A stretch of DNA of 63,864 bases, counting the filler, from Lophium mytilinum (lineage: Eukaryota), in the NCBI GenBank assembly GCA_010093605.1. It is 8 parts of 5 records of this genome, joined end to end, with 100 filler letters (N's around TTAATTAATTAA, not from the genome) between each part and the next. Parts side by side here need not be neighbours in the genome. Positions count along the whole stretch, not along the records: positions 1 to 20,535 come from MU004193.1; 7 more parts are not named here. One strand, given 5' to 3'. Below, in pieces: positions 1-63,864 of the stretch. The notes below the pieces were generated by a model, which had not been told where the DNA came from, did no database searches, and saw nothing but the letters and a program-made list of their open reading frames with translations. Positions within the stretch are counted from its first letter, which is position 1. The number at the start of each line of letters is the position of its first letter. A program made the position numbers and the translations under genes.

Positions 1-778
1 AAACCTAAACTATATACTAAAGATAGAACTATATTAACCTAGAAAAACCCTACTACTCTCTCTAATATCTCTACTATAGTAGATACTATATATCTACTAC
101 TCTATATAGTCTAGCATATCTATATCCTCTTTCTTATCTACTATAAAAGTAGAAGGTTCTACCTCTTTAGGGGTATAGTATTCTTCTTCTACTATATCTA
201 TATCCTCTTTAGAACTAGAACTTTTAGAATCTTCTTCTTTAATAGAAGAATTATAGAAATAGTAGTTCCATTCTCCTATATACTTTCTAAGAATAGTTAG
301 TTAAACTCTAATTAAGTTATATATACTAAACTTACTTAGATAATCTAATAGTTAGATTCTTAAATCCTTGAAATTCCCTAGATAAATCCTTACTATCTCT
401 TAGCCACTCCTTATAGTTAATACTTCCTTTATATACTTTAGCAAAAAAGAAAGTATTTCCCTTAGGATAGCTAATTATAAGGCAGAAATCTTTAAGCTGG
501 AACTTTCTACCTAGATTAATAAGGTAGCTAGTAAGACTATCTAGCTTATCCTTATTAACTAGAAACCCTAAGTAGCCTATAGTAATAGGGCTATCTTTTA
601 CTTTAATATTATAGACTTCTTTTCCTAGGCTAGTAGTAGTAGCAATAGTATAGTCTTTAAGTACCCTAGTTATAAAGAATCTAGCTCTAGAAAGGCTAGA
701 AAACTTATAATCTAGATTCTTCTTATAGCCTTTAGTAGAAGATCTAGAAGAATAGCGTTAGGAGTTATAGTAAGGCAT
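1..778 (-). pseudogene. RIP-degraded small gene of unknown function, divergent from the DUF3505 relic
   Basis: Minus-strand ATG at 778 opens a mostly open frame (MPYYNS*RYSSRSSTKG...), then a GTAAGT...CTAAC...TAG intron (~288-338) and an acidic exon; runs off the window edge. No family recognised. Confidence 0.45.
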
Positions 779-1029
779 AGCTATTTAGTATTATTAGTTA
801 GAATTTATCTTCTTAGTAGATATAGCTTCTTACCTATAGATTCTACTTTCTATCTAGAATAGAATAGTATAGAGTAGAGTAGATATCTAGAAAGATAATA
901 AGATAGATAGTAAGTAGAGATAGTATAGTATAGTACTATAGAAGTAGAAAGTAGAGATAGCTAAATAGAATAGAAAAGTAGAAAGATTATATAGTTAGAA
1001 AGAGTAAACTAAGCTAACTATTATAGTAT

Positions 1030-1720
1030 TAGAGTTTTTCTAAGTTTAGAATTAAGTACTTAGTTTAGGGGTTATTAATCTAAATAGAATAGAGCTTAAT
1101 ACTCTAATATAATAGCTAAGTAGATTAAAAACTTAATAGCTAGAGTTAAAAACCCTATTACTATTAAACCCTAGTATTTAACCTAGATAGTATAGGGCTT
1201 TACTAAAAAGAAGATTTTTTAATATAGAAACTATAGAATAAAAATATAAAGTATAGTATTTAACCTAGAGAGTAGAGTTTTTTACTATAGAGCCTAGTTT
1301 TTAACCTAGATAAACTATAGTAGGTATAGAGGTTTAATACTAGCTAATAGTAGTTAACCTATATAGTATATAGTAAATATAGTTTTTTACTTAAAAGTAG
1401 AGTTTTTAACTAAGATAGACTAGAGTAAGTATAGAGGTTTAATACTAGATAGTAGTATCTAATCTAGATAGTATATAGTAGATATAGTTTTTAACTATAA
1501 AATAGAGTTTTTAACTACTCTAGTATATAGTAGATATATTAGTTTAATAGTAGCTATAGTATTTAACTAGAGTATTATAGTTATAATAGTATTAAAAACT
1601 AGTTTATTAATAGTAGTATTAATATATTAATTAAGCTTTAATAGTTTACTATACTTTTTAATATTCTACTTAGGTTATTAACCTAGGTTTTTAACTACTA
1701 ACTAGATATACGCTAACTAC
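1030..1720. repeat. Degenerate tandem/inverted repeat block upstream of the DUF3505 relic
   Basis: ~105-bp units starting near 1296, 1401 and 1506 (AGTTTTTAAC...GTATAGAGGTTTAATACTAG...); the AGTTTTTAAC core also occurs inverted near 1124-1155. Confidence 0.6.
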
Positions 1721-1739
1721 TAGCTTACTTTAACTTAGG

Positions 1740-2889
1740 TATAAAATAACCTTCTATCTCCTTCTAATTTTCTTTTCTTTTCTTACCCTTTACTCTACTA
1801 GTATTACTTAGCTACTTATTTAAGCTTATACTATTATCTATCTACTATTCTAAGCTAACGCTAGCTTACTCTTTTATACTTTAACTACCTATCTATCTAC
1901 TATCTACTACTACTTAAACTTCTATTCCTTTTACTTTTAAAGTAAGTAAGTTACTATAATAGATTTTTATTTATACTAACTAGTATATAGCTTTAAAATC
2001 TAAACTCTAAAAAAAACCTTTTAGCTAAGTTCTTTTTATAACGCTTTTATTCTATCTAACGTTCTACTTTTATTCTAACTCTAGTAACTCTTTTTTCTTA
2101 TCTAACTCTTTAGCTTAAACTCTCTATCTAGGTAATACCTCTTTTTTATCTAACTTTATAGGGTTTCTATAACGCTTCTATTCTATCTAACTATCTAGCT
2201 TTACTTTTTACCTTCTAACTCTATTTACTCTATCTATCTATCTAGCTACCTTCTTATACTTTAGTAATTTTTCTATAGTAAGTTATTTCTTTAGATTCTT
2301 TCTTATACTCTTTAGTATTAAGCTAATATATATTTAGAATAGCTAAACCTTTAAAATAGACGCATTACTATCTAATAGTAAGATTAATACTGCAGAAGTT
2401 ATAGACCTAGTCTATAATTTAGAATATAATCTAGAATATAAGATTATAATCTATAAAAGTTGTAATATAGTTCTAAATCCCTTAGCTAATATTAAAGAAC
2501 ATTTAAACCATAAGTATAATATTACTTCTTCTACTACTTCTAATATAGATAATCTATATAAAGACTTAAAAGACTTAGAAATTTCTAATAAAGAGGATAT
2601 TTCTATACCTTCTAATTATAGTATTTACTTTGCTAGCCTACCTATAGTAGAAGAATTTAAGTGTACTATTAAAAAGAATAGTAATTTACCTAAATGCGGC
2701 TTTTTTACTAGTAGTAAGAAAGTACTACATGTACACTTTAATAAAATATATAATCTTAATAATATCTATAAGAATATAGATTTTAATCTAATAGGAGAGT
2801 CTAATATATTAATGTAAACATTCTTTACTAATAATAGAAATATTAGATACTTTATTAGTAGTCTATCTAGACTAGTTGCTATAGATCAG
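1740..2889 (+). pseudogene. DUF3505/OrsD-like zinc-binding N-terminus of a telomere-linked RecQ helicase (TLH)-type gene, truncated
   Basis: Frame at ~2419-2860 reads LEYNLEYKIIIYKSCNIVL...KEHLNHKYN...FKCTIKKNSNLPKCGFFTSSKKVLHVHFNKIYN...LM*TFFTNNRNIRYFI. De-RIPed this matches the DUF3505 pattern (ICxxC...HLxxxH...C...C...H...H...QxFF...RYF). GTAAGT introns at ~1942 and ~2277. Start position uncertain. Confidence 0.7.
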
Positions 2890-2959
2890 CTATATTATAG
2901 AGGCTAGAGGGTTAGGGTTAGGTAGGGAGAAGCAAGTTTAACATAGAGAAAATCAACCT

Positions 2960-3915
2960 TTAAGAATTGCGTGCAGCATAACCTTGCACCGCCGCATTTA
3001 ACCACCACAACGTGAAATAGAGTATGCATGCAAAGAATAATACTTAGAACGCAATGCAATAGCGTTCTATTAACTTTGATTTAATTTACAAGCTGTGGTG
3101 GTGGCTTAAGGTAGGTATAGAGAGGCCGTAGGGTGCGCAGGCATAGAATGGAAATTACTTAAAGGGTTTAGCGTAAGAACAGCCTCGCGCTTAAGAATTA
3201 GTGCAACTACTACTGCATGCAACTACTATAACGTAGTATAGAAGAAATATATAAAGGATTATATATAATATGTAATACAATAGCAATCTATTAACTTAGA
3301 ATTAATATGCAGGCTATAGTAGTAGTAGCAGTTACATATAGAGGTAAGATTCTAAATAATAGAAGTTACTTAAAGAGTTTAGCGTAATGCTAGCCTTACA
3401 CTTAATAAAGACCTTAACCAGCGCTGCATGGAACCACTATAATATAAGGTTAAAGATATTTACAAGGAAAATTACTTATTATATAATGCAACAGCATTCT
3501 AGCAATTTAGAAATATTTTACAGGCTGTAGTTATAGCTCTAGGTGGGTGCAGAGGGTAGAAGGGTAAGGGAAGAGGGCAGCCAGCAGCGTAGAGTATAGC
3601 CCTATAATTAAGCAGCCTTTCTACCGCTGCATATAATAACTTCTAGATATTAAGATACTATAATAGAGCTATAATACTATATATAGTATACGTAATTAAA
3701 TTTAAAGCATTATAGAAAAGGCGAAGTCCTAGTAGTAGGTGCCTATAGAGGGTAATAGATATAATAGAAAGAGTTTTACGTTATAATAGCCTTGCCTTAG
3801 CACAGGTTGCTGCTAGATAGTATTCTTACGTAATAGAAATTTTAGCCGCATTAAATAAAATATATAAAGTAAAGGGCAGAATACAGTTTATATAATATTT
3901 ATAGATAAAGCAATT
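2960..3915 (+). repeat. Subterminal degenerate tandem repeats, ~200-220 bp period, 4-5 units
   Basis: Anchor CYGCAT at ~2994, 3215, 3426, 3629 and 3848; shared blocks CAATAGC..TCTATTAACTT, ACAGGCTGTRG and TTACTTAAAGRGTTTAGCGTAA, clearest in the first three units. Confidence 0.65.
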
Positions 3916-4141
3916 AACAGGGCTACCGCAGGAAGCCTTCCTGCTAGGGCCCTTCCCCAGCGACCTTAACCGAGTGGCCGTATCCGTAAGGGGTGTTAAA
4001 ACGGGTTAGGCGGGGTAAGCCCTATAATAAGAATGTTAATAACTCCTTGTTTTTAACTAATTACACTCCCTAACCGCTTTCTGCTCCTTAGCTCTATATT
4101 CTAAACTATTATCCCCCTTACTACTATACCTAGTAGTTAGC

Positions 4142-7100
4142 ATGGGACGCCCCCAAAAGTACTAGAATAAAGAAGAGCGAAAAGTAGCTAAATTACGTTT
4201 AATAGTGGATTTGAACCGACGCAAGAGAGATAAAAAGAAGAGGGCTGTAGACTAAACAGCTGCAGCAGGAGAGGCTAGTAAGCCTACTCCTACTTCTATT
4301 CTAGATCCGTTTCTAATTATCTTTAAAAACCCTAGAGGTCTTTCTAGTATAAATATTAGGGCCCCTTATCCTACCCGCCCTGCGCCCACGCCCTTTTAAC
4401 AACTAATTGCACCTTAGGAGCCTTTAGAGGAAACTATTGCACAACTTATAATTAGTATATCTTTTATAATCTTCTAGTATTTACGGTTAGGTTCTAATAA
4501 ACTTAAGTAGAACCCGTCTTAATAGAAGAATTATTACCTTCTACCTCTACTTAATCTACGCAATACACTCCTCCGCAGCGGTCTACCTATAGTAGTACCC
4601 GTTCTACTATTCCTTCTATATCTACCTAACCTATGTAACCTACGTAATATACTTCTCTATAGTAGTCTACCTATAGTAGTATCTATTCTACTACTTCTCC
4701 TCTATCTACTAAATCCACCTAATATTCTACTCTAGGGCGGGCTACTTATAGTAGTACTTATTCTCTCGCTCCTCTAACCTTTTAACCTACTTAACTAATA
4801 TAACTTTCTTATACCTAGCAGTCTACTAGCAGTAGTACACGCTCTAGTAAGTTAAGAGCGGCCTAATATATACCTGAAATTTAAAGCAATATAGAATTAA
4901 CGGAAGCTGTAGAGTAAGATTAGAGTAATAGTAGTAAGTATGCTATTATATAGACTATTAAGGGAGCAGCAGTTAAAGAAGAAGAAGAAGCGGCTAAAGA
5001 AAGCAAAGCAAATAAAGAAGTAGCCTAAGTAGATAAAGAAGTAGAAGAGGCAGTATTAGAGTTACTATTACCTGCATCTTCCGCGTTATCTTCTTATATA
5101 CCTGCGTTACCACCGCCTCTAGATGCTAGAGAGGTGTTGCCCTCTCTATTACTACCTTATAGCGTAGGGACACCTTAGTAAGCCGCAAATAATAATAATA
5201 GAGCTCCGGGCTAGGTTCTACCCGCTATATACTATCTCTATAAAGCGTTTCTTAAACCCGCAGCTATACTATATATATATACAGGCGTATATACTATCCT
5301 TGCCCTCTAGAATACTCTATAGACGGCTATAATACTACGCGCAAGTTTACGCGCTTAATAAACTATAGCGGCTTCTACTTCTGTACAACTAGAACTAATA
5401 ATACAATGCTAAATACTAGCCCTTATTACTGTATTACTACTCTACGTACTTGCGCAAATAACTAATAAAGAGATTATAGCGGAATTATTCTTAGCGCAAT
5501 AAAATAAGGCTGTAGAAGTGCTCTCTAGAATAGACGCTGCGGAATAAATAGATAAGGAGGAAATGCTAGCTAATATAAGTCGGTTTATGCAACTAGCGCA
5601 TAACAACGGTTGGGTTTAGATAGAGTGGTACGCTGCCTTATTATCTCTCCGCCTAACGCCAGTAACTGAGGTTGTAGAAGAGGAATTTACCTAATTTAAG
5701 AATAAGGTAGAAGCAGGTATAGATGTAGATAAGGTATTAGATAATAGAGTTAAAGAGGGTAGAGAAGGTATATATACGCAAGGACAGCAAGACACTATAG
5801 ATAAATTACCGGGTTTACTTAATAAAGTTACGCTGGAGAATTAAGGCAGTAGGGTAGATAATACAGCCTTAAATAGTAAAGGCAATAGCAAGATTATAGA
5901 TAAAGTTATAGATAAGATAGACTCTAATAGGTAAGTATTATAAGCTCTACAGTTTATATAAAGCTAATATACGTAGGCATAATAATCTATTAGTAAATAC
6001 TCCACATGCAGTAAGTATAATCTAATTAGTATTAGAAGTCCAGTGTACTTACTATATGTCTTAACTCTTTCTATTTAGATAATATAGTAGCTAATATTAT
6101 AATATAGTAAGTAACTATACAATAATTCCTTAGAGCAAATCTCTTAGCCAAGTTACTAGCTTTCTCCTAGCTTAGAACCTTCCCTTCTAACAAGAGCCTA
6201 TTACAGCTAATGCAGCCTTCTATTTAATAAGCTAACTAGAGCTATTATAGAGAGAGGATAATCCTAACAACTTTAATAATGTTTTATAGAAATTAATATT
6301 AAGCGGAGAAACTAGTAATATAGAAACTCTAAGGCTTAGTTTTATAAGGTCTAAAGCTAGCTTTATAGTAAATAAAGAGATTAAAATCTAGCAAGTATAT
6401 AACATTAATAGCGTTATTATCGGCATCTCTACTTTAGCGGCCTATAATTTATACTTCTTACTATCTCTACAACCGTTCTTTCTCTAAAGTATTACTTAAA
6501 ACTAATATATTATAATACGCGGCTATAAGCTCTATATAATAAAGTAGCTTTATATAGGGCACGGGTGTAAGCATTAATTTAAAACTTATGTGTTTTTCCC
6601 CTAGATGCCGACACTAAATAAGTAGAAGGGCGACACTTTGCATCTACTAGATACAATGCAAGCAGCTTAGCTTAATAATATTATCTTACCTGCAGTAAAG
6701 TATACTCTAATACCCGATAAGTAGCAGTATATACTATATAGTTTTAATATTATACGGGGTAAAGTAAGCGTTAAGAAAGAAAAATATATAATATTATCTA
6801 GAGACTCTTATATTAATACTAAGTATACAATTCTATAGTATTAACTCCGAGAATTCTGGGACCAAGTTCTTTACAACGCAGAAAACTTTGCAGGAACGGA
6901 TACTATACCCGAAGATTTATTTAAAGGAGTATTTCTAGTAGTCTTAGGTTATAATCTAAAAATAGTATATAAGTCCTTAAGTATAATTTAAAGCAGGGAT
7001 TAGCTACTATGTACTTTAACCACTACTTTTAATAAAAACCTAATTAATATACTAGATAAGGGGATATAGGTTAACTATAGATATAAAGATGTCCTAACTA

Positions 7101-9290
7101 CTAATTAGCTAGATACTGGGGTTACCCTTCTACGTAAAACTAGCTGCAATAACCACTAGGCCACTTACTTCTATAATAGCGAAAAAGAAAAGATTTATAT
7201 AACATTATACCCCTACTATCTTACCTAGGGCGCGTTATCTCTAATAGTAGAGCTCTAAGCAGGCAACTATAGCCGTATTAGTAGTATAGCATATAATAAA
7301 ATCTATAATAGTAATAAGATTATGCTTAAGTTACCTGTTAAGGATATTACGCCCTTTTGTAATACTTAACTAGAAGCTCTTGCATTCTTAACTAAAATAA
7401 TTAAGCGGTAGTTTAAAGTAGCAGGTGGCTCTAGAGGATTATTAAAAAGAAAACAGCTTTAGGATAGTCTTGCTGCTATTCTCTAACGCCACTATACTAT
7501 ACTCTGGAGAGACAGACACTTATTCTATAGGGTTTAAACCGAGTTCTAAGTACTTCTTACTATACTTAAGCAACTTAAAGAAAGCGCAAGTCCCGAATTT
7601 ACTATAAAGGATGGGCTGGATAATAGTAGCGAGCCTTATTACCCCTACTGGGTTCTTTCTATAGAAGAAGTTAATGCCTTTACTATTGCAAACCTTAATT
7701 GCTAGGTATTTCTTTTCTAGGTACTGTCTCTTTAGGTTACCCCCGGGCGTAATGCTAGGCATATAGTAACACTAGATAAATAGCTAGTAAATAGTTATTT
7801 AGCATCTCTTTATATCCGCCTTGCGTAAATTACTGCTGGATGTAGTAATCCCACTTAATTATCTATACTGTGGAAAAAAGAGTAGATAAATTAAAAAGAC
7901 CCCCGGAATCCTGTAACCTTATATAGCCTTAGGTTATTAGACTCCCTTAAGAAGTATAGCATAGCTTAGCTAAAGTTAGAGTACTTAGATTAGATAATAA
8001 TGCCCCTATAACTTAGCCCTTAAGGCGTTAATTAACTACAAGCCGGCCTTAGAAATTAATTCCAAGCTACGTTTACTAAAGCTCGGATCTAGGTATCTCT
8101 TACTAGGGAGGATATAGAGATGCAGTATCTATAGTATGGTATTATAGTATAGTACACGCTAGCTATTTAACGCAAAAATAGGACTAAAGTGTAAAAAGAT
8201 TGGCGATTAGCACCGCTATGGATAGGTAAGGCAGCTGCGCTTATTATTAAGGCATACTATACCGATATATACGAGCTTCTAAGTAGACAGTATATAGGAG
8301 AAGACGGAAATACTAAGACGCGACGGGAGAGTAAAGAACTACGCGACTAATTTCTTAAGAGTATTCTAAATAGATCTATAGTTGCGCTTTATCCTAATAT
8401 GCTTATAAAGCTATATAGAAAGTTAGAACTTATAGTAAGCTACGCCTACGTGCGGAATATAGCTAGAAATAGTAATATAAATTATCTAAGGCACTTAACT
8501 AGACGCTAGATTAATTAAGTCTGGCCGCTGTTTAATATTATAGATCTAGCTGCAGAAACTTAAAAATGGAACAACAGTTCCTTCTGCATAAAATTGCGAA
8601 GATTAAATGCAATAATTAGAAACGAAGCGTTACTAAAAACAGTAGAATAATTCCTTAATAATCTATAAGCAAGAGCTGCCTTATTACTCTAGGTTCTTCT
8701 AAGATATAATAATAATAAAATTTTAACCACGCGTTAAGCTAAATAAAACAACTCTAAAGATACATAAGATAATATTAGGGGAAGAGATGCAATTATAAAT
8801 ATATAGTAGATCTATATGCAACTACTAAATAGCTACTACTATAAGGTAGCCTAACTAAGCTAATATATTAAAGAACAGGCTTAAGGGGGGGTAGTTAACC
8901 TTAGCATGGACGTAGTTATAAAGGAAGTATAGAATATAACCTAGGGAAGCCTAGGAAAGTTAAAGATAATAACAATAGAGGATAATATTATAGGCCCTAG
9001 GGGTTAAGTTAATCTAAAACATGTCTAGCTTAGGTTTAAGCACTGTACACTAAATAGCCCAAGGGCTTATTTAGGCAGGATTCTAATAATTAAAGAATTC
9101 TGGAATTATTTAGTAATATAGAAGGAGCAAGAGGGGGATATAAGTAGTTAGTTATTAGATAAAGAGTATAAGTATAAAGAGAGTTTAGGTAACTATAGCT
9201 TAGAAATAGAGGACTTGGAGGACTCGGGGTAAGAGGCCTAGAAAAATAAGGCTTAAGTAGAAGAGTTCTAAGAAGCATATAGATTTAAGC
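4142..9290 (+). pseudogene. ORF1: large RIP-degraded multi-exon gene of unknown family (basic N-terminus, S/T/P-rich repeats, acidic region, globular core ~6170-8700)
   Basis: ATG at 4142 (MGRPQKY*NKEERKVAKLRL...); GTAAGT introns at ~5931-5976 and ~6107-6170. The long exon's stops are mostly RIP-type and de-RIP to YDIDS, YVFFP, QHVPHSF, GHDLK, PFCNTQLEALA and FYGVRTEF, with at least one frameshift. Confidence 0.65.
4555..4850 (+). repeat. Coding tandem repeat in ORF1 (~75-85 bp, ~4 units)
   Basis: Recurring CTACYTATAGTAGTAYY..TTCT at ~4583, 4667 and 4742, with a more degenerate unit at ~4823. Confidence 0.55.
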
Positions 9291-10374
9291 GTTAATAGGT
9301 AGACTGGCAGGGGCGGCGTTATAAAGAAGAATTATTAACGAGGAAGGTAGTAAAGTAATTAGTATAAGATGTAAAGGGCGTTAGTAGGAAGGCTTCTAGC
9401 TAGGCTCTTATATAGTACGCAAATGCTTATCTAGTAGGTGCGTAGCGGTGATATATATAAGAAGAGAGGTAATAATAGGCGTGCTTAATATAAGTAGTAA
9501 AGGGCCCTAGTAGAAAGGCTTTCTAGTAAGACCCTTATACTGTAGGCAAATAGTTATATAATAACGCGCGATGTTCTATTAACCTATCTTAGCGCAGTGC
9601 TATATTACTAGAACTAGGTAATACGTAGCGTAGTATTGTAGATTAACCGTAAATATTCGCATATTAGTAAAATTAAGTAAAACGCCGATATATTTATACC
9701 CGCGATATTTTAACCTTATATAATATATAGCCATTACGTTAACCTTAAGAGTTAACTTAAGTAGTTTACTATTAAAGGCTTAGCGTCTTAGCGGCCGGCG
9801 GCTATTAGCCCGGCCGCCTACAAACTTATCCGCCGCCTAGTAGCTTTAACTTTCTTACTTCTATACTAACCTCTCTTTCTATACTACTGTACCCCTATTA
9901 CTTCCACTTATCTAGCTACCTGCGGAACGGTTGCGCGCTAGACCCTTACTTGCTAGACGATAGTTAGCAGCTTTCTAGCTACGTTGGAGCCGTAATTGGC
10001 TAGTTTTAGGCGTCCTTTTAGCTAGCGGTTAAGCCTTTTAGTAAGTTTGCTGTCTAGTAGGTAAAATTAAGTTACGTTATAGCTAATTCTGCTAACAGGT
10101 TTATTCTATTGCAATTTCTCTAAGAGTGGAGTAAGGTAAGCGTATTATAAGGATTGTTGCAGGAAGGCTTCCTGCTAGGGCCCTTTGCTAGTCTTAGTAG
10201 ATTAGTCTGCCTTAATTTTAAAGATGCGGCGGCAGGAAATATTAAGAAAATAATAATACTAAAAATACCCGGTATAGTGCAAAGGGTCTTGGCAGGAAGC
10301 CTTTCTACTAGGGCCCTTTGCCTGCCTTCTTTCTTCTATTATTTAAGATAAGCTAACATATTAATAGGCTGGCC

Positions 10375-13300
10375 ATAAATACCTTAAGTAATGGGGACCC
10401 TAGTAAAGCAGTAGTAAAGGTTGCATCCCTGCGCATATTACCTGTAACCGACCTAGTAGATAGCTATAAGAAATAATCTACTTCTTCTAAAGTGCTAGAA
10501 GATTTAAATTCTACCTCCCTACTAGTTACTAAATTGGGGGTTGATGCCTATAGCGATTTAAAGCGCAATTAGCCGGCCACTGTAATAGATCTGGAGACGC
10601 TTATATTAGTAAATAGCAAAGTGGTTTATCTAGATAGTAATAACTATAGTAATAACTCTAATGTCCCTAAGAACTCTAATAAAGAGCAGGAGAAGCTTTA
10701 AGCGCTAGTTACTGGCACTAGAAAAGATAAAGAGTTAGAGAAGTTGTGGGCCTTAGTAAACACGCTGTATGCTAGTAGAATAAAGTTGGCTAAGCTTTAT
10801 AGTTAAATAAAAGTAGAACTTAAAGCAATTCTAGCTAAGCCTAATTTCTAAGCAATTTAGAACAAGTATAAGGATAGGTATTTAGACCTAAAGCGCGCCG
10901 TGCATAGTTAGAATTAAGGGGCTAGTTTTGCTACTGTCCTAAACGCTTTTAAGACTGGCGAGTTGTATAATCTGCAGTAATATACTACTTCTTAGCCTAA
11001 GACGGATAACTATAAACCCGTGGATTAGGCAGCTTAATTTATTAGTTAATGCTTTAATTACTACTGGAAGCGGTTTAGTGGGTTTTTGTATAACCGCGCT
11101 AATATTACTAATAACGAAGCGCTTAGAATCTTCTTTAAATTAAAGAAAAATATAGAATTTAAGAGTGGCCCGTCTTAAGCTAGCAGGACTGCCTATACTA
11201 AGAACTAAATTAAGATACAGGACGTTCTTTAAAAAATAAAGCTTAGTCTAGCACCGGCACCTAAGACCCCGGCTAAAACTATTACTTATAGCAGGAAGGA
11301 TGTTAATAGGAAGCCTTCCCGTTAAGGCCCTTCTAGGCCTCCCTATTAGCAGTCGCCCTCTTGTTTTACTAAGGAGGAACTCGCGGCCATTAATATAGAG
11401 GTTAACGCAGACAACCCTATCTAGGGGTTATCTAAAGAGGAAATTGCTGCAAACCTAGTTAATAAGGAGAAAGGCAACGTTAATGTTACTAGTACTAAGT
11501 ACATCACCGGCACTATAAAATAGAAGCTTAAGTTAGTAATTGCGCATGCTAAGCGCACTGGAGTAATAATTAACCGGAACTCGTTAAAGTTTCAATACAA
11601 CGCATATCGGGTAATTAGATAGATGGCAGGAGATTTTATATATACCGTTAAATAGCACCTAAACATGCGCGCTGCAGATCTTAATAAGGACAAGTATGCT
11701 AATCTAGACGGTATTAAATATGCCTAAGACATAGAGGCTAATATAAGGGCTACCGCTATTAATATAAAGGATATTATCCCCTTTACTATATTAACCGCGG
11801 CAGATCTTATAACGCAGAGTGCACTCCGCCTTCTAATAACTAATAAAGCCTATTAGCTAGATAACCTAAAAGAAGCAATAAAGGCCCTACGCATTTATAA
11901 CTATCAGGAACCCCGCCTTATTATAATAAATGGTAATATTTACTTAAGGTAGTAGCAGATTACCGGAGCTTACTATATATACTGTATTATATAGAAAGGC
12001 TTTCTTAGTGGGGCCTTAATTATAGATAAGGTTAGTATTAGGAAGACATTTTTAATAGCTACCCTTATTAGACATATAAGTAATTTCTCTTTAAAGAGTA
12101 TTAATAGGAAGCCTTCCTACTATCCCCCTAATAGTTTCTCTTAGCATCTACTAATTTAATTATAGCTTATTACTAAGCGCCAGCGCAAAGTTGCGGATAA
12201 GAAAGACCCCGGGCCGGCGAAGCCCTTTCTTTTTCTTGTGCCTCCCGTTTTAGTACACTAAATAGTAAATAAACTTACAAAGTTTAGTTCTAAACTTAAG
12301 CTCTATATCTATTTATTAAAGGGCTAAGTTGCTTTCTATAGCGCTACGTTTCTATACAACACCTTAACTAGGGACTATCCCTTATTTAATACTAAAAACA
12401 AGGCCAATGCTAAGAGCATTATAATCGCTAGCTATTGGGTAATAGCTAGTCGGCACGGTCCCCAGCCCGCATTAAAGTGGTATAGCGATAATAATCTTAC
12501 TAAGCTAAAGAATTGGGTTAAATATTGCCTAAGCTCTACCTGGCCCGGTCTCTTAAGTGGCTATTTCAACGTCTAATTTATAGATAAGTGCTAGCTTATT
12601 AAAAGCGACTAAGTAAACCTCCACCTAACCGCCTTATAGCTTTACTTAGACTTTACTGTACTCTATAGTGGGACCCCGCTATATATAGGCATTACTAATA
12701 TACCTGCTTACATGTCTTTTATAGAACTGAGAGATAAGTATCTATAATTCCGCACGTACCGCTTAACACCCGGTAAAGCTAAGTTTGTTCCGGGTACCGA
12801 TAATCTATTTAAGCTTCCCGACAACTATTTAGGTATAATTTTCTGGTATACACGCAAGGCTTTTAAAAATTTTATTCTGCCTTTATTTAACCCGTAAGTT
12901 ATTATATAAAGGGCCCTAGCAGGAAGGCTTCCGGCCAGGGCCCTTATCTCTTTTCTTATTTACTTTAATTTTCTAATATTTCTCCAGGATTACACAGGGG
13001 CTTTATTTACGCTTAATTTTTAGTAAGTATATAATTGCTCGCTTATACCCTTCTACATGCCCGAATAATTCCACTAATCCTGCCACCCAAATTAGAGGAT
13101 TACTTCTGTAGTTAGTTACGCGAGTAATTAAGCTACAGCCTATAAAACTAGGCTATATTATCTATGCTAATAAATCACCAGCCTACCTTAAGTTATTAAT
13201 GGTTTCTACTAAGAACCGCGTAGGCCAGCGCACCTATGCATTTAACGCATGCTCCGTGCATGCTCTTAACCTTATAAGCACTGCGCCATTTTTAGTCTAC

Positions 13301-15748
13301 TTTAAGCGCGCCATAATAGCATATCCGCAAAAGAAGGTCTTAGATTTAGAGGGTAATAAGATTAAGGATGGCCCGAAAATTATCCCTCTTAAGAATAATG
13401 GCGGTTACTGGTTAAAGGAAATTAACGTTTTGCGAGGCATAATAAAGTAAATTGCCCGGAATAAGGACGTCTAAACTAACCCTAATTAGAAAGACTTTAA
13501 AGTAAAGTCCACATTCTTTTATTACGTTGTTGCCCTTTTTATCCGCGATGCCCCTAAAGTGGCTGCACTACTATACTGTTTGGCTGACGACGTTATTAAG
13601 CGTATGGAGAAGGTTATTATCTAGACTAACTACCTAGATAAGTAAATAATTCTTACTAAGATTATTAACTATTATAAAATGGATGCTTATATATTAGCCT
13701 CTAATCTCTCTACTACTGACCGGGATAACCTTATCTTGGTGTTTAACAACCCCAACTCTAAAGTAAAGATTCTTATTACTAGTTACTAGGCTAATAGAGC
13801 TAGGCTTAATCTATAGTCTACTTACTATAATATATATCTTTTTAACCCTGCAGGCTCTATTTAGATTAAGGAGTAGGCGATAGCGCGTTTCTATAGGATT
13901 GGCCAGAAGTTTACTATTATGGTAACCGCGTTCTTTATCTAGAATATATTTAATGCCTTTACTCTCTCGCGCTAGGTATAGATAGCGCTTCCCGGTCTTA
14001 CTGCTACGTTAAACACTAACTAGATTAAGGTAGAGGGGACCTCTAAGGAAAAGCTAACCCTAGATAGCTAGTATGCGTAGGTAACCTATAATAATAAGAG
14101 CATCGCACCCCGCCTTATTATAGGCGAAATAGATATTTTAAATATGCCAGTAGAATTACACGTTAAGCGCTTTAACTCCCTATAAGACATTCTTGTATTT
14201 CTAATAACTCTTACGCAAGGCAATATAACTTTTTAGTCTAGTGGGTTTAGTAATAAGTTCTAAGAAGAACAAGCGTACGAATTTACTGAATCGGAATTAG
14301 AAGAAGAGTAGGAGAAGGGTGCGAGTAGAGCGCCTAAGAAACCGCGTGTTAATAAGCTAGGTTTAAGACTTAAGCGTTATCCTGCAAGCAGTAAGTTCGC
14401 CCTTATAGATTCTAGCGGGAAGGCTTCCTGCTAGGGCCCTACTTGCCTCTTTATACTTTGCTAATCCGTGTTTTATAGTAAAAGCTACCCTAAAGCCGAA
14501 GCTAAAGACGCTAGAGTAATAAAATAGTAAAGCTTTAAAGTAGAAGCGCAAAGCTAGTGCTGCACTAGCGGCTGCCGTTAAAAAGCGTAAGCCTAACCCT
14601 AAGTCTGCTGTTATGGTTAAAGACTCTAATTCTGCTAAATCTAATATGCCCACCCCTATAAAGAGCACTACTAGAAATACTTATAGCCCTTTTGTCTGTT
14701 AATATAGGCTGGAGCGTAACCCTTTACGTTAAGTACCCGCTATTTTTAGTAATATAAACGGCGACAACCCTTTTAGTAGGCTAAATAGTAATAACTCTAA
14801 AGGCGAAGAGTATAAGAATAATACTTTATTTCTTGCAAAGTATATAGGTAAGAATTTATTCTAGGGCCTTTTTAGGAAGCCTTCCTGCTAGGGCCCTTTA
14901 GTATTGCCTATTATATTACTTAAGTGCTAACTATTATAGTAGCTCCTACTTCCGCCCGTTAACCTACTTTAACTCTACCTTCTGGCCCTCTTAGTACCTT
15001 TAATAGACGCCTTGTTAGGACCCCTTCTATAGACCCCGTCCCGTCGCCTAATACATAGAAGAAGAGGCAGCGCGGAATGTCTACTATCTTCTTATAGGAT
15101 TCTATAGATAATCTAGTTTTTTATTTACTACTAAAAGCTAATATTAATATAAATAATAAGTAGAATAAGGAGAATATTAAAACCCCTAACGTTAATATAG
15201 AGAACGTCCCGTTTAAGACTAATAAGTAAAACGGGGGGTATCTTAATAATTACCTGGATTTTACTACTACGCTATCTAAAGTTGCCTTTAAGCGTAATAG
15301 CAACTACAGTAGTAACTTAGACGACCCGCCGGAATTTATAGAAGGGGCCTTGCAGCCAACCCTAAAGACTATGTCCTCTAGTAATACTAATAAGGGTTAA
15401 AAGCGCTAAGGCGTAAAAAAGAAGCCCACTGTAAAGAAGGATAAAGCAGCTAAGAAAGACCCTATATTTAAATCCCTTATGTATTGTCCGTATAAGTATA
15501 TAATAGAGGAAGAGATTACTAAGTAGCGCCCTTAGCGTAAAAGGAAGGCTGCTAAGAAGAAAGCTGCTGTGTAGAAGTCTATAAACTCTACTAGACTAAA
15601 AATAGACCTATGCAGGCGGAAGAATAATTCTAATGTTGGCTGACTGCCCGTAGTATTAGGTGCAGATACTAACCCTAATAGTAAAGAGGATAGCAGTAAA
15701 TTAGAGGGGACTAGCATAGCACTAGAGAAGTCTAATAGCGAGGTATAA
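10375..15748 (+). pseudogene. SNF2-family (SF2) ATPase/helicase gene, RIP-inactivated
   Basis: Ordered motifs: Q motif LR**QITGA (~11944); motif I GALIIDKVSIRKT = GALIADEVGIGKT (12010-12048); motif II FIDKC*LIKS = FVDECQLIKS (~12577); motif III LYSGTP (12661); IV EKVII*TNY (~13607); V ILITSY*ANRARLNL* = ...GAGLNLQ (~13769); VI E*AIARFYRIGQK (~13871). Introns at ~12076-12165, 12894-12987, 14391-14478 and 14848-14939, plus upstream introns 10041-10098 and 10136-10367. Confidence 0.92.
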
Positions 15749-16119
15749 CTAGTAGAGTCTTTATAGGAAGGCTTTCTATAGGGGCCCTTACTCTACTTTT
15801 TAGATTTAGTTTAGCATCTCTTAATGTTTTTTTCTTTTTCTTTCTAACGGTTCTAATTAGGACTACTTTCCTTGCTATTAGTTTATACCTACTTACTTAG
15901 TGCTACTAACTTTTTACTATTCTAATTTCTTGCTTGCGTTCTATCCTCTACCCCCTAATAGTTAGCACTACTCTATAGTAGTAGTACACTTTATGCCCTT
16001 AAAATCTCCTAGTTTATATTTAGCCTCTAGATAGCGGCTTACTTAACTATAGAATATAGCGTAATATTTACTACTATAACTGTGCCTTATGTATCTTATG
16101 CGTAATATAATATTTATTT

Positions 16120-17400
16120 TATTTATCTATGTTGTAGGGGGCGGTCTTATCCGCCGTAGTTTATATAGTCGGGGAGGGTAATTGCATTCTAATGCCGCTC
16201 TATTATATCTATACTATTAGTATATGCTCCCTATCTTTTTTATAGTAAAGAATCTACTATTATATACCCTGTAATTTAACCCTCTTTACTAATATTAGTT
16301 ATACGGCTGGGCTGAGTCCTCTCTATAGACTCTATCTATTAACACGCTGTATGCGACTTTATTCTACCTATAGTTTTCTAAAGCGTGTATTATTGCATAA
16401 TACCTAAACTAACCGGAAGGAGAGTTATTTATACGTGTTGTTGTTAAGTTTTTAGCGTACTAGGCGGCGGAAGGTAATTTAGGTGTCGTAGTTGTACTTT
16501 CTAGTTTATCGGCGATGTATTTGGACCTGCTTATTATTAGCAAGGATAGTAATTCTTAAGGGGTTACAGTCTTACCGTTTATTACTTTTAATATAACTTT
16601 CCTCCTCCTTGCAGTTATAAATAGTCTCTATATTATAAATAGAACTGCTCTTTTATTCTAGTATTTTTCTTTACTTCTATTCTTATAGCCGTCTTAATAA
16701 GCGCTTTAGCCGTGTAAGCTTTCTTCTTACAACTAAATCTAGGGTAGTATTTACAACCTTGCGCCTAGACAGGGTATTAGGCGTAGTAAGGGGAGAAGCT
16801 AACCGCTCTATTAGGATATATGTATTAGGCAGACGTAGATATATCTGCCCCTGCTAAATATTATCCTCGGCGTTTAGAGTTGCTGTGCTGCTGCGCGTTA
16901 ACCTTAGTGTACCGGGCTGTATTTTATATACTTTAGCCTGGTTTAGAGTTGCAGCCGTCTCTACGTTAGGTTAGGCCGCTTCTTATCTCGCAAATATCCG
17001 CCGGAACGCTCTAGAAAGGACGTATATAGTATACTAATTAAGACTTACGTATAGTATTGTGCGTGGGCTGCTACTATACTATAAGGGGTAGGTAGTAGTT
17101 AGAAAAAGGTTTAATGCGCTAGTTTCTATTAATCTTAGCATATTACGTGCTAACTACTTGTATTATACCTACACTTATAATTAACCTTTAGAGGTTAACT
17201 CTATATACTATATATAAATAGCAGCACTAAGAGTTTTATTTTATTACTATACTATACGTATATTTTACCTTAGGCGGGACTAGTAGGTCCCTATAATGTA
17301 TAGTTTATATAACTATACTCTACGTTGCTTTAGCGCCCGCCCAATTTACTTTTCCTCTCTTTTCTTACTCCTTTAGCTTATTCCTCTCTATACTATAGCT
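16120..17400 (-). pseudogene. Unidentified RIP-degraded gene with introns
   Basis: Long near-open minus frame (ETAATLNQAKVYKIQPGTLRL...RRKLTRLKRLLRR); minus-strand introns GTAAGA...GCTAAT...CAG (~16527-16575) and GTAGGT...GCTAAG...TAG (~17126-17172). Confidence 0.45.
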
Positions 17401-17578
17401 GCAGGCAAACTAATAGCTAGAACTAGCACGGGAGAGACTCTTAATTGTATTTAAAGTACTTTAGAGAGATAGATTAATAGTATATAAAGTTTTAAAGCCG
17501 GCAGGCCGTGGGAATACCTATGCAACTAACTTGGGAGAGCAGCACGCTAAGAACAGCACCGCCACAATAGGTATACTA

Positions 17579-18207
17579 ATGGGCTCGGGTACTATTACTT
17601 AGAACCCTCTTCTTAACCCTAATACACCTAGTAATACCGCGGATCTTGCTGCATAAAACGCTAGAGAGGAGTCCTTATTATTTATTTCTAAAATAACTCC
17701 TAAGCTAGCTAATATAGACTAACTCTACACGACTAAACCGCTTACTGTAGAGGATACTGCCGACCCTACCTGCATCCGTGCCTAGAGAGAAGCACTTCTT
17801 GCAACTATCTAGAATTAAAACGGAGGTTCCCTCTTTAGTAATAGCCTAGGCACGTCCACTAATACTGCTCTTAATATGCAGCCTACTATAACTAAGTCTT
17901 AAACTCTCTATAACTATGCTAACCCCCTATCTTAAGCTACTAGAGATAGCGCCCCACCTTCTAAGTCTAATATTAATATTAAGCCTAAACTAGCTAACAA
18001 AGTTAATGTAAAGATTAAGCCTAGTATTAAGATTAAGCCCGGCCTTATAAGCAGCCTGGATACTACAAGTTTTTTAAGAATAATTCTAAGGATAAGGAGC
18101 TTCTGCGCTTGCGGATTAATATAGAAGAGAAGGAGGCAAGGGCTATATAAATAAGATTTAAGGCTATAGCTAGAGAGCGGAAGCGGCAGGGCCTAATCCA
18201 CTTCTAA
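17579..18207 (+). pseudogene. Unidentified RIP-degraded ORF with IKxE-like repeats and a charged helical C-terminus
   Basis: MGSGTIT... then IKPK/VKIKPS/IKIKPG repeats and KELLRLRINIEEKEARAI*IRFKAIARERKRQG, with a possible frameshift between them. Confidence 0.35.
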
Positions 18208-18237
18208 ATCTAAACCTTAGACGGGAGTAGTAGCGCC

Positions 18238-18386
18238 CTAATCTATTCCTATCTCTACGCGCTTATTAGTAAATACCCAACTCTTTATCCAGCGCTGCCA
18301 GGCTCTTACTATCCCCCAACCTATCTTCTCCTTTAATAGCAACGCGTCCCTGCCCTTCTAGAACTGCACCCTAGCCCTCTACGCCG
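18238..18386 (+). repeat. 149-bp direct duplication of the start of the dsRBD gene
   Basis: Colinear with 19331-19479 (…CGCTTATTAGTAAAYACCCARCTCTTTATCYAGCGCTGCCAGGC…CTCTACGCCG); differences are mostly transitions. Confidence 0.9.
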
Positions 18387-18624
18387 TCTACGTGGAAATT
18401 ATCTAATAGGCTTTACTCTTTTACTTTACCTTACTCTTATTTCCTTCTTTAATAGCTTTATCTCTACTCTTCTACTATTAGTCTTATCTTCTTCCACTAT
18501 AGCGGAGCCTCTAGATCTAACCCCTAGTAATAGTACTAGTTTACCCTTTACTACTATAGCGAAACCCGAAGATTTATCTTCTATTACTACTACTACCGCG
18601 TTGCTAACTCGCGAGCCCTAAAAT

Positions 18625-18757
18625 TGCGGATATTGCAGAAAGGAAGCTACTCTAAGGTGCAGTTGCTACGCCAGCGTTATCTACTGCAATGCGGATTATT
18701 AAAAGGCCAACTGGAAATTATCTAATGCGCCGCCTTCTTGCATAAAGGTTGTTGCAC
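18625..18757 (+). pseudogene. MYND-type zinc finger relic
   Basis: CGYCRKEATLRCSCYASVIYCNADY*KANWK, then HKGCC in a shifted frame. De-RIPed this is CxxC-x7-CxxC-x5-C-x3-CQKADWK...HKxxC, the MYND signature. Confidence 0.8.
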
Positions 18758-19330
18758 TATAATAAGACTCCTATGCTTTAGCTTAAATTTACTAATAGAC
18801 AGCGAAGAGCGTAAAGTTTAGCGGATTATCTAAGGGGTAGAAATTAAAACGGGCTCTAGCTCTATTATGCGACTATAAGCTGTAATATACTTTACCTCTT
18901 ATAAACTTAGCCCGCTACGCATAAATATAGAGTCTCTCCTGCCTAAGCGCTAAAGAATAACTTCTAGTAGAGCAGCTGCAGCTACCCTAGCTTGTGCAGA
19001 TTAAACTAGCACCCCACCTTAGCCTTCTTAGGCTAGCCTTTAACCTTATATATACACTAGCGTAGGCAGTAATAATTATTCTTATCCTTTCTTTATACTA
19101 AGCTTAATTACTACGCCGCTTCCTAGCTTTAAGAAGAAAAGAAAGATAGAGGTTGCAACTCCTCTTAGTAGTTAAAACTCTACCTACGCCCCGCCGTTAA
19201 TTAATTAGATACGTAGAGGCTCTATTCTAGGTGCCCTAAGTGTGCTATAAAACCTTTTTAGTATTAATAAGTTTAAGAAGCAGTATAAAGCCGCCGTTGC
19301 CGCTGCTAGAGCCTAAGCCTAATCTACTCT

Positions 19331-20301
19331 CTAACCTATCTCTATCTCTATACGCTTATTAGTAAACACCCAGCTCTTTATCTAGCGCTGCCAGGCCCTT
19401 GCCATCCCCTAACCTATCTTCTTATTTAACGGCGACGCCTTTCTACTCTTCTAGAACTGCACTCTAACCCTCTACGCCGCCGGCTCCCCCCACTTTCTTA
19501 CTACTACTAGCCTCTTTACCTCTAAGAAAGAAGCTAAAGAAGCCGCCTCTACCTTTAGCCTTGCCCTTCTCTCCTCTCTTAAAGCCTCGGGCATAGTCTC
19601 TACCCCTAGCAAAACTAAAAAATATACTCTAACTCTAACTCCTACTACTACTACCCCTGAGGAACCCTAGGAAAACTTTACTAGTATTTTTATAGAATTC
19701 TGCTAAGCCTCTAAAATCCCCGTTCTAACCTTTACTAAGTTTAAAACCGGCACCTGCTTCTCCGCCGAGCTATTACTGGCCTCGCACCGCCTGGAGAACG
19801 CCCCCTTTAGCGGCTGCGCTATGCTCTACCCGTTAAAGAAAGCGGCTTATGCGGCTATAGTAAGGGAGGCGGTGCTCTAGCTGCGCGTAGAAATAGCTGC
19901 CCGCTATATATAAGCCCGCGTCCGTAAAGAAGTAGTAGAAGACGGTAGGGGGTTCTAAGAACGCCGCGGTGCAGCTACCGGGTAGTGTAGCAGCGCGGGT
20001 GCTGGCGCTGGCGAGCGAGCTAGGGCTACCGCAGCCGGAGTATTAGTAGGCGGCGCTAAGTGCGCTAGCGCCGGGGCTATCTATAGTAAGTAGTTTGTTC
20101 CCGGGGAGTAGAGTAGGCGGGGAGGATAGGGTAGTAGTAATAGTAAGGCATGTAGTTAGAAAGAAGGCGGCGAGGGAGAAGTATGCGCGGTTAATAGGAA
20201 TGGAGTTAGAAGGAGTATTAGAGAGGAGGAAGGGGGTGTTAGAAAAGGTGTTAGAGAAGGGAAAGAGGGAGGTAGAGATAAGAGAGGAGGATAAGAACTA
20301 G
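19331..20301 (+). pseudogene. Double-stranded RNA-binding-domain (dsrm) protein relic, 2-3 dsRBD-like repeats
   Basis: Domain 1 QLFI*RCQALAIP*PIF...FTSKKEAKEAASTFSLALL; domain 2 ENFTSIFIEFC*ASKIPVLTF...CFSAEL...YPLKKAAYAAIVREAVL*L; third partial VRHVVRKKAAREKYARL (= ORF-track 20095-20301). KKxA(K)xxAA helices are typical of dsRBDs. Confidence 0.75.
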
Positions 20302-20419
20302 TATTCTTATTAGAAGTATAGAGAGACATATAATAGGAACTTATTTATACTTACTTAATTTAGGTTATAGTAGGGGAAGCATATTAGAAGTATAGTAAGT
20401 AGGAAGTATAATTACTTCC

Positions 20420-20535
20420 GTTAGGGTTAGGGTTAGGGTTTTAGGGTTAGGGTTAGGGTTAGGGTTAGGGTTAGGGTTAGGGTTAGGGTTAGGGTTAGGG
20501 TTAGGGTTAGGGTTAGGGTTAGGGTTAGGGTTAGG
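20420..20535 (+). repeat. Telomeric (TTAGGG)n tract at contig end
   Basis: ~19 TTAGGG units with one extra TT at 20439-20440, G-rich strand pointing to the contig end, free of RIP-type changes. Confidence 0.95.
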
Positions 20536-20635
20536 NNNNNNNNNNNNNNNNNNNNNNNNNNNNNNNNNNNNNNNNNNNNTTAATTAATTAANNNNNNNNN
20601 NNNNNNNNNNNNNNNNNNNNNNNNNNNNNNNNNNN
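20536..20635. other. Artificial contig linker (N-run TTAATTAATTAA N-run); also at 29709, 35118, 37686, 39127, 60735 and 62631
   Basis: Identical 100-nt spacer with a six-frame stop cassette, present seven times. Confidence 0.97.
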
Positions 20636-23600
20636 TATATTAATAATATACTATATAAGAATCTAGATTACTACTATATAGCCTATATAGATAATATACT
20701 TATCTTTAGTAATAGTCTAGAGAAGTATAAAAAGTATATTATTTCTATAGTTATAAGATTAAAAGACGCAGGCCTCTTTCTTAATATTTATAAGTTAGAA
20801 TTTACTATTTAAGAAGTTAAGTACTTAAAAGTTATTATAGAAGTTAATAGTATTTATATAGACCCTTATAAGGTTTAAATAGTACTTAATTAGCCTACTC
20901 TAAGAAACCTTAAAGATATTTAGGCCTTTCTAGGTTTCTATAACTTCTATTATTACTTTATTACTAGCTATTTTAAATTTACCGCGCCCCTCTCTATACT
21001 TATATTCTCTACTAAGAAGTTATTTAAGTTTCTATAGAAGAATAATAGAGATAAAGCCTAAGCGTTTATATATATTAAGGAATGCTTTTAAAACGCCTCT
21101 TAGCTAGCCCTATAGAATTTAGACTATAAGATATAGGTTAAGTATAATTTCTTAAACTATATAATTACTATAGTACTTTTATAGGTCTAACTAGATAGTA
21201 CTCTACGCCCTATTACCTTTATATTATAATAAATAATGCTATAGTAGATTAATTACGCTATTTATAATAAAGAACTACTTACTATTATTCTAGTATTTAA
21301 AGACTAGCGCCTAGAGCTCGCGGGCTAGAGATAGAAATATAGTAGTTCTATTAATATTATCTCTAATTATAAAAATCTTTAGATATTTATAACTACTAAA
21401 TAACTTAACTATTATTAAGCCTAATAGGCTAAGTTCTTAGCTAAATTTAACTTTAAAATTATATATAAGCCCAGTAAGCTTAATAATAAGCTAGATCTTC
21501 TTACTAGATAACCCGGTAATAAGCCCTCTAAAGGTAATACTTACTATAAATATTAAGAGTAAGTTATACTTAAGCCTACTAATTATAAGCCTAATATATA
21601 TTACGCTGTTAACCTAGCCTATATACTAACTAATAACGCCCTAGAATATATAGTAATAGACCTAGCCTCTATACTTTATAACCTTAGTAAATTTAATTAA
21701 CCTAATTATACTAATAAGCTTTAACTTATAGTTATATATACTAGACGGATATAATTATAACTAGAGCCCCTAGATAAGATAAAGAATTCTAGAACTACCT
21801 CTATAGTAAGAGATAAGATAAAGAATTCTTCTACTAATAATAGATAAGCTTTTAATACTAAGCTATATAATATATTAAAGCTAGTTTTAATAAGTAATTA
21901 AATTCTATACTAAGTTAAGAAAGCTTTTTAAGCTAATTCTATTATATAAGTAGTTAAATACGCTAAGCGCTGTAATAAGTAATAACTACTAGCTTAATTC
22001 TATTATAACTATTACCTATAAATTAAGCTTAGTAATTATAATATTATTAATAATTTTCTCTATATCTATAAGAAGCTCTATATTCTAGCTATACTAAAAT
22101 TATATACTATAATTATCTATTCTATATATAAACCTAAACTAGCTAGTTATATAGAAACTACCTCTATATATACTAGGTTAAGTAACTACTACTACTAGCC
22201 TCTTATAACCTTTAATATTAATTAGTATATAGGCGCTTATATAACCTATTACTACTTAAAGTACTCTAGAGAAGATAAGTAAGGCCTTCTTTATCTACTA
22301 CTAATTCTATATTACTACTAGTATAATATTTTAGTTAACTTTATTAGACTACTACCTATCTATAAATAATAGGGTAGGTAATATAAGTATATTATAGTTA
22401 TAGTTAATTAACTATCTAAGAAGAGAAAGTTTATTCCGCTTAATTCTATAGAAGTTAAGCTAGTTATCTAAGTATTTATTAAATAGGTCTAGTATAAGAA
22501 AGGCTATCTATATACTATTATATTTAATTAAGGGGTGTAGTCTATATTATACTTCTAGAAACGCCTCTACGCCCGTATTAGTATCTTACCTAAGCTATTC
22601 TTATTATTTTACTCTAAGATAAATAGCTAGACTAAGATTACTAATATAGTACTTAAGTAATATCTACGCGCCTATATTAACTATAAATAAGATAACTAAA
22701 TAGATTTTCTATCTATTACTAAATTTAAGGCTAACTATACTAAAATAATAATAGGTATATCTCTATTTATAGCTACTAAAGGCTATAACCTGCGCTTAGA
22801 ACTAGAACTAGTAGATAACTCTATTAAACTAAAAGGACTCTAGAAATTACTTTAAGAGAAAGCTAACGCCCTAGCTAAGTAAATTAACTAACTCTAGCTC
22901 TTTCTATAAGATAAGCTTACCTAGGTCTAAGTATAATAAGCCTACTATATAAACCTTAAGTATAAGCCTGCATCTAAGTTTAAAGTTAGTAATAAGGTTA
23001 TACTTAACGCCTATAATATTAAAATATAACGCCTAAATAAGTTCTTAAACTATAAGTAACTAGAACCCTATAAAATTACTTATATTATTAATAATAGCGC
23101 CTATAAGCTTATACTACCCCGCACTATAAAGGGACTATTTAATATCTTCTACCTATAGCTACTTTATAGAGTTACTTATAAGCTACTTAAAGGTTAAATA
23201 TATAATAAGCTAGGCCCTATTAAAGTTAATTAGAAAGGTTTTAAATAATAGAATATTAATAATATTATTAATTTACGCATTAATAAAGTAATAATTAATC
23301 CTACTATAGATACTAAAGGCCTCTTGCAGTATAAGATCCGCTATACTAGTTATTCTAACTAGAATACTAAACCTAAGTAGAAATTATATAAAAGCACGTT
23401 TAATTACTATAATATTATAATAGATTACTATTATTAATACTCTAACGCTGCCGGCCCTTATAAGTCTTTTAAGAAGCCTAAGTACTAGAAACCCCTACTA
23501 GCTATAATTATATTAAGACTATAGAAGTAGGTACTTAGACTAGATATTATTAAAGCTAACTAGCGCTAGCTAGCTAAGTAATTACTAACCCTATTAGAAG

Positions 23601-24105
23601 ACGCTAACCTAGTAGACTACTAGGTAATAGGTAATATAAAGATTTATAAGTTTAACTTCTATACTAATTTATATTACGCCTATATAGTATCTATAGTTTA
23701 TAATACTAATAGTTTATAATACTATATAAAAGACTATAAGGCTATAGAGAATTATAGTAAGACTATATAATTAATAGAAAGACTAATTAGAAAGAAGTAT
23801 TTATATATAGTAAGTATAAAATAGAAAGGCTAAAGTATAATACTAGAAGAAGCCTTATATATAGTTTCTTTTAAAGAGGGGGTAGTATTATAGCTATAAT
23901 ATAACCTCTATTATAATATATTTCTAATATATATAATAGTATTATATACTCTCTAGTATATAATTACTATTATATAACTAGGCTTAGCGCTAGCCTTACC
24001 TACCTCTTAGCCGGCGCTCCGCGCCCTTCTCTCTCTCTTATAGCTACTTTATCTATATATACTAATATTAGGTCTTCTTTTATAATCTACTATTATACTA
24101 TAATA
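20636..24105 (+). mobile_element. Ty3/Gypsy (chromovirus) LTR retrotransposon relic 1: RT-RNaseH-integrase-chromodomain, PPT, 3' LTR 23886-24105
   Basis: AYIDNILIF (=YMDD) at 20681; NYAIYNKELL RNase H at ~21251; integrase region with EPY (=GPY) at ~23063; chromodomain-like region ~23250-23440; PPT AAAGAGGGGGTAG; LTR termini TATTATAG...CTATAATA (RIPed TG...CA). Confidence 0.92.
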
Positions 24106-24882
24106 ATCTTATTTAATAGCGCGGCTATTAAATATCTATAGCTAAGTTTACTATATATATATTTCTCTATTACCTTTTATAGCTAAATAAACTTACCTCT
24201 CTATATAAAATATATAGGCGGAATATAGGCTATTTATTATAGATTATAAATAATATAGTAATGCACCTAGCTATATATTTTATAGAGGTACTCTAGTAGT
24301 ATAAGATTCTTAATAATTACTATATACTTAAGTACTTCTTAAATACTATATATAAACTTAGAGAAGGCTATTTAATATAGGGCTTTATTAATAGTATATT
24401 CTAGTACTTCTATAGGCTATAGAAGTAGTAGTAGAAGTACTATTCTAGCTATAAAAAGAGTATAGAAGTAAATTAGTAGGTAATTATAATACTAGATAGT
24501 ATAGTCTTATTCTTCTATAGCCTATATTATAGCCTAATAAATAACTAGATAATAGTAAAGAATACTAAGCTATAAGAGAAGCTATAAGCTATTATTAGCG
24601 GCTAGCGTACTCTCTACCTCTATAGTAATTATATATATTATTACTTCTTTAGTATATAGAGCCTATAGAATATAGTAGTAGGGTGCGCCGGCCTCTTATA
24701 TAAATAGAAGGCATTTAATAGGGCTCTTTCCAGCGTATATATTATAGTAGAGTAATTCTTTAGTCTTAACTAGAATCTATAAATAAAGATAGCCTTCTAT
24801 AAAGCTATATAGTTTACTTTATTATCTATAGTAGTATATATATAATATATAATCCTTCTTATAAATATCTATAGAGGGCTAA

Positions 24883-27800
24883 TATAATATAAGTAATAGG
24901 GTATATTAACTATTATAAAAATCTAAGCTAAGAAGAAAAGAGAGAGCTAGAAGCTCTTAAGAGGTTATAGTTTAACGCTAGTATATAGGCCGCGGCCTAG
25001 CGCCTTAGGCTAGCGTCTTACTTAGGTTATATAAGGGGCTATATATAACCTTAGTATATAATTATTATAATTCTAGGTTTATACTATAATACTACCCCCT
25101 TCTTTAAAAGCTAAAGTCCTGTAAGGCTTATAATATATTATAGCTTCTCTATTCTTTCTATTTTATTTCTATTAGGCTGCTTATATAGCTATACTATTTA
25201 TATACTTACTATTATCTATAGTCTTACTATATCTATTATTTTTATTATTTCTATTATTTTTATTATTTCTATTATTTTTATTCTTATATTTATTCTTATA
25301 TTTATTCTTAAGCGCTGTAAGTAGACTATATAAATTAACCTAAGGCCTATTATTAGCTTCTACCTATTAGAGTTCTACTTTAAGTTACCTATATAGAATA
25401 GCCTTCTTATAAGATAACTTAGCTACCTAATAAGATTGCTATTTATACTTACTTAGGCTAGTACTAAAAATATTCTATAGGCCTACTATTACTGCAGCAG
25501 CGCTTATACTTTTATCTATTATTTTTACAACCTTCTATTTAAATATACTAAATATTAGATAAGGTTCTACTTTAAGGCTATACTTATTATAATACTCTAT
25601 AAGAAGCTTATTATAGCTATCCGCATTCTAGTAAGGTTTCTATTTAGGCCGGGTATTATTATACCTAGACTAGGCTATCTTATATACTAGATAGGGTTTC
25701 TTACCTATATATAGATCTAATTAGCGGCCGTTAAATTAGAAATTAAAAACTTTATTAATATAGTATTATTCTATAAAGCTATCTTCTTCTATTTTAAGCG
25801 TAGGCAGGGGTTCTAGATATTATTCTAGAAGAGGCGTCTTATTAATTTAATAAAGTAACTAGAGGTAGAATACTAGAAAAATTCCTTTTATAGAGTTAGA
25901 AAGTTCTAGCTTATAGGCTATATTATTAATAACTTATATTATATAAAAGGGACTAAGATTCTTATAGTTAAGAGACTTACTTAGCTATATAGTATAAATA
26001 TTTTTAGTATTTAGTATAACTATATTATTAACCTTAAATTTAGAGGCGGGCAGCTAATTTTAATTAGCTAGCTTCTTTATCTTAGACTAATTCTAATAGA
26101 GCTCTTCTTTAAGAAACTCCTATAGATTATAAATATAGATAATAAGTTTCTTAGCTGCGTTAACTTCTTAGTACTTAGGGCCTAGAATAGTAATACCTTA
26201 TAATAATAGCTTTAAGCTACTATAGAGTATATAGCCCTTAGTAGCTTTAAATAGTAATACGCTAGTAGACTAATTAATATTAGCGTTAGCCTTAAACTTA
26301 GTAAAGGTAATTAGGTTTATCTAGTTATTCTATAAGTAGTAGATATATATATATAGGTATTACTTTAGGCCTACGTTAATAATCTTAGTCTAACTATTAG
26401 TCTCTAGATAGACTATAGTAGATAGCTTTAGATAGGTTTCTATATATTTATATAAGTATTTTTAAAAGAAAGATATAAACTATATACTATAGTTAGATAT
26501 AATATAGTCTAAATAGCCTTCTTTACGCTAGATCTAGTTAATAAAAGCTTATATAATATCTTCTAGCTCTATAGAGTTTAGAGAAATAAACTTATACTTT
26601 TTAGAAAGTTAGTTAATAATAACTATAATATATTAGTATATATAACCCTTAATTATATAAAAGAGTAGCTTAGTAATAAAATTAATAGATATATCTATCT
26701 AGTATTAATTTAGAATAGGTAGTAGTTTAAGTAGGCTATACTTACTATCTTTATAAACCTTTATGCGCCTATATATAAGGTAGGCGTTAATATATATAGT
26801 AATAGAGTTTATAATTTCTAGCTAATAGTACTAGAAGAAGAGGTAGTAGTAGAGGGAGTTTCTTCTAGTATAGCCTCTAGAAAGAGAGTTATAGGCCTTC
26901 TTAATTAACTATATTTAAAGTTTTATATTATATAGAATATATAGGCGGCCGTTAATAAATAGCCGGTTTTTATAGATTTTATAATTACTAAGCTTAATCT
27001 TAATACCTTATTTCTAGATAAGCTTAAGTAGAATATATTATTTACTAGTTTCCTTAGTATATATAATATACTAGAGGATATTATCCTTTATATAGGCTTA
27101 ATTAATCTACTAGATAGTAGTATTATCTATATAGTTTTCTAGTAAGTTCTTATTTAACTTATTACTAGATTTAGATACTTCTAGCGCTTCTTCTTCTAGT
27201 AGACTATTAGTAGCTATAGGCTTAGGAGTAATAGATGCGGTAATATTAGAGGTAGCGTTCTATAGATCTTTATCTAACTTACTATAATTAGCTATAACCT
27301 TAGTTATACGCTTTTTTCCCCTTATTCTATTAGCTACTAGAATAATATATAGAATATCTATAGGGTATTATTCTATAAGTTTATATATTAGCTTAGTAAG
27401 CTAGATAATAGATACTTTCTATTTATTAAAGAGTATACTAGTAAGCTATAGAGCTTAGTATATTTCTTCTAGTAGGTTTCTTTTCTTTAATACTATCTAT
27501 ATTTAATATATAGTTCTAGAGTTATTTAGATTATCTAGAATATTACTAGGCCTATAAGTAAGGCTATTAGGCTTAGTTAACTACTTATCTAGTCGCTAGT
27601 TTAGGATAAAGTTAAATTAAGAAAGATACTTAGCCTAATAGGCTTATTAGTAATTTAACTATTTAGAAGATATAAAGTATTCTATATTCTTATAGTCTAT
27701 TTATATAAGTATAGGGTTAATAACGCTAGTAAGTTTAGGGCGCTATTCTTTAAAGGCGTAGATAATAGTAAGTAACTCTTTATTATATATCTTATAGTTA

Positions 27801-29708
27801 TATTCTACTAGAGTTATCTTCTTAAATAGGAAGATAATAGGGCGGAGAATTCTATCTAGGCCTTATTATAAAAGAATTATAGTAATAATATAGTTAGAGG
27901 CGTCTATTTCTAATATATAGTCTAGGTCTAGATTAAAATAGGCTAGAACTAGCGCTAAGAGAAAAGAGGCTTTAAGCTTCTTAAAGGCTTATACTACTAA
28001 GCTATTAGTAAGTAATAGAAAGTTATCTTATTCTATTATTATCTTTATAAGCTTAGTTAGTAGAGTAGTAATTTATAAGTAACTAGTAATAAAGCGCTAA
28101 TAGAAGTTATAGAAGCCTAGAAATAATTAGATATCTTTAATATTATAGAGTAGCTTCTAGTTCTAGATAGTGCTAACCTTAGCTGCGTCTATTTCTATAC
28201 TATCGGGCGTAATAATAAGTCTAAGATACTTAACATACTTAACTAAGAAGTAATACTTATTAATATTAAGAAAGAGACCTATATTATATAAGGCCGTAAG
28301 AATATTTATATAGTTCTTCTTATAATTCTCTTTATTATTACTATAGATAAGAATATTATCTATATAGGCTATATAGTAGACGTCTAGATATAGATATAGT
28401 ATAGAGTTAATAAATAATTAGAATATACTAGAGGTATTATAGAGGCTAAAGAGTATAATATTAAATTTAAATACGCTGTATTAGGTGCGGAAAGCTATCT
28501 TAGGTTAGTTGCTGTCTTTAATATAGATATTATTAAATATAGTAATAATATTAAAAATAGAGTATATCTTAGCCTTATAAAGCTATATAATTATATTATA
28601 TAGAAGGGGAGGTATATTCTAGTTCTTAATTATAATTTTATTTAGTAAGCGGTAATTAATATAGATATAGAGTTCTCTACCTAGCTTATAGATAATAATA
28701 ATAGGCGCCGCAAATAGTAATATACTAGAATAAATAAAACTTTTCCCTAGTATCTTATTAATATAGGCCTTAATAGTGCGTAGCTTATTATAAGAGAGGC
28801 TATATTAGTATAGAACTAGAGGTTTTATATTTAGGTTTTTAAAGTTAATAGTATAGTCTATACTAGGCCTATATAGTAGTAGTTTATTAGCTACTTATAA
28901 ATTAAAAGTATCTAGAATCTAATAAAAGAAAGAAGAAATCTTCTATTAAAGCTAATCCTTTATATATAGTAATTTAGTTATTTTCTTCTTAAATTAGTAG
29001 TAATTCTTAGTAGTAACGCCTACTAGGTTTATAACCTATTATCTATAGGCGTATTACTTATCTATTTCTTAGAGTTAGTTTAATTACTTAAAGTTCTATA
29101 AAGTAATAGTTATTACCGCGTTCTTATTTTATTTAGCTATAGTTAAATAGGTATATATAGAGATAAACTAAATATTATATTTAGATAGCTTATCTAGTAG
29201 AACTAGTTTAAAAGAAAGAGGTCTCCCCTTATAGTTAAGCTAAGGAGAGTTCTTAGCATTATTAGGCCCTTTAATAAAGGGGTAGAGATTAGGGCTAGAG
29301 TTAAAGTTAGAGTTATATTAAGAGCTATAGAAGTTGCCTAGGTTTTAGTATAGTTTAATCTTAATATATTTTAAGTAGATAAGGCTTTTTATAACTACTA
29401 GCCTACTATAATAAAGGTAATTAGATATATAGTAGTTAGATTAAAAGATTAGCTAGGTCTTTCTAAAGCTAATAGTAGGGTTATAAAGCTAGAGCTAGAG
29501 TATACCTAGAATTATATTATATTATTTAGTATTAGTAATATAGTAGGTAATAGTATTATAGTAGTTACTAATATAGAAGGTAATATTTACTATATAATCT
29601 AGTATATTAAAGGGCTTACTATTAGTAAGCTTAAGAATAATAGGTTATAAAAGGGGTTAGATAGGTATCTTATAAAGGCGCGCGGTCTTTAAATAAAGGA
29701 ATTAAGAG
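24883..29708 (-). mobile_element. Ty3/Gypsy LTR retrotransposon relic 2 (pol + 3' LTR ~24883-25091)
   Basis: Minus-strand RT YLDVYYIAYIDNILIYS (~28345-28395), RNase H DASNY and NYKIYNKELL, integrase and chromodomain regions; PPT AAAGAAGGGGGTAG at 25092-25105. Confidence 0.92.
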
Positions 29709-29808
29709 NNNNNNNNNNNNNNNNNNNNNNNNNNNNNNNNNNNNNNNNNNNNTTAATTAATTAANNNNNNNNNNNNNNNNNNNNNNNNNNNNNNNNNNNN
29801 NNNNNNNN

Positions 29809-32800
29809 GCTAAAGTCTAGCATTTCTATAAAGGATAACTACTAGATATAATTAAAGAATACCTTTATAGTAATACTAGAGTAACTAATAAATTTATAGA
29901 TACTACTTACGCGTACTAAATAAACTTCTCTACCCGCCCCTTACCTAAATTATGTACTCTTAAACTAGTAGATAGATCTGCTATTACTAAGAAGATTACC
30001 TATAAAGCCCTTATTTCTATTACTATTTAAGGATACTAGAGCCGTAAATAGGCCTATATTACTAACCTAGGCGATTATAATATTATTTTAGGACTTTACT
30101 AGTTCTAACGCTATAACCTAGCTATTAACTAGGTTACTAGCCGGCTTAACTTTATAAAGGAAAAATATAATAGAGTCTCTTATAAATACTATTACTATTA
30201 TATTAATAATGCTAATATAGCTATTATATATGCTAAAGAATTAGCTCTACCTAATTTTATATATAACTATAACTATATTTTAATACTATCTAATTTTATA
30301 GACTCTATATAGAGAATAGGTATTATAGCTTACCTTACTATATACTATATAGCTACTATTAAAGGAGATTAACTCTATAACTTACCTTAATATATTACTA
30401 CTAACCTTACTAATACTAGTAAGGACTTCTTACTCTATTCTAACTACCTCTAGGTTATAGCTATATAAATAAGTAATATATCTATCTACCTCCGTAAACT
30501 AGCTATACGCAATATTAAGAAGTTTATAGAAGTTAAGTAATACTATACTAAAGAGGAGATATTTATAAAGCTTCCCTTTAGCCTATATAAATATATTTAT
30601 ATATTTAACTAAGTTAATATAGATAGTTTACTACTATACTAACTAGATATAGACTATAAGATTAATTAGGTTAACAGCATTAACCTTAGTAAGTTACCTA
30701 AAGCCCGCCTATATTCTATATCTACTAATAAACTTTATATTATTAAGAAATAGCTTAATAATAATTTAGTAAAGGGCTATATTAGATAATTATAATTATA
30801 AGTCTCTTTACCTATTCTTTTTATACGCAAGCTGGAGGGCGGTGTTTAGTTCTGCATTAACTATAGAGCTATTAATGCCCTTACTATTAAAATATAGTAC
30901 CTAATTCCGCTTATCTAGGAAACTCTCTATTAACTAGGTAAAGCTAAATAGTTTACTAAGCTAGATATTATTGCCGCCTTTAATAAAGTCTATATAGCCC
31001 CGGGCTATAAGTATAAAATAGCTTTTATAATATACTATAGTAAATATAAGTCCCTTATTATACCCTTTAGCATTATAAAAGGCCCTAGAACCTTCTAGTC
31101 CTTTATTAACTATATACTATATAACTTTCTTAATAAATTCTATATAGTATACCTAGACAATATTTTTATTTATATAGAAGGTTTAAAATATAATTATAAG
31201 GCCTATATTACTACTATTCTTAAATACTTAGAAGTAGTAGAACTATATATTAACTTATCTAAATGCGCATTTAACTAAAAGAAAGTTACCTACCTAGAAC
31301 TAATTATTTCTACTAATAGAATCTATATAGATCTAGAGAAAGTTGCTACTATACTTAAATAAAATATACTAATATATATTAAAGATATCTAGGCCTTTAT
31401 TAAACTATCTAACTTCTACTAAAGATTTATCTACGGGTTCTCCTATATTATTAAACCTCTTACTAATATAATAAAGCTTTAAGAGGGGTAAAAAAAAGCC
31501 TACTTCTTATAGATAGAGGCCTATAAAAAGGCCTTCTGCGCGCTTAAAAAAGCGTTTATAGAAGCACCCGTCCTTATATACTTCTAATATAGTAAGAAAG
31601 TCTTTCTTAAAATAGACGCTTCTAATTACATAATAGCCGGCGTTATATTCTAGATTAGACCTAATAGCCTTCTATACCTAGTTACCTTTTTCTCTTCTAA
31701 GATATTACTAGCTAAGTATAACTATAAGATATATAATAAAGAACTCCTTGCTATAGTTAAGGCCTTTAAAGAATAGAGACCTAAGCTTATAAGCGCTAAC
31801 TCTAAAGATTTAACTAATGTCCTTATAGATTACTATAACCTTAAGTAGTTTATAACTACTAAGAAACTTAATTAATATTAAGCCTAGTAGGCTAAATTTC
31901 TTACTAGGTTTAACTTTAAGATTATATACTGTCCTAGTATACTAGAAGGTAAACCTAATAGCCTTATATACTACTTATAAAACCTACCTTATAGGCCTAA
32001 TAATCTATAAAATTAGTTTTAATATTAAACCGTACTTAAATCTTATAACCTTAGACTGGAAGTTACGCTAAATAGTAAATTACTCTTACTTAATAACGCT
32101 AAGCTAAGTAAGCCCGGCGCCCTTAGGCTATTCTACGTACTTTACTAAAATAGGCTAGTTTCTTGCACTAAGGAACTTAAACCTCTTCTAATAATCTTAC
32201 TATAATCCTCTCTTAAAATATATTCTCTCTTTCTCTTACCCCTTTAACTTGCCCCCGCTAGGCTACGTAGCCATAACTATGCTAATAATAACGGCGATAG
32301 TAACGGAAGCGCTAATAAGAACTTCGCGGCGCTACCCGGCGACGCTAATAAGATTTTTACAGCTCCGTTAGCTAATAAGAATATTATAGCCGCTAATAAG
32401 GTTATTATAGTATAGCTAGTTTAAGGTAATAATAATAATAATAATATTAACTATAATAATAATAACCTATAATACCTTATTAATAAAGCCTACGCACGTC
32501 TACCTTATTCTAAACCTCTATATAATTTTATACTCTATAAGCTTATAGACCTTATTTAGAGTAGAGCCTAATCTTTTCTAAAAGCTCTCTACAACCTTAT
32601 TAGTAACCTTAATATTAATAGTTTTAAAATATAGAATAACTAACTATACTATTATAATTATCTATATATGCTAGCCTATAATTAGCTATATACTAAGCTG
32701 CTTAGCCTCTCTTATAATACTTCTATTACTAGTTATTCTAGTAAATATAGCTTCTATAAGCTACTTTAACGCTACTACTTCTAGCCTAATTTCCGCGATA

Positions 32801-34622
32801 ATATTAAACGCTACACGGGCGCCTATTATAGTTACCGCCAAGTAAAGGCTTTCTAAGATAAATAGCAAGAACTACTCTATAGCCTTAATATACTAGATAA
32901 GTAATAGATAGAAATTACTATAGACTTTATTATAGATCTCCCTCTATATACATAAAATAGATAAATATATATACTTATTCTTATTATAGTTAACTAACTA
33001 TCTAAGAAACGCTACTATATTTCTATAATAGGCGATACTATTAAAGATATTACTAACACCTTTATCTATAAAGTATTCTAATTATATAGCCTACCTAAGA
33101 TTATTATTAGTAACCGCGGCGTGTAATTTATCTCTGTAGTATAGCGCCGCCTATATAAACGCCTTAGTATTAAGCCTAAGTTTTCTACTACTTTCTACCC
33201 GGAAACTAACGGCTAAACTAAGAACGCTAACTTTATAATAAAGGCCTACCTCTATTAATTTATTTTATACTAATAAGACAACTAGGTTAATTATCTTCCT
33301 CTTAGTAAATTTATAGTTAATAACTATAAATTAACCTTAATAGGCTTTACGCCCTTCTTTACTATATGCGGCTTCTACCTGTAATTAGATATTAAGCCTT
33401 CTATGCTAGTTATAGGCCGCGCTATAGTATATAATAAATAGCTGCTTACTAATTAGTACGCTAATTAGATAAATAAGATTCTTAGAGAATATTGCTATAT
33501 TATTACTTAGGCTACAGCCGCATAAGCTTACTTTATAAATTAATATTAATAACTACTACTACGCCTTAAGGTAGATAACCTAGTTTAGCTTAACACATGC
33601 AATATTAAAACCTAACGCCTTAATTACTTACTTAACTATAAGAATCTTAGCCCGTTCTATATTACTAAGGTTATTAATTAGGGTTACGCCTTCTAACTTA
33701 ATTTTATAGAAACATTACTAGAGGGACGTTATATATATAATGTCTTCTATTCTTATCTACTTTACCTTTTTAAGCCCCGGCCTATACTAGAATAGAACCT
33801 AGCTCCGCCTCTACCTATATAAGTTGTTAACTCTTATAGAATAACTAATAATAAGTAAGATTACGTTAACGCATGGCTAATTAACTTTATTGCGGATAGC
33901 CGCTAGCTATAACGCAGTTATTATAGCCGTAAGCTATAATACCGCGCCTAGTATAAAGGTTATACTAAGCTATAGATATAGTAGAACTAGACTAACTTTA
34001 GTAAGTATAGCGCTAATAAGCTTATTAGTAAGTTCTATTACTATTACTCTAATGCTAATGGCCCTTATCTAGATTTTAGGCCTAATCCTAATTAGTAATA
34101 GGTTCTTAATAAGCGCGCGCTAAGCCTCTATAACGTACACGCCTACTAACTATAACTTTATATATATACCTTATGCAGTAATATTATAATATTATTTATA
34201 ACCCTAAGACCTAGATTCTCCGCCGCATCTAGCTAGCTAAGCTATTTTAATAGAAACGCCTACCTTTATAACGCTATAAGTACGCCCCTTTCTTACGCGG
34301 TTCTTATTTAATTACTTATAACTACATTTTCTTAGTATTTTATTTTAGTCTTTTATTATAGCCTTACTATATAGCTTTTTCTTTCTATAGCCTTTCTTCT
34401 TTCTATTTTAGGGGGGGTAGTATAATAAATCTAGCTCTATATATATTACGTGCCCTTAGCTATATTATATAAGCCCGTGCGCTAGCATAGTTTTATACCT
34501 CTAGCCTGTATTTAGCCTGCGCCGCGTAGAACCTCTATCTCTACGCAACTTTATCTTTATAAATACACTCTATTTCTTACTTAATACTATACTCTATGCC
34601 TTACCTCTTATAGTCTATAATA
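29809..34622 (+). mobile_element. Ty3/Gypsy LTR retrotransposon relic 3 (protease-RT-RH-IN-chromo, 3' LTR 34421-34622), inserted in a copy of the SNF2 element
   Basis: VYLDNIFIY at ~31147, IDASNY at ~31612, YPETNG*TKNAN at ~33196, PPT AGGGGGGGTAG; the LTR abuts sequence homologous to 15563. Confidence 0.92.
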
Positions 34623-35117
34623 CTTTCTTCTTAGTAGCCTTTTTTTTATACTAAGAGTACTACTTAGTAATCTCTTTCTCTATTATATACTTATATAGAT
34701 AATATATAAGAAATTTAAATATAGGGTCTTTCTTAGCTGCTTTATTCTTCTTTATAGTAGGCTTCTTTTTTACACCTTAGCGCTTTTAACTCTTATTAGT
34801 ATTACTAGAAGATATAGTTTTTAAGGTTAGCTATAAGGCCCCTTCTATAAATTCTAGCGGGTTATTTAAGTTACTACTATAGTTGCTATTACACTTAAAG
34901 GTAACTTTAGATAGCATAGTAGTAAAATCTAGGTAATTATTAAGATACCCCCTATTTTACTTATTAGTCTTAGACGGGATATTCTCTATATTAATATTAG
35001 GGGTTTTAATATTCTTCTTATTCTACTTATTACTCTTAGTCTAGTTATTATCTATATTAATGTTAGCTTTTAGTAGTAAATAAAAAACTAGATTATCTAT
35101 AGAATTCTATAAAAAGA
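34623..35117 (-). mobile_element. Inverted copy of SNF2-element segment ~15085-15563
   Basis: Reverse complement aligns to the SNF2 gene 3' region with extra RIP transitions and an ~18-bp indel. Confidence 0.9.
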
Positions 35118-35217
35118 NNNNNNNNNNNNNNNNNNNNNNNNNNNNNNNNNNNNNNNNNNNNTTAATTAATTAANNNNNNNNNNNNNNNNNNNNNNNNNNN
35201 NNNNNNNNNNNNNNNNN

Positions 35218-37685
35218 GAAAGGCTTTCTACTAAGACCCTTTATACTATGCTAGGTATTTTTAGTATTATTATTTTCTTAATATTTTCTGCTACTATATC
35301 TTTAAAATTAAGGTAGACTAATCTACTAAGACTAGTAAAGGGCCCTAGTAGAAAGCCTTTCTATAATAATTCTTATAATACGCTTACCTTACTTTACTCT
35401 TAGAGAAATTATAATAGAATAAACCTATTAGTAGAATTAGCTATAATATAACTTAATTTTACCTACTAGATAGTAAACTTACTAAAAGGCTTAACCGCTA
35501 GCTAAAAAGATACCTAAAATAAGCTAATTGCGGCTCCAATATAGCTAGAAAGCTACTAACTATTATCTAGTAAGTAAGAAACTAGCGCGCAACTATTCCG
35601 CAGGTAGCTAGATAAGTAGAAGTAATAGGGGTATAGTAGTATAGAAGGAAAGATTAGTATAAAAGTAAGAAAGTTAAAGCTACTAGGCAGTAGATAAGTT
35701 TATAGGTAGCCGGGCTAATAGCCGCCGGCCGCTAAAACGCTAAGCCTTTAATAGTAAACTACTTAAGTTAACTCTTAAGGTTAATATAATAGCTATATAT
35801 TATATAAGGTTAAAATATTACAGGTATAAATATATTAGCGTTTTGCTTAATTTTACTAATATATAAATATTTACGGTTAATCTATAATACTATGCTATAT
35901 ATTACCTAGTTCTAGTAATATAGCACTATACTAAGATAGGTTAATAGAATATTATATATTATTATATAACTATTTACCTATAGTATAAGGGTCTTGCTAG
36001 AAAGCCTTTCTACTAGGGCCCTTTACTACTTATATTAAGCACGCCTATTATTACCTCTCTTTTTATATATATTACTACTATATATCTACTAAATAAGTAT
36101 TTATATACTATATAAGAGCCTAGCTAGAAGCCTTTCTACTAATACTCTTTATATCTTATACTAATTACTTTACTATCTTTTTTATTAATAATTCTTCTTT
36201 ATAACGCCGCCCCTACTAGTCTACCTATTAACGCTTAAATCTATATACTCTTTTAGAACTCTTCTACTTAAGCCTTATTCTTCTAGGCCTCTTACCCTAA
36301 GTTTTCTAAGTCCTCTATTTCTAAGCTATAGTTATCTAAACTCTCTTTATACTTATACTCTTTATCTAATAACTAACTATTTATATCCTCCTCTTACTCC
36401 TTCTATATTACTAAATAATTCTAGAATTCTTTAATTATTAGAATCCTGCCTAAATAAGCCCTTAGGCTATTTAGTATATAGTACTTAAACCTAAGCTAGA
36501 TATATTTTAAATTAACTTAACCCCTAGGGCCTATAATATTATCCTCTATTATTATTATCTTTAACTTTTCTAGGCTTCCCTAGGTTATATTCTATACTTC
36601 CTTTATAACTATATCTATGCTAAGGTTAACTACCCCCTCTTAAGCCTATTCTTTAATATATTAGCTTAGTTAGGCTATCTTATAGTAGTAGCTATTTAGT
36701 AGTTATATATAGATCTACTATATATTTATAATTATATTTCTTTCTCTAATATTATCTTATATATCTTTAGAGTTATTTTATTTAGCTTAATATATAGTTA
36801 AAATTTTATTATTATTATATCTTAGAAGAACCTAGAGTAATAAGGCGGCTCTTGCTTATAGATTATTAAGGAATTATTCTACTATTTTTAGTAACGCTTT
36901 ATTTCTAATTATTATATTTAATCTTTATAATTTTATACGGAAGGAACTGTTATTCTATTTTTAAGTTTCTGCAGCTAGATCTATAATATTAAACAGCAGC
37001 TAGACTTAATTAATCTAGCGTCTAGTTAAGTGCGTTAGATAATTTATATTACTATTTCTAGCTATATTCCATATATAGGCGTAGCTTACTATAAGTTTTA
37101 ACTTTCTATATAGCCTTATAAGTATATTAAAATAAAGTATAACTATAGATCTATATAGAATACTCTTAAAAAATTAGTTATATAGTTCTTTACTCTTCTA
37201 TTATATCTTAGTATTTCTATCTTCTTCTATATACTATCTACTTAGAAGCTTATATATATTAGTATAGTATGCCTTAATAATAAGTATAGCTACCTTACCT
37301 ATCTATAGCGGTGCTAATTACTAATCTTTTTACACTCTAGTCCTATTTTTATATTAAATAGCTAGCGTGTACTATACTATAATGCTATACTATAGATACT
37401 ATATCTCTATATTCTTCTTAGTAAGAGATATCTAGATCTAAGCTTTAGTAAATATAGCTTAGAATTAATTTCTAAGGCCGGCTTATAGTTAATTAACGCC
37501 TTAAGGGCTAAGTTATAGGGGCGTTATTATCTAATCTAAGTACTCTAACTTTAGCTAAGCTATACTATACTTCTTAAGGGAGTTTAATAACCTAAGGCTA
37601 TATAAGGTTATAGAATTCTAGAGGTCTTTTTAATTTATCTACTCTTTTTTCTATAGTATAAATAATTAAGTAGAATTACTATATC
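35218..37685 (-). mobile_element. Inverted copy of SNF2-element segment ~7839-10305
   Basis: Colinear reverse complement of the ORF1 3' part, the intergenic region and palindrome copies (~35218, 35338, 35987, 36114). Confidence 0.92.
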
Positions 37686-37785
37686 NNNNNNNNNNNNNNN
37701 NNNNNNNNNNNNNNNNNNNNNNNNNNNNNTTAATTAATTAANNNNNNNNNNNNNNNNNNNNNNNNNNNNNNNNNNNNNNNNNNNN

Positions 37786-39126
37786 TAAGTTAATAGATTA
37801 CTATTATATTATATATTATATATAATTCTTTATATATTTCTTCTATACTATATTATAGTAGTTGCATATAGTAGTAGTTATACTAATTCTTAAGTATAAG
37901 GCTATTCTTACGCTAAACCCTTTAAGTAATTTCTATTCTATGCCTGCGCACCCTGCAGCCTCTCTATATTTACTTTAAGCTACTACTATAGCTTATAAAT
38001 TAAATTAAAGTTAATAGAATGCTATTATATTATATTCTAAGTATTATTCTTTATATATATACTCTATTTTATATTATAGTAGTTAAATGTAGTAGTGTAA
38101 GATTATACTATATATAATTCTTAAAGGTTAATTTTCTCTATATTAAACTTGCTTCTCTCTATCTAACTTTAACCCTCTAGCCTCTATAATATAGTATCTT
38201 ACTATTCTTATATATATATATCTTCTCTACCCTCTTTAACTTTATTATCTAATACCTTATCTATATCTATACCTGCTTCTATCTTATTCTTAAGTTAGAT
38301 AAATTCCTCTTCTATAACCTTAGTTACTAGCATTAGGTGGAGAGATAATAAGGTAGTATACTACTCTATCTAAACCTAACTATTATTATACGCTAGTTAT
38401 ATAAACTAACTTATATTAGCTAGCATTTTCTTCTTATCTATTTATTTTATAGTATTTATTCTAAAGAGTACTTCTATAGCCTTATTTTATTATATTAAGA
38501 ATAATTCTACTATAATCTCTTTATTAGTTATTTATATAAGTATATAGAGGAGTAATATAGTAATAAAAGCTAGTATTTAGTATTATATTATTAGCTCTAG
38601 TTATATAGAAGTAGAAGCTGCTATAGTTTATTAAGCGCGTAAACTTGCGTATAGTATTATAGCTATCTATAGAGTATTCTAGAGGGTAAAAATAGTATAT
38701 ATACCTATATATATATATAGTATAGCTATAGGTTTAAGAAATACTTTATAGAGATAGCGTATAGTAGATAGAACCTAGCCTAAAGCTCTATTATTATTAT
38801 TTATAGCTTACTAAGGTATTTCTATACTAGAAGGTAGTAATAGAGAGAGTAATACCTCTCTAGTATCTAGAGGTAGTAGTAACGCAGGTATATAAGAAGA
38901 TAATATAGAAGATATAGGTAATAGTAACTTTAATACTACTTCTTCTACTTTTTTATCTACTTAGGCTACTTCTTTATTTACTTTACTTTCTTTAGCTGCT
39001 TCTTCTTCTTCTTTAACTGCTACTTTCTTAATAGTCTATATAATAGTATACTTACTACTATTACTTTAATCTTACTTTATAGCTTCTATTAATTCTATAT
39101 TACTTTAAATTTTAGGTATATATTAG
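37786..39126 (-). mobile_element. Element left end (=2890-3298) fused into ORF1 of another copy (=4863-5799)
   Basis: 37786-38194 is the reverse complement of 2890-3298; 38190-39126 is the reverse complement of 4863-5799; the junction lies within one contig. Confidence 0.88.
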
Positions 39127-39226
39127 NNNNNNNNNNNNNNNNNNNNNNNNNNNNNNNNNNNNNNNNNNNNTTAATTAATTAANNNNNNNNNNNNNNNNNN
39201 NNNNNNNNNNNNNNNNNNNNNNNNNN

Positions 39227-39697
39227 ATATACTTTCTATATACCTCTACTATATACTACCTATATACTATATAGCCTTTCTATCTCTAATAGCCTATATA
39301 GCTACTATTTATTTTACCTTATTACCTTAGATAAAGGCCCTATAAGCGTACTACTTATACGCGGGCCCTTACGCTAATTCTATACTAGCCTTGCATCTAG
39401 ATTCCACTTGGCCCGAACCTAGGAGGATAATAATAAACCTTCCCGGATAGATATAGAAAGACGCATCTTAATAGCTTATTCTATAGTAGTTCTTATAGAC
39501 CTACTATATATCCCCTATAGTAAAATATAAAGGAGAAGGGCGCCTAACGCTAGATATAATAGAGGACAAGGTTTTTACCTAAATGCTGCCTAGTAGTAAA
39601 TAGTTTCCCCTTATAAATTAGCCTAGATAGAATAGCTATATAGACCCTAACGGGAGCTATACTAGCGTAATAGAATTTAATAAATAAATAATAAAAA
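39227..39697 (+). mobile_element. Tad1-like LINE 3' UTR end with (TAAA)n-like tail
   Basis: Reverse complement of ~46814-47283; ends GAATTTAATAAATAAATAATAAAAA. Confidence 0.85.
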
Positions 39698-39699
39698 TA

Positions 39700-41820
39700 G
39701 AATTATAGTATAGAAATTAATAAATTTTTAATACTATTTTATTATACCTAAATTAATTATTAGTAAGGCCTTTTATATATATATTAGAGCCTATATACTA
39801 ACTTTTTCTAGTATTTTAGTACTATTATATAAATCTAGCTTATATAATTAATATATAACCTTTAATAATAATACCTAAAGTTCTATAAATCTACTACCTA
39901 CTAAAAAAGGCTAAAAAGAAAGTAGAAAAAGAGTATCTAGTAGTACTATAGTAACTCTATTAAAAATAATATATAAAGAGGCTATAGTAAAGTAGTAGAG
40001 AAATTCTTTTTAAGTTTAAGCTTCTAGAGCTACTATAGTTTAGATTACTAAGAGATTAGATATAGATTTTACTTAAAAGGTAAGAAATAGAAAGAATTAA
40101 CTAGTATATAAGAAAATAGTAAGGCTAAAGGCTATATATAAAACTATAGTAATAGATAAAGTATATATAATATAGAAAGCTTAGATATAAGAGAAAGAAG
40201 TATAATAAGTATAGAAGAAAGAGGTATAAAAGAAAGAAATATAAAAGAAGTACTACTATAATATAGAGGTTAATTTTATACTACTACTACTATTATTATT
40301 ACTACTAGATAGACCTTTTATATTAACTTCTATACTAGCTATACTAACTTAACTAGGTATAGAGAGGGTAGAATTAGTATTACTAGTAATATCTACTAGC
40401 CCTTCTAACTATAATATTATAGTATTCTTCTATCTATATATTAATAAGAAGAAAATAAATAGTAAAGTATTAGATATATAAACATGCTTTAGCCTCTCTA
40501 GTAATAATATTAAACTAGAGCTTAATAAGCTAGTTATAAAGGTATAGACTAATAGTATCTACTAGGTAGAATATACTATTATAAACTATACCGCCGTATT
40601 ATATACTACTAATAGCTAAGGCGGTATTTAAATATATAATATAGAGGACTTCTTAGTATTCTTCTTTAACTAACTATTTATAGTACTTAATATAAAGTAG
40701 ATAGTCTTTCTAAAAAGTATTATAGTAGTACTAATTAAATATAAAGTAGCCTCTAGTATATTACTACTAGCCTTAAAGACTAGGCTAATAGTTATAGAGT
40801 TCTTACTAGCTACTAGTATACTAAGATACTATACTAGAAAGCTACTATAGTAGTATAAGACTACTATAAGTAGAATTAATACTAATAGTAAGACCTAAAT
40901 AGATATTCTATAGTACTAGAAGTATACTAGTAAATAGTATAATAATAATAGTAACTTCTACTTTATAGATAATAGTAAGTACTTTATTATACTTCTAAAG
41001 TAAATAGAGGTATAGAGTAGTACTATATTTTATAGTAAAACTATTATTCTTATACCTCTAGTAAAGCTACTAAAGAAGATTCTAGGTAATAGACCTATTA
41101 CTTCTAAGTACTATTAGCTAGCTAAGATAGTAAGGGTATAGTAGGAGATAAGTACTATAGAGAAGCTTAAGATAATAATAAAGTAGAACTTTAAAATAGC
41201 TAGTATATAGTAGATAATAACTATAGTAGAAAAGTTTATAAACTTATAGTAATAGCTATAGTAGCTTTAGTCTTAGCCTCTATAGTATAGCTATTTTTTT
41301 TATCTACTACTATATTAACTAAATCTATATCTTACTACTAGATATTAGCTATTTCTATATACTCTATTACTAATACTACTACTACTACCTTTTTCTATAT
41401 TAGTACTACTAGCTCTAGTACTACTAGCTTACGCCCTAGCGGCCGCCGCCCTAGCAGCTACCGCCCTAGCGGCTTATTAACTAAAAAGTTTAAGCCTAGT
41501 ATATATAGAGAAGAAGAATATAGATACTCTAGAGGCTTTTTTCTATTAGAAGCTTAATAGTATAAAAAATACTAGTATATACTAGTATTAGTAGTATATA
41601 GCTTAGATAGTAATAGATTAAATATAAAATATAGATTTTCTCTATTAAATAATAAATAGAAGCTTAGAGGCGTATTATAAGGCTATATAGCTAGAAATAT
41701 TAAATAGAATAGCTATAAAGTTTACTAAAAAGCTATATAGATTTAAGTAGCTATACTAGAAGAATAAAGTAGCGTTTAATCTTACTCTACTAGGTAATAG
41801 AAGATAGAGCGCGTAGTAAT
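39700..41820 (+). pseudogene. Unidentified, extremely RIP-degraded coding relic(s)
   Basis: Long plus frame ~40500-41250 interrupted mainly by TAG/TAA; no recognisable domain. Confidence 0.3.
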
Positions 41821-41898
41821 AGATATATACTATCTATCTAATATATACTACCTATAATATATATACTATCTATTAATTAGAGAGTATTTATAGTTTAA

Positions 41899-42158
41899 GG
41901 CTTAAGTATTAGTGCTAGTAAAATATAAAAATATACCTTAATATCTTATAGCTTAAGTATTAGCTATAAGGATTCTATTCTAATATTTTGCGGCTTAAGT
42001 ATTAGTAGTAAGAATTCTATTTTAAGGCTTAAGTATTAGTATAGAGAAAATTTACCCTACGCTAATACTTAAGCCTTAAAATATTAAAATAAGATTCTTA
42101 CTACTAATACTTAAGCTATAAAATATTAGAATAGAATTCTTATAGCTAATACTTAAGC
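41899..42158. repeat. Inverted array of GCTTAAGTATTAG forming a ~210-bp imperfect hairpin
   Basis: Motif forward at ~41900, 41951, 41993 and 42027, reverse at ~42062, 42105 and 42146; 41951-42050 pairs with 42051-42158 with one small indel. Confidence 0.85.
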
Positions 42159-42369
42159 CTTAGGTTAGATTATATATAGAGTATATATAAAATAGAAAGA
42201 CTACCTAGGGATAGAATCTATTACTTTATTATATTTTAGTAAATATTAGGTCTAAATTATATAAATAGATAGCTAAATTATATATCTAGATGCATATATT
42301 TATATCTATGTACTAGATATATAGAAATATTAGTTAGTAGTAATAAACTTTTAAAGTTATAGTTATAGT

Positions 42370-45300
42370 TTCTAAGTATATAGTTAAATAGGCTTAATTC
42401 TCTACTTCTTTCTTCTAGTATAACTAGCTCTAGGCTTTAGAGCCCGCTTAAATACTACTATATCTCCTATAGTATTAACCTATATATAGTACTTACTTTA
42501 ACCCTATATATACTATATTTACTATCTAGATTATTATTAGTATAGAAATTAATATTATACTAATAATAGCCCCCTATAGATATATTCTAGGCGTACTCTA
42601 GATATATACTATAGGCTAGGCCTACTTAATTCTAGCTATATTAGCCGTTAATAAGCTCTATATAGGCGAGCTTAGCGCAGTAAAAGTATTCTTAGAGGGC
42701 TATAGTAATAGTAGAGAAGCTAAGAGTAGTAGTAAGGTTATTAGTATACTAAAAGTATAAGAAATATAAGTATATATTATAGCTTATATATATATTTATA
42801 CTAGAGGACTTATAGTTATAATTAAAAGTAAATTAAGTATTAAGTATAAGGCTAAATATATTAAACTATATAGACCCCTTACTTATATATCTACTTCTAC
42901 TAATACTTCTATACTTATTTCTAATAAGTTACCTCTATTTAAAAAGTTATTATTCTAATAACTTAATAGAAGAACGCTTATAGTTTTAAAATATAGAGGT
43001 AAAGAATTATAGAGTAGAAATAGTAACTAGAATTACTAGGTAAGAGTTATTATATAGAGAAAGTATAGATCTAACTATAATTACTTAAAGGTAATTAAGT
43101 AGCGCTCTAGTACTTTCTATTAATTACTGCATTAATATTAATATTTAAGTCTTATACTTCTTTAGCTTACCTAACTTTAGCTCCGCTGCTATTCTTTTAT
43201 TATCTATTATCTATAAGGTATATTTAGAGCGTTATAGATTATTAGTCTTTAGAATACTTATAAGATTTTTACTTAGTATACTTTTACTAGCTATATCTAC
43301 TTTTGCCTGCGCTAGTATAATTTTCTAATTATTAGTTTTTAGAATAATATTCTTACTTAGTATACCCTTACTAGCTATATCTACTTTTATCTATACTAGT
43401 GTAATTTTCCCTTACTACTTAATACTTAGAGTAGCTTATTCTATACTATCTTTCTTAGCCTTCTTAAGCTTTCTTACCTCCCGCTTTTTCTAGATAATCT
43501 TACCTTTATCTAGAGTAGCTTAAATAGGGTTCTTTAGAATAATATTAGTATCTAGTAGATTAGCTTTACTATTATTATTCTCTAGAGGTATAAGCTTAAT
43601 ACTATAACTATATAAGGCGCTATTATTATTACTTAAGTTATTACTTAAGCTGCTACTAGCGGTATTACTATTAATATTAATAGTATATTTAGTAGTATTA
43701 ATATTAGTAGCTTCTTTAAATATATTTTTTACTATTTATTAGACCTTTATCTATAAAGACCTTAATAATACTATTAAAATTTCTTAGGGCCTAACTAATA
43801 CTATTAGAGATTTCTAGAGCCTAACTAATGCGCAGGAACCTAACACTAATACTATAGTTAGCGGGAATTACCTTACTAGTAGTAATAGTAACGGCGCCTT
43901 TTTAGTAGGTATTAGCTTTTATACTTTTAATAGTCTAGCTTCTAGCTTTACTATCTCTTCTACTAATACTAGCTTTAGTAACACGCGTATTAGGTTCTAC
44001 TTAGAGAGTATATTAGCTTATTTTATTCTAACTTTATAGTTAAGATTACTAGCCTCTATATACCTCTATTAGAAAAAAGTAGATAGAGGCTTTAAGAATA
44101 CTACTAGAATGCTATTAATAGATATATTATCTTATACTATAGTATATATAACCTTCTATAGCTTTATAACTACTTTCTAGTTATATATATTTATAGAGAA
44201 TATATTAAAAAAGTAATTACTATTCTCTAGTAGTAGCTTAAGTTCTACTTTTTAAGCTATATTAGCGTGCCCTACTAACTTAATAAGCGCGTTTCTTATT
44301 ATTTCTTTCTCTTAAGTAAGTAAGTTAGGCCTAACTTACTATATTAATTCTATAAAGTATTATATTAAAGCTATTAACTATAATACTATTACTATATTCT
44401 ATATAGTAGACTTTAGATTATTAGTAATTAATATAAATAACTATATTCTATAATTATATCTTACTTATATAATCTTATTTAGCTTTACCGCGCTCTAAAA
44501 TATAGCTATCTTACTAGTTAGTAGAAAGTTAGGCTTTTTATTAATATTAGTAACCTGCATCTTCTTTTTTTTCTTAGCTAGCTCTATCTATAACTTATTA
44601 ACTTCCTAATAAAGCTCTTTAAGCTTCTTATTAGCCTTCTCTATTACTTCTTTCTATAATAGTTTTAACTTCTTTTTTATCTTTTCTAGCTCTATTTATA
44701 GGTTCTTAATCTCTTTATAAAGGGTTTTATTTACGCCTCTTACTATTATAAGCTCTAGCTTAAGCCTAGTATAGCTAATTCTATAGCTATAGCTTAAGTA
44801 AAAAAGTATAATATACTTCTCTATAATAACTCTAGCCTAGTTATAGTTAAATTTATTAAGAACCGCTTTATTACTAATAATTCTATTAACGCCTACCTAG
44901 AGCTTAATATTATCTACCTTATTACTACTAGACTTCTTTTTCTAATTAAAATTAATTAGGCGCTTTTATTTTAATATCTATATATATTAGTCTAGGGCGT
45001 CTAAATATTTCTAGTTACGCTTTTTTATTTCTTTATCTATAACTATATAGTTATAGAATATATATATACTAGATACTACTATAGTATAAAAGTTATTAAC
45101 TATCTATTACTATTTAATAGAGTCTACCTAAAAACTCTTACTAGGCTTAGTATATAGAATATTACTACGCGGCTCTAGAGCTTCTAGATCTTACTAGCGC
45201 TAGTTACTACTAGAGTACTTTCTAATAGTAATATTTAGCCCTACTATTCTACCGGGTATATTCTTTATACCTTTAGTACTATCTATCTACTAGATAGCTT

Positions 45301-45415
45301 TATCTATTTAATTAAGGGCGTCTATAGCCTAAGCTTTAGTAGTAAAGTCTATAGCTATTATATTATATATATTATAGCCTAATATATTAAGTATATTATT
45401 ATATAACTTATTAGT
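42370..45415 (-). pseudogene. Unidentified RIP-degraded minus-strand gene(s) with charged coiled-coil-like region
   Basis: Extended minus frames with RIP-type stops and a K/E-rich segment at ~44560-44760; no domain recognised. Confidence 0.3.
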
Positions 45416-45417
45416 AG

Positions 45418-46748
45418 TATTATTATTATTAAATTCTATTATACTAGTATAGCTCCCGTTAGGGTCTATATAGCTATTCTATCTAGGCTAATTTATAAGG
45501 GGAAACTATTTACTACTAGGTAGTATTTAGGTAAAAACCTTATCTTCTATTATATCTAGTAATAGGCGCCCTTCTTTTTTATATTTTACTATAGGGGATA
45601 TATAGTAGATCTATAAAAACTACTATAGAATAAGCTATTAAGATATATCTTTTTATATCTATCTAGAAAGGTTTATTATTATTCTTCTAGGTTTAGGCTA
45701 AGTAGAATCTAGATATAAGGCTAGTATAGAATTAGTATAAGGGCCTATATATAAGTAGTGCGCTTATAGGGCCTTTATCTAAGATAATAAGATAAAATAA
45801 ATAGTAGCTATATAGGCTATTAGAGATAGAAAGGCTATATAGTATATAGATAGTATATAGTAGAGGTATATAGAAAGTATATAGTTTATAAATAGGCTAT
45901 TATTTTATAGGCGGGCTATAAGAGTAGAAGGGCTATAAGTAGCTATATAGAGTTTATAGCTATAATAGTAAGTATAAGTCTCTATAGTATAGCTAATAAC
46001 TATAGATAGGCTAAAAGTATAGAGTATATAGTTTATAGTCTATAAATAGAAAGTATATAGCTATTTATAGTAAGTATAAGCCTTTATAGTATAACTAACT
46101 AATAGTAAAAGAAAGAGAGCCGCGTATATATACTATTATAAAGTAGATAGGCTATTTAGAAATAGAAGGGCTATAAAAAATAGAAAGTATATAGAAAGTA
46201 TATATTATAAAGTATATAGTAGAGACCTAAAGCTAACTATCTATACTAAGTACTAGTTAAAAGGGGGCGCTAAGGCCCGCTATAGTATAGTTAGAGGGTA
46301 GTAGTAAGGCTATAGGTAATAGTAAGACTATAGATAATAGTAAGGCTACTAGTAATAGTAAGGCTATTAGTTATAGTAAGGCTATAGGTAATAGTAAGAC
46401 TATAGTTTATAGTAAGGCTATAGGTAATAGTAGAGCTATAGTATTAAGTAAAAGGGCTAGGTCTACTTTCTTTCTATCTTTCTTACTATTAAAAGGTAGA
46501 GTAGTAGGTCTATTCTTTATAGAAACTATCTAGCTACTATTTTAAATTTCTTTTTACTTTTATATATTTTCTTATATATCTAAGTCTTTACTTTTTTAAA
46601 TAGTTTACCTCTACTCTCTATATACCTCTTATAGTTTATTACTATATAGTATAGTAATTAGAGGCTATACCTATAAAGATAGGCTAGTATTAGATAGCCT
46701 AGTATCTATATATAGTATAGATATCTATTAAGTTCTATATACTCTATT
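45418..46748 (-). mobile_element. Tad1-like LINE copy A (3' end: C-terminal CCHC region, 3' UTR, tail), interrupted by Gypsy 4
   Basis: Colinear with ~46830-48146 but more RIPed; (TAA)n tail at 45418-45430. Confidence 0.88.
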
Positions 46749-46813
46749 TATTATAGTTATAGTATAGAGAAGCTTAGTAGTATAAAGTAACTAGATTAAA
46801 TTTAAGAGGTTAT

Positions 46814-49800
46814 TTATTTATTTATTTATTAAATTCTATTACGCTAGTATAGCTTCTGTTAGGGTCTATATAGCTATTCTATCTAGGCTAATTTATAAGG
46901 GGAAACTGTTTACTACCGGGTAGCGTTTAGGTAAAAACCTTATCCTCTATTATATCTAGCGTTAGGCGCCCTTCTCCTTTATATTTTACTATAGGGGATA
47001 TATAGTAGGTCTATAAGAACTACTATAGAATAAGCTATTAAGATGCGTCTTTCTATATCTATCCGGGAAGGTTTATTATTATTCTTCTAGGTTCGGGCCG
47101 AGTAGAATCTAGATGCGAGGCTAGTATAGAATTAGCGTAAGGGCCCGCGTATAAGTAGTATACTTGCGGGGCCTTTATCTAAGGTAATAAGGTAAAATAA
47201 ATAGTAGCTGTATAGGCTATTAGAGATAGAAAGGCTATATAGTATATAGGTAGTATATAGTAGAGGTATATAGAAAGTATATAGTTTATAGGTAGGCTAT
47301 AAGAGTAGAAGGGCTATAAGTAGCTATATAGGGTTTATAGCTATAGTAGCATATATAAGCCTCTATAGTATAGCTAATAGCTATAAAAGGGCTAAAAGTA
47401 TAGAGTATATAGTTTATAGTCTATAATTAGAAAGTATATAGCTGCTTATAGTAAGTATAAGCTCTTATAGTATAACTAACTAATAGTAGAAGAAAGAAAG
47501 CCGCGTATATATACTATTATAAAGTAGGTAGGCTATTTAGAAATAGAAGAGCTATAAGAGATAGAAAGTATATAGAAAGTATATATTATAGAATATATAG
47601 TAGAGACCTAAAGCTAACTATCTATACTAAGTACTAGTTAAGAGGGGGCGCTAAGGCCCGCTATAGTATAGTTAGGGGTAATAGTAAGGCTATAGGTAAT
47701 AGTAAGGCTATAGGTAATAGTAAGGCTATAGGTAATAGTAAGGCTATAGATAATAGTAAGGCTATTAGTAATAGTAAGGCTATTAGTTATAGTAAGGCTA
47801 TTAGTTATAGCAAGGCTATAGGTAATAGCAGGGCTATAGTATTAAGCGGGAGGGCTAGGTCTACTCCCTTTCTATCTCTCTTGCTATTAAGAGGTAGAGT
47901 AGCAGGTCTATTTTCTATAGAAACTACCTAGCTACTACCTTAGGTTTCTTTTTACTTTTATATATTTCCTTATATATCTAAGTCTTTACTTTCTTAAATA
48001 GTTTGCCTCTACCCTTTATATGCCTCTTGTAGTTTATTACTATATAGCGTAGTAATTAGAGGCCGTGCCTGCAGGGGCAGGCTAGTATTAGGTAGCCTAG
48101 CACCTGCATATAGTATAGGTATCTATTAAGCCCTATATACTCTATTTATAGGTTTATAAGAATAGTACTTTTAACCTTTATAAGCCCTTTATATATAGTC
48201 TTCTATTATTTACTCTATTTAGTATTAAGGGCCGGCGTTAGTAGCCCGCGCTATTCTATTTTATAAAAGGACTTCTATACCTTCTTCTATCTTTCTTTAT
48301 ATTTATATTTAATTGTAAATCGCCTTAAGCGCTTATAGGCTTTATCTAATTTATCTTTATACCTAGTGTATAACCTTATAGCCTTTACTGCAAGGTTGCG
48401 GAGTATATTACAGCGGCTAGAGCTATACTTTAGCCTTATAAGTAGCCTATAGTAGGTGTAGATTTCCTATTATATATTACTGCATGCTATTTTAATATAC
48501 TAGCGTGCTAGCCCTTTACGCGTATAGTCTATATAAGCTACTATAAGTTTCTCTAGTTTTAGCTAGAGTAGTAGGCATAATATTTTATATTCTAGTACTA
48601 TAGTGCTTATAGTCTTATAGGCCTCTAAGATTCTCTAGAGGTATTAGTTCTAGGTTATTTTAAGCTACTTAATTTTTATCTTACTAAGCTACTCTAGCAT
48701 ACCTAGTATAGTATACTAGGTAGTGCATCTATATATAATAGCAGGCTAGACTACTACTAAGTATATTAGGCGTGCTTTTCTAAAGCTAGCGCCCTAGATA
48801 GATGCTATAAGCCGTATAAGTGCCCCTATCTAGGTTATAGCTTTATTCTTTATAATACTAATATGCGGGCCCTATTTAAGCTTTAAGTCTACCTATATCT
48901 TTAGTACTCTTAGGTCTATTATAGGGCCCTCTATAAAGCCTTATATATTAACTATAGCTCTTAGATTAACTTCTTTATAGGCTTTTATAAAGTATATTAG
49001 GTAATATTTATCTAGTATAAATACTACGCTATACTTTCTTACCTATTCTATGCATCTATTATAGGCTCTCTTAATAGCCCTATAGTTTACCTCTATAGTT
49101 CTACTATATATAAAAATATTTATATTATCTATAAATCTATAGGCCGTTATATTACTATTCTAAAGGGTTAGTAGTAGTATACTAGTAAAGAAGAGAAAGA
49201 GAATAGGTAATAGGGAGGAGCCCTATAGAATATCTATAGTAACTATAATTAGTTCTACTATATAGCTTTCTATAGAGAGCCTAGTTATATAGTCTTATAG
49301 AAAGAACCTAGTAAACCTTATTATCTACTCTAGTATACTCTAGACCTATAGGTTATATATTATTTATTTATATAAGACTTAATTAAACACTCCTAATATA
49401 TCTAGGCTAAAAAGTAATACTATAAGCTGTAGGTTTCCTTTCTATATAGTATAGATTTATTCTATAAGAAGTTTAAGTACTATCTATATAGAGCGTTCCG
49501 GCTGTACCCCTATTTAGCTAGGTAGTAGCATGCCCTTTTTCTCTACTATCTTAGAGAGCCTCTTAGCTATAATGTATTTAAATAGCTTACCTATTATTTC
49601 TAGCAGTATAATAGGCCTATAGGCTTTTACTATTATATAGAATACTTTCTAGAGTTTATATAGAACTACTATAATTAATTCTTTAAACAGGTAGAGGTAG
49701 TATCCTCTATATAGGTACTTTATAAAGAAGTAGGTAAGTACTAGTACTAGTTGTATCTTATACTTCTTTAGAAATCTATTTATAATTTCTATAATTCTAG

Positions 49801-52800
49801 AGGCCTTATCTAGCGTAATTTCTATTAGTACTAAGAGTACGTCTTCTATAGTAACTTCTATAGAGGTAGTATATAGTTCTAGGTATTAGAACCCTTCTAG
49901 ATTAAATAGGTTAGCTTCCGCCGGTAGTAGAAAGAACTATTTAGTAAGTATGCGTGCTTTTATCTTATTATCTATATGCAGGGTAGAGTTACCTAGCTAG
50001 AAAAGGGGGGGAAATTAAGAAGGGGGCCTTAATTCCTTTCTAACTATACGGCCCTATTTAGCTAGTTTCTATGCCTCTTTAGAGTTATTTATTACCTTCT
50101 CTACTATATAGTACTATACCTTAGTACTCTCTTTCTATATAGCTTTTTTCTTATAGTTATACTAGATCTAGTATAATATCTAGTCCTCTATAGAGTATAA
50201 TAAGCGCTATATTCTATACGCCCGCCTAGTCTTATATACCTCCTCTAAGCACTCCTTAGTCTAAAATAGTAATGCGTGCTATAAGGGCCGTGCTATTAGT
50301 ACTATAGTATTAATAGTAATTTTAATAAGTTAGTAGAGAATACGTATAAAGTTATCTAGGTCTTCTTCTTCTTTATTATCTAGGGGGTTATTCTAGTTTT
50401 CTAGCTTAACTAGCTAGGCTATAAGGTGCTTCTATATATCCTTCTATATAATATTCTTCTATAGCCAGCGTAGGGGCTATTTAGTTACTAGTAGTAGTAT
50501 AATATTAAATTCTATATATATAAGGCAGTAGTTTAAGTAATAGTTTTACTCCTCTTAAACTATATAGAATATTATATATTCTATTAGCTATTTAGATATA
50601 AATATAAGGTTAATTATAGTCTACTATATTTTTCTTACCTACGTTTCTATGCCCTCCTCTATAGCTAGGGTTAGGTCTGCTTCTATTATAATGCAAATAA
50701 GCTTCTTAGCTTACTCTTCTATACTAATTACCTATATTCCTCCCTAGAATAGGTAGTATAGGTTTATATTACCTATAAGTATATACTCTACCTTCTTATA
50801 TAGTATAGGGGGTAGTATAGCTATAATTCTATATAGCTTTAGGTTATAGATATTATAAATTTAAATATCCTCTNNNNNNNNNNGAGAAAGTAATAAGGTC
50901 TAGTAAGTAGTACTCTATAGTCTATTAGCCTAGGTTTAGGCACTTATTAATATATATATATATTCTAGCTTTTAGGCTTTCTCTATATAATAGGTAGTAT
51001 AATTTTATATATAGTAAGGTATATTTCTAGATATTCTTCTATAGTTCTTATATAGCTAGCACTAATAGCTAGGGCTAGGCCGCCTCTATCTTTTTAAGGA
51101 ACTCCCTTTAGGTCTCTTAGCTCTTATTAATATTATATTATATAATAGTAAGTATATTAGGTTGCCCTAATATTAGATATCTATAGAGTCTTTAGAGTTA
51201 TTTATTATAGTCTAGCTAGCCTTAGTATAGAGCTAATAGCTCGCTACCTCTTTTTTCTAGGTAGATAGCATCTAAGTTACATTAAATTGCGATAGTCCAG
51301 CGTTATTACTATAGGTTATTATCTAAGAGTAGTATAGCGTTTTATAGGTAGGCTGCAGGGTTCTATAGAAAGGCTACGGGCTATTATAGTAAGGCTGCAG
51401 GTTATTATAGTTAGGCTACTACGTTAAATAGAAAGTATATATTAATTAGGTAGTCTATATAGTATAGGTAGACTATAGTACTCTATTTATCTTTAGTTAT
51501 TTTAGGTTCTTATACGCGGTAAATATAGCGGATATAGGGGGGCGTTCTACTCTTCTTAGAGTGCTGCTATCTAGTGCGTTGCTATTCTTAGTAGCCTTTC
51601 TTTTTCTACTTACCGCGTTAAGAGCTTATAATTCTATTATAGATTAGAATATTACTATGCCCAGCGTATTATTAGTATTATTATTAGGGCTATTATTAGC
51701 CCTATAGTGGGTTAGTGCTGCCTACCTCTTTATATTAGCTTTTAGTTAAGTATTCTTTCTTATAGTACACGCCGCACTATATAATAGATAGCTTCTCTTA
51801 TAGTTAGTATACTTTCTAATACTCTCCTCTATGCATTATCTTATATTATAAGCTTCTGCGCACGCCGCGTATACCGCCTTCTTTTTATAGTATCTAGCAA
51901 CGTGCCTATAGCCCTAGTATTAAAAGTATTAGGTAGCTATAAAGCCTACCTTATACTTTATAGCCTCTAGTATATATCTATTCTATGCTAGCCCGCTATC
52001 TATAATCTTATTTACTATTACCTCTATATCTATAGTAACTATAGCTAATAAGGCACACTATTTAGGGTTATTTCTAATAGCCTAGATCTAATTTAGGTGC
52101 TTCTACGTAATTTTATATATAGCTAGGCCTAGGTATAGTACCTTATTATCTTATATAATACTACTTTATAGCGTTAGGTTCTCTAGGTCTATTTCTTTAG
52201 GTACTCTATGCACCTCTAGAAGGACCTTAGGTAGTTAGATTTATACTATTTTATCTAGAACCTTTATCTATTCCTTCTTCTTTAATAGGGCTTTCTTAGT
52301 AGTTGCGTCTAGCATATAGGCCTTTACATCTCTACTCTAGAGCTTTCTAATGCTATAAATCTTTATTATATTAGGCTCTTCTACTACTTAGAGCTTATAG
52401 GTAATAGTTATATTTAAGTTCTTATTTATTGCGGCGTGTTTCTTCTTATCCTTAATATATATAGTAATTTTATAGGTAGTCTATATTATATACTTTCTAT
52501 TTTCTATAGTCTTACTATTTCTTTCTACTACCGCCACCACTGCGTAGGTTATTTCTTATATAGATAGCGCCTATACGCCCTTCTATATTTCCTCTATTAT
52601 CTTTATTATTTTTCTCTATAGTGTTTATTATAGGTCCTCTATAGTGCCTAAGAGGCTAGCTAGTATACACCCGGTAAAGTTCTAGAGGTGCTTAAGGGCG
52701 TTATTTATCTTAGGGTTAAAGAATATAGGCTTATTCTATAGGGAGTTCTATATACTATAGGCTTCTTTAATAAGCGCTTAGACGTTAGTATAGACGTTCT

Positions 52801-53051
52801 ACTTAGTCTTTAGTTAGTAGGTTTAGTTTTAGGGTTGTTATTAGTATTATTAGTAGTATTATTATTATTATTATTATTATTAATAATGCTGCATAATAGG
52901 GGTTATAATGTGTAATTCTACTATAACGCCGCTAGCACTACTTATAGAGCTCTAATACTGCGTATAAATATTTATAGGGCCTTAAGTAGCCTCTAGAGGC
53001 CCTTCTTAGGTTGTATTTCTAAGGTGCTGTAAATTTAATTATATTATATCT
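46814..53051 (-). mobile_element. Full-length Tad1-like LINE copy B (~6.2 kb): ORF1 gag-like with 3 zinc knuckles; ORF2 APE endonuclease-RT-CCHC
   Basis: Zinc knuckles ~51765-51935; endonuclease IGNINLYY (=GDMNLHH) ~50760; *GSSLLPILFLF ~49190-49226; RFIDNINI (=GFVDD) ~49115-49138; ACPCRHGL...H...C ~48030-48080; (TAAA)n tail; TSD ATYTAAGAGGTTAT at 46800-46813 and 53052-53065. Confidence 0.93.
47678..47840. repeat. 18-bp minisatellite in LINE 3' UTR (also 46300-46440)
   Basis: (AAGGCTATAGGTAATAGT) repeated about 8-9 times with variants. Confidence 0.85.
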
Positions 53052-56000
53052 ATCTAAGAGGTTATATAAGAAGTAGAAAGAGAGGCTTTTAGATAGAAAC
53101 TATATATATAGAGAAGAGAGGCGTATAGACGCTAGGCGGGCTAGCGCGTAGATAGTACTAGGTAAAATAATAGGTATAGAGGTAGAAGGCCGGTAATAGA
53201 TAAATATATAACTAGAGGGTAGGGCGTAATCTATTATACTACCCCCCCGTTTAAGAACGCTAGAAGAAAATAAAAAGAAAAAGAAAATAATATTATAGGC
53301 CGTGTCGGGTTTAAATATAAGAGTATAAATAGTTATTTAGTAATAGATAAATATATAACTAGAGGGTAAAGTATAGATAGTTATCTAGTATAGTAAATTA
53401 TATAGTATAGTTTAGCTAATTATTAGTTATATACTAATATATAAGAAGCTAGCGTACTTAAGATATTACTTATAAGGGCTTTTCTATTATAATAGCTTAG
53501 CCTACTTTATATAGCTAAAAATTCTAATCTTATTATAGTTATTATATATAAAGTTGTAATAAACTATATAAGGCTATTTTTAATTATAGTATAGAGGTAT
53601 AGTAAGATAATTATATAAAGATAAGAATATAGCTTATTATAGAGTAATTATAAGTATAAGTAGTTAGTAGTAAGGTTATTAGTAGTATTATTATTATTAG
53701 TAAGGCGTGCGCGCTAATTATTATCAGGTTTAAAGTCTAGATAAGAACTATTAGCGTTAGGGTTAAGATTATAGAATTTACTAATTAGATCCGCGGCTTT
53801 AGGTATAAATTATCTCTATAGTTACTATTTTTATAGTATAGTATAACCTTTATAAAGTTCTTTATATTTAAGGTAGCAGTATTCTTTTAGTTTACGGCCG
53901 CACTAGCAGCTATTAATAATGCGCGTAATTAGATATTATTTAATAGACTTAGAGGTAATAGAGTTAATTACCTAGATAGAAGGTGGCGGTGGCTAGCGTT
54001 AGCCTAGTAGCGGACGGGATCTATCTAGGTAGAGGAGGTATAGATAGAAGATAGGGTGTATTTAAGATTCTTTAAGGCTTATATTTATAAAGTTAAGTTA
54101 GAAGGTATAACTATTATTAATAATCTTACTAATATAGAAAGAACTAAGGTTCTTATAATTAAGTAACTTATTTAGTTAGGTAGTCTTTATATTATAGGCG
54201 TTAAGCTAGACCTAGTTATTAAGTTAGAGCTTTAGTAGAGAGTTATAATATTAGTTTATATAGTCTACTTACTTAGTTTATACCTATATTATTATAGCCT
54301 TATATTTATTTAGAATCTTCTTTATCTAGTTAATATATCTATTACCTTTAAGCTGCCGGTAGTAAATAGTAGTATTATTACTAAGGTCTAGTATAGGTAG
54401 AGGTTAAGGCGCAGGTTAAATATTATTTATAATACTAGATAGAGGTTTAAGGCTAGAGCGCAGGTAAAAACCCTTATTAATAAAGAATAGTATTATTATA
54501 GTAGAGGTATTAACTTAGTTATTTACTAAAAATTCGCCGATAGGCAAATAATTAATCTAATTATTTTAGTAGTAGTTAATAAATTATCTAAGGTAAGCCT
54601 TTATAATAGCGTTTATATTTTTAGTTTAGCTATTAGTCTTAGGGTGCGCTACTATAGAAATATTCTAGTAGACGCTAAGGCACTTATAGACTTATTTCTA
54701 AACGTCTAAAATAAAATATAGGTTGCAATTACTAATAATAATATAAGGAAGTCTATAGAGATAATAGATTTTATAGAAAAAAGTATTAATAATATTATAG
54801 ATAGAAGTACCGCTTATAGAAATATAGTAATGTTTCTTACTAGCGTAGTAGATAATAACTAGAATTTTAGTATAGATTTAGCTATTATACTTATAGAGAG
54901 GGAGCTCTATAATAAAGTCTATAGTAATATTAGTCTAATACTATTCTAGTATATTAAGTAAATATAGAAGGCCTTATTTCTTATTATAGAAGGCCTTTAA
55001 TTATTTATAACTATAGTAGGCGCTAGTATAGTTTTTAACTAAATTATGTATACCTAGCTAGAAGTAGTAATATTAGATAAGTTTATATATACTATATTTT
55101 CCCGGGTATCTACTAATAGTAGTATTATAGGTAAACTATAGAAGCTTAAGGCGTAAATTATTATATGCGGGTATATATAATTAGCTATAGTAATATAGTT
55201 AACTATAATAAATTTTAAATTCTATAATATCTAGATTACTAATAATATTATATAGAGATTAAGGGAGTACGCGCTTACTATTATATATAAGGGTAATAAG
55301 TTTATAAAGTATAGAATTAAATAGCGGCTCTACTAAGTTCTATAGTAGACTAAAATAGCCTTTATTAAATAGCTTAGTTAGTATATACTAATAGACTAGA
55401 TTAGGTTCTATATAGAGATTATTATTATTTATAGAAGATAGTTTAATTATAAAAGAAAGGTTAGGGTTAGGTTTAGAGTTAGAGTTAGAGTTAGGGTTAA
55501 TATTATTATTGCGCGCGTAGCTACGCAGCTGTGCAGGTGCAAGAAGAAATTAAAAGTATATTTTTAATAGTAGCAACTTTATAGCTATTAATAGGTCTAA
55601 CTCTTTATAGTAAGGTACTAGCCTAATTAGATTTAGCGTGCGGCCTAGGCTGTTATTAGGTAAGCTTATTTAAATATCTAGTAAATAAGGTACTACTTTA
55701 TCTTCTAGGTTATAAGATTTAAGAACTATTTAGTATTAAAATTAATAATAAAAATTATTTAGATCTATAGAAAGGTTCTATAAGTATCTTATAAGGCTAT
55801 CTAGTTTCCCCCCTAAGATACCTAGTTAATAGATAATTTTAAAATTAAACCCGGTAAGGAAACTAGCCTAATAGGCCTAGCGGCGGTTAAGGTATTTTAT
55901 AGATATAAAGTATTCTAGATTATAATAATCTATAAGTATATTAGTAGAATTATCTAGATTAGCGCTAGCTAATTTAGGCCTCTATTCTTTAAAGGCTTTA

Positions 56001-58667
56001 ATAATAGTAAGTAACTCTTTATTATAGATTTTATAATTATATTTCTAGGGGTTTATTTTAGAGAAGAAGAAGGTAATAGAATAGAGTAAGCTGTCTTCGC
56101 CTTCTTATAATATAACGCTAGTAGTAATATAGTCTAAAGCGTTAGTTTTAATATAGACTTTCTTACTGTATTAAAAGTAGTAAAGAATAGATACTATAGT
56201 AAATACTATCTTAAGTACTTAGAAAGTAGTATTATATTTATTATTCTAAGTAAACTATACTTTAAGCTTAGTTTTCTTACTATCTATAGTCTTTATTATA
56301 GATATAAGTAGGCTAATAATGCGGGAGAACGCGTATATAAAATATTAATAGAAGTTAGTAAATTCTAAGAACGCCTATACATTGCGTAGATATATTAGTA
56401 TTATCTAGTTAATAATAGCGGCGACTTTCTTAGAGTCTATTTAGACGCCGCCGGTTATAATAATAAGGCCTAGATATTTAATTTCTATTTTATTAAATTT
56501 GCACTTAGTAAAATTATAGTTAAGGCCGGCTTTATTAAGTTATTTAAAGACTTTAGTAATATGCTTCTTATATTATTCTTTTATACTATTTATATAGACT
56601 AAGATATTATCTATATAAGTAGAATAGAAGTTATTAAAGTAGTTATATAGCGTTTAATTAATATAGAATTAGAAGCGGCCTAGGCCCCCTATAACGCTAA
56701 ATAGTATAACAAGTAATTTATATTAGCTTTAGCGGGTAGAGAAGGCTATAAGGCCTTTATCTCTCTTATATATTTAGATATAATTAAATGCAGATATAAT
56801 ATTAAGTTTAGAGTACTACTTAGTATTACTAAGCTTTTAAAGGGTTTCCTAGACTAATAGTAATAGATATTAAGTTTTAATTATTATTATATTAATAGCT
56901 CTATAGTTAACGCAGAATTAGACCCTACTACCTAGTTTCTAAATAAGAAGTATAGAAGAGGATATAGATAACTATAACTTATAAATAAATTCTTTATTAA
57001 GGTTATTATTAATCTATTTCTTAATAACTTTAAGTTTTTCTTTAGATATAGTGTATAGACGGGCTTTAGGTAGTTTATTAGCGCTAGAAATAAGGTTAAT
57101 TTTATAATTAATTTCTAGTTAATAAGGGGGAAGTATATTTACTTCTACTTAGTTAAAGATATAGATATAGCGGTGTAGCTATTTAGATAGTTATTAAACT
57201 ATCTCCTTATAGAAGAGGTGCTTCTTAGCGCATATAAACTTTTTAATATCTTTAGTAGTAATTTTATAGGCTTTAAGTAGAATATTATTACCTATATAGA
57301 AGGTAATAACTTATAAGCTATTATAAGTAATAATAAAGTTTTTATCTTTATTTTCTAAAGTTTTAATAATATAATAAGGAATCTATTTAAGCTTCTATTC
57401 TTTATGCTTAGAGATAGCGGCCATTTATACGCAGGTATCTGCGCTAATAGGTTTCTAGTCTATAAAGTTATAGTAATTATTAGATATATTATAAGAATAT
57501 ATACTATTTACCTAGATAGTAATAGAGTTATAGTTAAAATAGTATACGCAGTTCTAGTATAGTTTATAGCGAGAGCGAATAAAGTCTAGGCGGCCTACTT
57601 TCTAGTTAATAGCTAGGTTATATTCTTAGAGCTAGTTAAATTCTATAATAATATTATAGTCTTCTAGGTTAGTAATATAAGCCTAGTAATAGCTCTAATA
57701 GCTATTTATATCTATACTAAAAAGGGCTTTATATATTACTTTTTAGGTAATAGCTAATCTATTAGCTAGTTTAAAAACTTAGGCTTTTTTAAGGGGTTTT
57801 AGAGGTAGATTTACTAGGTATATAAACTTAGTACTAGTAAATAAATTAGTAGCTCTATAATTAAGATAAGAATTAATTTTTATTATTTCTATAGGTTATT
57901 CTTTCTTATAGGTTTATACTATTACTAAAAGAACTATATTATTTACCCGCTTAATATTAAATCCTCTATCTTTATTTTAAAGTAGTTTCTATTAAGCTTT
58001 ACTAAAAAAGGCTACTAAAATAATAAGCCTTCTATACTAAAGATTCTATATAACTAAGTTCTTATTATATTATAGACCGCGACTATAGTTTATAACCTTA
58101 CTTTTCCCTTAAAACCCTTACCTTTAGAGTAGCTAGAGCTATAGTTATTATTAAGAGTTTTATAGTTATTAAAACTATTATTATCTAAAAGTTCTTTAAC
58201 GCAAGCAGCATAATTATTAAAATAGGGTGCTAGAGATATATCTATTTAATAAGTAGTAAAGCCTAATTTATTAAGTTAATTTATAGGGCAGTATAGGTTT
58301 TAAATAAAGTACTTAGAAAGATAGTAGTAGAAATACTTATTCTTCTTTATAAGTACTTTTTTATTACCTTTATAGAGTTTATTAGGCGGGGCCTAGTTAG
58401 AGGGAGGCGTAATCTTAACGTCCTCTTAGGTTATAGAGGCAGTAGCTATAGTTAGAGGGCGTAGAGTATAGTTATAGTTGTAATAATTATAGTTATAGTT
58501 ATTATAGTCTTAGTTATTATAGTTATAGTTATTATAATTATAACTATTATAACTATTATAATTAAAGCCTTAGGGCTAGTTATAATTAAAGTTACTAAAG
58601 CTGCAGTTAGCAGGTTACGCGTTTTTATTAATACTATTATTACGGAGCTATTTACATGCAGCGTTAA

Positions 58668-58878
58668 TATAATATAACTTCTATTATAATATATTTCTAA
58701 TATATATAATAGTATTATATACCCTCTAGCACGTAATTACTATTATATAACTAGGCTTAGCGCTAGCCTTATCTATCTCTTAGCTAGCGCTCTATACTCT
58801 TTTCTCTCTCTTATAGCTACTTTATCTATATATACTAATATTAGGTCTTCTCTTATAATCTACTATTATACTATAATA
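58668..58878 (+). mobile_element. LTR of the Gypsy-1 family, missing its first ~9 nt
   Basis: Matches 23895-24105. Confidence 0.88.
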
Positions 58879-60734
58879 CTAGCGCGGTTTTATACCTTTA
58901 GCCTATATTTAGCCTATACTATATAGAATCTCTACCTCTATATAACTTTATTTTTATAAATATACTTTATTTTTTACTTAATACTATACTTTATACCTTA
59001 TCTCTTATAGTCTATAATACTATAAAGTTGCTCTACCTAGCTACTATTCTACTAAGTTCTTAAACTATAATTTACTACTAGTAGACTATAATACTCTATA
59101 ATTACCCCGCGTAGCTATTAATACTATAGCTAATAACTCTAACCCTTTTAGTATAACTAGTATATAGAAGCTTTAAGACCTCCTCTTATAGTATACTATT
59201 TTTATACTCTTAAACTTCTAGGCCTTAACTTAAGACTTCTAGAATACTACTAATAAATTCTAGATAATTATAGGAAACTTATAGTACACGTATAGCTATA
59301 ATAATAACACCTAAAATAACCTTACTAAAGGTAATACTATTCTTAAGAATAATAACCTCTAGAAATACTCTAATCTATCTAACTCTAGTAGCTATATCTA
59401 CTACTCTAAAATGCCCGGCGCCTTTAAAAACTCTATTCTTAAAGTAGATAAACTTATTAACTACTCTACTATTAATAAGTAAGATACTAATAAAGCCCCT
59501 ATTATATATAAAGTCTTTAATACTAAAGCCTTTATAGACTTTATTACTAAGAATAAGGTAATAGCTTTTAAACTAATCTATTTATATAAAGCTAAGATCT
59601 ATTAACTATATAATTATCTAGAGCATAATAAGGCCTCTATAGAGGCTTAGGCTAAGCTTAATAAGTAAGCTTATAATATAATTAAGTAATAAGATAAGCG
59701 CCTCTAGGCCGTAAAAAATAATATTAAGTAGCTAGAAAAGACTATTACTAATATAAAATTTAAATACTAGTTTAACCTTTCTAACCTCTATAATAACTGC
59801 GATAATACTATTTAAAATAGAGATAATACTATCTATACTAGAAACTCTAAGAATAATATTATATATAAATATATAGCTAATATAGTAGTATTTACTATAT
59901 AGATAGATACTATTAATACTATAGTAGTAAAGTATATTACTAAGCTTAAAACTTATAGTAAAGCTTTAGCTAAGTATATTACTAAGCTTAAAGCCTATAT
60001 TAAAAATATTAAGAAAGCCTTTACTACTACTAAAGCCTATATTAATAGCCTCTAGAATACTACTATTTATAGCTCTATAACCTATACTAATAGCCTTTCC
60101 CCTATTAAGATTACTATCTAACTCGCCGCTACTATAGGCTATTAATAAGAGCTTATAGCTTATATTATAGCTAAAGAAGATACTAAATAAAAATATTACC
60201 CTTCTATTCTACCTAGCTATAATTACTTATGCAGCTATAACTACTACTAATATAAACTCTTACTACCCCGCCGCCCTAATAAGCCCCTTTATAGTTAATA
60301 GAACTATATACGCCCTACTAGGGGCGGTAGTAGACCCCCTTTTAATTCTAGTAATAGTAATAATAATAATAAGAACTTCTATAACTATAATTTAATTTAT
60401 AACTTTTAACTATATATATCTCTCTATATAGAATCTAATAGCGCTCTACTACCTCTATATAATATTAATTATAGAACCCGCGCTAATTCTAATAAAAATA
60501 AGACTATACTTTACCCCCCTAAGTATAATAGTAATAAGGCTAAGTATATTACCTAGTATTACTAGATTCTTAGTAAGTTTAACTATAGTAGCTGCCTCTA
60601 TTAATATAATAAAGGCTTCCGCCTTTACTTTCTTAGTATATATTTTACTACTACTCCTCTTAGTAACTATATAGCGCGGATAATAGGCTATTAGCTCTTT
60701 TATACTCTAGATAAAGCTATTAAGCGCCTTAATA
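58879..60734 (+). mobile_element. Gypsy-3-family 5' LTR (3' half, 58879-59019) plus leader and gag-like relic
   Basis: 58879-59019 matches ~34482-34622; followed by a coiled-coil gag-like frame from ~59411 including PPKYNSNKAKYIT*. Confidence 0.78.
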
Positions 60735-60834
60735 NNNNNNNNNNNNNNNNNNNNNNNNNNNNNNNNNNNNNNNNNNNNTTAATTAATTAANNNNNNNNNN
60801 NNNNNNNNNNNNNNNNNNNNNNNNNNNNNNNNNN

Positions 60835-62108
60835 ATAATAGAATTATACCGCCGCTAAAGCCTATTCTAATTAAAGGCTAGAAGAAGTATATTATTAAGA
60901 AAATTCTATAATAAAGGTATATAGAAGAAGGGGACGTCTATAATATTAAATAGAAGGGCTATAATAATAATAAGAATATTATAGCGGAACTAGTTAATAA
61001 GCTCTATAAGAATATACTAGATATAGTAGCTAAATTTAAGGCGCGTAAACATATTAAAGTTATAGGTTAGAAAATAGAGTTATAACCTTAGTATTCTTAG
61101 TATAAATAGTAGTAACTAGTAAAATATTTATTCTAGTATACTAATAAATAGCTTATATATATAACTTAACTTAATACTCTATACTAATCTACCTATATCT
61201 TTATAGTAGCGCCTATGCTACTAACTAAGTATTAGTTTATATCTTATTTATTACGCGTAATTTATTTAAAATAGATATAGACTATAATATACATCTACTA
61301 GTAGCGCCTATATAATAGTAATAGTACTATTCTATAGAAAGTTATTAATAAGCTTACTAAATACCTTAAAAAGTAAAGAAGAATAGCTATATTATCTATA
61401 ATAAGTATAAGTTTACCTTATATATTTTTTTCTATCTAATTAATACTATAAATCTACTATAGATTAATATCTAGTTATCTAACTAGTATATTAGCTAACT
61501 TCTAGACCTCTACTAAAAGAAGAAGATTATAGCCGCTAATCTAGTAGAGAATTAGGTAGTAATATTTAGAATAGATATATATATTCTTATAGAGCGCCTA
61601 AATATAGAGCTATTAGTAGTAGACCCTATTATAGGCGCCTAGCTAGTTATATTTAGTATCTATATACTATATAGAGATAAAGGCGCCTAGAACTAGCGTA
61701 ATTTAATTATTAAGAATCTAAGTAAAGAGTAGAAGTATAAACTATTAAGTATATTATTTCTAAAGCTAATAAATAATATTAATCTAGTAGTATTAATAGA
61801 AATTAATACTACTAAGGCGGAAGAGTATATTAATATAAAGAATATCTACCTATATATTTAAGAATAACTTAATAACTAGAATACTATTATAGCTAAGTAA
61901 CTTAAGGTGTATAACGCGTAAAATAAGAATAAATCTAATACTTTATCTACTAATAAGGGTAAAGGTAAGGGAAAGGCTACGCCTAAGGCTAAAGGTAAGA
62001 AGAAAACCTATAAGAGTAAGGGTAAAAAGGTTAATAGTAATAAAGATAATAAAGATAAAGGTAAGAAGGCTATAGATAATAGTAATAAAGCTATTACTAC
62101 TAATAAGT
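60835..62108 (+). pseudogene. Unidentified RIP-degraded gene with K/G-rich tail, interrupted by LINE D
   Basis: GTAAGT-like intron near 61400-61462 and a frame containing KGKGKGKATPKAKGKKK. Confidence 0.3.
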
Positions 62109-62278
62109 AGAATATAATGCAATTAAATTTATAGCATCTTAGAAATATAACCTAAGAAGGGCCCCTAGGGGCTACTTAAGGCCCTATAAATATTTATATG
62201 CAGTATTAGAGCTCTATAAGCTATACTAGTAGTATTATAGTAGAATTATATATTATAACCTCTATTATATAGCATTAT

Positions 62279-62309
<31 letters not shown>

Positions 62310-62630
62310 ACTAATAATACTAATAATAACTCTAAAACTAAACCTACTAACTAAAGACTAAGTAGAATATCTATACTAATATCTAAGTACTTATTAAAGA
62401 AGCCTATAGTATATAGGACTCTCTATAAAATAAGCCTATATTTCTTAACCCTAAGATAAATAACGCCCTTAAGTACCTCTAGAACTTTACTAGGTATATA
62501 CTAGCTAGCCTCTTAGGTACTATAGAGGACCTATAATAAATACTATAGAGAAAAATAATAAAGATAATAGAGAAAATATAGAAAAGTATATAGGCGCTAT
62601 CTATATAAGAAATAACCTATATAGTAGTAG
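62109..62630 (+). mobile_element. Tad1-like LINE copy D, 5' end and ORF1 start
   Basis: Reverse complement of ~52530-53051; homology begins at the same point as the 5' end of copy B. Confidence 0.88.
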
Positions 62631-63864
62631 NNNNNNNNNNNNNNNNNNNNNNNNNNNNNNNNNNNNNNNNNNNNTTAATTAATTAANNNNNNNNNNNNNN
62701 NNNNNNNNNNNNNNNNNNNNNNNNNNNNNNTAGCTCTAACTCTATATAATAGTAAAAGATATAGCTATATATATAGCTATACTATTCTAATATAGCTATA
62801 TATATAACTATACTATTCTAACTTATAAATTAGTAATATAGTAGCTTTTAAAGCCTAAAACGCCTCTATACTTAAGAATCTACCTAGAATAGCTCTTTAA
62901 AATGCATACTATCTTATTATATAGAGGTAAGGTCTCTAACCTTCTTTTCTAGATAATAATCTTATAGATATACTTACCTAGATTATTAAGAAATATCTAC
63001 CTACTTAAGAGAACCTTAAGCTTCCCCTAGACTAGAATATAGATAAGAATAGTATCTAAGATGCATTTCTTTTTAATATACTTAAAGCTATTTATATACT
63101 TCTAGGCCTAAGTAATACCTTTAATAATAACTAGAATAAAAGTAGCCTACTAACTACTAATAGAATTAAGATTATTGCGTAGTATATTACTCTAGCTAAA
63201 TTAGAATATAAAGAGAAGGCGCCCTAGTAAGATACTATAGGCGCGGGCGTTATAAAAGCTAGTAAAAAAAAGTCTAGGCGCTAGCTATTAGTAACTCTAG
63301 TAGCTAGTAATAGTATTAAATATTATACTAAGAAGTAGTATAAAACTAATACTATTTTTATACGCTAGCTTCTATATAGCTAAGAATTCTACCTAATAGT
63401 AGTAAGAGAGATTATAGATATAATAGCTAGTTAAGCTTATAGCCTAGAGAAAATTATAATAAATTTAAAAAAGGCTAATTATATTAATAACTTACGTGCT
63501 ATTTTTAACTCTATATTACTAGAATTCTTATTCTCTAATAATAAGATTACTATTATAAATATTAAATAAGTTGCATCCCGTTTTAAGTAAGGACTAGAGG
63601 ATAATAATAGTAGCGGCTTAGGCTTAAGTAATAATAATAAAAATAATAAAAATAATAATGCCCTAGACGCTAGTATTAGAAGGTCTACCTCTTTAATAGA
63701 AGATAGTATATAATAAAGGATAGAGGATTACTTCTTTAGAGATAGCTTTAATCTAAATAAGTATAATACCTATATATTTTAAGAATTTCTAAAATATATA
63801 GAAAAAATAGAGTAAATAGTCTAAGGCCTTTATAAGTAGCTATAGCCCCGGTAGGCACCTATAT

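Follow-up and report, generated by a model that had tools for sequence, protein, structure and literature searches.

A RIP-inactivated terminal block carrying an SNF2-family ATPase pseudogene in Lophium mytilinum and its possible affinity to Y'/TLH-like subtelomeric repeats

What kind of element is a 17.5-kb block that encodes an SNF2-family ATPase and lies against a fungal telomere? A sequence-only reading had proposed an undescribed family of giant DNA transposons. The window, that is the whole stretch of DNA analysed (63,864 nucleotides of Lophium mytilinum, GCA_010093605.1, filler included), consists of 8 contigs joined via N44-TTAATTAATTAA-N44 spacers. Contig 1 (1-20535) closes with a true telomere of 19 TTAGGG repeats on the plus strand (20420-20535), after which the contig spacer follows. 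Hence, positions 2889-20419 are the terminal subtelomere, as had been claimed, and they directly adjoin the terminal telomere repeats in the manner of Y'/TLH-type repeats. We give even chances to the view that this block is a Y'/TLH-like subtelomeric repeat in which SNF2 replaces RecQ, and which has spread by recombination.

The proximal flank, outside the block, contains a remnant of an OrsD/DUF3505 zinc-finger domain (2347-2817, plus strand; Pfam PF12013, E 9.9e-10, 39.3 bits against a cut-off of 26.6), and its reading frame continues up to the junction, where the gene is truncated; a DUF3505/TLH-type gene is indeed cut at the left end. Fungal telomere-linked helicases have domains of this type at their N-terminus, and such domains are typical of chromosome ends. 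Besides OrsD, the six frames of 1-2348 gave no further match to Pfam. The border is as sharp as had been described: GC content steps from 0.23 to 0.40 at about 2889, and the (CpA+TpG)/(ApC+GpT) ratio is 0-0.17 left of 2500, where the OrsD flank is saturated with RIP, versus 0.23-0.87 from 3001 onward. RIP is of uniform intensity between 2889 and the telomere, and the whole block is mutated such that all reading frames are destroyed, with no ORF of at least 150 aa in 1-22000. Given that the block is present more than once, RIP would have inactivated it in sexual cycles, and in the present genome it is, we infer, a fossil.

The left junction falls at 2889-2894 (plus strand), where a hexamer, GCTATA at this site and ACTATA at 5794-5799, is common to both partners of a junction in contig 5, and the left end therefore lies somewhere within these bases. 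It is separated by 14-20 nt of non-telomeric sequence from a telomere-like tract, GGGTTAGGGTTAGGTAGGG, at 2909-2927, which has the same plus orientation as the terminal telomere and a RIPed counterpart in contig 5; the sequence-only reading had not mentioned it. Across the whole window a telomere-like 12-mer with at most one mismatch occurs 22 times versus 1.01 expected. R/Y self-blastn and a lag scan further revealed two degenerate tandem repeats on the plus strand, one with a period of ~211-221 nt at 2987-3555 (2987-3344 and 3208-3555 match at 85%) and one with a period of ~84 nt at 4531-4846. Telomere-like motifs and tandem repeats are thus present at the proximal border, 5' of the helicase gene, and distal to them come two long coding regions oriented toward the telomere.

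The second of these is an SNF2-family ATPase pseudogene that runs from about 10375 to at least 15740 on the plus strand, delineated by HMMER, tblastn, Pfam and periodicity, with a start codon that was probably RIPed to ATA at 10375. HMMER searches against 1.84 billion representatives gave 117 matches at E<=0.001, of which 19 reach <=1e-10 and 1 reaches <=1e-30; matches to SNF2 fragments go down to 3.5e-29. In tblastn, 15 of the matched proteins map in frame +1 to 10726-12930 and in frame +2 to 13526-14062, and full-length SNF2 proteins match both the N lobe (~11686-12930) and, after it, the helicase C lobe (~13526-14062). The earlier assignment to the SNF2 ATPases is thus well founded, even if Pfam by itself gives weak matches (SNF2-rel_dom E 0.0035, 16.9 bits, cut-off 24.9; Helicase_C E 0.015), its scores having been lowered by RIP. 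The protein has a K-rich tail and an N-terminal domain that falls in no known family; this domain has only three relatives among the 1.84 billion representatives, all of them metagenome or run-assembly fragments, as would be expected of a gene borne on a repeat more than of a conserved host gene. The strongly periodic coding sequence of 14940-15740 (p 3e-10) includes position 15564, the limit of similarity to contig 3, and a palindrome copy lies past it at 15753-15789 (plus strand). Hence, contig 3 contains a truncated copy and no element end, and the right limit formerly placed there, for a unit of at least 12.7 kb, cuts through the SNF2 coding sequence.

The first coding region, termed ORF1, is less clear. 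Its RIPed, coding-like part a (4861-5940) shows a periodicity of 84 chi2/kb (p 3e-17), with frame +1 favoured and the plus strand as a candidate (stops in 20 of 360 codons in frame +1 and 17 of 360 in frame -2), and has no match in Pfam or NCBIfam. The heavily RIPed part b (6602-9370, plus strand, candidate frame +2) has a three-base periodicity that is moderate at 6602-7800 (p 2e-4) and weak at 7801-9370 (p 0.04), and stop counts single out no frame (67 in +2, 73 in -2 and 79 in -1, each of 923 codons); here we recovered no Pfam match, no homologue by word search and a best PDB hit of only E 0.43. Of the large unclassified protein that had been claimed, the coding-like periodicity and the lack of a detected relative are retained, but the protein itself is unproven, the stop counts being indecisive; it could be an unrecognised transposase. 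The spacer between ORF1 and the SNF2 gene (9374-10318, plus strand) lacks periodicity and contains four palindrome copies (at 9374, 9500, 10149 and 10282), with 9435-9536 repeated at 10219-10318. Far downstream there is a weak zf-MYND zinc-finger remnant (18625-18720, plus strand; Pfam E 0.016, 15.7 bits, below the cut-off of 22.7).

That the unit is multicopy and RIPed is confirmed by more heavily RIPed pieces of at least one additional copy on three separate small contigs. The region 34623-39126, previously taken as copies of the unit, does contain such copies, although it is not one copy: it is made up of the end of contig 3 and all of contigs 4 and 5, each on the minus strand. The end of contig 3 (34622-35117) equals unit positions 15087-15564 and adjoins an unrelated RIPed repeat, and contig 4 (35218-37685) equals 7839-10305. 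Contig 5 (37786-39126; 1341 bp), read in the orientation of the unit, runs from 4863 to 5799 and then directly from 2889 to 3298 (the latter matching 38195-37786 with 100% R/Y identity in a transition-blind blastn), i.e. a distally truncated unit is followed head-to-tail by another that sets out from the proximal border already seen in contig 1. These small contigs lack a telomere and all end at repeats. The left end thus recurs in a copy as a discrete end, which supports the earlier interpretation, and its partners are unrelated: in contig 1 the OrsD gene, in contig 5 unit position 5799. It is highly improbable that this recurrence is an assembly artefact of a chimeric contig 5; the contig is short and, like the other small ones, ends at repeats, but both of its halves are equally heavily RIPed and differ from contig 1 by transitions only (122 of 126 in one half and 61 of 62 in the other run the same way), and they overlap by just 6 nt, too short to mislead a k-mer assembler.

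The same copies bear on whether this is an ordinary segmental duplication, in which two host genes that lay by chance near the end underwent one or two duplications followed by RIP, with neither a dedicated role at the end nor mobility. No more than two to three partial copies can be seen, features of mobility were not found, and contig 4 differs from the unit over 2467 aligned positions by 245 transitions and 4 transversions, a nearly pure RIP signature that indicates a recent, simple duplication. Against this, a random duplication would not be expected to yield the border tract and tandem repeats or a head-to-tail junction that starts at that same border, and the N-terminal domain with its three fragmentary relatives is better accommodated by a repeat-borne gene. 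Accordingly, we regard such a duplication as improbable.

A six-frame Pfam scan of 2889-20420, complete except for two small stretches and reduced in sensitivity by RIP, gave no match to RT, DDE, DUF3435, HUH-Rep or Pif1, in line with the earlier reading, and neither ORF1 nor any other scanned frame matched rve, DDE or transposase models. Several known classes can be set aside on this basis: Starships, for want of a DUF3435 tyrosine-recombinase 'captain' in these frames; Helitrons, as the same scan shows no HUH Rep or Pif1-type helicase; and telomere-targeted retroelements (MoTeR, Penelope-like), as there is no RT on either strand and the genes read toward the telomere, not the centromere. Membership of the TLH protein family is likewise rejected, the helicase being SNF2 and OrsD being confined to the flank, which makes the block an analogue and not a member.

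The main rival is a giant DNA transposon abutting or truncated by the telomere, which we judge unlikely. The available parts of PMC3627910 and PMC3520738 describe Kapitonov's Intons and Entons, derived from IS3EU and En/Spm respectively, as large fungal DNA elements with five to six proteins including an SNF2 helicase; compared by these descriptions only, the block might be one of them or a new family, with ORF1 as a RIP-obscured transposase and the six junction bases of contig 5 as the target. The left end recurring with two different flanks, the multicopy, RIPed state and the large unclassified coding region in tandem with SNF2 all fit this, as do the 6-bp TSDs that, in the accessible portion of PMC12730594, IS3EU elements make in fungi too (termini TAYGG..CCRTA; EnSpm has 3-bp TSDs and CAC..GTG). 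However, the left end reads neither CAC... nor exactly TAYGG..., and it has no inverted copy or TIR, its inverted matches amounting to no more than a 17-nt motif that is frequent among the RIPed repeats of the window. No TSD was found beyond the hint of the six shared bases, and the right end is undefined, since 15564 cuts the SNF2 coding sequence. The sequence of contig 3 after 15564 does not continue from 5800, and contigs 5 and 3 therefore form no nested insertion. Further, 2-3 genes are seen as opposed to 5-6, none of them matching a transposase, and coincidence would have to account for the telomere-like tract and for its orientation. The proposed transposon family thus shows no sign of transposition, with RIP uniform up to the telomere, and a telomere-oriented tract followed by tandem repeats is how known subtelomeric helicase blocks of fungi are laid out, as far as PMC1635262 and PMC5576322 describe them in part. 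The block is not a proven new jumping gene, and with Intons and Entons on record even the transposon reading would not be entirely undescribed.

Our literature search returned no description of an SNF2-based subtelomeric block. The TLH regions of M. oryzae, F. oxysporum, U. maydis and S. pombe and the yeast Y' elements are likewise telomere-adjacent and multicopy, with a long helicase-superfamily gene directed toward the end. For M. oryzae TLH ends, the available sections of PMC1635262 report that the border to unique sequence is marked, 5' of the helicase gene, by an imperfect palindrome and by helicase-associated repeats that are arranged in tandem and contain GGGTTAGGG motifs, comparable to the present block. 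Head-to-tail arrays and truncated ends, also comparable, occur in the TLH and Y' systems. However, the motor in those systems is RecQ (TLH) or Y'-Help1, whereas an SNF2-family ATPase whose N-terminal domain is unassigned takes that place here; the TLH protein unites C2H2 motifs, the TLH domain and RecQ helicase in a single chain (10.1101/2024.02.27.582403, in part), whereas C2H2/OrsD here belongs to the truncated flank gene; and here a second large coding region, ORF1, lies ahead of the helicase in a copy that is RIP-dead. Similar in layout only are the end blocks of 7-19 kb in one orientation in C. higginsianum (DHX_G198, DTX-chim_G199 as well as DHX-chim_G203) and the 'host-specific subtelomeres' of Fusarium, which TE pipelines call TEs. 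According to the accessible text of PMC5576322, all C. higginsianum subtelomeres bear 11.3-18.5-kb repeats with TTAGGG motifs and helicase and DUF3505 domains that REPET classes as TEs, and in the available parts of 10.1101/721753 and 10.1101/2023.02.05.527183 the Fusarium blocks are multicopy, 7-19 kb long and carry either a helicase gene or a MYND-finger gene with a 1255-1830-aa hypothetical protein, the latter combination being comparable to the block here. Unlike the SNF2 motor here, their helicases combine DEAD/Helicase_C with OrsD.

The subtelomeric-repeat interpretation would imply that a chromosome end broke in the OrsD gene and gained the block when recombination copied it from a different chromosome end; the likely mechanism is break-induced replication that began within the telomere-like tract, next to it, or at the 6-nt microhomology. 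The head-to-tail junction of contig 5 could stem from the same copying process, and the multicopy state would then have led to inactivation by RIP during sexual cycles. By analogy with what is proposed for Y'-Help1 and TLH, the intact SNF2 protein presumably acted on chromosome-end chromatin or recombination intermediates. The terminal telomere, the border tract, the tandem repeats, the uniform RIP, the head-to-tail contig 5 and the lack of a transposase, RT or TIR in the searches above speak for this interpretation; in the other scale lie the left end on two flanks, since a discrete recurrent end is expected of a mobile element and one of the two junctions must then be a secondary microhomology event, the unexplained 14-20 nt of non-telomeric sequence, an SNF2 instead of a RecQ motor and the possible transposase nature of ORF1, and we hold the two sides to be evenly poised. 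A further, distinctly improbable course is an element of chromosome ends that works at the DNA level and attaches itself to eroded ends, its constant left end with telomere repeats being what joins the broken or shortened terminus; its joining would have been caught twice (at the OrsD gene and at a unit eroded to 5799), with ORF1 and SNF2 as the copying machinery. If true, it would parallel telomeric retrotransposons but be driven by a helicase and involve no reverse transcription, and it would rank midway between Y' repeats and transposons.

The dispersed palindrome attributed to the unit is real in that a 37-nt palindrome has 10 copies in contig 1 and 2 in contig 4, as against none in 20 shuffles, but it is largely a hairpin within introns of the SNF2 gene, with other copies outside introns. 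Hairpin introns are predicted at 12894-12987, 14391-14478 and 14848-14939, and probably a fourth at ~12080-12165; three have frame-consistent lengths, and the lengths reproduce the exact frame path observed (+1, +2, +3, +2). A GTAAG lies 13-18 nt 5' of the palindrome in 4 of 10 copies (P 7.5e-4), and the MFE is -9 to -24 kcal/mol. Introner-like elements are multicopy introns with stable predicted structure, and fungal introner-like elements and symmetrical 'sister' introns similarly place a short, repeated, strong hairpin in several spliceosomal introns of one gene (PMC3609843, PMC8469720, both in part). In contrast to these, conservation among the introns of the SNF2 gene is confined to the 37-nt palindrome, which also occurs outside introns and whose motif is unlike the Hypoxylon one.

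The spacers between the contigs consist of 44 N, TTAATTAATTAA and 44 N, the first lying at 20536-20635 and the others at six further places. These N runs and the repeated spacer indicate that eight contigs have been placed end to end (contigs 1 to 8 at 1-20535, 20636-29708, 29809-35117, 35218-37685, 37786-39126, 39227-60734, 60835-62630 and 62731-63864), so that positions across a spacer are not genome neighbors. All results are based on the window, protein databases and the literature. Contig 1 terminates in 19 TTAGGG repeats with the G-strand 3' outward, and this terminus is a true chromosome end; hence, the block at 2889-20419 covers the final 17.5 kb of a chromosome. Contig 1 yielded no Rfam match at E<=0.1, and a tRNA search found none. 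The entire window is AT-rich and RIPed, and 1-22000 contains no ORF of at least 150 aa; nothing in the unit is intact. The RIP index, (CpA+TpG)/(ApC+GpT), is 0-0.17 left of 2500 and 0.23-0.87 from 3001 to the telomere with no second step, and the GC fraction steps from 0.23 to 0.40 at 2889. This even level up to the telomere and the step at 2889 imply that the terminal 17.5 kb has a single RIP history, apart from that of an older flank. Translation by eye of the start of contig 2 (20636-20800) recovers a RIPed reverse-transcriptase motif of a putative Gypsy-type retrotransposon.

The flank at 2347-2817 matches the Pfam OrsD/DUF3505 domain (E 9.9e-10) in a frame that continues up to the junction. 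Fusarium and Colletotrichum are reported to have this domain in their subtelomeric helicase proteins (PMC5576322; 10.1101/721753; 10.1101/2023.02.05.527183), and TLH proteins are described as combining a C2H2 finger, the TLH domain and a RecQ helicase (10.1101/2024.02.27.582403). The helicase part of the flank gene is absent both at the junction and after 15564 (Pfam, plus frames of 15001-20420), and the gene is truncated, as first noticed, rather than interrupted by an inserted element. Within the flank, the longest open frame (332-757, minus strand, 141 aa) has no Pfam match. The left end itself is as sharp as had been proposed: the GC step coincides with the start, at 2889, of 410 nt of 100% purine/pyrimidine identity to contig 5 (38195-37786). 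A telomere-like tract in the orientation of the terminal telomere lies 14-20 nt inside this end (2909-2927), and contig 5 carries it too, in RIPed form. It is followed by degenerate tandem repeats with periods of ~211-221 nt (2987-3555) and ~84 nt (4531-4846). This layout is that of the Magnaporthe oryzae TLH ends, where tandem helicase-associated repeats with GGGTTAGGG motifs and a 23-bp imperfect palindrome are reported upstream of the helicase gene, marking the border to unique sequence, an arrangement likened by its authors to yeast X/Y' (PMC1635262). Another interstitial telomere tract, about seven repeats long and in part RIPed to TTAGAG, is present in contig 6 (55459-55500). As it lies inside a repeat family common to contig 3, it may represent an old chromosome end or telomere-associated repeats buried elsewhere.

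Other copies were recovered by transition-blind alignment, which placed unit positions 4863-5799 at 39126-38190 (contig 5), 7839-10305 along all of contig 4 and 15087-15564 at 35117-34622 (the end of contig 3). The copies differ almost entirely by transitions (245 vs 4 transversions, 126 vs 2, 62 vs 0 and 50 vs 0), with the T/A state in the other copy at 233/245, 122/126, 61/62 and 47/50 sites. The more heavily RIPed material at 34623-39126 therefore does make the unit multi-copy, but it comprises the end of contig 3 and contigs 4 and 5 rather than one copy. Its extra mutations hit CpA and CpG in similar numbers (in contig 4, 86 and 97) and CpC and CpT less often; RIP here is not confined to CpA. 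With a sensitive two-letter blastn (word size 16), nothing but noise at 73-85% came up, and matches of at least 96% alone were used. In tblastn with read-through proteins no further, older copy was found in the remaining 43 kb, and the SNF2 part had no second copy in the window. The de-RIP consensus suggested earlier was run for contigs 1 and 4 and retained all 43 stops in frame +2 (43/43), which, with the T/A states at 233/245 sites, is no more than suggestive of duplication after RIP had killed the genes; contig 4 is ~90% saturated at CpA, so that most of this pattern is accounted for by independent RIP and does not prove such an order of events. Plain duplication as the whole explanation of the block appears quite unlikely to us.

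In unit orientation contig 5 runs through 4863-5799 and then directly into 2889-3298, with six common bases (ACTATA/GCTATA) at the joint, so that the left end meets two unrelated flanks. That this recurrent left end is an assembly artefact we consider very improbable. In contig 3, position 15564 abuts another RIPed repeat, which is not what follows 15564 in contig 1. Nor is this flank a new unit start, as in a tandem array: it scored 85, whereas the shuffles averaged 77 and 45 of the 200 were as high. It is not the continuation of the unit from 5800 onward either, as in a nested insertion, for which the score was not significant. Should contigs 3-5 follow one another in the source, they would read as the other repeat, a unit running from 15564 back to 2889 and a second running from 5799 back to 4863. 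The two units would then form a head-to-tail pair in which the proximal one is distally truncated.

The sequence-only reading had further proposed a candidate undescribed giant transposon with a large unclassified protein. In ORF1 (4861-9370, with candidate frames on the plus strand), the stretch meant, coding is supported by three-base periodicity in two parts, 4861-5940 (p 3e-17) and 6602-7800 (p 2e-4), whereas the signal at 7801-9370 is weak, and its frame cannot be told from the antisense frames by counting stops; it is less secure as coding sequence than the SNF2 gene. A word-index protein search found no relatives of ORF1, Pfam no domain, NCBIfam only noise at E 0.22 and PDB sequences only a match at E 0.43. 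A six-frame Pfam scan of 2889-20420, complete but for plus frame 2 of 9371-10402 and the minus strand of 20213-20420, detected no RT, DDE, rve, DUF3435, Rep or Pif1 domain, in line with what had been stated from the sequence, and beyond the SNF2 matches only a weak MYND-finger remnant at 18625-18720 (E 0.016); as RIP lowers Pfam sensitivity, the scan is not proof of absence. The distal block also contains a 153-nt direct repeat (18236-18388 and 19329-19481, 98.7% purine/pyrimidine identity). A DNA transposon would account for the recurring left end, the six bases at the contig-5 joint (IS3EU is reported to make 6-bp target-site duplications; PMC12730594) and the large coding region otherwise left without explanation in ORF1, and SNF2-bearing fungal Intons and Entons have been mentioned in print (PMC3627910; PMC3520738). 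However, no transposition feature was found, and the search for terminal inverted repeats at the left end gave only a 17-nt motif recurring in unrelated RIPed repeats. We regard a transposon as unlikely, if worth keeping in mind. Conversely, a subtelomeric repeat block, which we hold to be about evenly balanced between right and wrong, is favored by: 1) the telomere; 2) the border tract and its orientation; 3) the tandem repeats; 4) RIP that is even to the end; 5) the truncated flank gene of chromosome-end type; 6) the head-to-tail form; and 7) the missing transposition features. Close published parallels exist (PMC5576322; 10.1101/721753; 10.1101/2023.02.05.527183; PMC1635262). The original observation is thus largely real, and there is an even case that it concerns a chromosome-end repeat, killed by RIP and bearing an SNF2 gene, known in kind and new in its SNF2 variant. 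The results do not show an undescribed giant transposon.

The SNF2 gene in this block (10375-15740, plus strand) is real as judged from sequence comparisons, and this part of the earlier description holds. With stops translated as X, Pfam gave only sub-threshold matches, but HMMER against 1.84 billion representatives recovered 117 matches at E<=0.001, and tblastn of 15 of these placed both ATPase lobes (10726-12930 and 13526-14062). Those relatives that have a name are distant ones (a 'rad5,16'-like protein of Aspergillus, 1.1e-17, and proteins of Emmonsiellopsis and Bacidia). Against PDB entries, the sequence P0007 behaved as an SNF2 protein of generic type and distant relationship (an archaeal Snf2/Rad54 helicase came first, at 9.7e-15, and Rad5 next), a search that gave no subfamily assignment. 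The N-terminal 570 residues match, among the 1.84 billion representatives, only three proteins, P0001 (6.5e-40), P0004 and P0049; intact relatives exist. All three are fragments from metagenome or run assemblies, lack a Pfam domain and end just past ATPase motif I, a shared end that is probably a conserved intron. Their N-termini align with an ATA triplet at 10375 that was probably the start codon before RIP. P0001 had no match among longer proteins and in the ESM Atlas reached only SNF2-fragment clusters (0.93, with recognition under the usual level), which is a lead only. A word search with the C-terminal part at near lengths, a window outside which full-length proteins fall, found none, and two metagenome scans for the genomic context of the relatives (with P0004 and with A1, an alignment of the domain) confirmed no locus. 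The lengths of the introns at 12894-12987, 14391-14478 and 14848-14939 account exactly for the frame path seen, +1, +2, +3, +2; periodicity is strong in all exons, where RNY is at its maximum in the frame of the homology, and at 14940-15740 (p 3e-10) it indicates that coding sequence continues through 15564.

Fungal chromosome ends repeatedly carry helicase-bearing blocks by their telomeres, which are poorly understood and for which RecQ/DEAD-type helicases are what has been described to date. If such a block were built on an SNF2 ATPase whose N-terminal domain is unassigned, this picture would be broader, and it would suggest that selection favors having some DNA motor at the end of the chromosome and not RecQ chemistry itself. 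Expression during telomere shortening or upon loss of telomerase is known for Y'-Help1. The case also shows how subtelomeric blocks come to be called transposons, and is relevant to where subtelomeric repeats end and mobile elements begin, a line that is not settled. This copy being dead, it is useful mainly for pointing to intact relatives, of which the three at hand are fragmentary.

The dispersed palindrome ascribed to the unit is a 37-nt hairpin (MFE -9 to -24 kcal/mol) found ten times in contig 1 (3918, 9374, 9500, 10149, 10282, 11296, 12909, 14405, 14862 and 15753) and twice in contig 4, and in none of 20 shuffles; the conserved part is the hairpin alone, not its flanks. GTAAG precedes four of the ten by 13-18 nt (binomial P 7.5e-4), and three of those four have CTAAY 20-29 nt downstream. 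All three SNF2 introns, which are short, contain it 13-18 nt past their 5' splice site, as probably does one at ~12080-12165, and a degenerate core lies in the probable intron after motif I; the copies at 10149 and 10282 lie in the SNF2 leader, upstream of the start. Given these positions, the supposed array is largely a hairpin carried by SNF2 introns and the leader, and looks like a hairpin-bearing intron family. Such introns recall introner-like and symmetrical introns reported in fungi, with another motif (PMC3609843; PMC8469720), and offer a small, separate lead on the spread of intron families. The palindrome at 11296-11332 is in frame and falls in a linker of the SNF2 N-terminal domain that is poorly conserved; no splice site precedes it.

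Follow-up and report, generated by a model that had tools for sequence, protein, structure and literature searches.

A 37-bp palindrome in the introns and flanks of a repeat-borne SNF2 gene of Lophium mytilinum as a probable maintained cis-element

Why does a 37-bp palindrome recur throughout a decayed fungal repeat, mostly in introns and gene flanks, and is it a maintained signal of its host gene or an insert that spreads without serving it? We studied this question in a window of 63,864 nucleotides (filler included) from Lophium mytilinum, assembled from eight parts of five records of GCA_010093605.1 and consisting of RIP-mutated fungal repeat DNA. Since the element carrying the palindrome, a many-copy repeat at a chromosome end, is itself RIP-mutated, its copies in the window are dead. 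The main landmarks are as follows.

4200..9300, + strand: ORF1 region, coding-like frames interrupted by RIP stops, limits rough
10375..15748, + strand: SNF2-family gene, broken by RIP-type stops
20421..20530, + strand: TTAGGG telomere repeats, terminal part of contig 1
35218..37685, − strand: contig 4, a partial second element copy, reverse complement of 7839-10305 at 90% identity

The SNF2 gene has a putative start at 10375, where ATA would derive from ATG via TG>TA, and a TAA stop at 15746-15748; its exons total 5010 nt in our model, a multiple of three corresponding to 1670 codons. Pfam searches of the read-through translation matched PF00176 (SNF2-rel_dom; E 2e-6, 27.6 bits, cut-off 24.9) and, in RIP-damaged sequence, PF00271 (Helicase_C; E 1e-3, 19.5 bits, below the cut-off of 23.5), giving the layout of SNF2 family ATPases, with the SNF2-related domain followed by Helicase_C. 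There were 124 relatives at E <= 1e-3, and tblastn alignments covered 125 relatives. The ORF1 region contained no palindrome and matched no family; for the ORF1 pieces and the SNF2 N-domain, searches whose sensitivity is limited by RIP damage returned neither a Pfam family nor a DNA-binding domain.

Pattern and weight-matrix scans bore out the 11 palindrome copies listed in a preliminary description of contig 1, which start at 3918, 9374, 9500, 10149, 10282, 11296, 12094, 12909, 14405, 14862 and 15753. In pattern searches of the window, the full 37-mer with up to three mismatches gave a single match at 12909 (0 expected), the core GGAAGSCTTCC with up to one mismatch gave 10 sites (0.35 expected), all inside 3931-15776, and the right arm with up to three mismatches gave 13 (0.03 expected), 11 of them in 3.9-15.8 kb and two at 35.3 and 36.0 kb. 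The core and right-arm searches are independent of the symmetric weight matrix, which was derived from the 11 contig 1 copies and is circular for those 11. Scanning the window with this matrix yielded 14 sites scoring 29.5-58.9, separated from the rest by a gap between 12 and 29, while five Markov-random sequences gave 0, 0, 0, 1 and 0 matches. Contig 4 contained palindromes at 36113, 35987 and 35338 plus half of one at its very start, 35218 (3.5 copies); as contig 4 is a second element copy, these represent the same four sites as in contig 1. No copy was detected by the matrix in 15.8-20.5 kb, in ORF1 or in the remaining ~43 kb of repeats of the window, including the other repeat contigs. Within the window the palindrome is restricted to the element and its second copy.

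Each 37-mer comprises two self-complementary AGGGCCCT blocks flanking a 17-bp core palindrome, GCAGGAAG-S-CTTCCTGC; each arm therefore contains its own 8-bp palindrome, AGGGCCCT. Copies share bases of the sequence itself, beyond mere pairing. The centre base is G in six copies and C in five; no loop identity is kept, which would be unexpected for a loop-reading RNA protein. The impression that the right arm is the best-kept part held up weakly, with 48 differences from the consensus in left arms versus 29 in right arms (binomial p = 0.04). No direct repeat, and hence no target-site duplication, was found in the bases flanking any of the 11 copies. The flanks resemble each other weakly (mean local score downstream 14.2 versus 12.5 for shuffles; observed score reached by 3/300 shuffles downstream and 0/300 upstream), a likeness for which splice signals alone can account. 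Furthermore, TGCCT occurs five times within 35 nt behind palindromes (0.35 expected).

The SNF2 gene model contains four coding-region introns of 88-94 nt, each with one palindrome.

12076..12165, + strand: intron, 90 nt, donor ATAAGT, branch CTAAT, acceptor TAG; palindrome 12094-12130, from intron base 19
12894..12987, + strand: intron, 94 nt, GTAAGT...CTAAT...CAG; palindrome 12909-12945, the best-kept copy
14391..14478, + strand: predicted intron, 88 nt, GTAAGT...CTAAT...TAG, frame 2 to 3; palindrome 14405-14441
14848..14939, + strand: predicted intron, 92 nt, GTAAGA...CTAAC...TAG, frame 3 to 2; palindrome 14862-14898

In all four, the palindrome begins 14-18 nt behind the splice donor (intron base 15-19). 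Homology confirms two of the four. At 12076, where the donor ATAAGT is a RIP-type change of GTAAGT, three relatives (P0001, P0004 and P0048) have ORFs that terminate; at 12894, the ORFs of P0002, P0003 and P0125 do so, and tblastn alignments of other relatives skip the intron from frame 1 to 2 (P0019 residues 227->230, P0040 612->621, P0108 194->202). No palindrome-free intron was detected in 10726-14062, the portion covered by relatives in tblastn.

The remaining copies, apart from the exon copy treated below, lie outside the coding region.

3918..3954: palindrome copy upstream of ORF1, 5 differences from consensus in the left arm, none in the right
9374..9410: palindrome copy between ORF1 and SNF2, GTATAA 12 nt upstream
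9500..9536: palindrome copy paired with the one at 9374, ATATAA 12 nt upstream
10149..10185: palindrome copy inside unit 10136-10235 (GTAAGC...CAG, 100 nt)
10282..10318: palindrome copy inside unit 10272-10367 (GTATAG...GCTAAC...TAG, 96 nt)
15753..15789: palindrome copy 5 nt behind the SNF2 stop codon

The last 1 kb ahead of the likely SNF2 start codon contains a cluster of four of these copies, among them the pair at 9374 and 9500, 126 bp apart. The unit 10272-10367 ends 8 nt ahead of the probable start, and the unit 10136-10235, also upstream of it, is so either a 5′UTR intron or a promoter module. Six copies had originally been assigned to SNF2 introns; this stands for 12094, 12909, 14405 and 14862, but not for 10149 and 10282, which precede the probable start at 10375. 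Behind the gene, a GTATAA that contains the SNF2 stop lies 10 nt upstream of copy 15753, marking a possible 3′ intron (15743-15860). All copies except 3918, which has no splice-donor-like hexamer within 40 nt upstream, fall within the presumed SNF2 transcription unit. Across the whole set, a donor-like hexamer (GTAAGY, GTAAGA, ATAAGT, GTATAR or ATATAA) stands 10-18 nt upstream of 9/11 copies, with branch-site and AG signals after these palindromes; donor, branch and acceptor signals are combined in the four coding-region units and in two to three more. Six units are uniform in build and length (88-100 nt). Subtracting the 37 nt leaves introns of 51-57 nt, an ordinary fungal intron size.

One copy is translated.

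11296..11332, + strand: palindrome copy in frame, read as K D V N R K P S R stop G P

The relatives compared are mutually 21-31% identical in the N-domain. At this site, three intact ones keep K, K, S and P where the palindrome ends and core encode them, and these are the only invariant residues of an otherwise variable linker. The three score 26, 25 and 25 of 36 against the consensus, with scores of at least 25 at 43 of 62,189 positions. Intact distant relatives are also informative at the 12076 and 12894 introns, where their ORFs run into the intron and palindrome-like peptides are read. The P0004 ORF continues into the 12076 intron as ..RALGAFGEGFTKGP.., and the P0001 peptide there, RGSARSLLERSL, fits the consensus at 28/36 bases, a score reached or exceeded at 5 of 62,189 positions. 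In the 12894 intron, P0002 reads ..KGGLQEAFLQPPL.., which at 27 of 33 fits the consensus better than any other of the 62,314 positions; this peptide is fully compatible with a perfect 37-nt palindrome, as is the case at 42 of 372,384 centres. These palindromes were back-read from peptides, not from DNA. On this basis, distant intact relatives appear to keep the palindrome, and the conservation check suggested earlier came out positive, a like palindrome being apparently kept at two introns and the exon site. The new element here is this combination of palindrome-like peptides in relatives' ORFs at two introns with retained exon-copy residues, which points to long-term maintenance. We therefore read the 37-mer not as a chance repeat but as a cis-element long maintained in this SNF2 gene family, which is carried by repeats, and probably as a working signal of that family. 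Sequence comparison supports such an element, whether as DNA dyad or as RNA hairpin.

How might it work? We tentatively favor, at less than an even chance, a hairpin signal in the primary transcript that is tied to splicing. Each transcribed copy would form a stem of ~16 bp just past the stretch paired by U1 snRNA, and a putative factor would recognize it by sequence and shape. A single signal could then govern the removal of all introns, or mark the transcript, while the folded hairpin would keep the enlarged introns effectively short. Such action would be akin to that of the Mer1 intronic enhancer or to the control exerted at the third intron of the P element. In folding predictions, the hairpin forms in 5/6 units (the two best with z-scores of −2.8 and −2.1, three others between −0.7 and −1.3), while the 12076 intron no longer folds into it (z = +0.2). 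G-U-tolerant changes showed no clear sense-strand excess (30 sense versus 22 antisense), and Rfam 15 covariance models gave no match at E <= 1 on either strand of 3500-16500.

Several observations run counter to the splicing reading. The indifferent centre base is in keeping with a dyad at the DNA level or with inserts of both orientations, and sequence shared beyond pairing suits a sequence-specific DNA binder equally well. Copy 3918 has no nearby donor and copy 11296 no intron, and the four copies upstream of the start codon resemble promoter sites.

More broadly, and rather doubtfully, the palindrome could be an 'address label' kept long-term in all introns, in the untranslated sequence on either side and in one exon, and recognized by the element or its host; it may, for example, couple the splicing of all SNF2-gene introns to one factor or life stage. 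About equally doubtful is a short hairpin-forming insert that spreads locally within the SNF2 gene family, is functionless for the element and persists only where harmless, that is, in introns, in flanks that are not translated and, in frame, in one linker. The ordinary size of the introns without their 37 nt makes the copies look inserted into pre-existing introns, the nearly balanced G and C centres are as insertion in either direction predicts, and the in-frame exon copy and weakly similar unit flanks also fit. However, 11/11 copies lack a target-site duplication, the other 43 kb of window repeats and ORF1 are free of copies, and palindrome starts are regular rather than scattered across the intron. 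Moreover, the core is seemingly kept at the exon site and in relatives of 21-31% protein identity, which argues against such an insert because neutral DNA would not be expected to persist to such an extent unless the insert remained active in every lineage.

Unlikely, in our view, is the main idea of the preliminary description, namely that the palindromes are double-stranded DNA sites for a dimeric element- or host-encoded protein that regulates or marks the element, coding sequence having no space for them outside introns and flanks. A dyad indifferent to the base at its centre, sequence common to all copies beyond pairing and the separate AGGGCCCT palindrome in each arm are as such sites would have it, as are the copies before the start codon, upstream of ORF1 and behind the stop, and the exon copy kept in relatives. 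But no candidate binder emerged, the ORF1 pieces and SNF2 N-domain being without a Pfam match, and the single copy per intron and fixed donor distance are left unexplained; nor would a symmetric site predict left arms more decayed than right arms relative to transcription (p = 0.04). The regular palindrome position behind donor-like hexamers fits the RNA option better than the DNA-site idea. The original proposal of dimeric-protein binding sites or hairpins thus survives as a maintained cis-element, without the binding protein, and we found no support for its variants of transpososome assembly or parS-like loading.

Finally, descent of all palindrome introns from one hairpin-bearing intron multiplied within the gene in an introner-like manner, with the palindrome alone staying recognizable because its two arms correct each other, is very improbable: uniform units of 88-100 nt in six cases, flanks slightly more alike than shuffles and the TGCCT excess would agree with it, but whole-intron copying preserves direction, in conflict with the mixed centre bases, splice signals alone can explain the flank likeness, the two intron positions common to distant relatives imply old gains, and copies 11296 and 3918 have no surrounding intron.

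How spliceosomal introns originate and spread is an open question in which repeated introns with hairpins hold a central place. The fungal examples known so far are young copies of whole introns, distributed over many genes; here, in contrast, a small palindromic module looks private to one gene family, with one copy per intron at a fixed position and with a translated copy, and seems to have persisted among distant relatives. If maintenance is real, this could be a new type of intronic control signal or, alternatively, a mini-parasite with strictly local, unexplained spreading, and in both cases there would be something to learn about intron biology and the regulation of repeat-borne genes. 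Should the 'address label' be true, it would be a gene-private intronic signal of a kind not described for fungal nuclear genes.

Among known systems, introner-like elements (ILEs) of Dothideomycete fungi are reportedly young, fast-decaying copies of whole introns, spread across many unrelated genes. ILEs are related to one another, carry the full set of splice signals, exceed the usual length of fungal introns and are predicted to form a stable hairpin, and the introns studied here likewise have complete splice signals, greater length (88-100 nt) and a hairpin in 5/6 folds. Unlike in ILEs, the 37-nt module alone is shared, within one gene family and also outside introns, units are weakly alike beyond it rather than near-identical, and intron positions common to distant relatives indicate that the gains are not recent. 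In yeast meiotic genes with a Mer1-dependent enhancer, and in the Drosophila P element with its regulated third intron, the signals are single-stranded motifs whose readers are known. These systems offer a functional analogy, in that a short intronic signal near the donor lets one factor govern splicing and a mobile element has regulated splicing, whereas the present candidate signal is palindromic. Rickettsia palindromic elements and yeast mitochondrial GC clusters are also short palindromic inserts able to sit in frame and be translated, but they are bacterial or organellar and scattered genome-wide, whereas this palindrome is nuclear, fungal and confined to one repeat within the window. The flanks of the 11 copies lack the target-site duplications of MITE or foldback-type inserts, and the sites share with the protein-binding dyad sites of mobile elements both dyad symmetry and common sequence.

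The host element resembles, by description, X3X3R8 of Parastagonospora nodorum, which the accessible text of Hane and Oliver 2010 (PMC3017866) presents as a many-copy, RIP-degraded repeat in which helicase genes of Rad5/SNF2-like type occur alongside uncharacterised ORFs, with no mention of a palindrome. A ubiquitin-conjugating gene of Rad6 type is part of X3X3R8 as well (PMC3017866), whereas our domain searches found no such domain in the element studied here. Palindrome-based fungal introns without target-site duplications are described for Hypoxylaceae, whose sister introns and stwintrons, according to the accessible part of that account (PMC8469720), are spliceosomal introns organized by palindromes, among them a 10-nt one present twice, with a proposed hairpin role. 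There, the whole intron is symmetric, 45-55 nt terminal inverted repeats bring donor and acceptor together, and the introns occupy new positions in many genes (PMC8469720). In the four coding-region introns analyzed here, the 35-42 nt behind the palindrome have no partner, and the compact 37-mer instead occupies the 5′ part of an otherwise asymmetric intron in one gene.

The window consists of AT-rich repeats from a filamentous ascomycete.

Window and contig 1 (positions along the window)
1-63864: the window, 63,864 bases in eight contigs with N linkers between
1-20535: contig 1, with TTAGGG repeats at its end (20421-20530)

Dinucleotide ratios revealed repeat-induced point mutation (RIP) in every contig (TpA/ApT 1.65-1.89), and the RIP index (CpA+TpG)/(ApC+GpT) ranged from 0.06 to 0.46 across all eight. 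Stop codons within genes are therefore expected, and under the standard code just a single ORF of at least 100 aa overlaps contig 1. As a side effect of RIP, which removes TG and CA, TGA and TCA are almost missing from 1-63864; with TGA as the sole stop, all six frames are open over entire contigs. The element in contig 1, which carries ORF1 and an SNF2-family gene, is a high-copy repeat: one sample, covered by two DNA runs, contributed ~2,900-3,050 short assembly pieces that map to 3800-16000 at 80-99% likeness, and most of their differences are C>T and G>A. The run X3, presumed to be RNA, placed no piece on this stretch, an absence that carries no information on expression. Further copies lie within the window: contig 4 matches 7839-10305 in reverse complement (90%), while 4863-5799 and 15087-15563 recur in contig 5 and at the end of contig 3, respectively (86% each). 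The element copies in the window are dead. Upstream of the element, 2175-3298 is also repeated, in reverse, at 37786-38911 in contig 5 (67% identity). The repeat unit may start well before 3.9 kb. In assembly pieces of both DNA runs, 5923 is joined to 12220 across 8-11 other letters, which represents an internally deleted element copy elsewhere in the genome; the joint is not located at a palindrome. The stretch from the SNF2 gene to the telomere holds a 149-bp direct repeat (18238-18386 and 19331-19479; 84% identity). Six-frame searches assigned no Pfam family to 15.9-20.5 kb, and neither a Pfam family nor a homologue was found for ORF1.

The preliminary description had reported a 37-bp palindrome repeated 11 times through the element, and our analysis confirmed it at the same 11 sites. 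Across the window, the core GGAAGSCTTCC matched ten times with at most one mismatch (0.35 expected) and the right arm 13 times with at most three (0.03 expected). A symmetric weight matrix returned 14 sites scoring 29.5-58.9 and none scoring 12-29, as compared to 0-1 matches on five random sequences. A chance origin and an assembly artefact were both rejected on the basis of the pattern counts, the weight matrix and the mapped assembly pieces. Contig 4 repeats four of the contig 1 sites, three of them whole and one cut in half by the contig edge. The weight matrix detected none in ORF1, at 15.8-20.5 kb or in other repeats of the window. Within the window, the palindrome is private to the element. 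Structurally, the 37-mer is a composite of a AGGGCCCT block, itself a palindrome, on either side of a 17-bp core palindrome, and ten of the 11 AGGGCCCT words of the window fall within its copies. Differences from the consensus, mostly of RIP type, numbered 48 in left arms and 29 in right arms (P = 0.04). No target-site duplication was found at the palindromes, and an Rfam search gave no match. The palindromes seem to break the assemblies. Four assembly pieces per DNA run break at 10164, the center of the palindrome at 10149, and carry the variant left arm of contig 4, which itself begins mid-palindrome (35218).

A gene model was built from splice signals and frame changes.

Model of the SNF2-family gene
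10375: putative start, now ATA through RIP-type mutation of ATG; supported by P0001 and P0048, whose first residues align there
12076-12165: intron, splice signals and frame changes
12894-12987: intron, splice signals and frame changes
14391-14478: predicted intron, splice signals and frame changes
14848-14939: predicted intron, splice signals and frame changes
15746-15748: stop, from the gene model

The modeled exons total 5010 nt, a multiple of three. With RIP stops read through, 10381-12897 matched an SNF2-related domain (E 2e-6), and 12992-14398 gave a weak Helicase_C match under the curated cut-off (E 1e-3). Among 1.84 billion representative proteins, 124 had E values of up to 1e-3 and were taken as relatives. 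The family-specific N-terminal part is covered by no more than three of them (P0001, P0004 and P0048), with mutual identities of 21-31% in this domain. P0125 as query recovered only P0005 and P0002, and comparing P0001 to longer proteins yielded no further relatives. An Atlas search returned solely unnamed or SNF2-fragment clusters, at 0.92, which are at best a lead to relatives. The intron at 12894-12987 is shown by relatives aligned to the DNA (P0019, P0040 and P0108), which pass from 12882 to 12986 with a changed frame and a loss of 2-8 residues. The intron at 12076-12165 has two lines of support: individual alignments run through it without a frame change, gaining ~30 codons, and P0001, P0004 and P0048 all end exactly at it, their final ‘VS’ being translated GTAAGT.

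Relative to this model, the placement of the palindromes was regular, with one per intron, additional copies in the flanks and one in an exon. All four coding-region introns carry a single palindrome starting 14-18 nt after the donor, and in 10726-14062, the region covered by relatives, every intron has a palindrome and none lacks one. These introns measure 88-94 nt, or 51-57 nt without the 37 nt. Four copies upstream of the start form two pairs, spaced 126 and 133 bp, each copy preceded by a donor-like hexamer at 10-13 nt. On alignment, the spacers of the two pairs (9350-9570 and 10125-10345) show some likeness, and the pairs may have arisen by duplication of one double-palindrome module. Both start-proximal copies have full intron signals and may, therefore, represent 5′-UTR introns. 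Of the remaining flank copies, one lies 5 nt after the stop codon and one upstream of ORF1 without a nearby donor. Overall, a donor-like hexamer precedes nine of the 11 copies by 10-18 nt, and flanks of the palindrome units (the intron-like stretches around single copies) exceed controls in likeness only slightly. TGCCT, possibly another short motif belonging to the unit, occurs five times within 35 nt after palindromes (0.35 expected) and 21 times in all of contig 1.

Stretches bearing TGCCT
10186-10220
10319-10353
14442-14476
14899-14933

Because the ORFs of relatives were called ignoring introns, they run on into intron sequence and provide a peptide view of it. From these peptides, we infer that the palindrome has probably been kept in distant relatives. 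P0002 reads ..IKGGLQEAFLQPPL.. in its second intron, agreeing with the in-frame palindrome at 27 of 33 bases, the best of 62,314 positions; a perfect 37-nt palindrome could also encode this peptide without any conflict, a level reached by only 42 of 372,384 centers. The first-intron reading of P0004 is ..RRALGAFGEGFTKGPF.., with the RAL and KGP ends and E-G-F core encoded by the palindrome, although an apparent 10-nt insertion causes it to fail ungapped tests. P0001 reads RGSARSLLERSL there (28 of 36 bases fitting), and the tail of P0048 past the first intron start is too short for comparison. The exon copy at 11296 is translated in frame 1, and relatives’ ORFs are open across the homologous place. 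In three relatives, K, K, S and P are the sole invariant residues of a variable linker and spell the outer ends and core of the palindrome. Agreement with the consensus is 26, 25 and 25 of 36 bases in the three proteins (at least 25 is reached by 43 of 62,189 positions), the three cases being non-independent as the relatives are homologous; palindrome compatibility was 14-16 of 18, by itself not significant. If the peptide readings are right, the module would be old and maintained. Separately, a conserved SNF2 motif of the subfamily, ..TLAxRHGPxAL.. (~12430), resembles one palindrome reading frame in P0106, P0091, P0073, P0061, P0057 and P0047 (27-28 of 36 bases); the window has no palindrome at this place, so the likeness is probably chance.

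Searches of other DNA yielded no relatives in protein-guided scans (alignment A1) of metagenome contigs (589 stretches matched) or viral contigs (216 stretches). The loose pattern AAGGGCCCT-N15-30-AGGGCCCTT matched once in each of 39 viral contigs; these matches are probably ordinary hairpins. The 17-mer core occurred at at least 120 metagenome loci, which we read as putatively bacterial; among the matches listed, none had a tblastn match to SNF2 relatives. The best 45 of these loci by palindrome extension had a GC content of 0.52-0.77 and perfect pairing over at most 13 bases each side of the center.

As the best single mechanism, we tentatively favor a hairpin in the primary transcript that is read by a factor. 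The hairpin would lie directly past the U1 site, and its reading would allow one signal to control all introns or mark the transcript. RNA folding produced the hairpin in five of six units, clearly better than shuffles in two. G-U-tolerant changes numbered 30 for the sense versus 22 for the antisense strand, the sense strand not being clearly favored. Covariation among copies was rejected as a pairing test because the mirror positions of the palindrome are mutated alike, such that RIP mimics compensatory change. The center base, G in six copies and C in five and identical between both element copies wherever comparable, argues against a factor reading the loop. The same split suits insertion in both directions, as for a selfish mini-palindrome that settled in introns already present, which we consider only slightly less likely than the transcript hairpin. 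It also suits a DNA dyad, and the palindromes could be DNA sites for a dimeric protein, a reading to which we assign a low probability. Copied introns appear improbable, as the split argues against whole-intron copying.

None of the open-access full-text literature searched described a palindrome of this kind. Introner-like elements are defined by whole-intron identity and recent gain, features that the introns studied here do not share. Together with these elements, the nearest kinds are the symmetrical sister introns of Hypoxylaceae (PMC8469720), which differ from the present case in their whole-intron symmetry, and the X3X3R8 Rad5/SNF2 repeat of Parastagonospora nodorum (PMC3017866), which the host element resembles.

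Follow-up and report, generated by a model that had tools for sequence, protein, structure and literature searches.

The locus

The window analysed here is a stretch of 63,864 nucleotides from Lophium mytilinum, of which positions 1 to 20535 are the right end of one contig, closing in TTAGGG repeats, and the remainder comes from other contigs with N spacers between them; the source genome comprises 43.4 Mb in 49 contigs. Within this contig end lies a copy of a telomere-linked element of about 18 kb (Table 1), pieces of which are present on 20 of the 49 contigs, nearly all at contig ends, with most positions of the element represented by 10 to 19 copies. The inner end is fixed: 23 of 23 alignment rows, some of which are the same place counted twice, start between 2890 and 2896, directly before TTAGGG remnants, and the flanks at this end are unrelated between copies. 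On its outer side the copy is truncated at 20420 and followed by a TTAGGG cap (20421-20535), and six other copies extend about 0.5 to 0.7 kb past this point to a common outer end and then telomere repeats. The copy described here has been shortened and then re-capped with telomere repeats. At five places the element abuts a truncated older copy, with a 2- to 4-nt overlap in four of the five, and the new copies join the truncated older ones head to tail. The fixed inner end and the head-to-tail joins suggest that the element may spread by attachment to broken ends.

All of the element copies aligned here are mutated by RIP. In an alignment of positions 9900 to 15199, 1293 of the 1350 variable columns are C/T or G/A, and the main target is CpA, which is mutated in 0.72 of copies. 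The element carries a dead SNF2-like ATPase gene and, upstream of it, a large dead open reading frame (ORF) to which searches of Pfam, PDB, and the ESM Atlas assigned no family; the rest of the element, in 12 read-through frames, gave zero Pfam matches of any kind. No transposase was detected in the RIP-mutated element, and none of the 150 scored RVT_1 matches (from 192 candidates), checked by eye, lies in the mapped element segments. A reverse transcriptase motif is likewise absent from a de-RIP view of the element, in which heavy RIP limits sensitivity, and the least-mutated copy has no Rfam match at E<=1, to a hammerhead or otherwise, although RIP would damage a ribozyme of this kind.

Table 1. 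Features of the telomere-linked element and its SNF2-like gene (window positions)
Feature	Position	Strand	Remarks
Telomere-linked element, RIP-mutated	2893..20420	+	85-93% identical copies at contig ends
Single palindrome site, ~1 kb from inner end	3919..3953	+	No donor nearby
Large dead ORF, unnamed family, homologue P0153	6180..8850	+	Without motif copies; candidate binder or mobility protein
Two palindrome sites upstream of SNF2 gene	9375-9409, 9501-9535	-	Arms of opposite polarity at 9501
Dead SNF2-like ATPase gene (approximate limits)	9950..15860	+	Pfam on RIP-broken exons, homologues P0001-P0004, tblastn to L090
Short predicted intron without motif, 58 nt	10041..10098	+	GTAAGT...GCTAAC...CAG; ends kept in 18-19 copies
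Intron 1, 232 nt	10136..10367	+	Sites 10150-10184 and 10283-10317
Palindrome in coding frame	11297..11331	+	Reads VNRKPSR; orthologous to L090:3515 (VVGKASG)
Intron 2, 90 nt, phase 0, directly after Walker A	12076..12165	+	Site 12095-12129
Intron 3, 94 nt, phase 2	12894..12987	+	Site 12910-12944
Intron 4, 88 nt, phase 1	14391..14478	+	Site 14406-14440; switches frame from 12989 to 14481
Intron 5, 92 nt, phase 1	14848..14939	+	Site 14863-14897; switches frame from 14481 to 14942
Candidate intron 6 (118 nt) or 3' non-coding DNA	15743..15860	+	Site 15754-15788

The SNF2-like gene, its relatives, and its introns

Pfam matches on the exons, read through stops, are weak (SNF2-rel_dom, E 0.012; Helicase_C, E 0.014), and a profile of nine copies recovered 195 relatives at E<=0.001, the best of which is P0001 (1e-41). 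P0001 to P0004 have clear Pfam matches to SNF2 and/or Helicase_C domains. A metagenome scan added three loci (L090, L091, and L092), of which L090 is 8.4 kb long and largely intact, with GT-AG introns; tblastn matches to it have E values of 1e-24 to 8e-55, exons A to C align with it at 23 to 36% protein identity, and the N-terminal region of the SNF2 protein is conserved at about 22%. No full-length named homologues were found, which we regard as weak evidence, and a viral collection gave neither a relative nor a match to the site pattern described below. Prokaryote genomes contain two distant SNF2 loci.

The initial annotation listed five introns in this gene, each holding the same hairpin-forming palindrome. 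These predicted introns are all present, with GT...AG ends and a CTRAY-type branch site in each stretch; the palindrome is inside all five, with two copies in 10136-10367, and the other four introns are, as proposed, of similar length (90, 94, 88, and 92 nt). The palindrome was also said to follow shortly after a GTAAG donor, and the first copy does lie 14 to 19 nt downstream, but the donor at 12076 reads ATAAG here, its G being kept in 2 of 14 aligned copies. The site-to-donor distance is 11 to 19 nt in most of the motif-bearing introns. Introns 3, 4, and 5 link low-stop reading frames with matching phase, and intron 1 may be two introns of about 90 nt flanking a 48-nt exon, a split that the phase fits and for which the inner splice signals are weak (a GC-type donor in 11 of 17 copies, an AAG acceptor, and no clear branch site). 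The candidate intron at 15743-15860 has a weak donor, a pyrimidine tract, CTAAC, and TAG, and the frame downstream of it is unsupported.

Comparison of intron positions with those in SNF2 homologues, which covers introns 2 and 3, gives a mixed result for the proposal that the introns arose by propagation. Intron 2 matches a 91-nt intron of L090 (4214-4304) at the same codon and in the same phase, and the L090 intron also carries the palindrome core, whereas intron 3 is missing from L090 and from P0002-P0004, its removal restoring colinearity with P0002-P0004, which lack it. A further candidate intron of 97 nt, at 6011-6107, is free of the motif. Predicted folding energies of the motif-bearing introns (88 to 118 nt) are -12 to -33.5 kcal/mol, to be read against two motif-free controls, the 58-nt intron (-8.6) and the 97-nt candidate (-14.5 kcal/mol), with no genome-wide baseline.

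A dispersed palindrome private to the element

The palindrome is 35 nt long, with an 11-nt core, GGAAG-[G/C]-CTTCC, and outer blocks AGGG...CCCT. The element at 2893-20420 contains 7 exact cores and, when one mismatch is allowed, 10, against means of 0.0 and 0.15, respectively, in 100 Markov simulations. The sites are dispersed singly, 126 to 1496 nt apart, and are not tandem repeats. No sites were detected in the intervals 3954-9374 and 15789-20420, and full-length copies have two more past position 20420, close to their outer end; the array thus takes in the SNF2 gene and both element ends. Across the gene span, seven of the eight sites are in introns, which account for 13% of its length (p=5e-6), and setting aside the unproven intron at 15743-15860 leaves six of seven (p=4e-5). 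The site at 11297 is in coding frame, and the protein alignment with L090 runs through it without a 39-residue gap, although there may instead be an in-frame 117-nt intron around it (11294-11410), for which a GT donor is present in 15 of 16 copies. None of the sites at 3919, 9375, and 9501 is in a clear intron, and the last two are possibly in introns of a minus-strand transcript.

A search of the genome with a degenerate pattern for the site, 24 nt long, gave 85 matches, against 0 for a reversed control, and all 85 are within element copies (82 in aligned copies and 3 in other identified copies). The palindrome is restricted to the telomere-linked element.

Conservation of the site in a distant relative

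L090 is the one informative homologous locus for conservation of the site, and the core is absent from L091 and L092, which are shorter and more distant. The 8.4 kb of L090 contain 2 exact cores, and allowing one mismatch brings the total to 8, against means of 0.0 and 0.17 and maxima of 0 and 2 in 300 simulations, the six one-mismatch sites having been chosen by the core itself. One of the two exact cores occupies the orthologous intron 2, where it is next to the branch point and roughly 38 nt past the donor; its arms are T/A-rich, in contrast to the GC-rich arms here, and are roughly complementary. A one-mismatch core lies at the codon aligned with 11297, in the same frame (VNRKPSR over VVGKASG), and the second exact core, at 5458, is in coding DNA inside the ATPase domain, about 190 nt beyond the position of intron 3. 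At least three of the eight L090 sites are in coding DNA.

There is no DNA similarity between the element and L090 except for the motif and a telomere-like 23-mer. The presence of the core in both the orthologous intron and the orthologous codon indicates long-standing retention of the site, in introns if these are available and otherwise in codons. Its retention at orthologous positions, across 23 to 31% protein identity and within DNA that is otherwise unalignable, points to selection.

DNA site or RNA stem

Conservation within the site is strongly patterned. Among 24 half-sites it is 96 to 100% at positions +1 to +5, falls to 46 to 83% at +9 to +13, and rises again to 88 to 100% at +14 to +17. 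On either side of the centre, the two conserved blocks are spaced by about 12 bp, as would suit a dimer contacting two successive major grooves. The centre base is G or C in 12 of 12 sites (7 C and 5 G), which fits a dyad readable in both orientations. Our analysis favours the palindrome as an element-private DNA site for a dimeric, element-encoded protein, housed mostly in introns, and we judge the chances that this is correct to be about even. Introns would house most of the sites because a site there costs the protein nothing, those elsewhere being written into codons. The initial annotation had offered three options (propagation of a palindrome-bearing unit, sheltering of DNA-binding sites in introns, or gating of splicing by the hairpin), and of these the sheltering of sites is the best supported, the binding itself being putative.

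It is possible, though doubtful, that the palindrome acts as an RNA hairpin, a pre-mRNA stem that an element protein recognizes, or that masks splice signals, and that so controls intron retention and may serve for autoregulation or for keeping an intact unspliced template for copying. The placement of seven of the eight gene sites in introns is as expected for such a stem, as is their position, mostly 11 to 19 nt past the donor, which is more regular than a DNA site would require; the intronic site of L090 departs from this, however, being about 38 nt from the donor and beside the branch point, and sites also occur in coding DNA and near both ends of the element. The motif is polar along the gene: at several sites every copy has a T in the left arm facing a G in the right, an arrangement that is reversed at 9501. 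Fixed T·G pairs and a polarity that follows the gene suit an RNA stem. In five of eight motif-bearing introns or candidates the predicted fold of the sense strand is more stable than that of the antisense strand, and the L090 arms, T/A-rich instead of GC-rich, are still roughly complementary. In its fixed inner end and its raggedly truncated outer side the element also resembles telomere retroelements, but neither a reverse transcriptase nor a ribozyme was detected in its RIP-mutated sequence.

Selection acting first on structure predicts covariation of the arms within a site and an excess of G·U pairs on the transcribed strand, neither of which is significant here. With few sites, and with residual RIP blurring the arm sequences, p values for covariation in the element are 0.14 to 0.21 for Watson-Crick pairs only and a borderline 0.056 to 0.094 when wobble pairs are included, and those in L090 are 0.19 to 0.55, with 0.27 to 0.50 for Watson-Crick pairs only; over the eight tests the range is 0.056 to 0.55, and none is significant. 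Under the same limits, G·T pairs do not exceed A·C pairs significantly outside RIP contexts (14 versus 10; p=0.54), and the overall counts are 21 and 16 (11 sites). A stem of the Rnt1 type with an AGNN tetraloop was also considered and rejected, the stem closing on a 3- or 5-nt loop.

Less likely parasitic, introner-like, and host-derived origins

The palindrome could also be a functionless micro-parasite, a hairpin unit that spread in cis by slippage, gene conversion, or cruciform repair, which we consider unlikely; it is similarly unlikely that such a unit survived mainly where it was harmless and sometimes created an intron. The neighbouring sites at 11297 and 12095 are of one subtype (both read VNRKPS in frame) and intron 3 is lineage-specific, both as expected from local spread. 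Four of 68 breakpoints fall inside a site, against 2.2% expected (p=0.06), which leans the same way but which we did not accept as an association of breakpoints with the motif. The retention of the core at orthologous intron and coding positions with unalignable flanks, a sign of selection, argues against a unit that has no function.

That the introns of about 90 nt are copies of one mobile, introner-like intron is very improbable. Four introns of 88 to 94 nt, the more stable folding of motif-bearing introns than of the 58-nt motif-free intron, and the absence of intron 3 from four homologues (the one point for recent gain) are in its favour. Against this, the introns are unrelated 3' of the motif and lack similarity outside it: among 28 intron pairs aligned, three have p values of 0.03 to 0.04 before correction, the lowest being 0.03, and none survives correction. 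No full site is present in host DNA, intron 2 is old enough to be common to a distant relative, motif copies occur outside introns, including in coding DNA, and the 97-nt candidate intron has no motif. The introner-like propagation raised by the initial annotation is thus unsupported, and this reading is largely refuted. In the available text describing fungal introner-like elements, these are introns near-identical along their length whose copies, spread among unrelated genes, can number in the hundreds, and the introns here are like them in having a predicted stable hairpin and in being longer than the gene's motif-free intron, but unlike them in sharing the motif only and in being confined to the element (PMC3609843). 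Introns that share a hairpin need not be introners, as a selected site can gather in introns or help create them.

Capture by the element of a site for a host transcription or telomere factor is scarcely credible: the bare 11-nt core does have 63 genome matches, against 21 for the control, and at least 35 are outside the element (35 of the 50 listed), but the outer arms, scored as 6 or more of the 8 outer bases, are missing from every one of these 35 host matches, just one of the 35 has surroundings like those of an intron, and we know of no fungal factor with this site.

A proposed role for the array

Protein binding, the identity of the binder, and a role against silencing or in copying are what we infer for the element-private DNA site. 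The dimer would read the 11-bp core together with the outer AGGG...CCCT one helical turn away, and the candidate binders are the N-terminal region of the SNF2 protein and the unnamed upstream ORF (the P0153 homologue). Searches of Pfam, PDB, and the ESM Atlas gave no DNA-binding fold for either, and two AlphaFold models were of too low confidence (mean pLDDT 34 and 42) to yield one. Around ten sites, one every 0.1 to 1.5 kb, would coat the SNF2 gene, with a single site close to the inner end and a pair close to the outer one, and these would probably serve to recruit the ATPase or to identify the element as self. The element might thereby be kept open, or copyable, inside silenced subtelomeric chromatin.

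More tentatively, the element may represent a fungal telomere-capping family that encodes its own SNF2-type remodeller and carries a private 35-bp dyad array through the remodeller gene. It is no more than a tentative proposal, too, that an element protein docks at the dyads to allow activity in silenced ends or copying onto broken ends, and we are equally hesitant in suggesting that such copying would proceed through the fixed inner terminus and need neither transposase nor reverse transcriptase. If an element protein does bind these sites, they provide a compact and testable case of self-recognition and self-protection by a selfish element in fungal subtelomeric heterochromatin, and would shed light on the role of telomere-linked helicase genes and their route to new chromosome ends. 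The copies here are dead, so that the value lies in intact relatives.

Comparison with known systems

The feature is real and is a variant of the telomere-linked helicase elements, with a mechanism that we infer. We found no description of the site, or of an SNF2 telomere element with such an array, in the literature covered, which was mostly non-subscription papers without their supplements. The supplements of PMC3017866 and PMC3105345 could contain related repeats.

The telomere-linked helicase (TLH) regions of Magnaporthe oryzae have, in the portion of the report available, private helicase-associated repeats, one of which, HAR-D, has a 23-bp imperfect palindrome (PMC1635262). The element here is like these regions, and like yeast Y', in placing a helicase-type gene at many chromosome ends, and it shares with the Magnaporthe regions, as described there, variable truncation on the telomere side, a sharp inner boundary with telomere-like motifs, and private repeats (PMC1635262). 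It is unlike TLH, a RecQ helicase in the available account (PMC3017866), in that its motor is SNF2-type, with SNF2-rel_dom and Helicase_C in the gene and its homologues, and the palindrome differs from what is described for Magnaporthe in being dispersed as single sites in introns and codons and not as repeat blocks beside the gene (PMC1635262). A further difference from the Magnaporthe oryzae regions is that new copies here join truncated older copies head to tail.

Penelope-like retroelements associated with telomeres attach to chromosome ends by a fixed terminus, are truncated at the opposite one, and retain introns, and the element here resembles them in all three respects. Unlike them, it has neither a reverse transcriptase nor a hammerhead that could be found in its RIP-mutated state. 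Telomere-associated Penelope-like retroelements are named in the available part of PMC3105345.

X3X3R8 of Stagonospora nodorum is similarly a RIP-degraded multicopy repeat with a Rad5/SNF2-like helicase and unidentified ORFs, as far as the available description goes (PMC3017866). Compared by description, it probably differs in having a Rad6 ubiquitin-conjugating gene, no Pfam match having been found in the read-through frames of the rest of the element here, and the available part of that description mentions neither telomere linkage nor a palindrome (PMC3017866).

The working parallel for the proposed role of the site is in the VANDAL transposons of Arabidopsis, in which, according to the available text, VANC21 binds a short private motif located in introns and spacers of the very transposon that encodes it, and lifts silencing (PMC5735166). 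An SNF2-type ATPase stationed on its own gene might have a comparable effect in subtelomeric heterochromatin. As there, the motif here is private to the element and enriched in introns and spacers, although the VANC motifs are described as 8 to 9 nt long, non-palindromic, and tandem-amplified, with binding and demethylation proven (PMC5735166). The site here is instead a 35-nt dyad, dispersed singly and with a putative binder, and we note a likeness without claiming homology. If the proposed telomere-capping family is correct, it would be a fungal counterpart of VANC anti-silencing combined with a previously undescribed spread by end capture.

Ends of the element

The fixed inner end of the telomere-linked element (window 2890-2920) abuts either unrelated DNA or earlier copies of the element cut at arbitrary points, with an overlap of 2 to 4 nt at four of the five junctions onto earlier copies, and this pattern suggests that the element attaches to broken chromosome ends without a known enzyme. 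At the outer end, the full-length copies terminate with two additional palindrome sites, degenerate tandem repeats of ∼50 nt, and a terminal sequence that they have in common and that immediately precedes TTAGGG.

Features of the element, its copies, and the window
Feature	Position	Remark
Inner-end junctions onto earlier copies	C8:35341, C22:2173, C5:18129, C5:18589, C17:5296	Contigs of the genome under study (G000)
Cut points of earlier copies at these junctions	15133, 13006, 3344, 10177, 6346	Element positions
Distal end of full-length copies	L063:6715-7330	Likewise L062, L064, L067-L069
Inverted partial copies	34623-39126	Other contigs of window
Large dead ORF	6180-8850	Unnamed family; homology to P0153
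Low-stop frame	15950-17300	Minus strand
Low-stop frame	17400-20100	Plus strand
Degenerate tandem repeats	1298-1557	Unit ∼52 nt
Degenerate tandem repeats	4543-4845	Unit ∼80 nt
Degenerate tandem repeats	46283-47842	Unit 18 nt

Coding content, repeats, and relatives

The sole homologue found for the large dead ORF is P0153 (1,010 aa, 25 to 34% identity), and their family has no match in Pfam, PDB, or Atlas families; the low-stop frames of the element likewise have no Pfam match. We note a possible small gene on the minus strand (window 8700-9720), with weak splice signals, whose introns might contain palindrome sites 9501 and 9375. The element carries an internal duplication (18238-18386 and 19331-19479), and the 18-nt repeats fall within a 1.4-kb duplication.

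Palindrome sites are also present in the inverted partial copies (window 35339, 35988, and 36114). Four internal loci (L074 [G000:C11:708700-710218], L075, L077, and L079) are 78 to 83% identical to the distal part of the element; L074, which is apparently RIP-free, may be a host or ancestral source of the ORFs in that part.

L090, a distant relative from a metagenome scan, has a telomere-like 23-nt stretch downstream of its SNF2 homologue (7750-7772; 20/23 identical to the element's inner end, E = 0.43), which may mark where a tandem copy begins. Its segment 1497-1990, with a sub-threshold miRNA match in Rfam, has an AT-rich interior flanked by long terminal inverted repeats and is probably a MITE.
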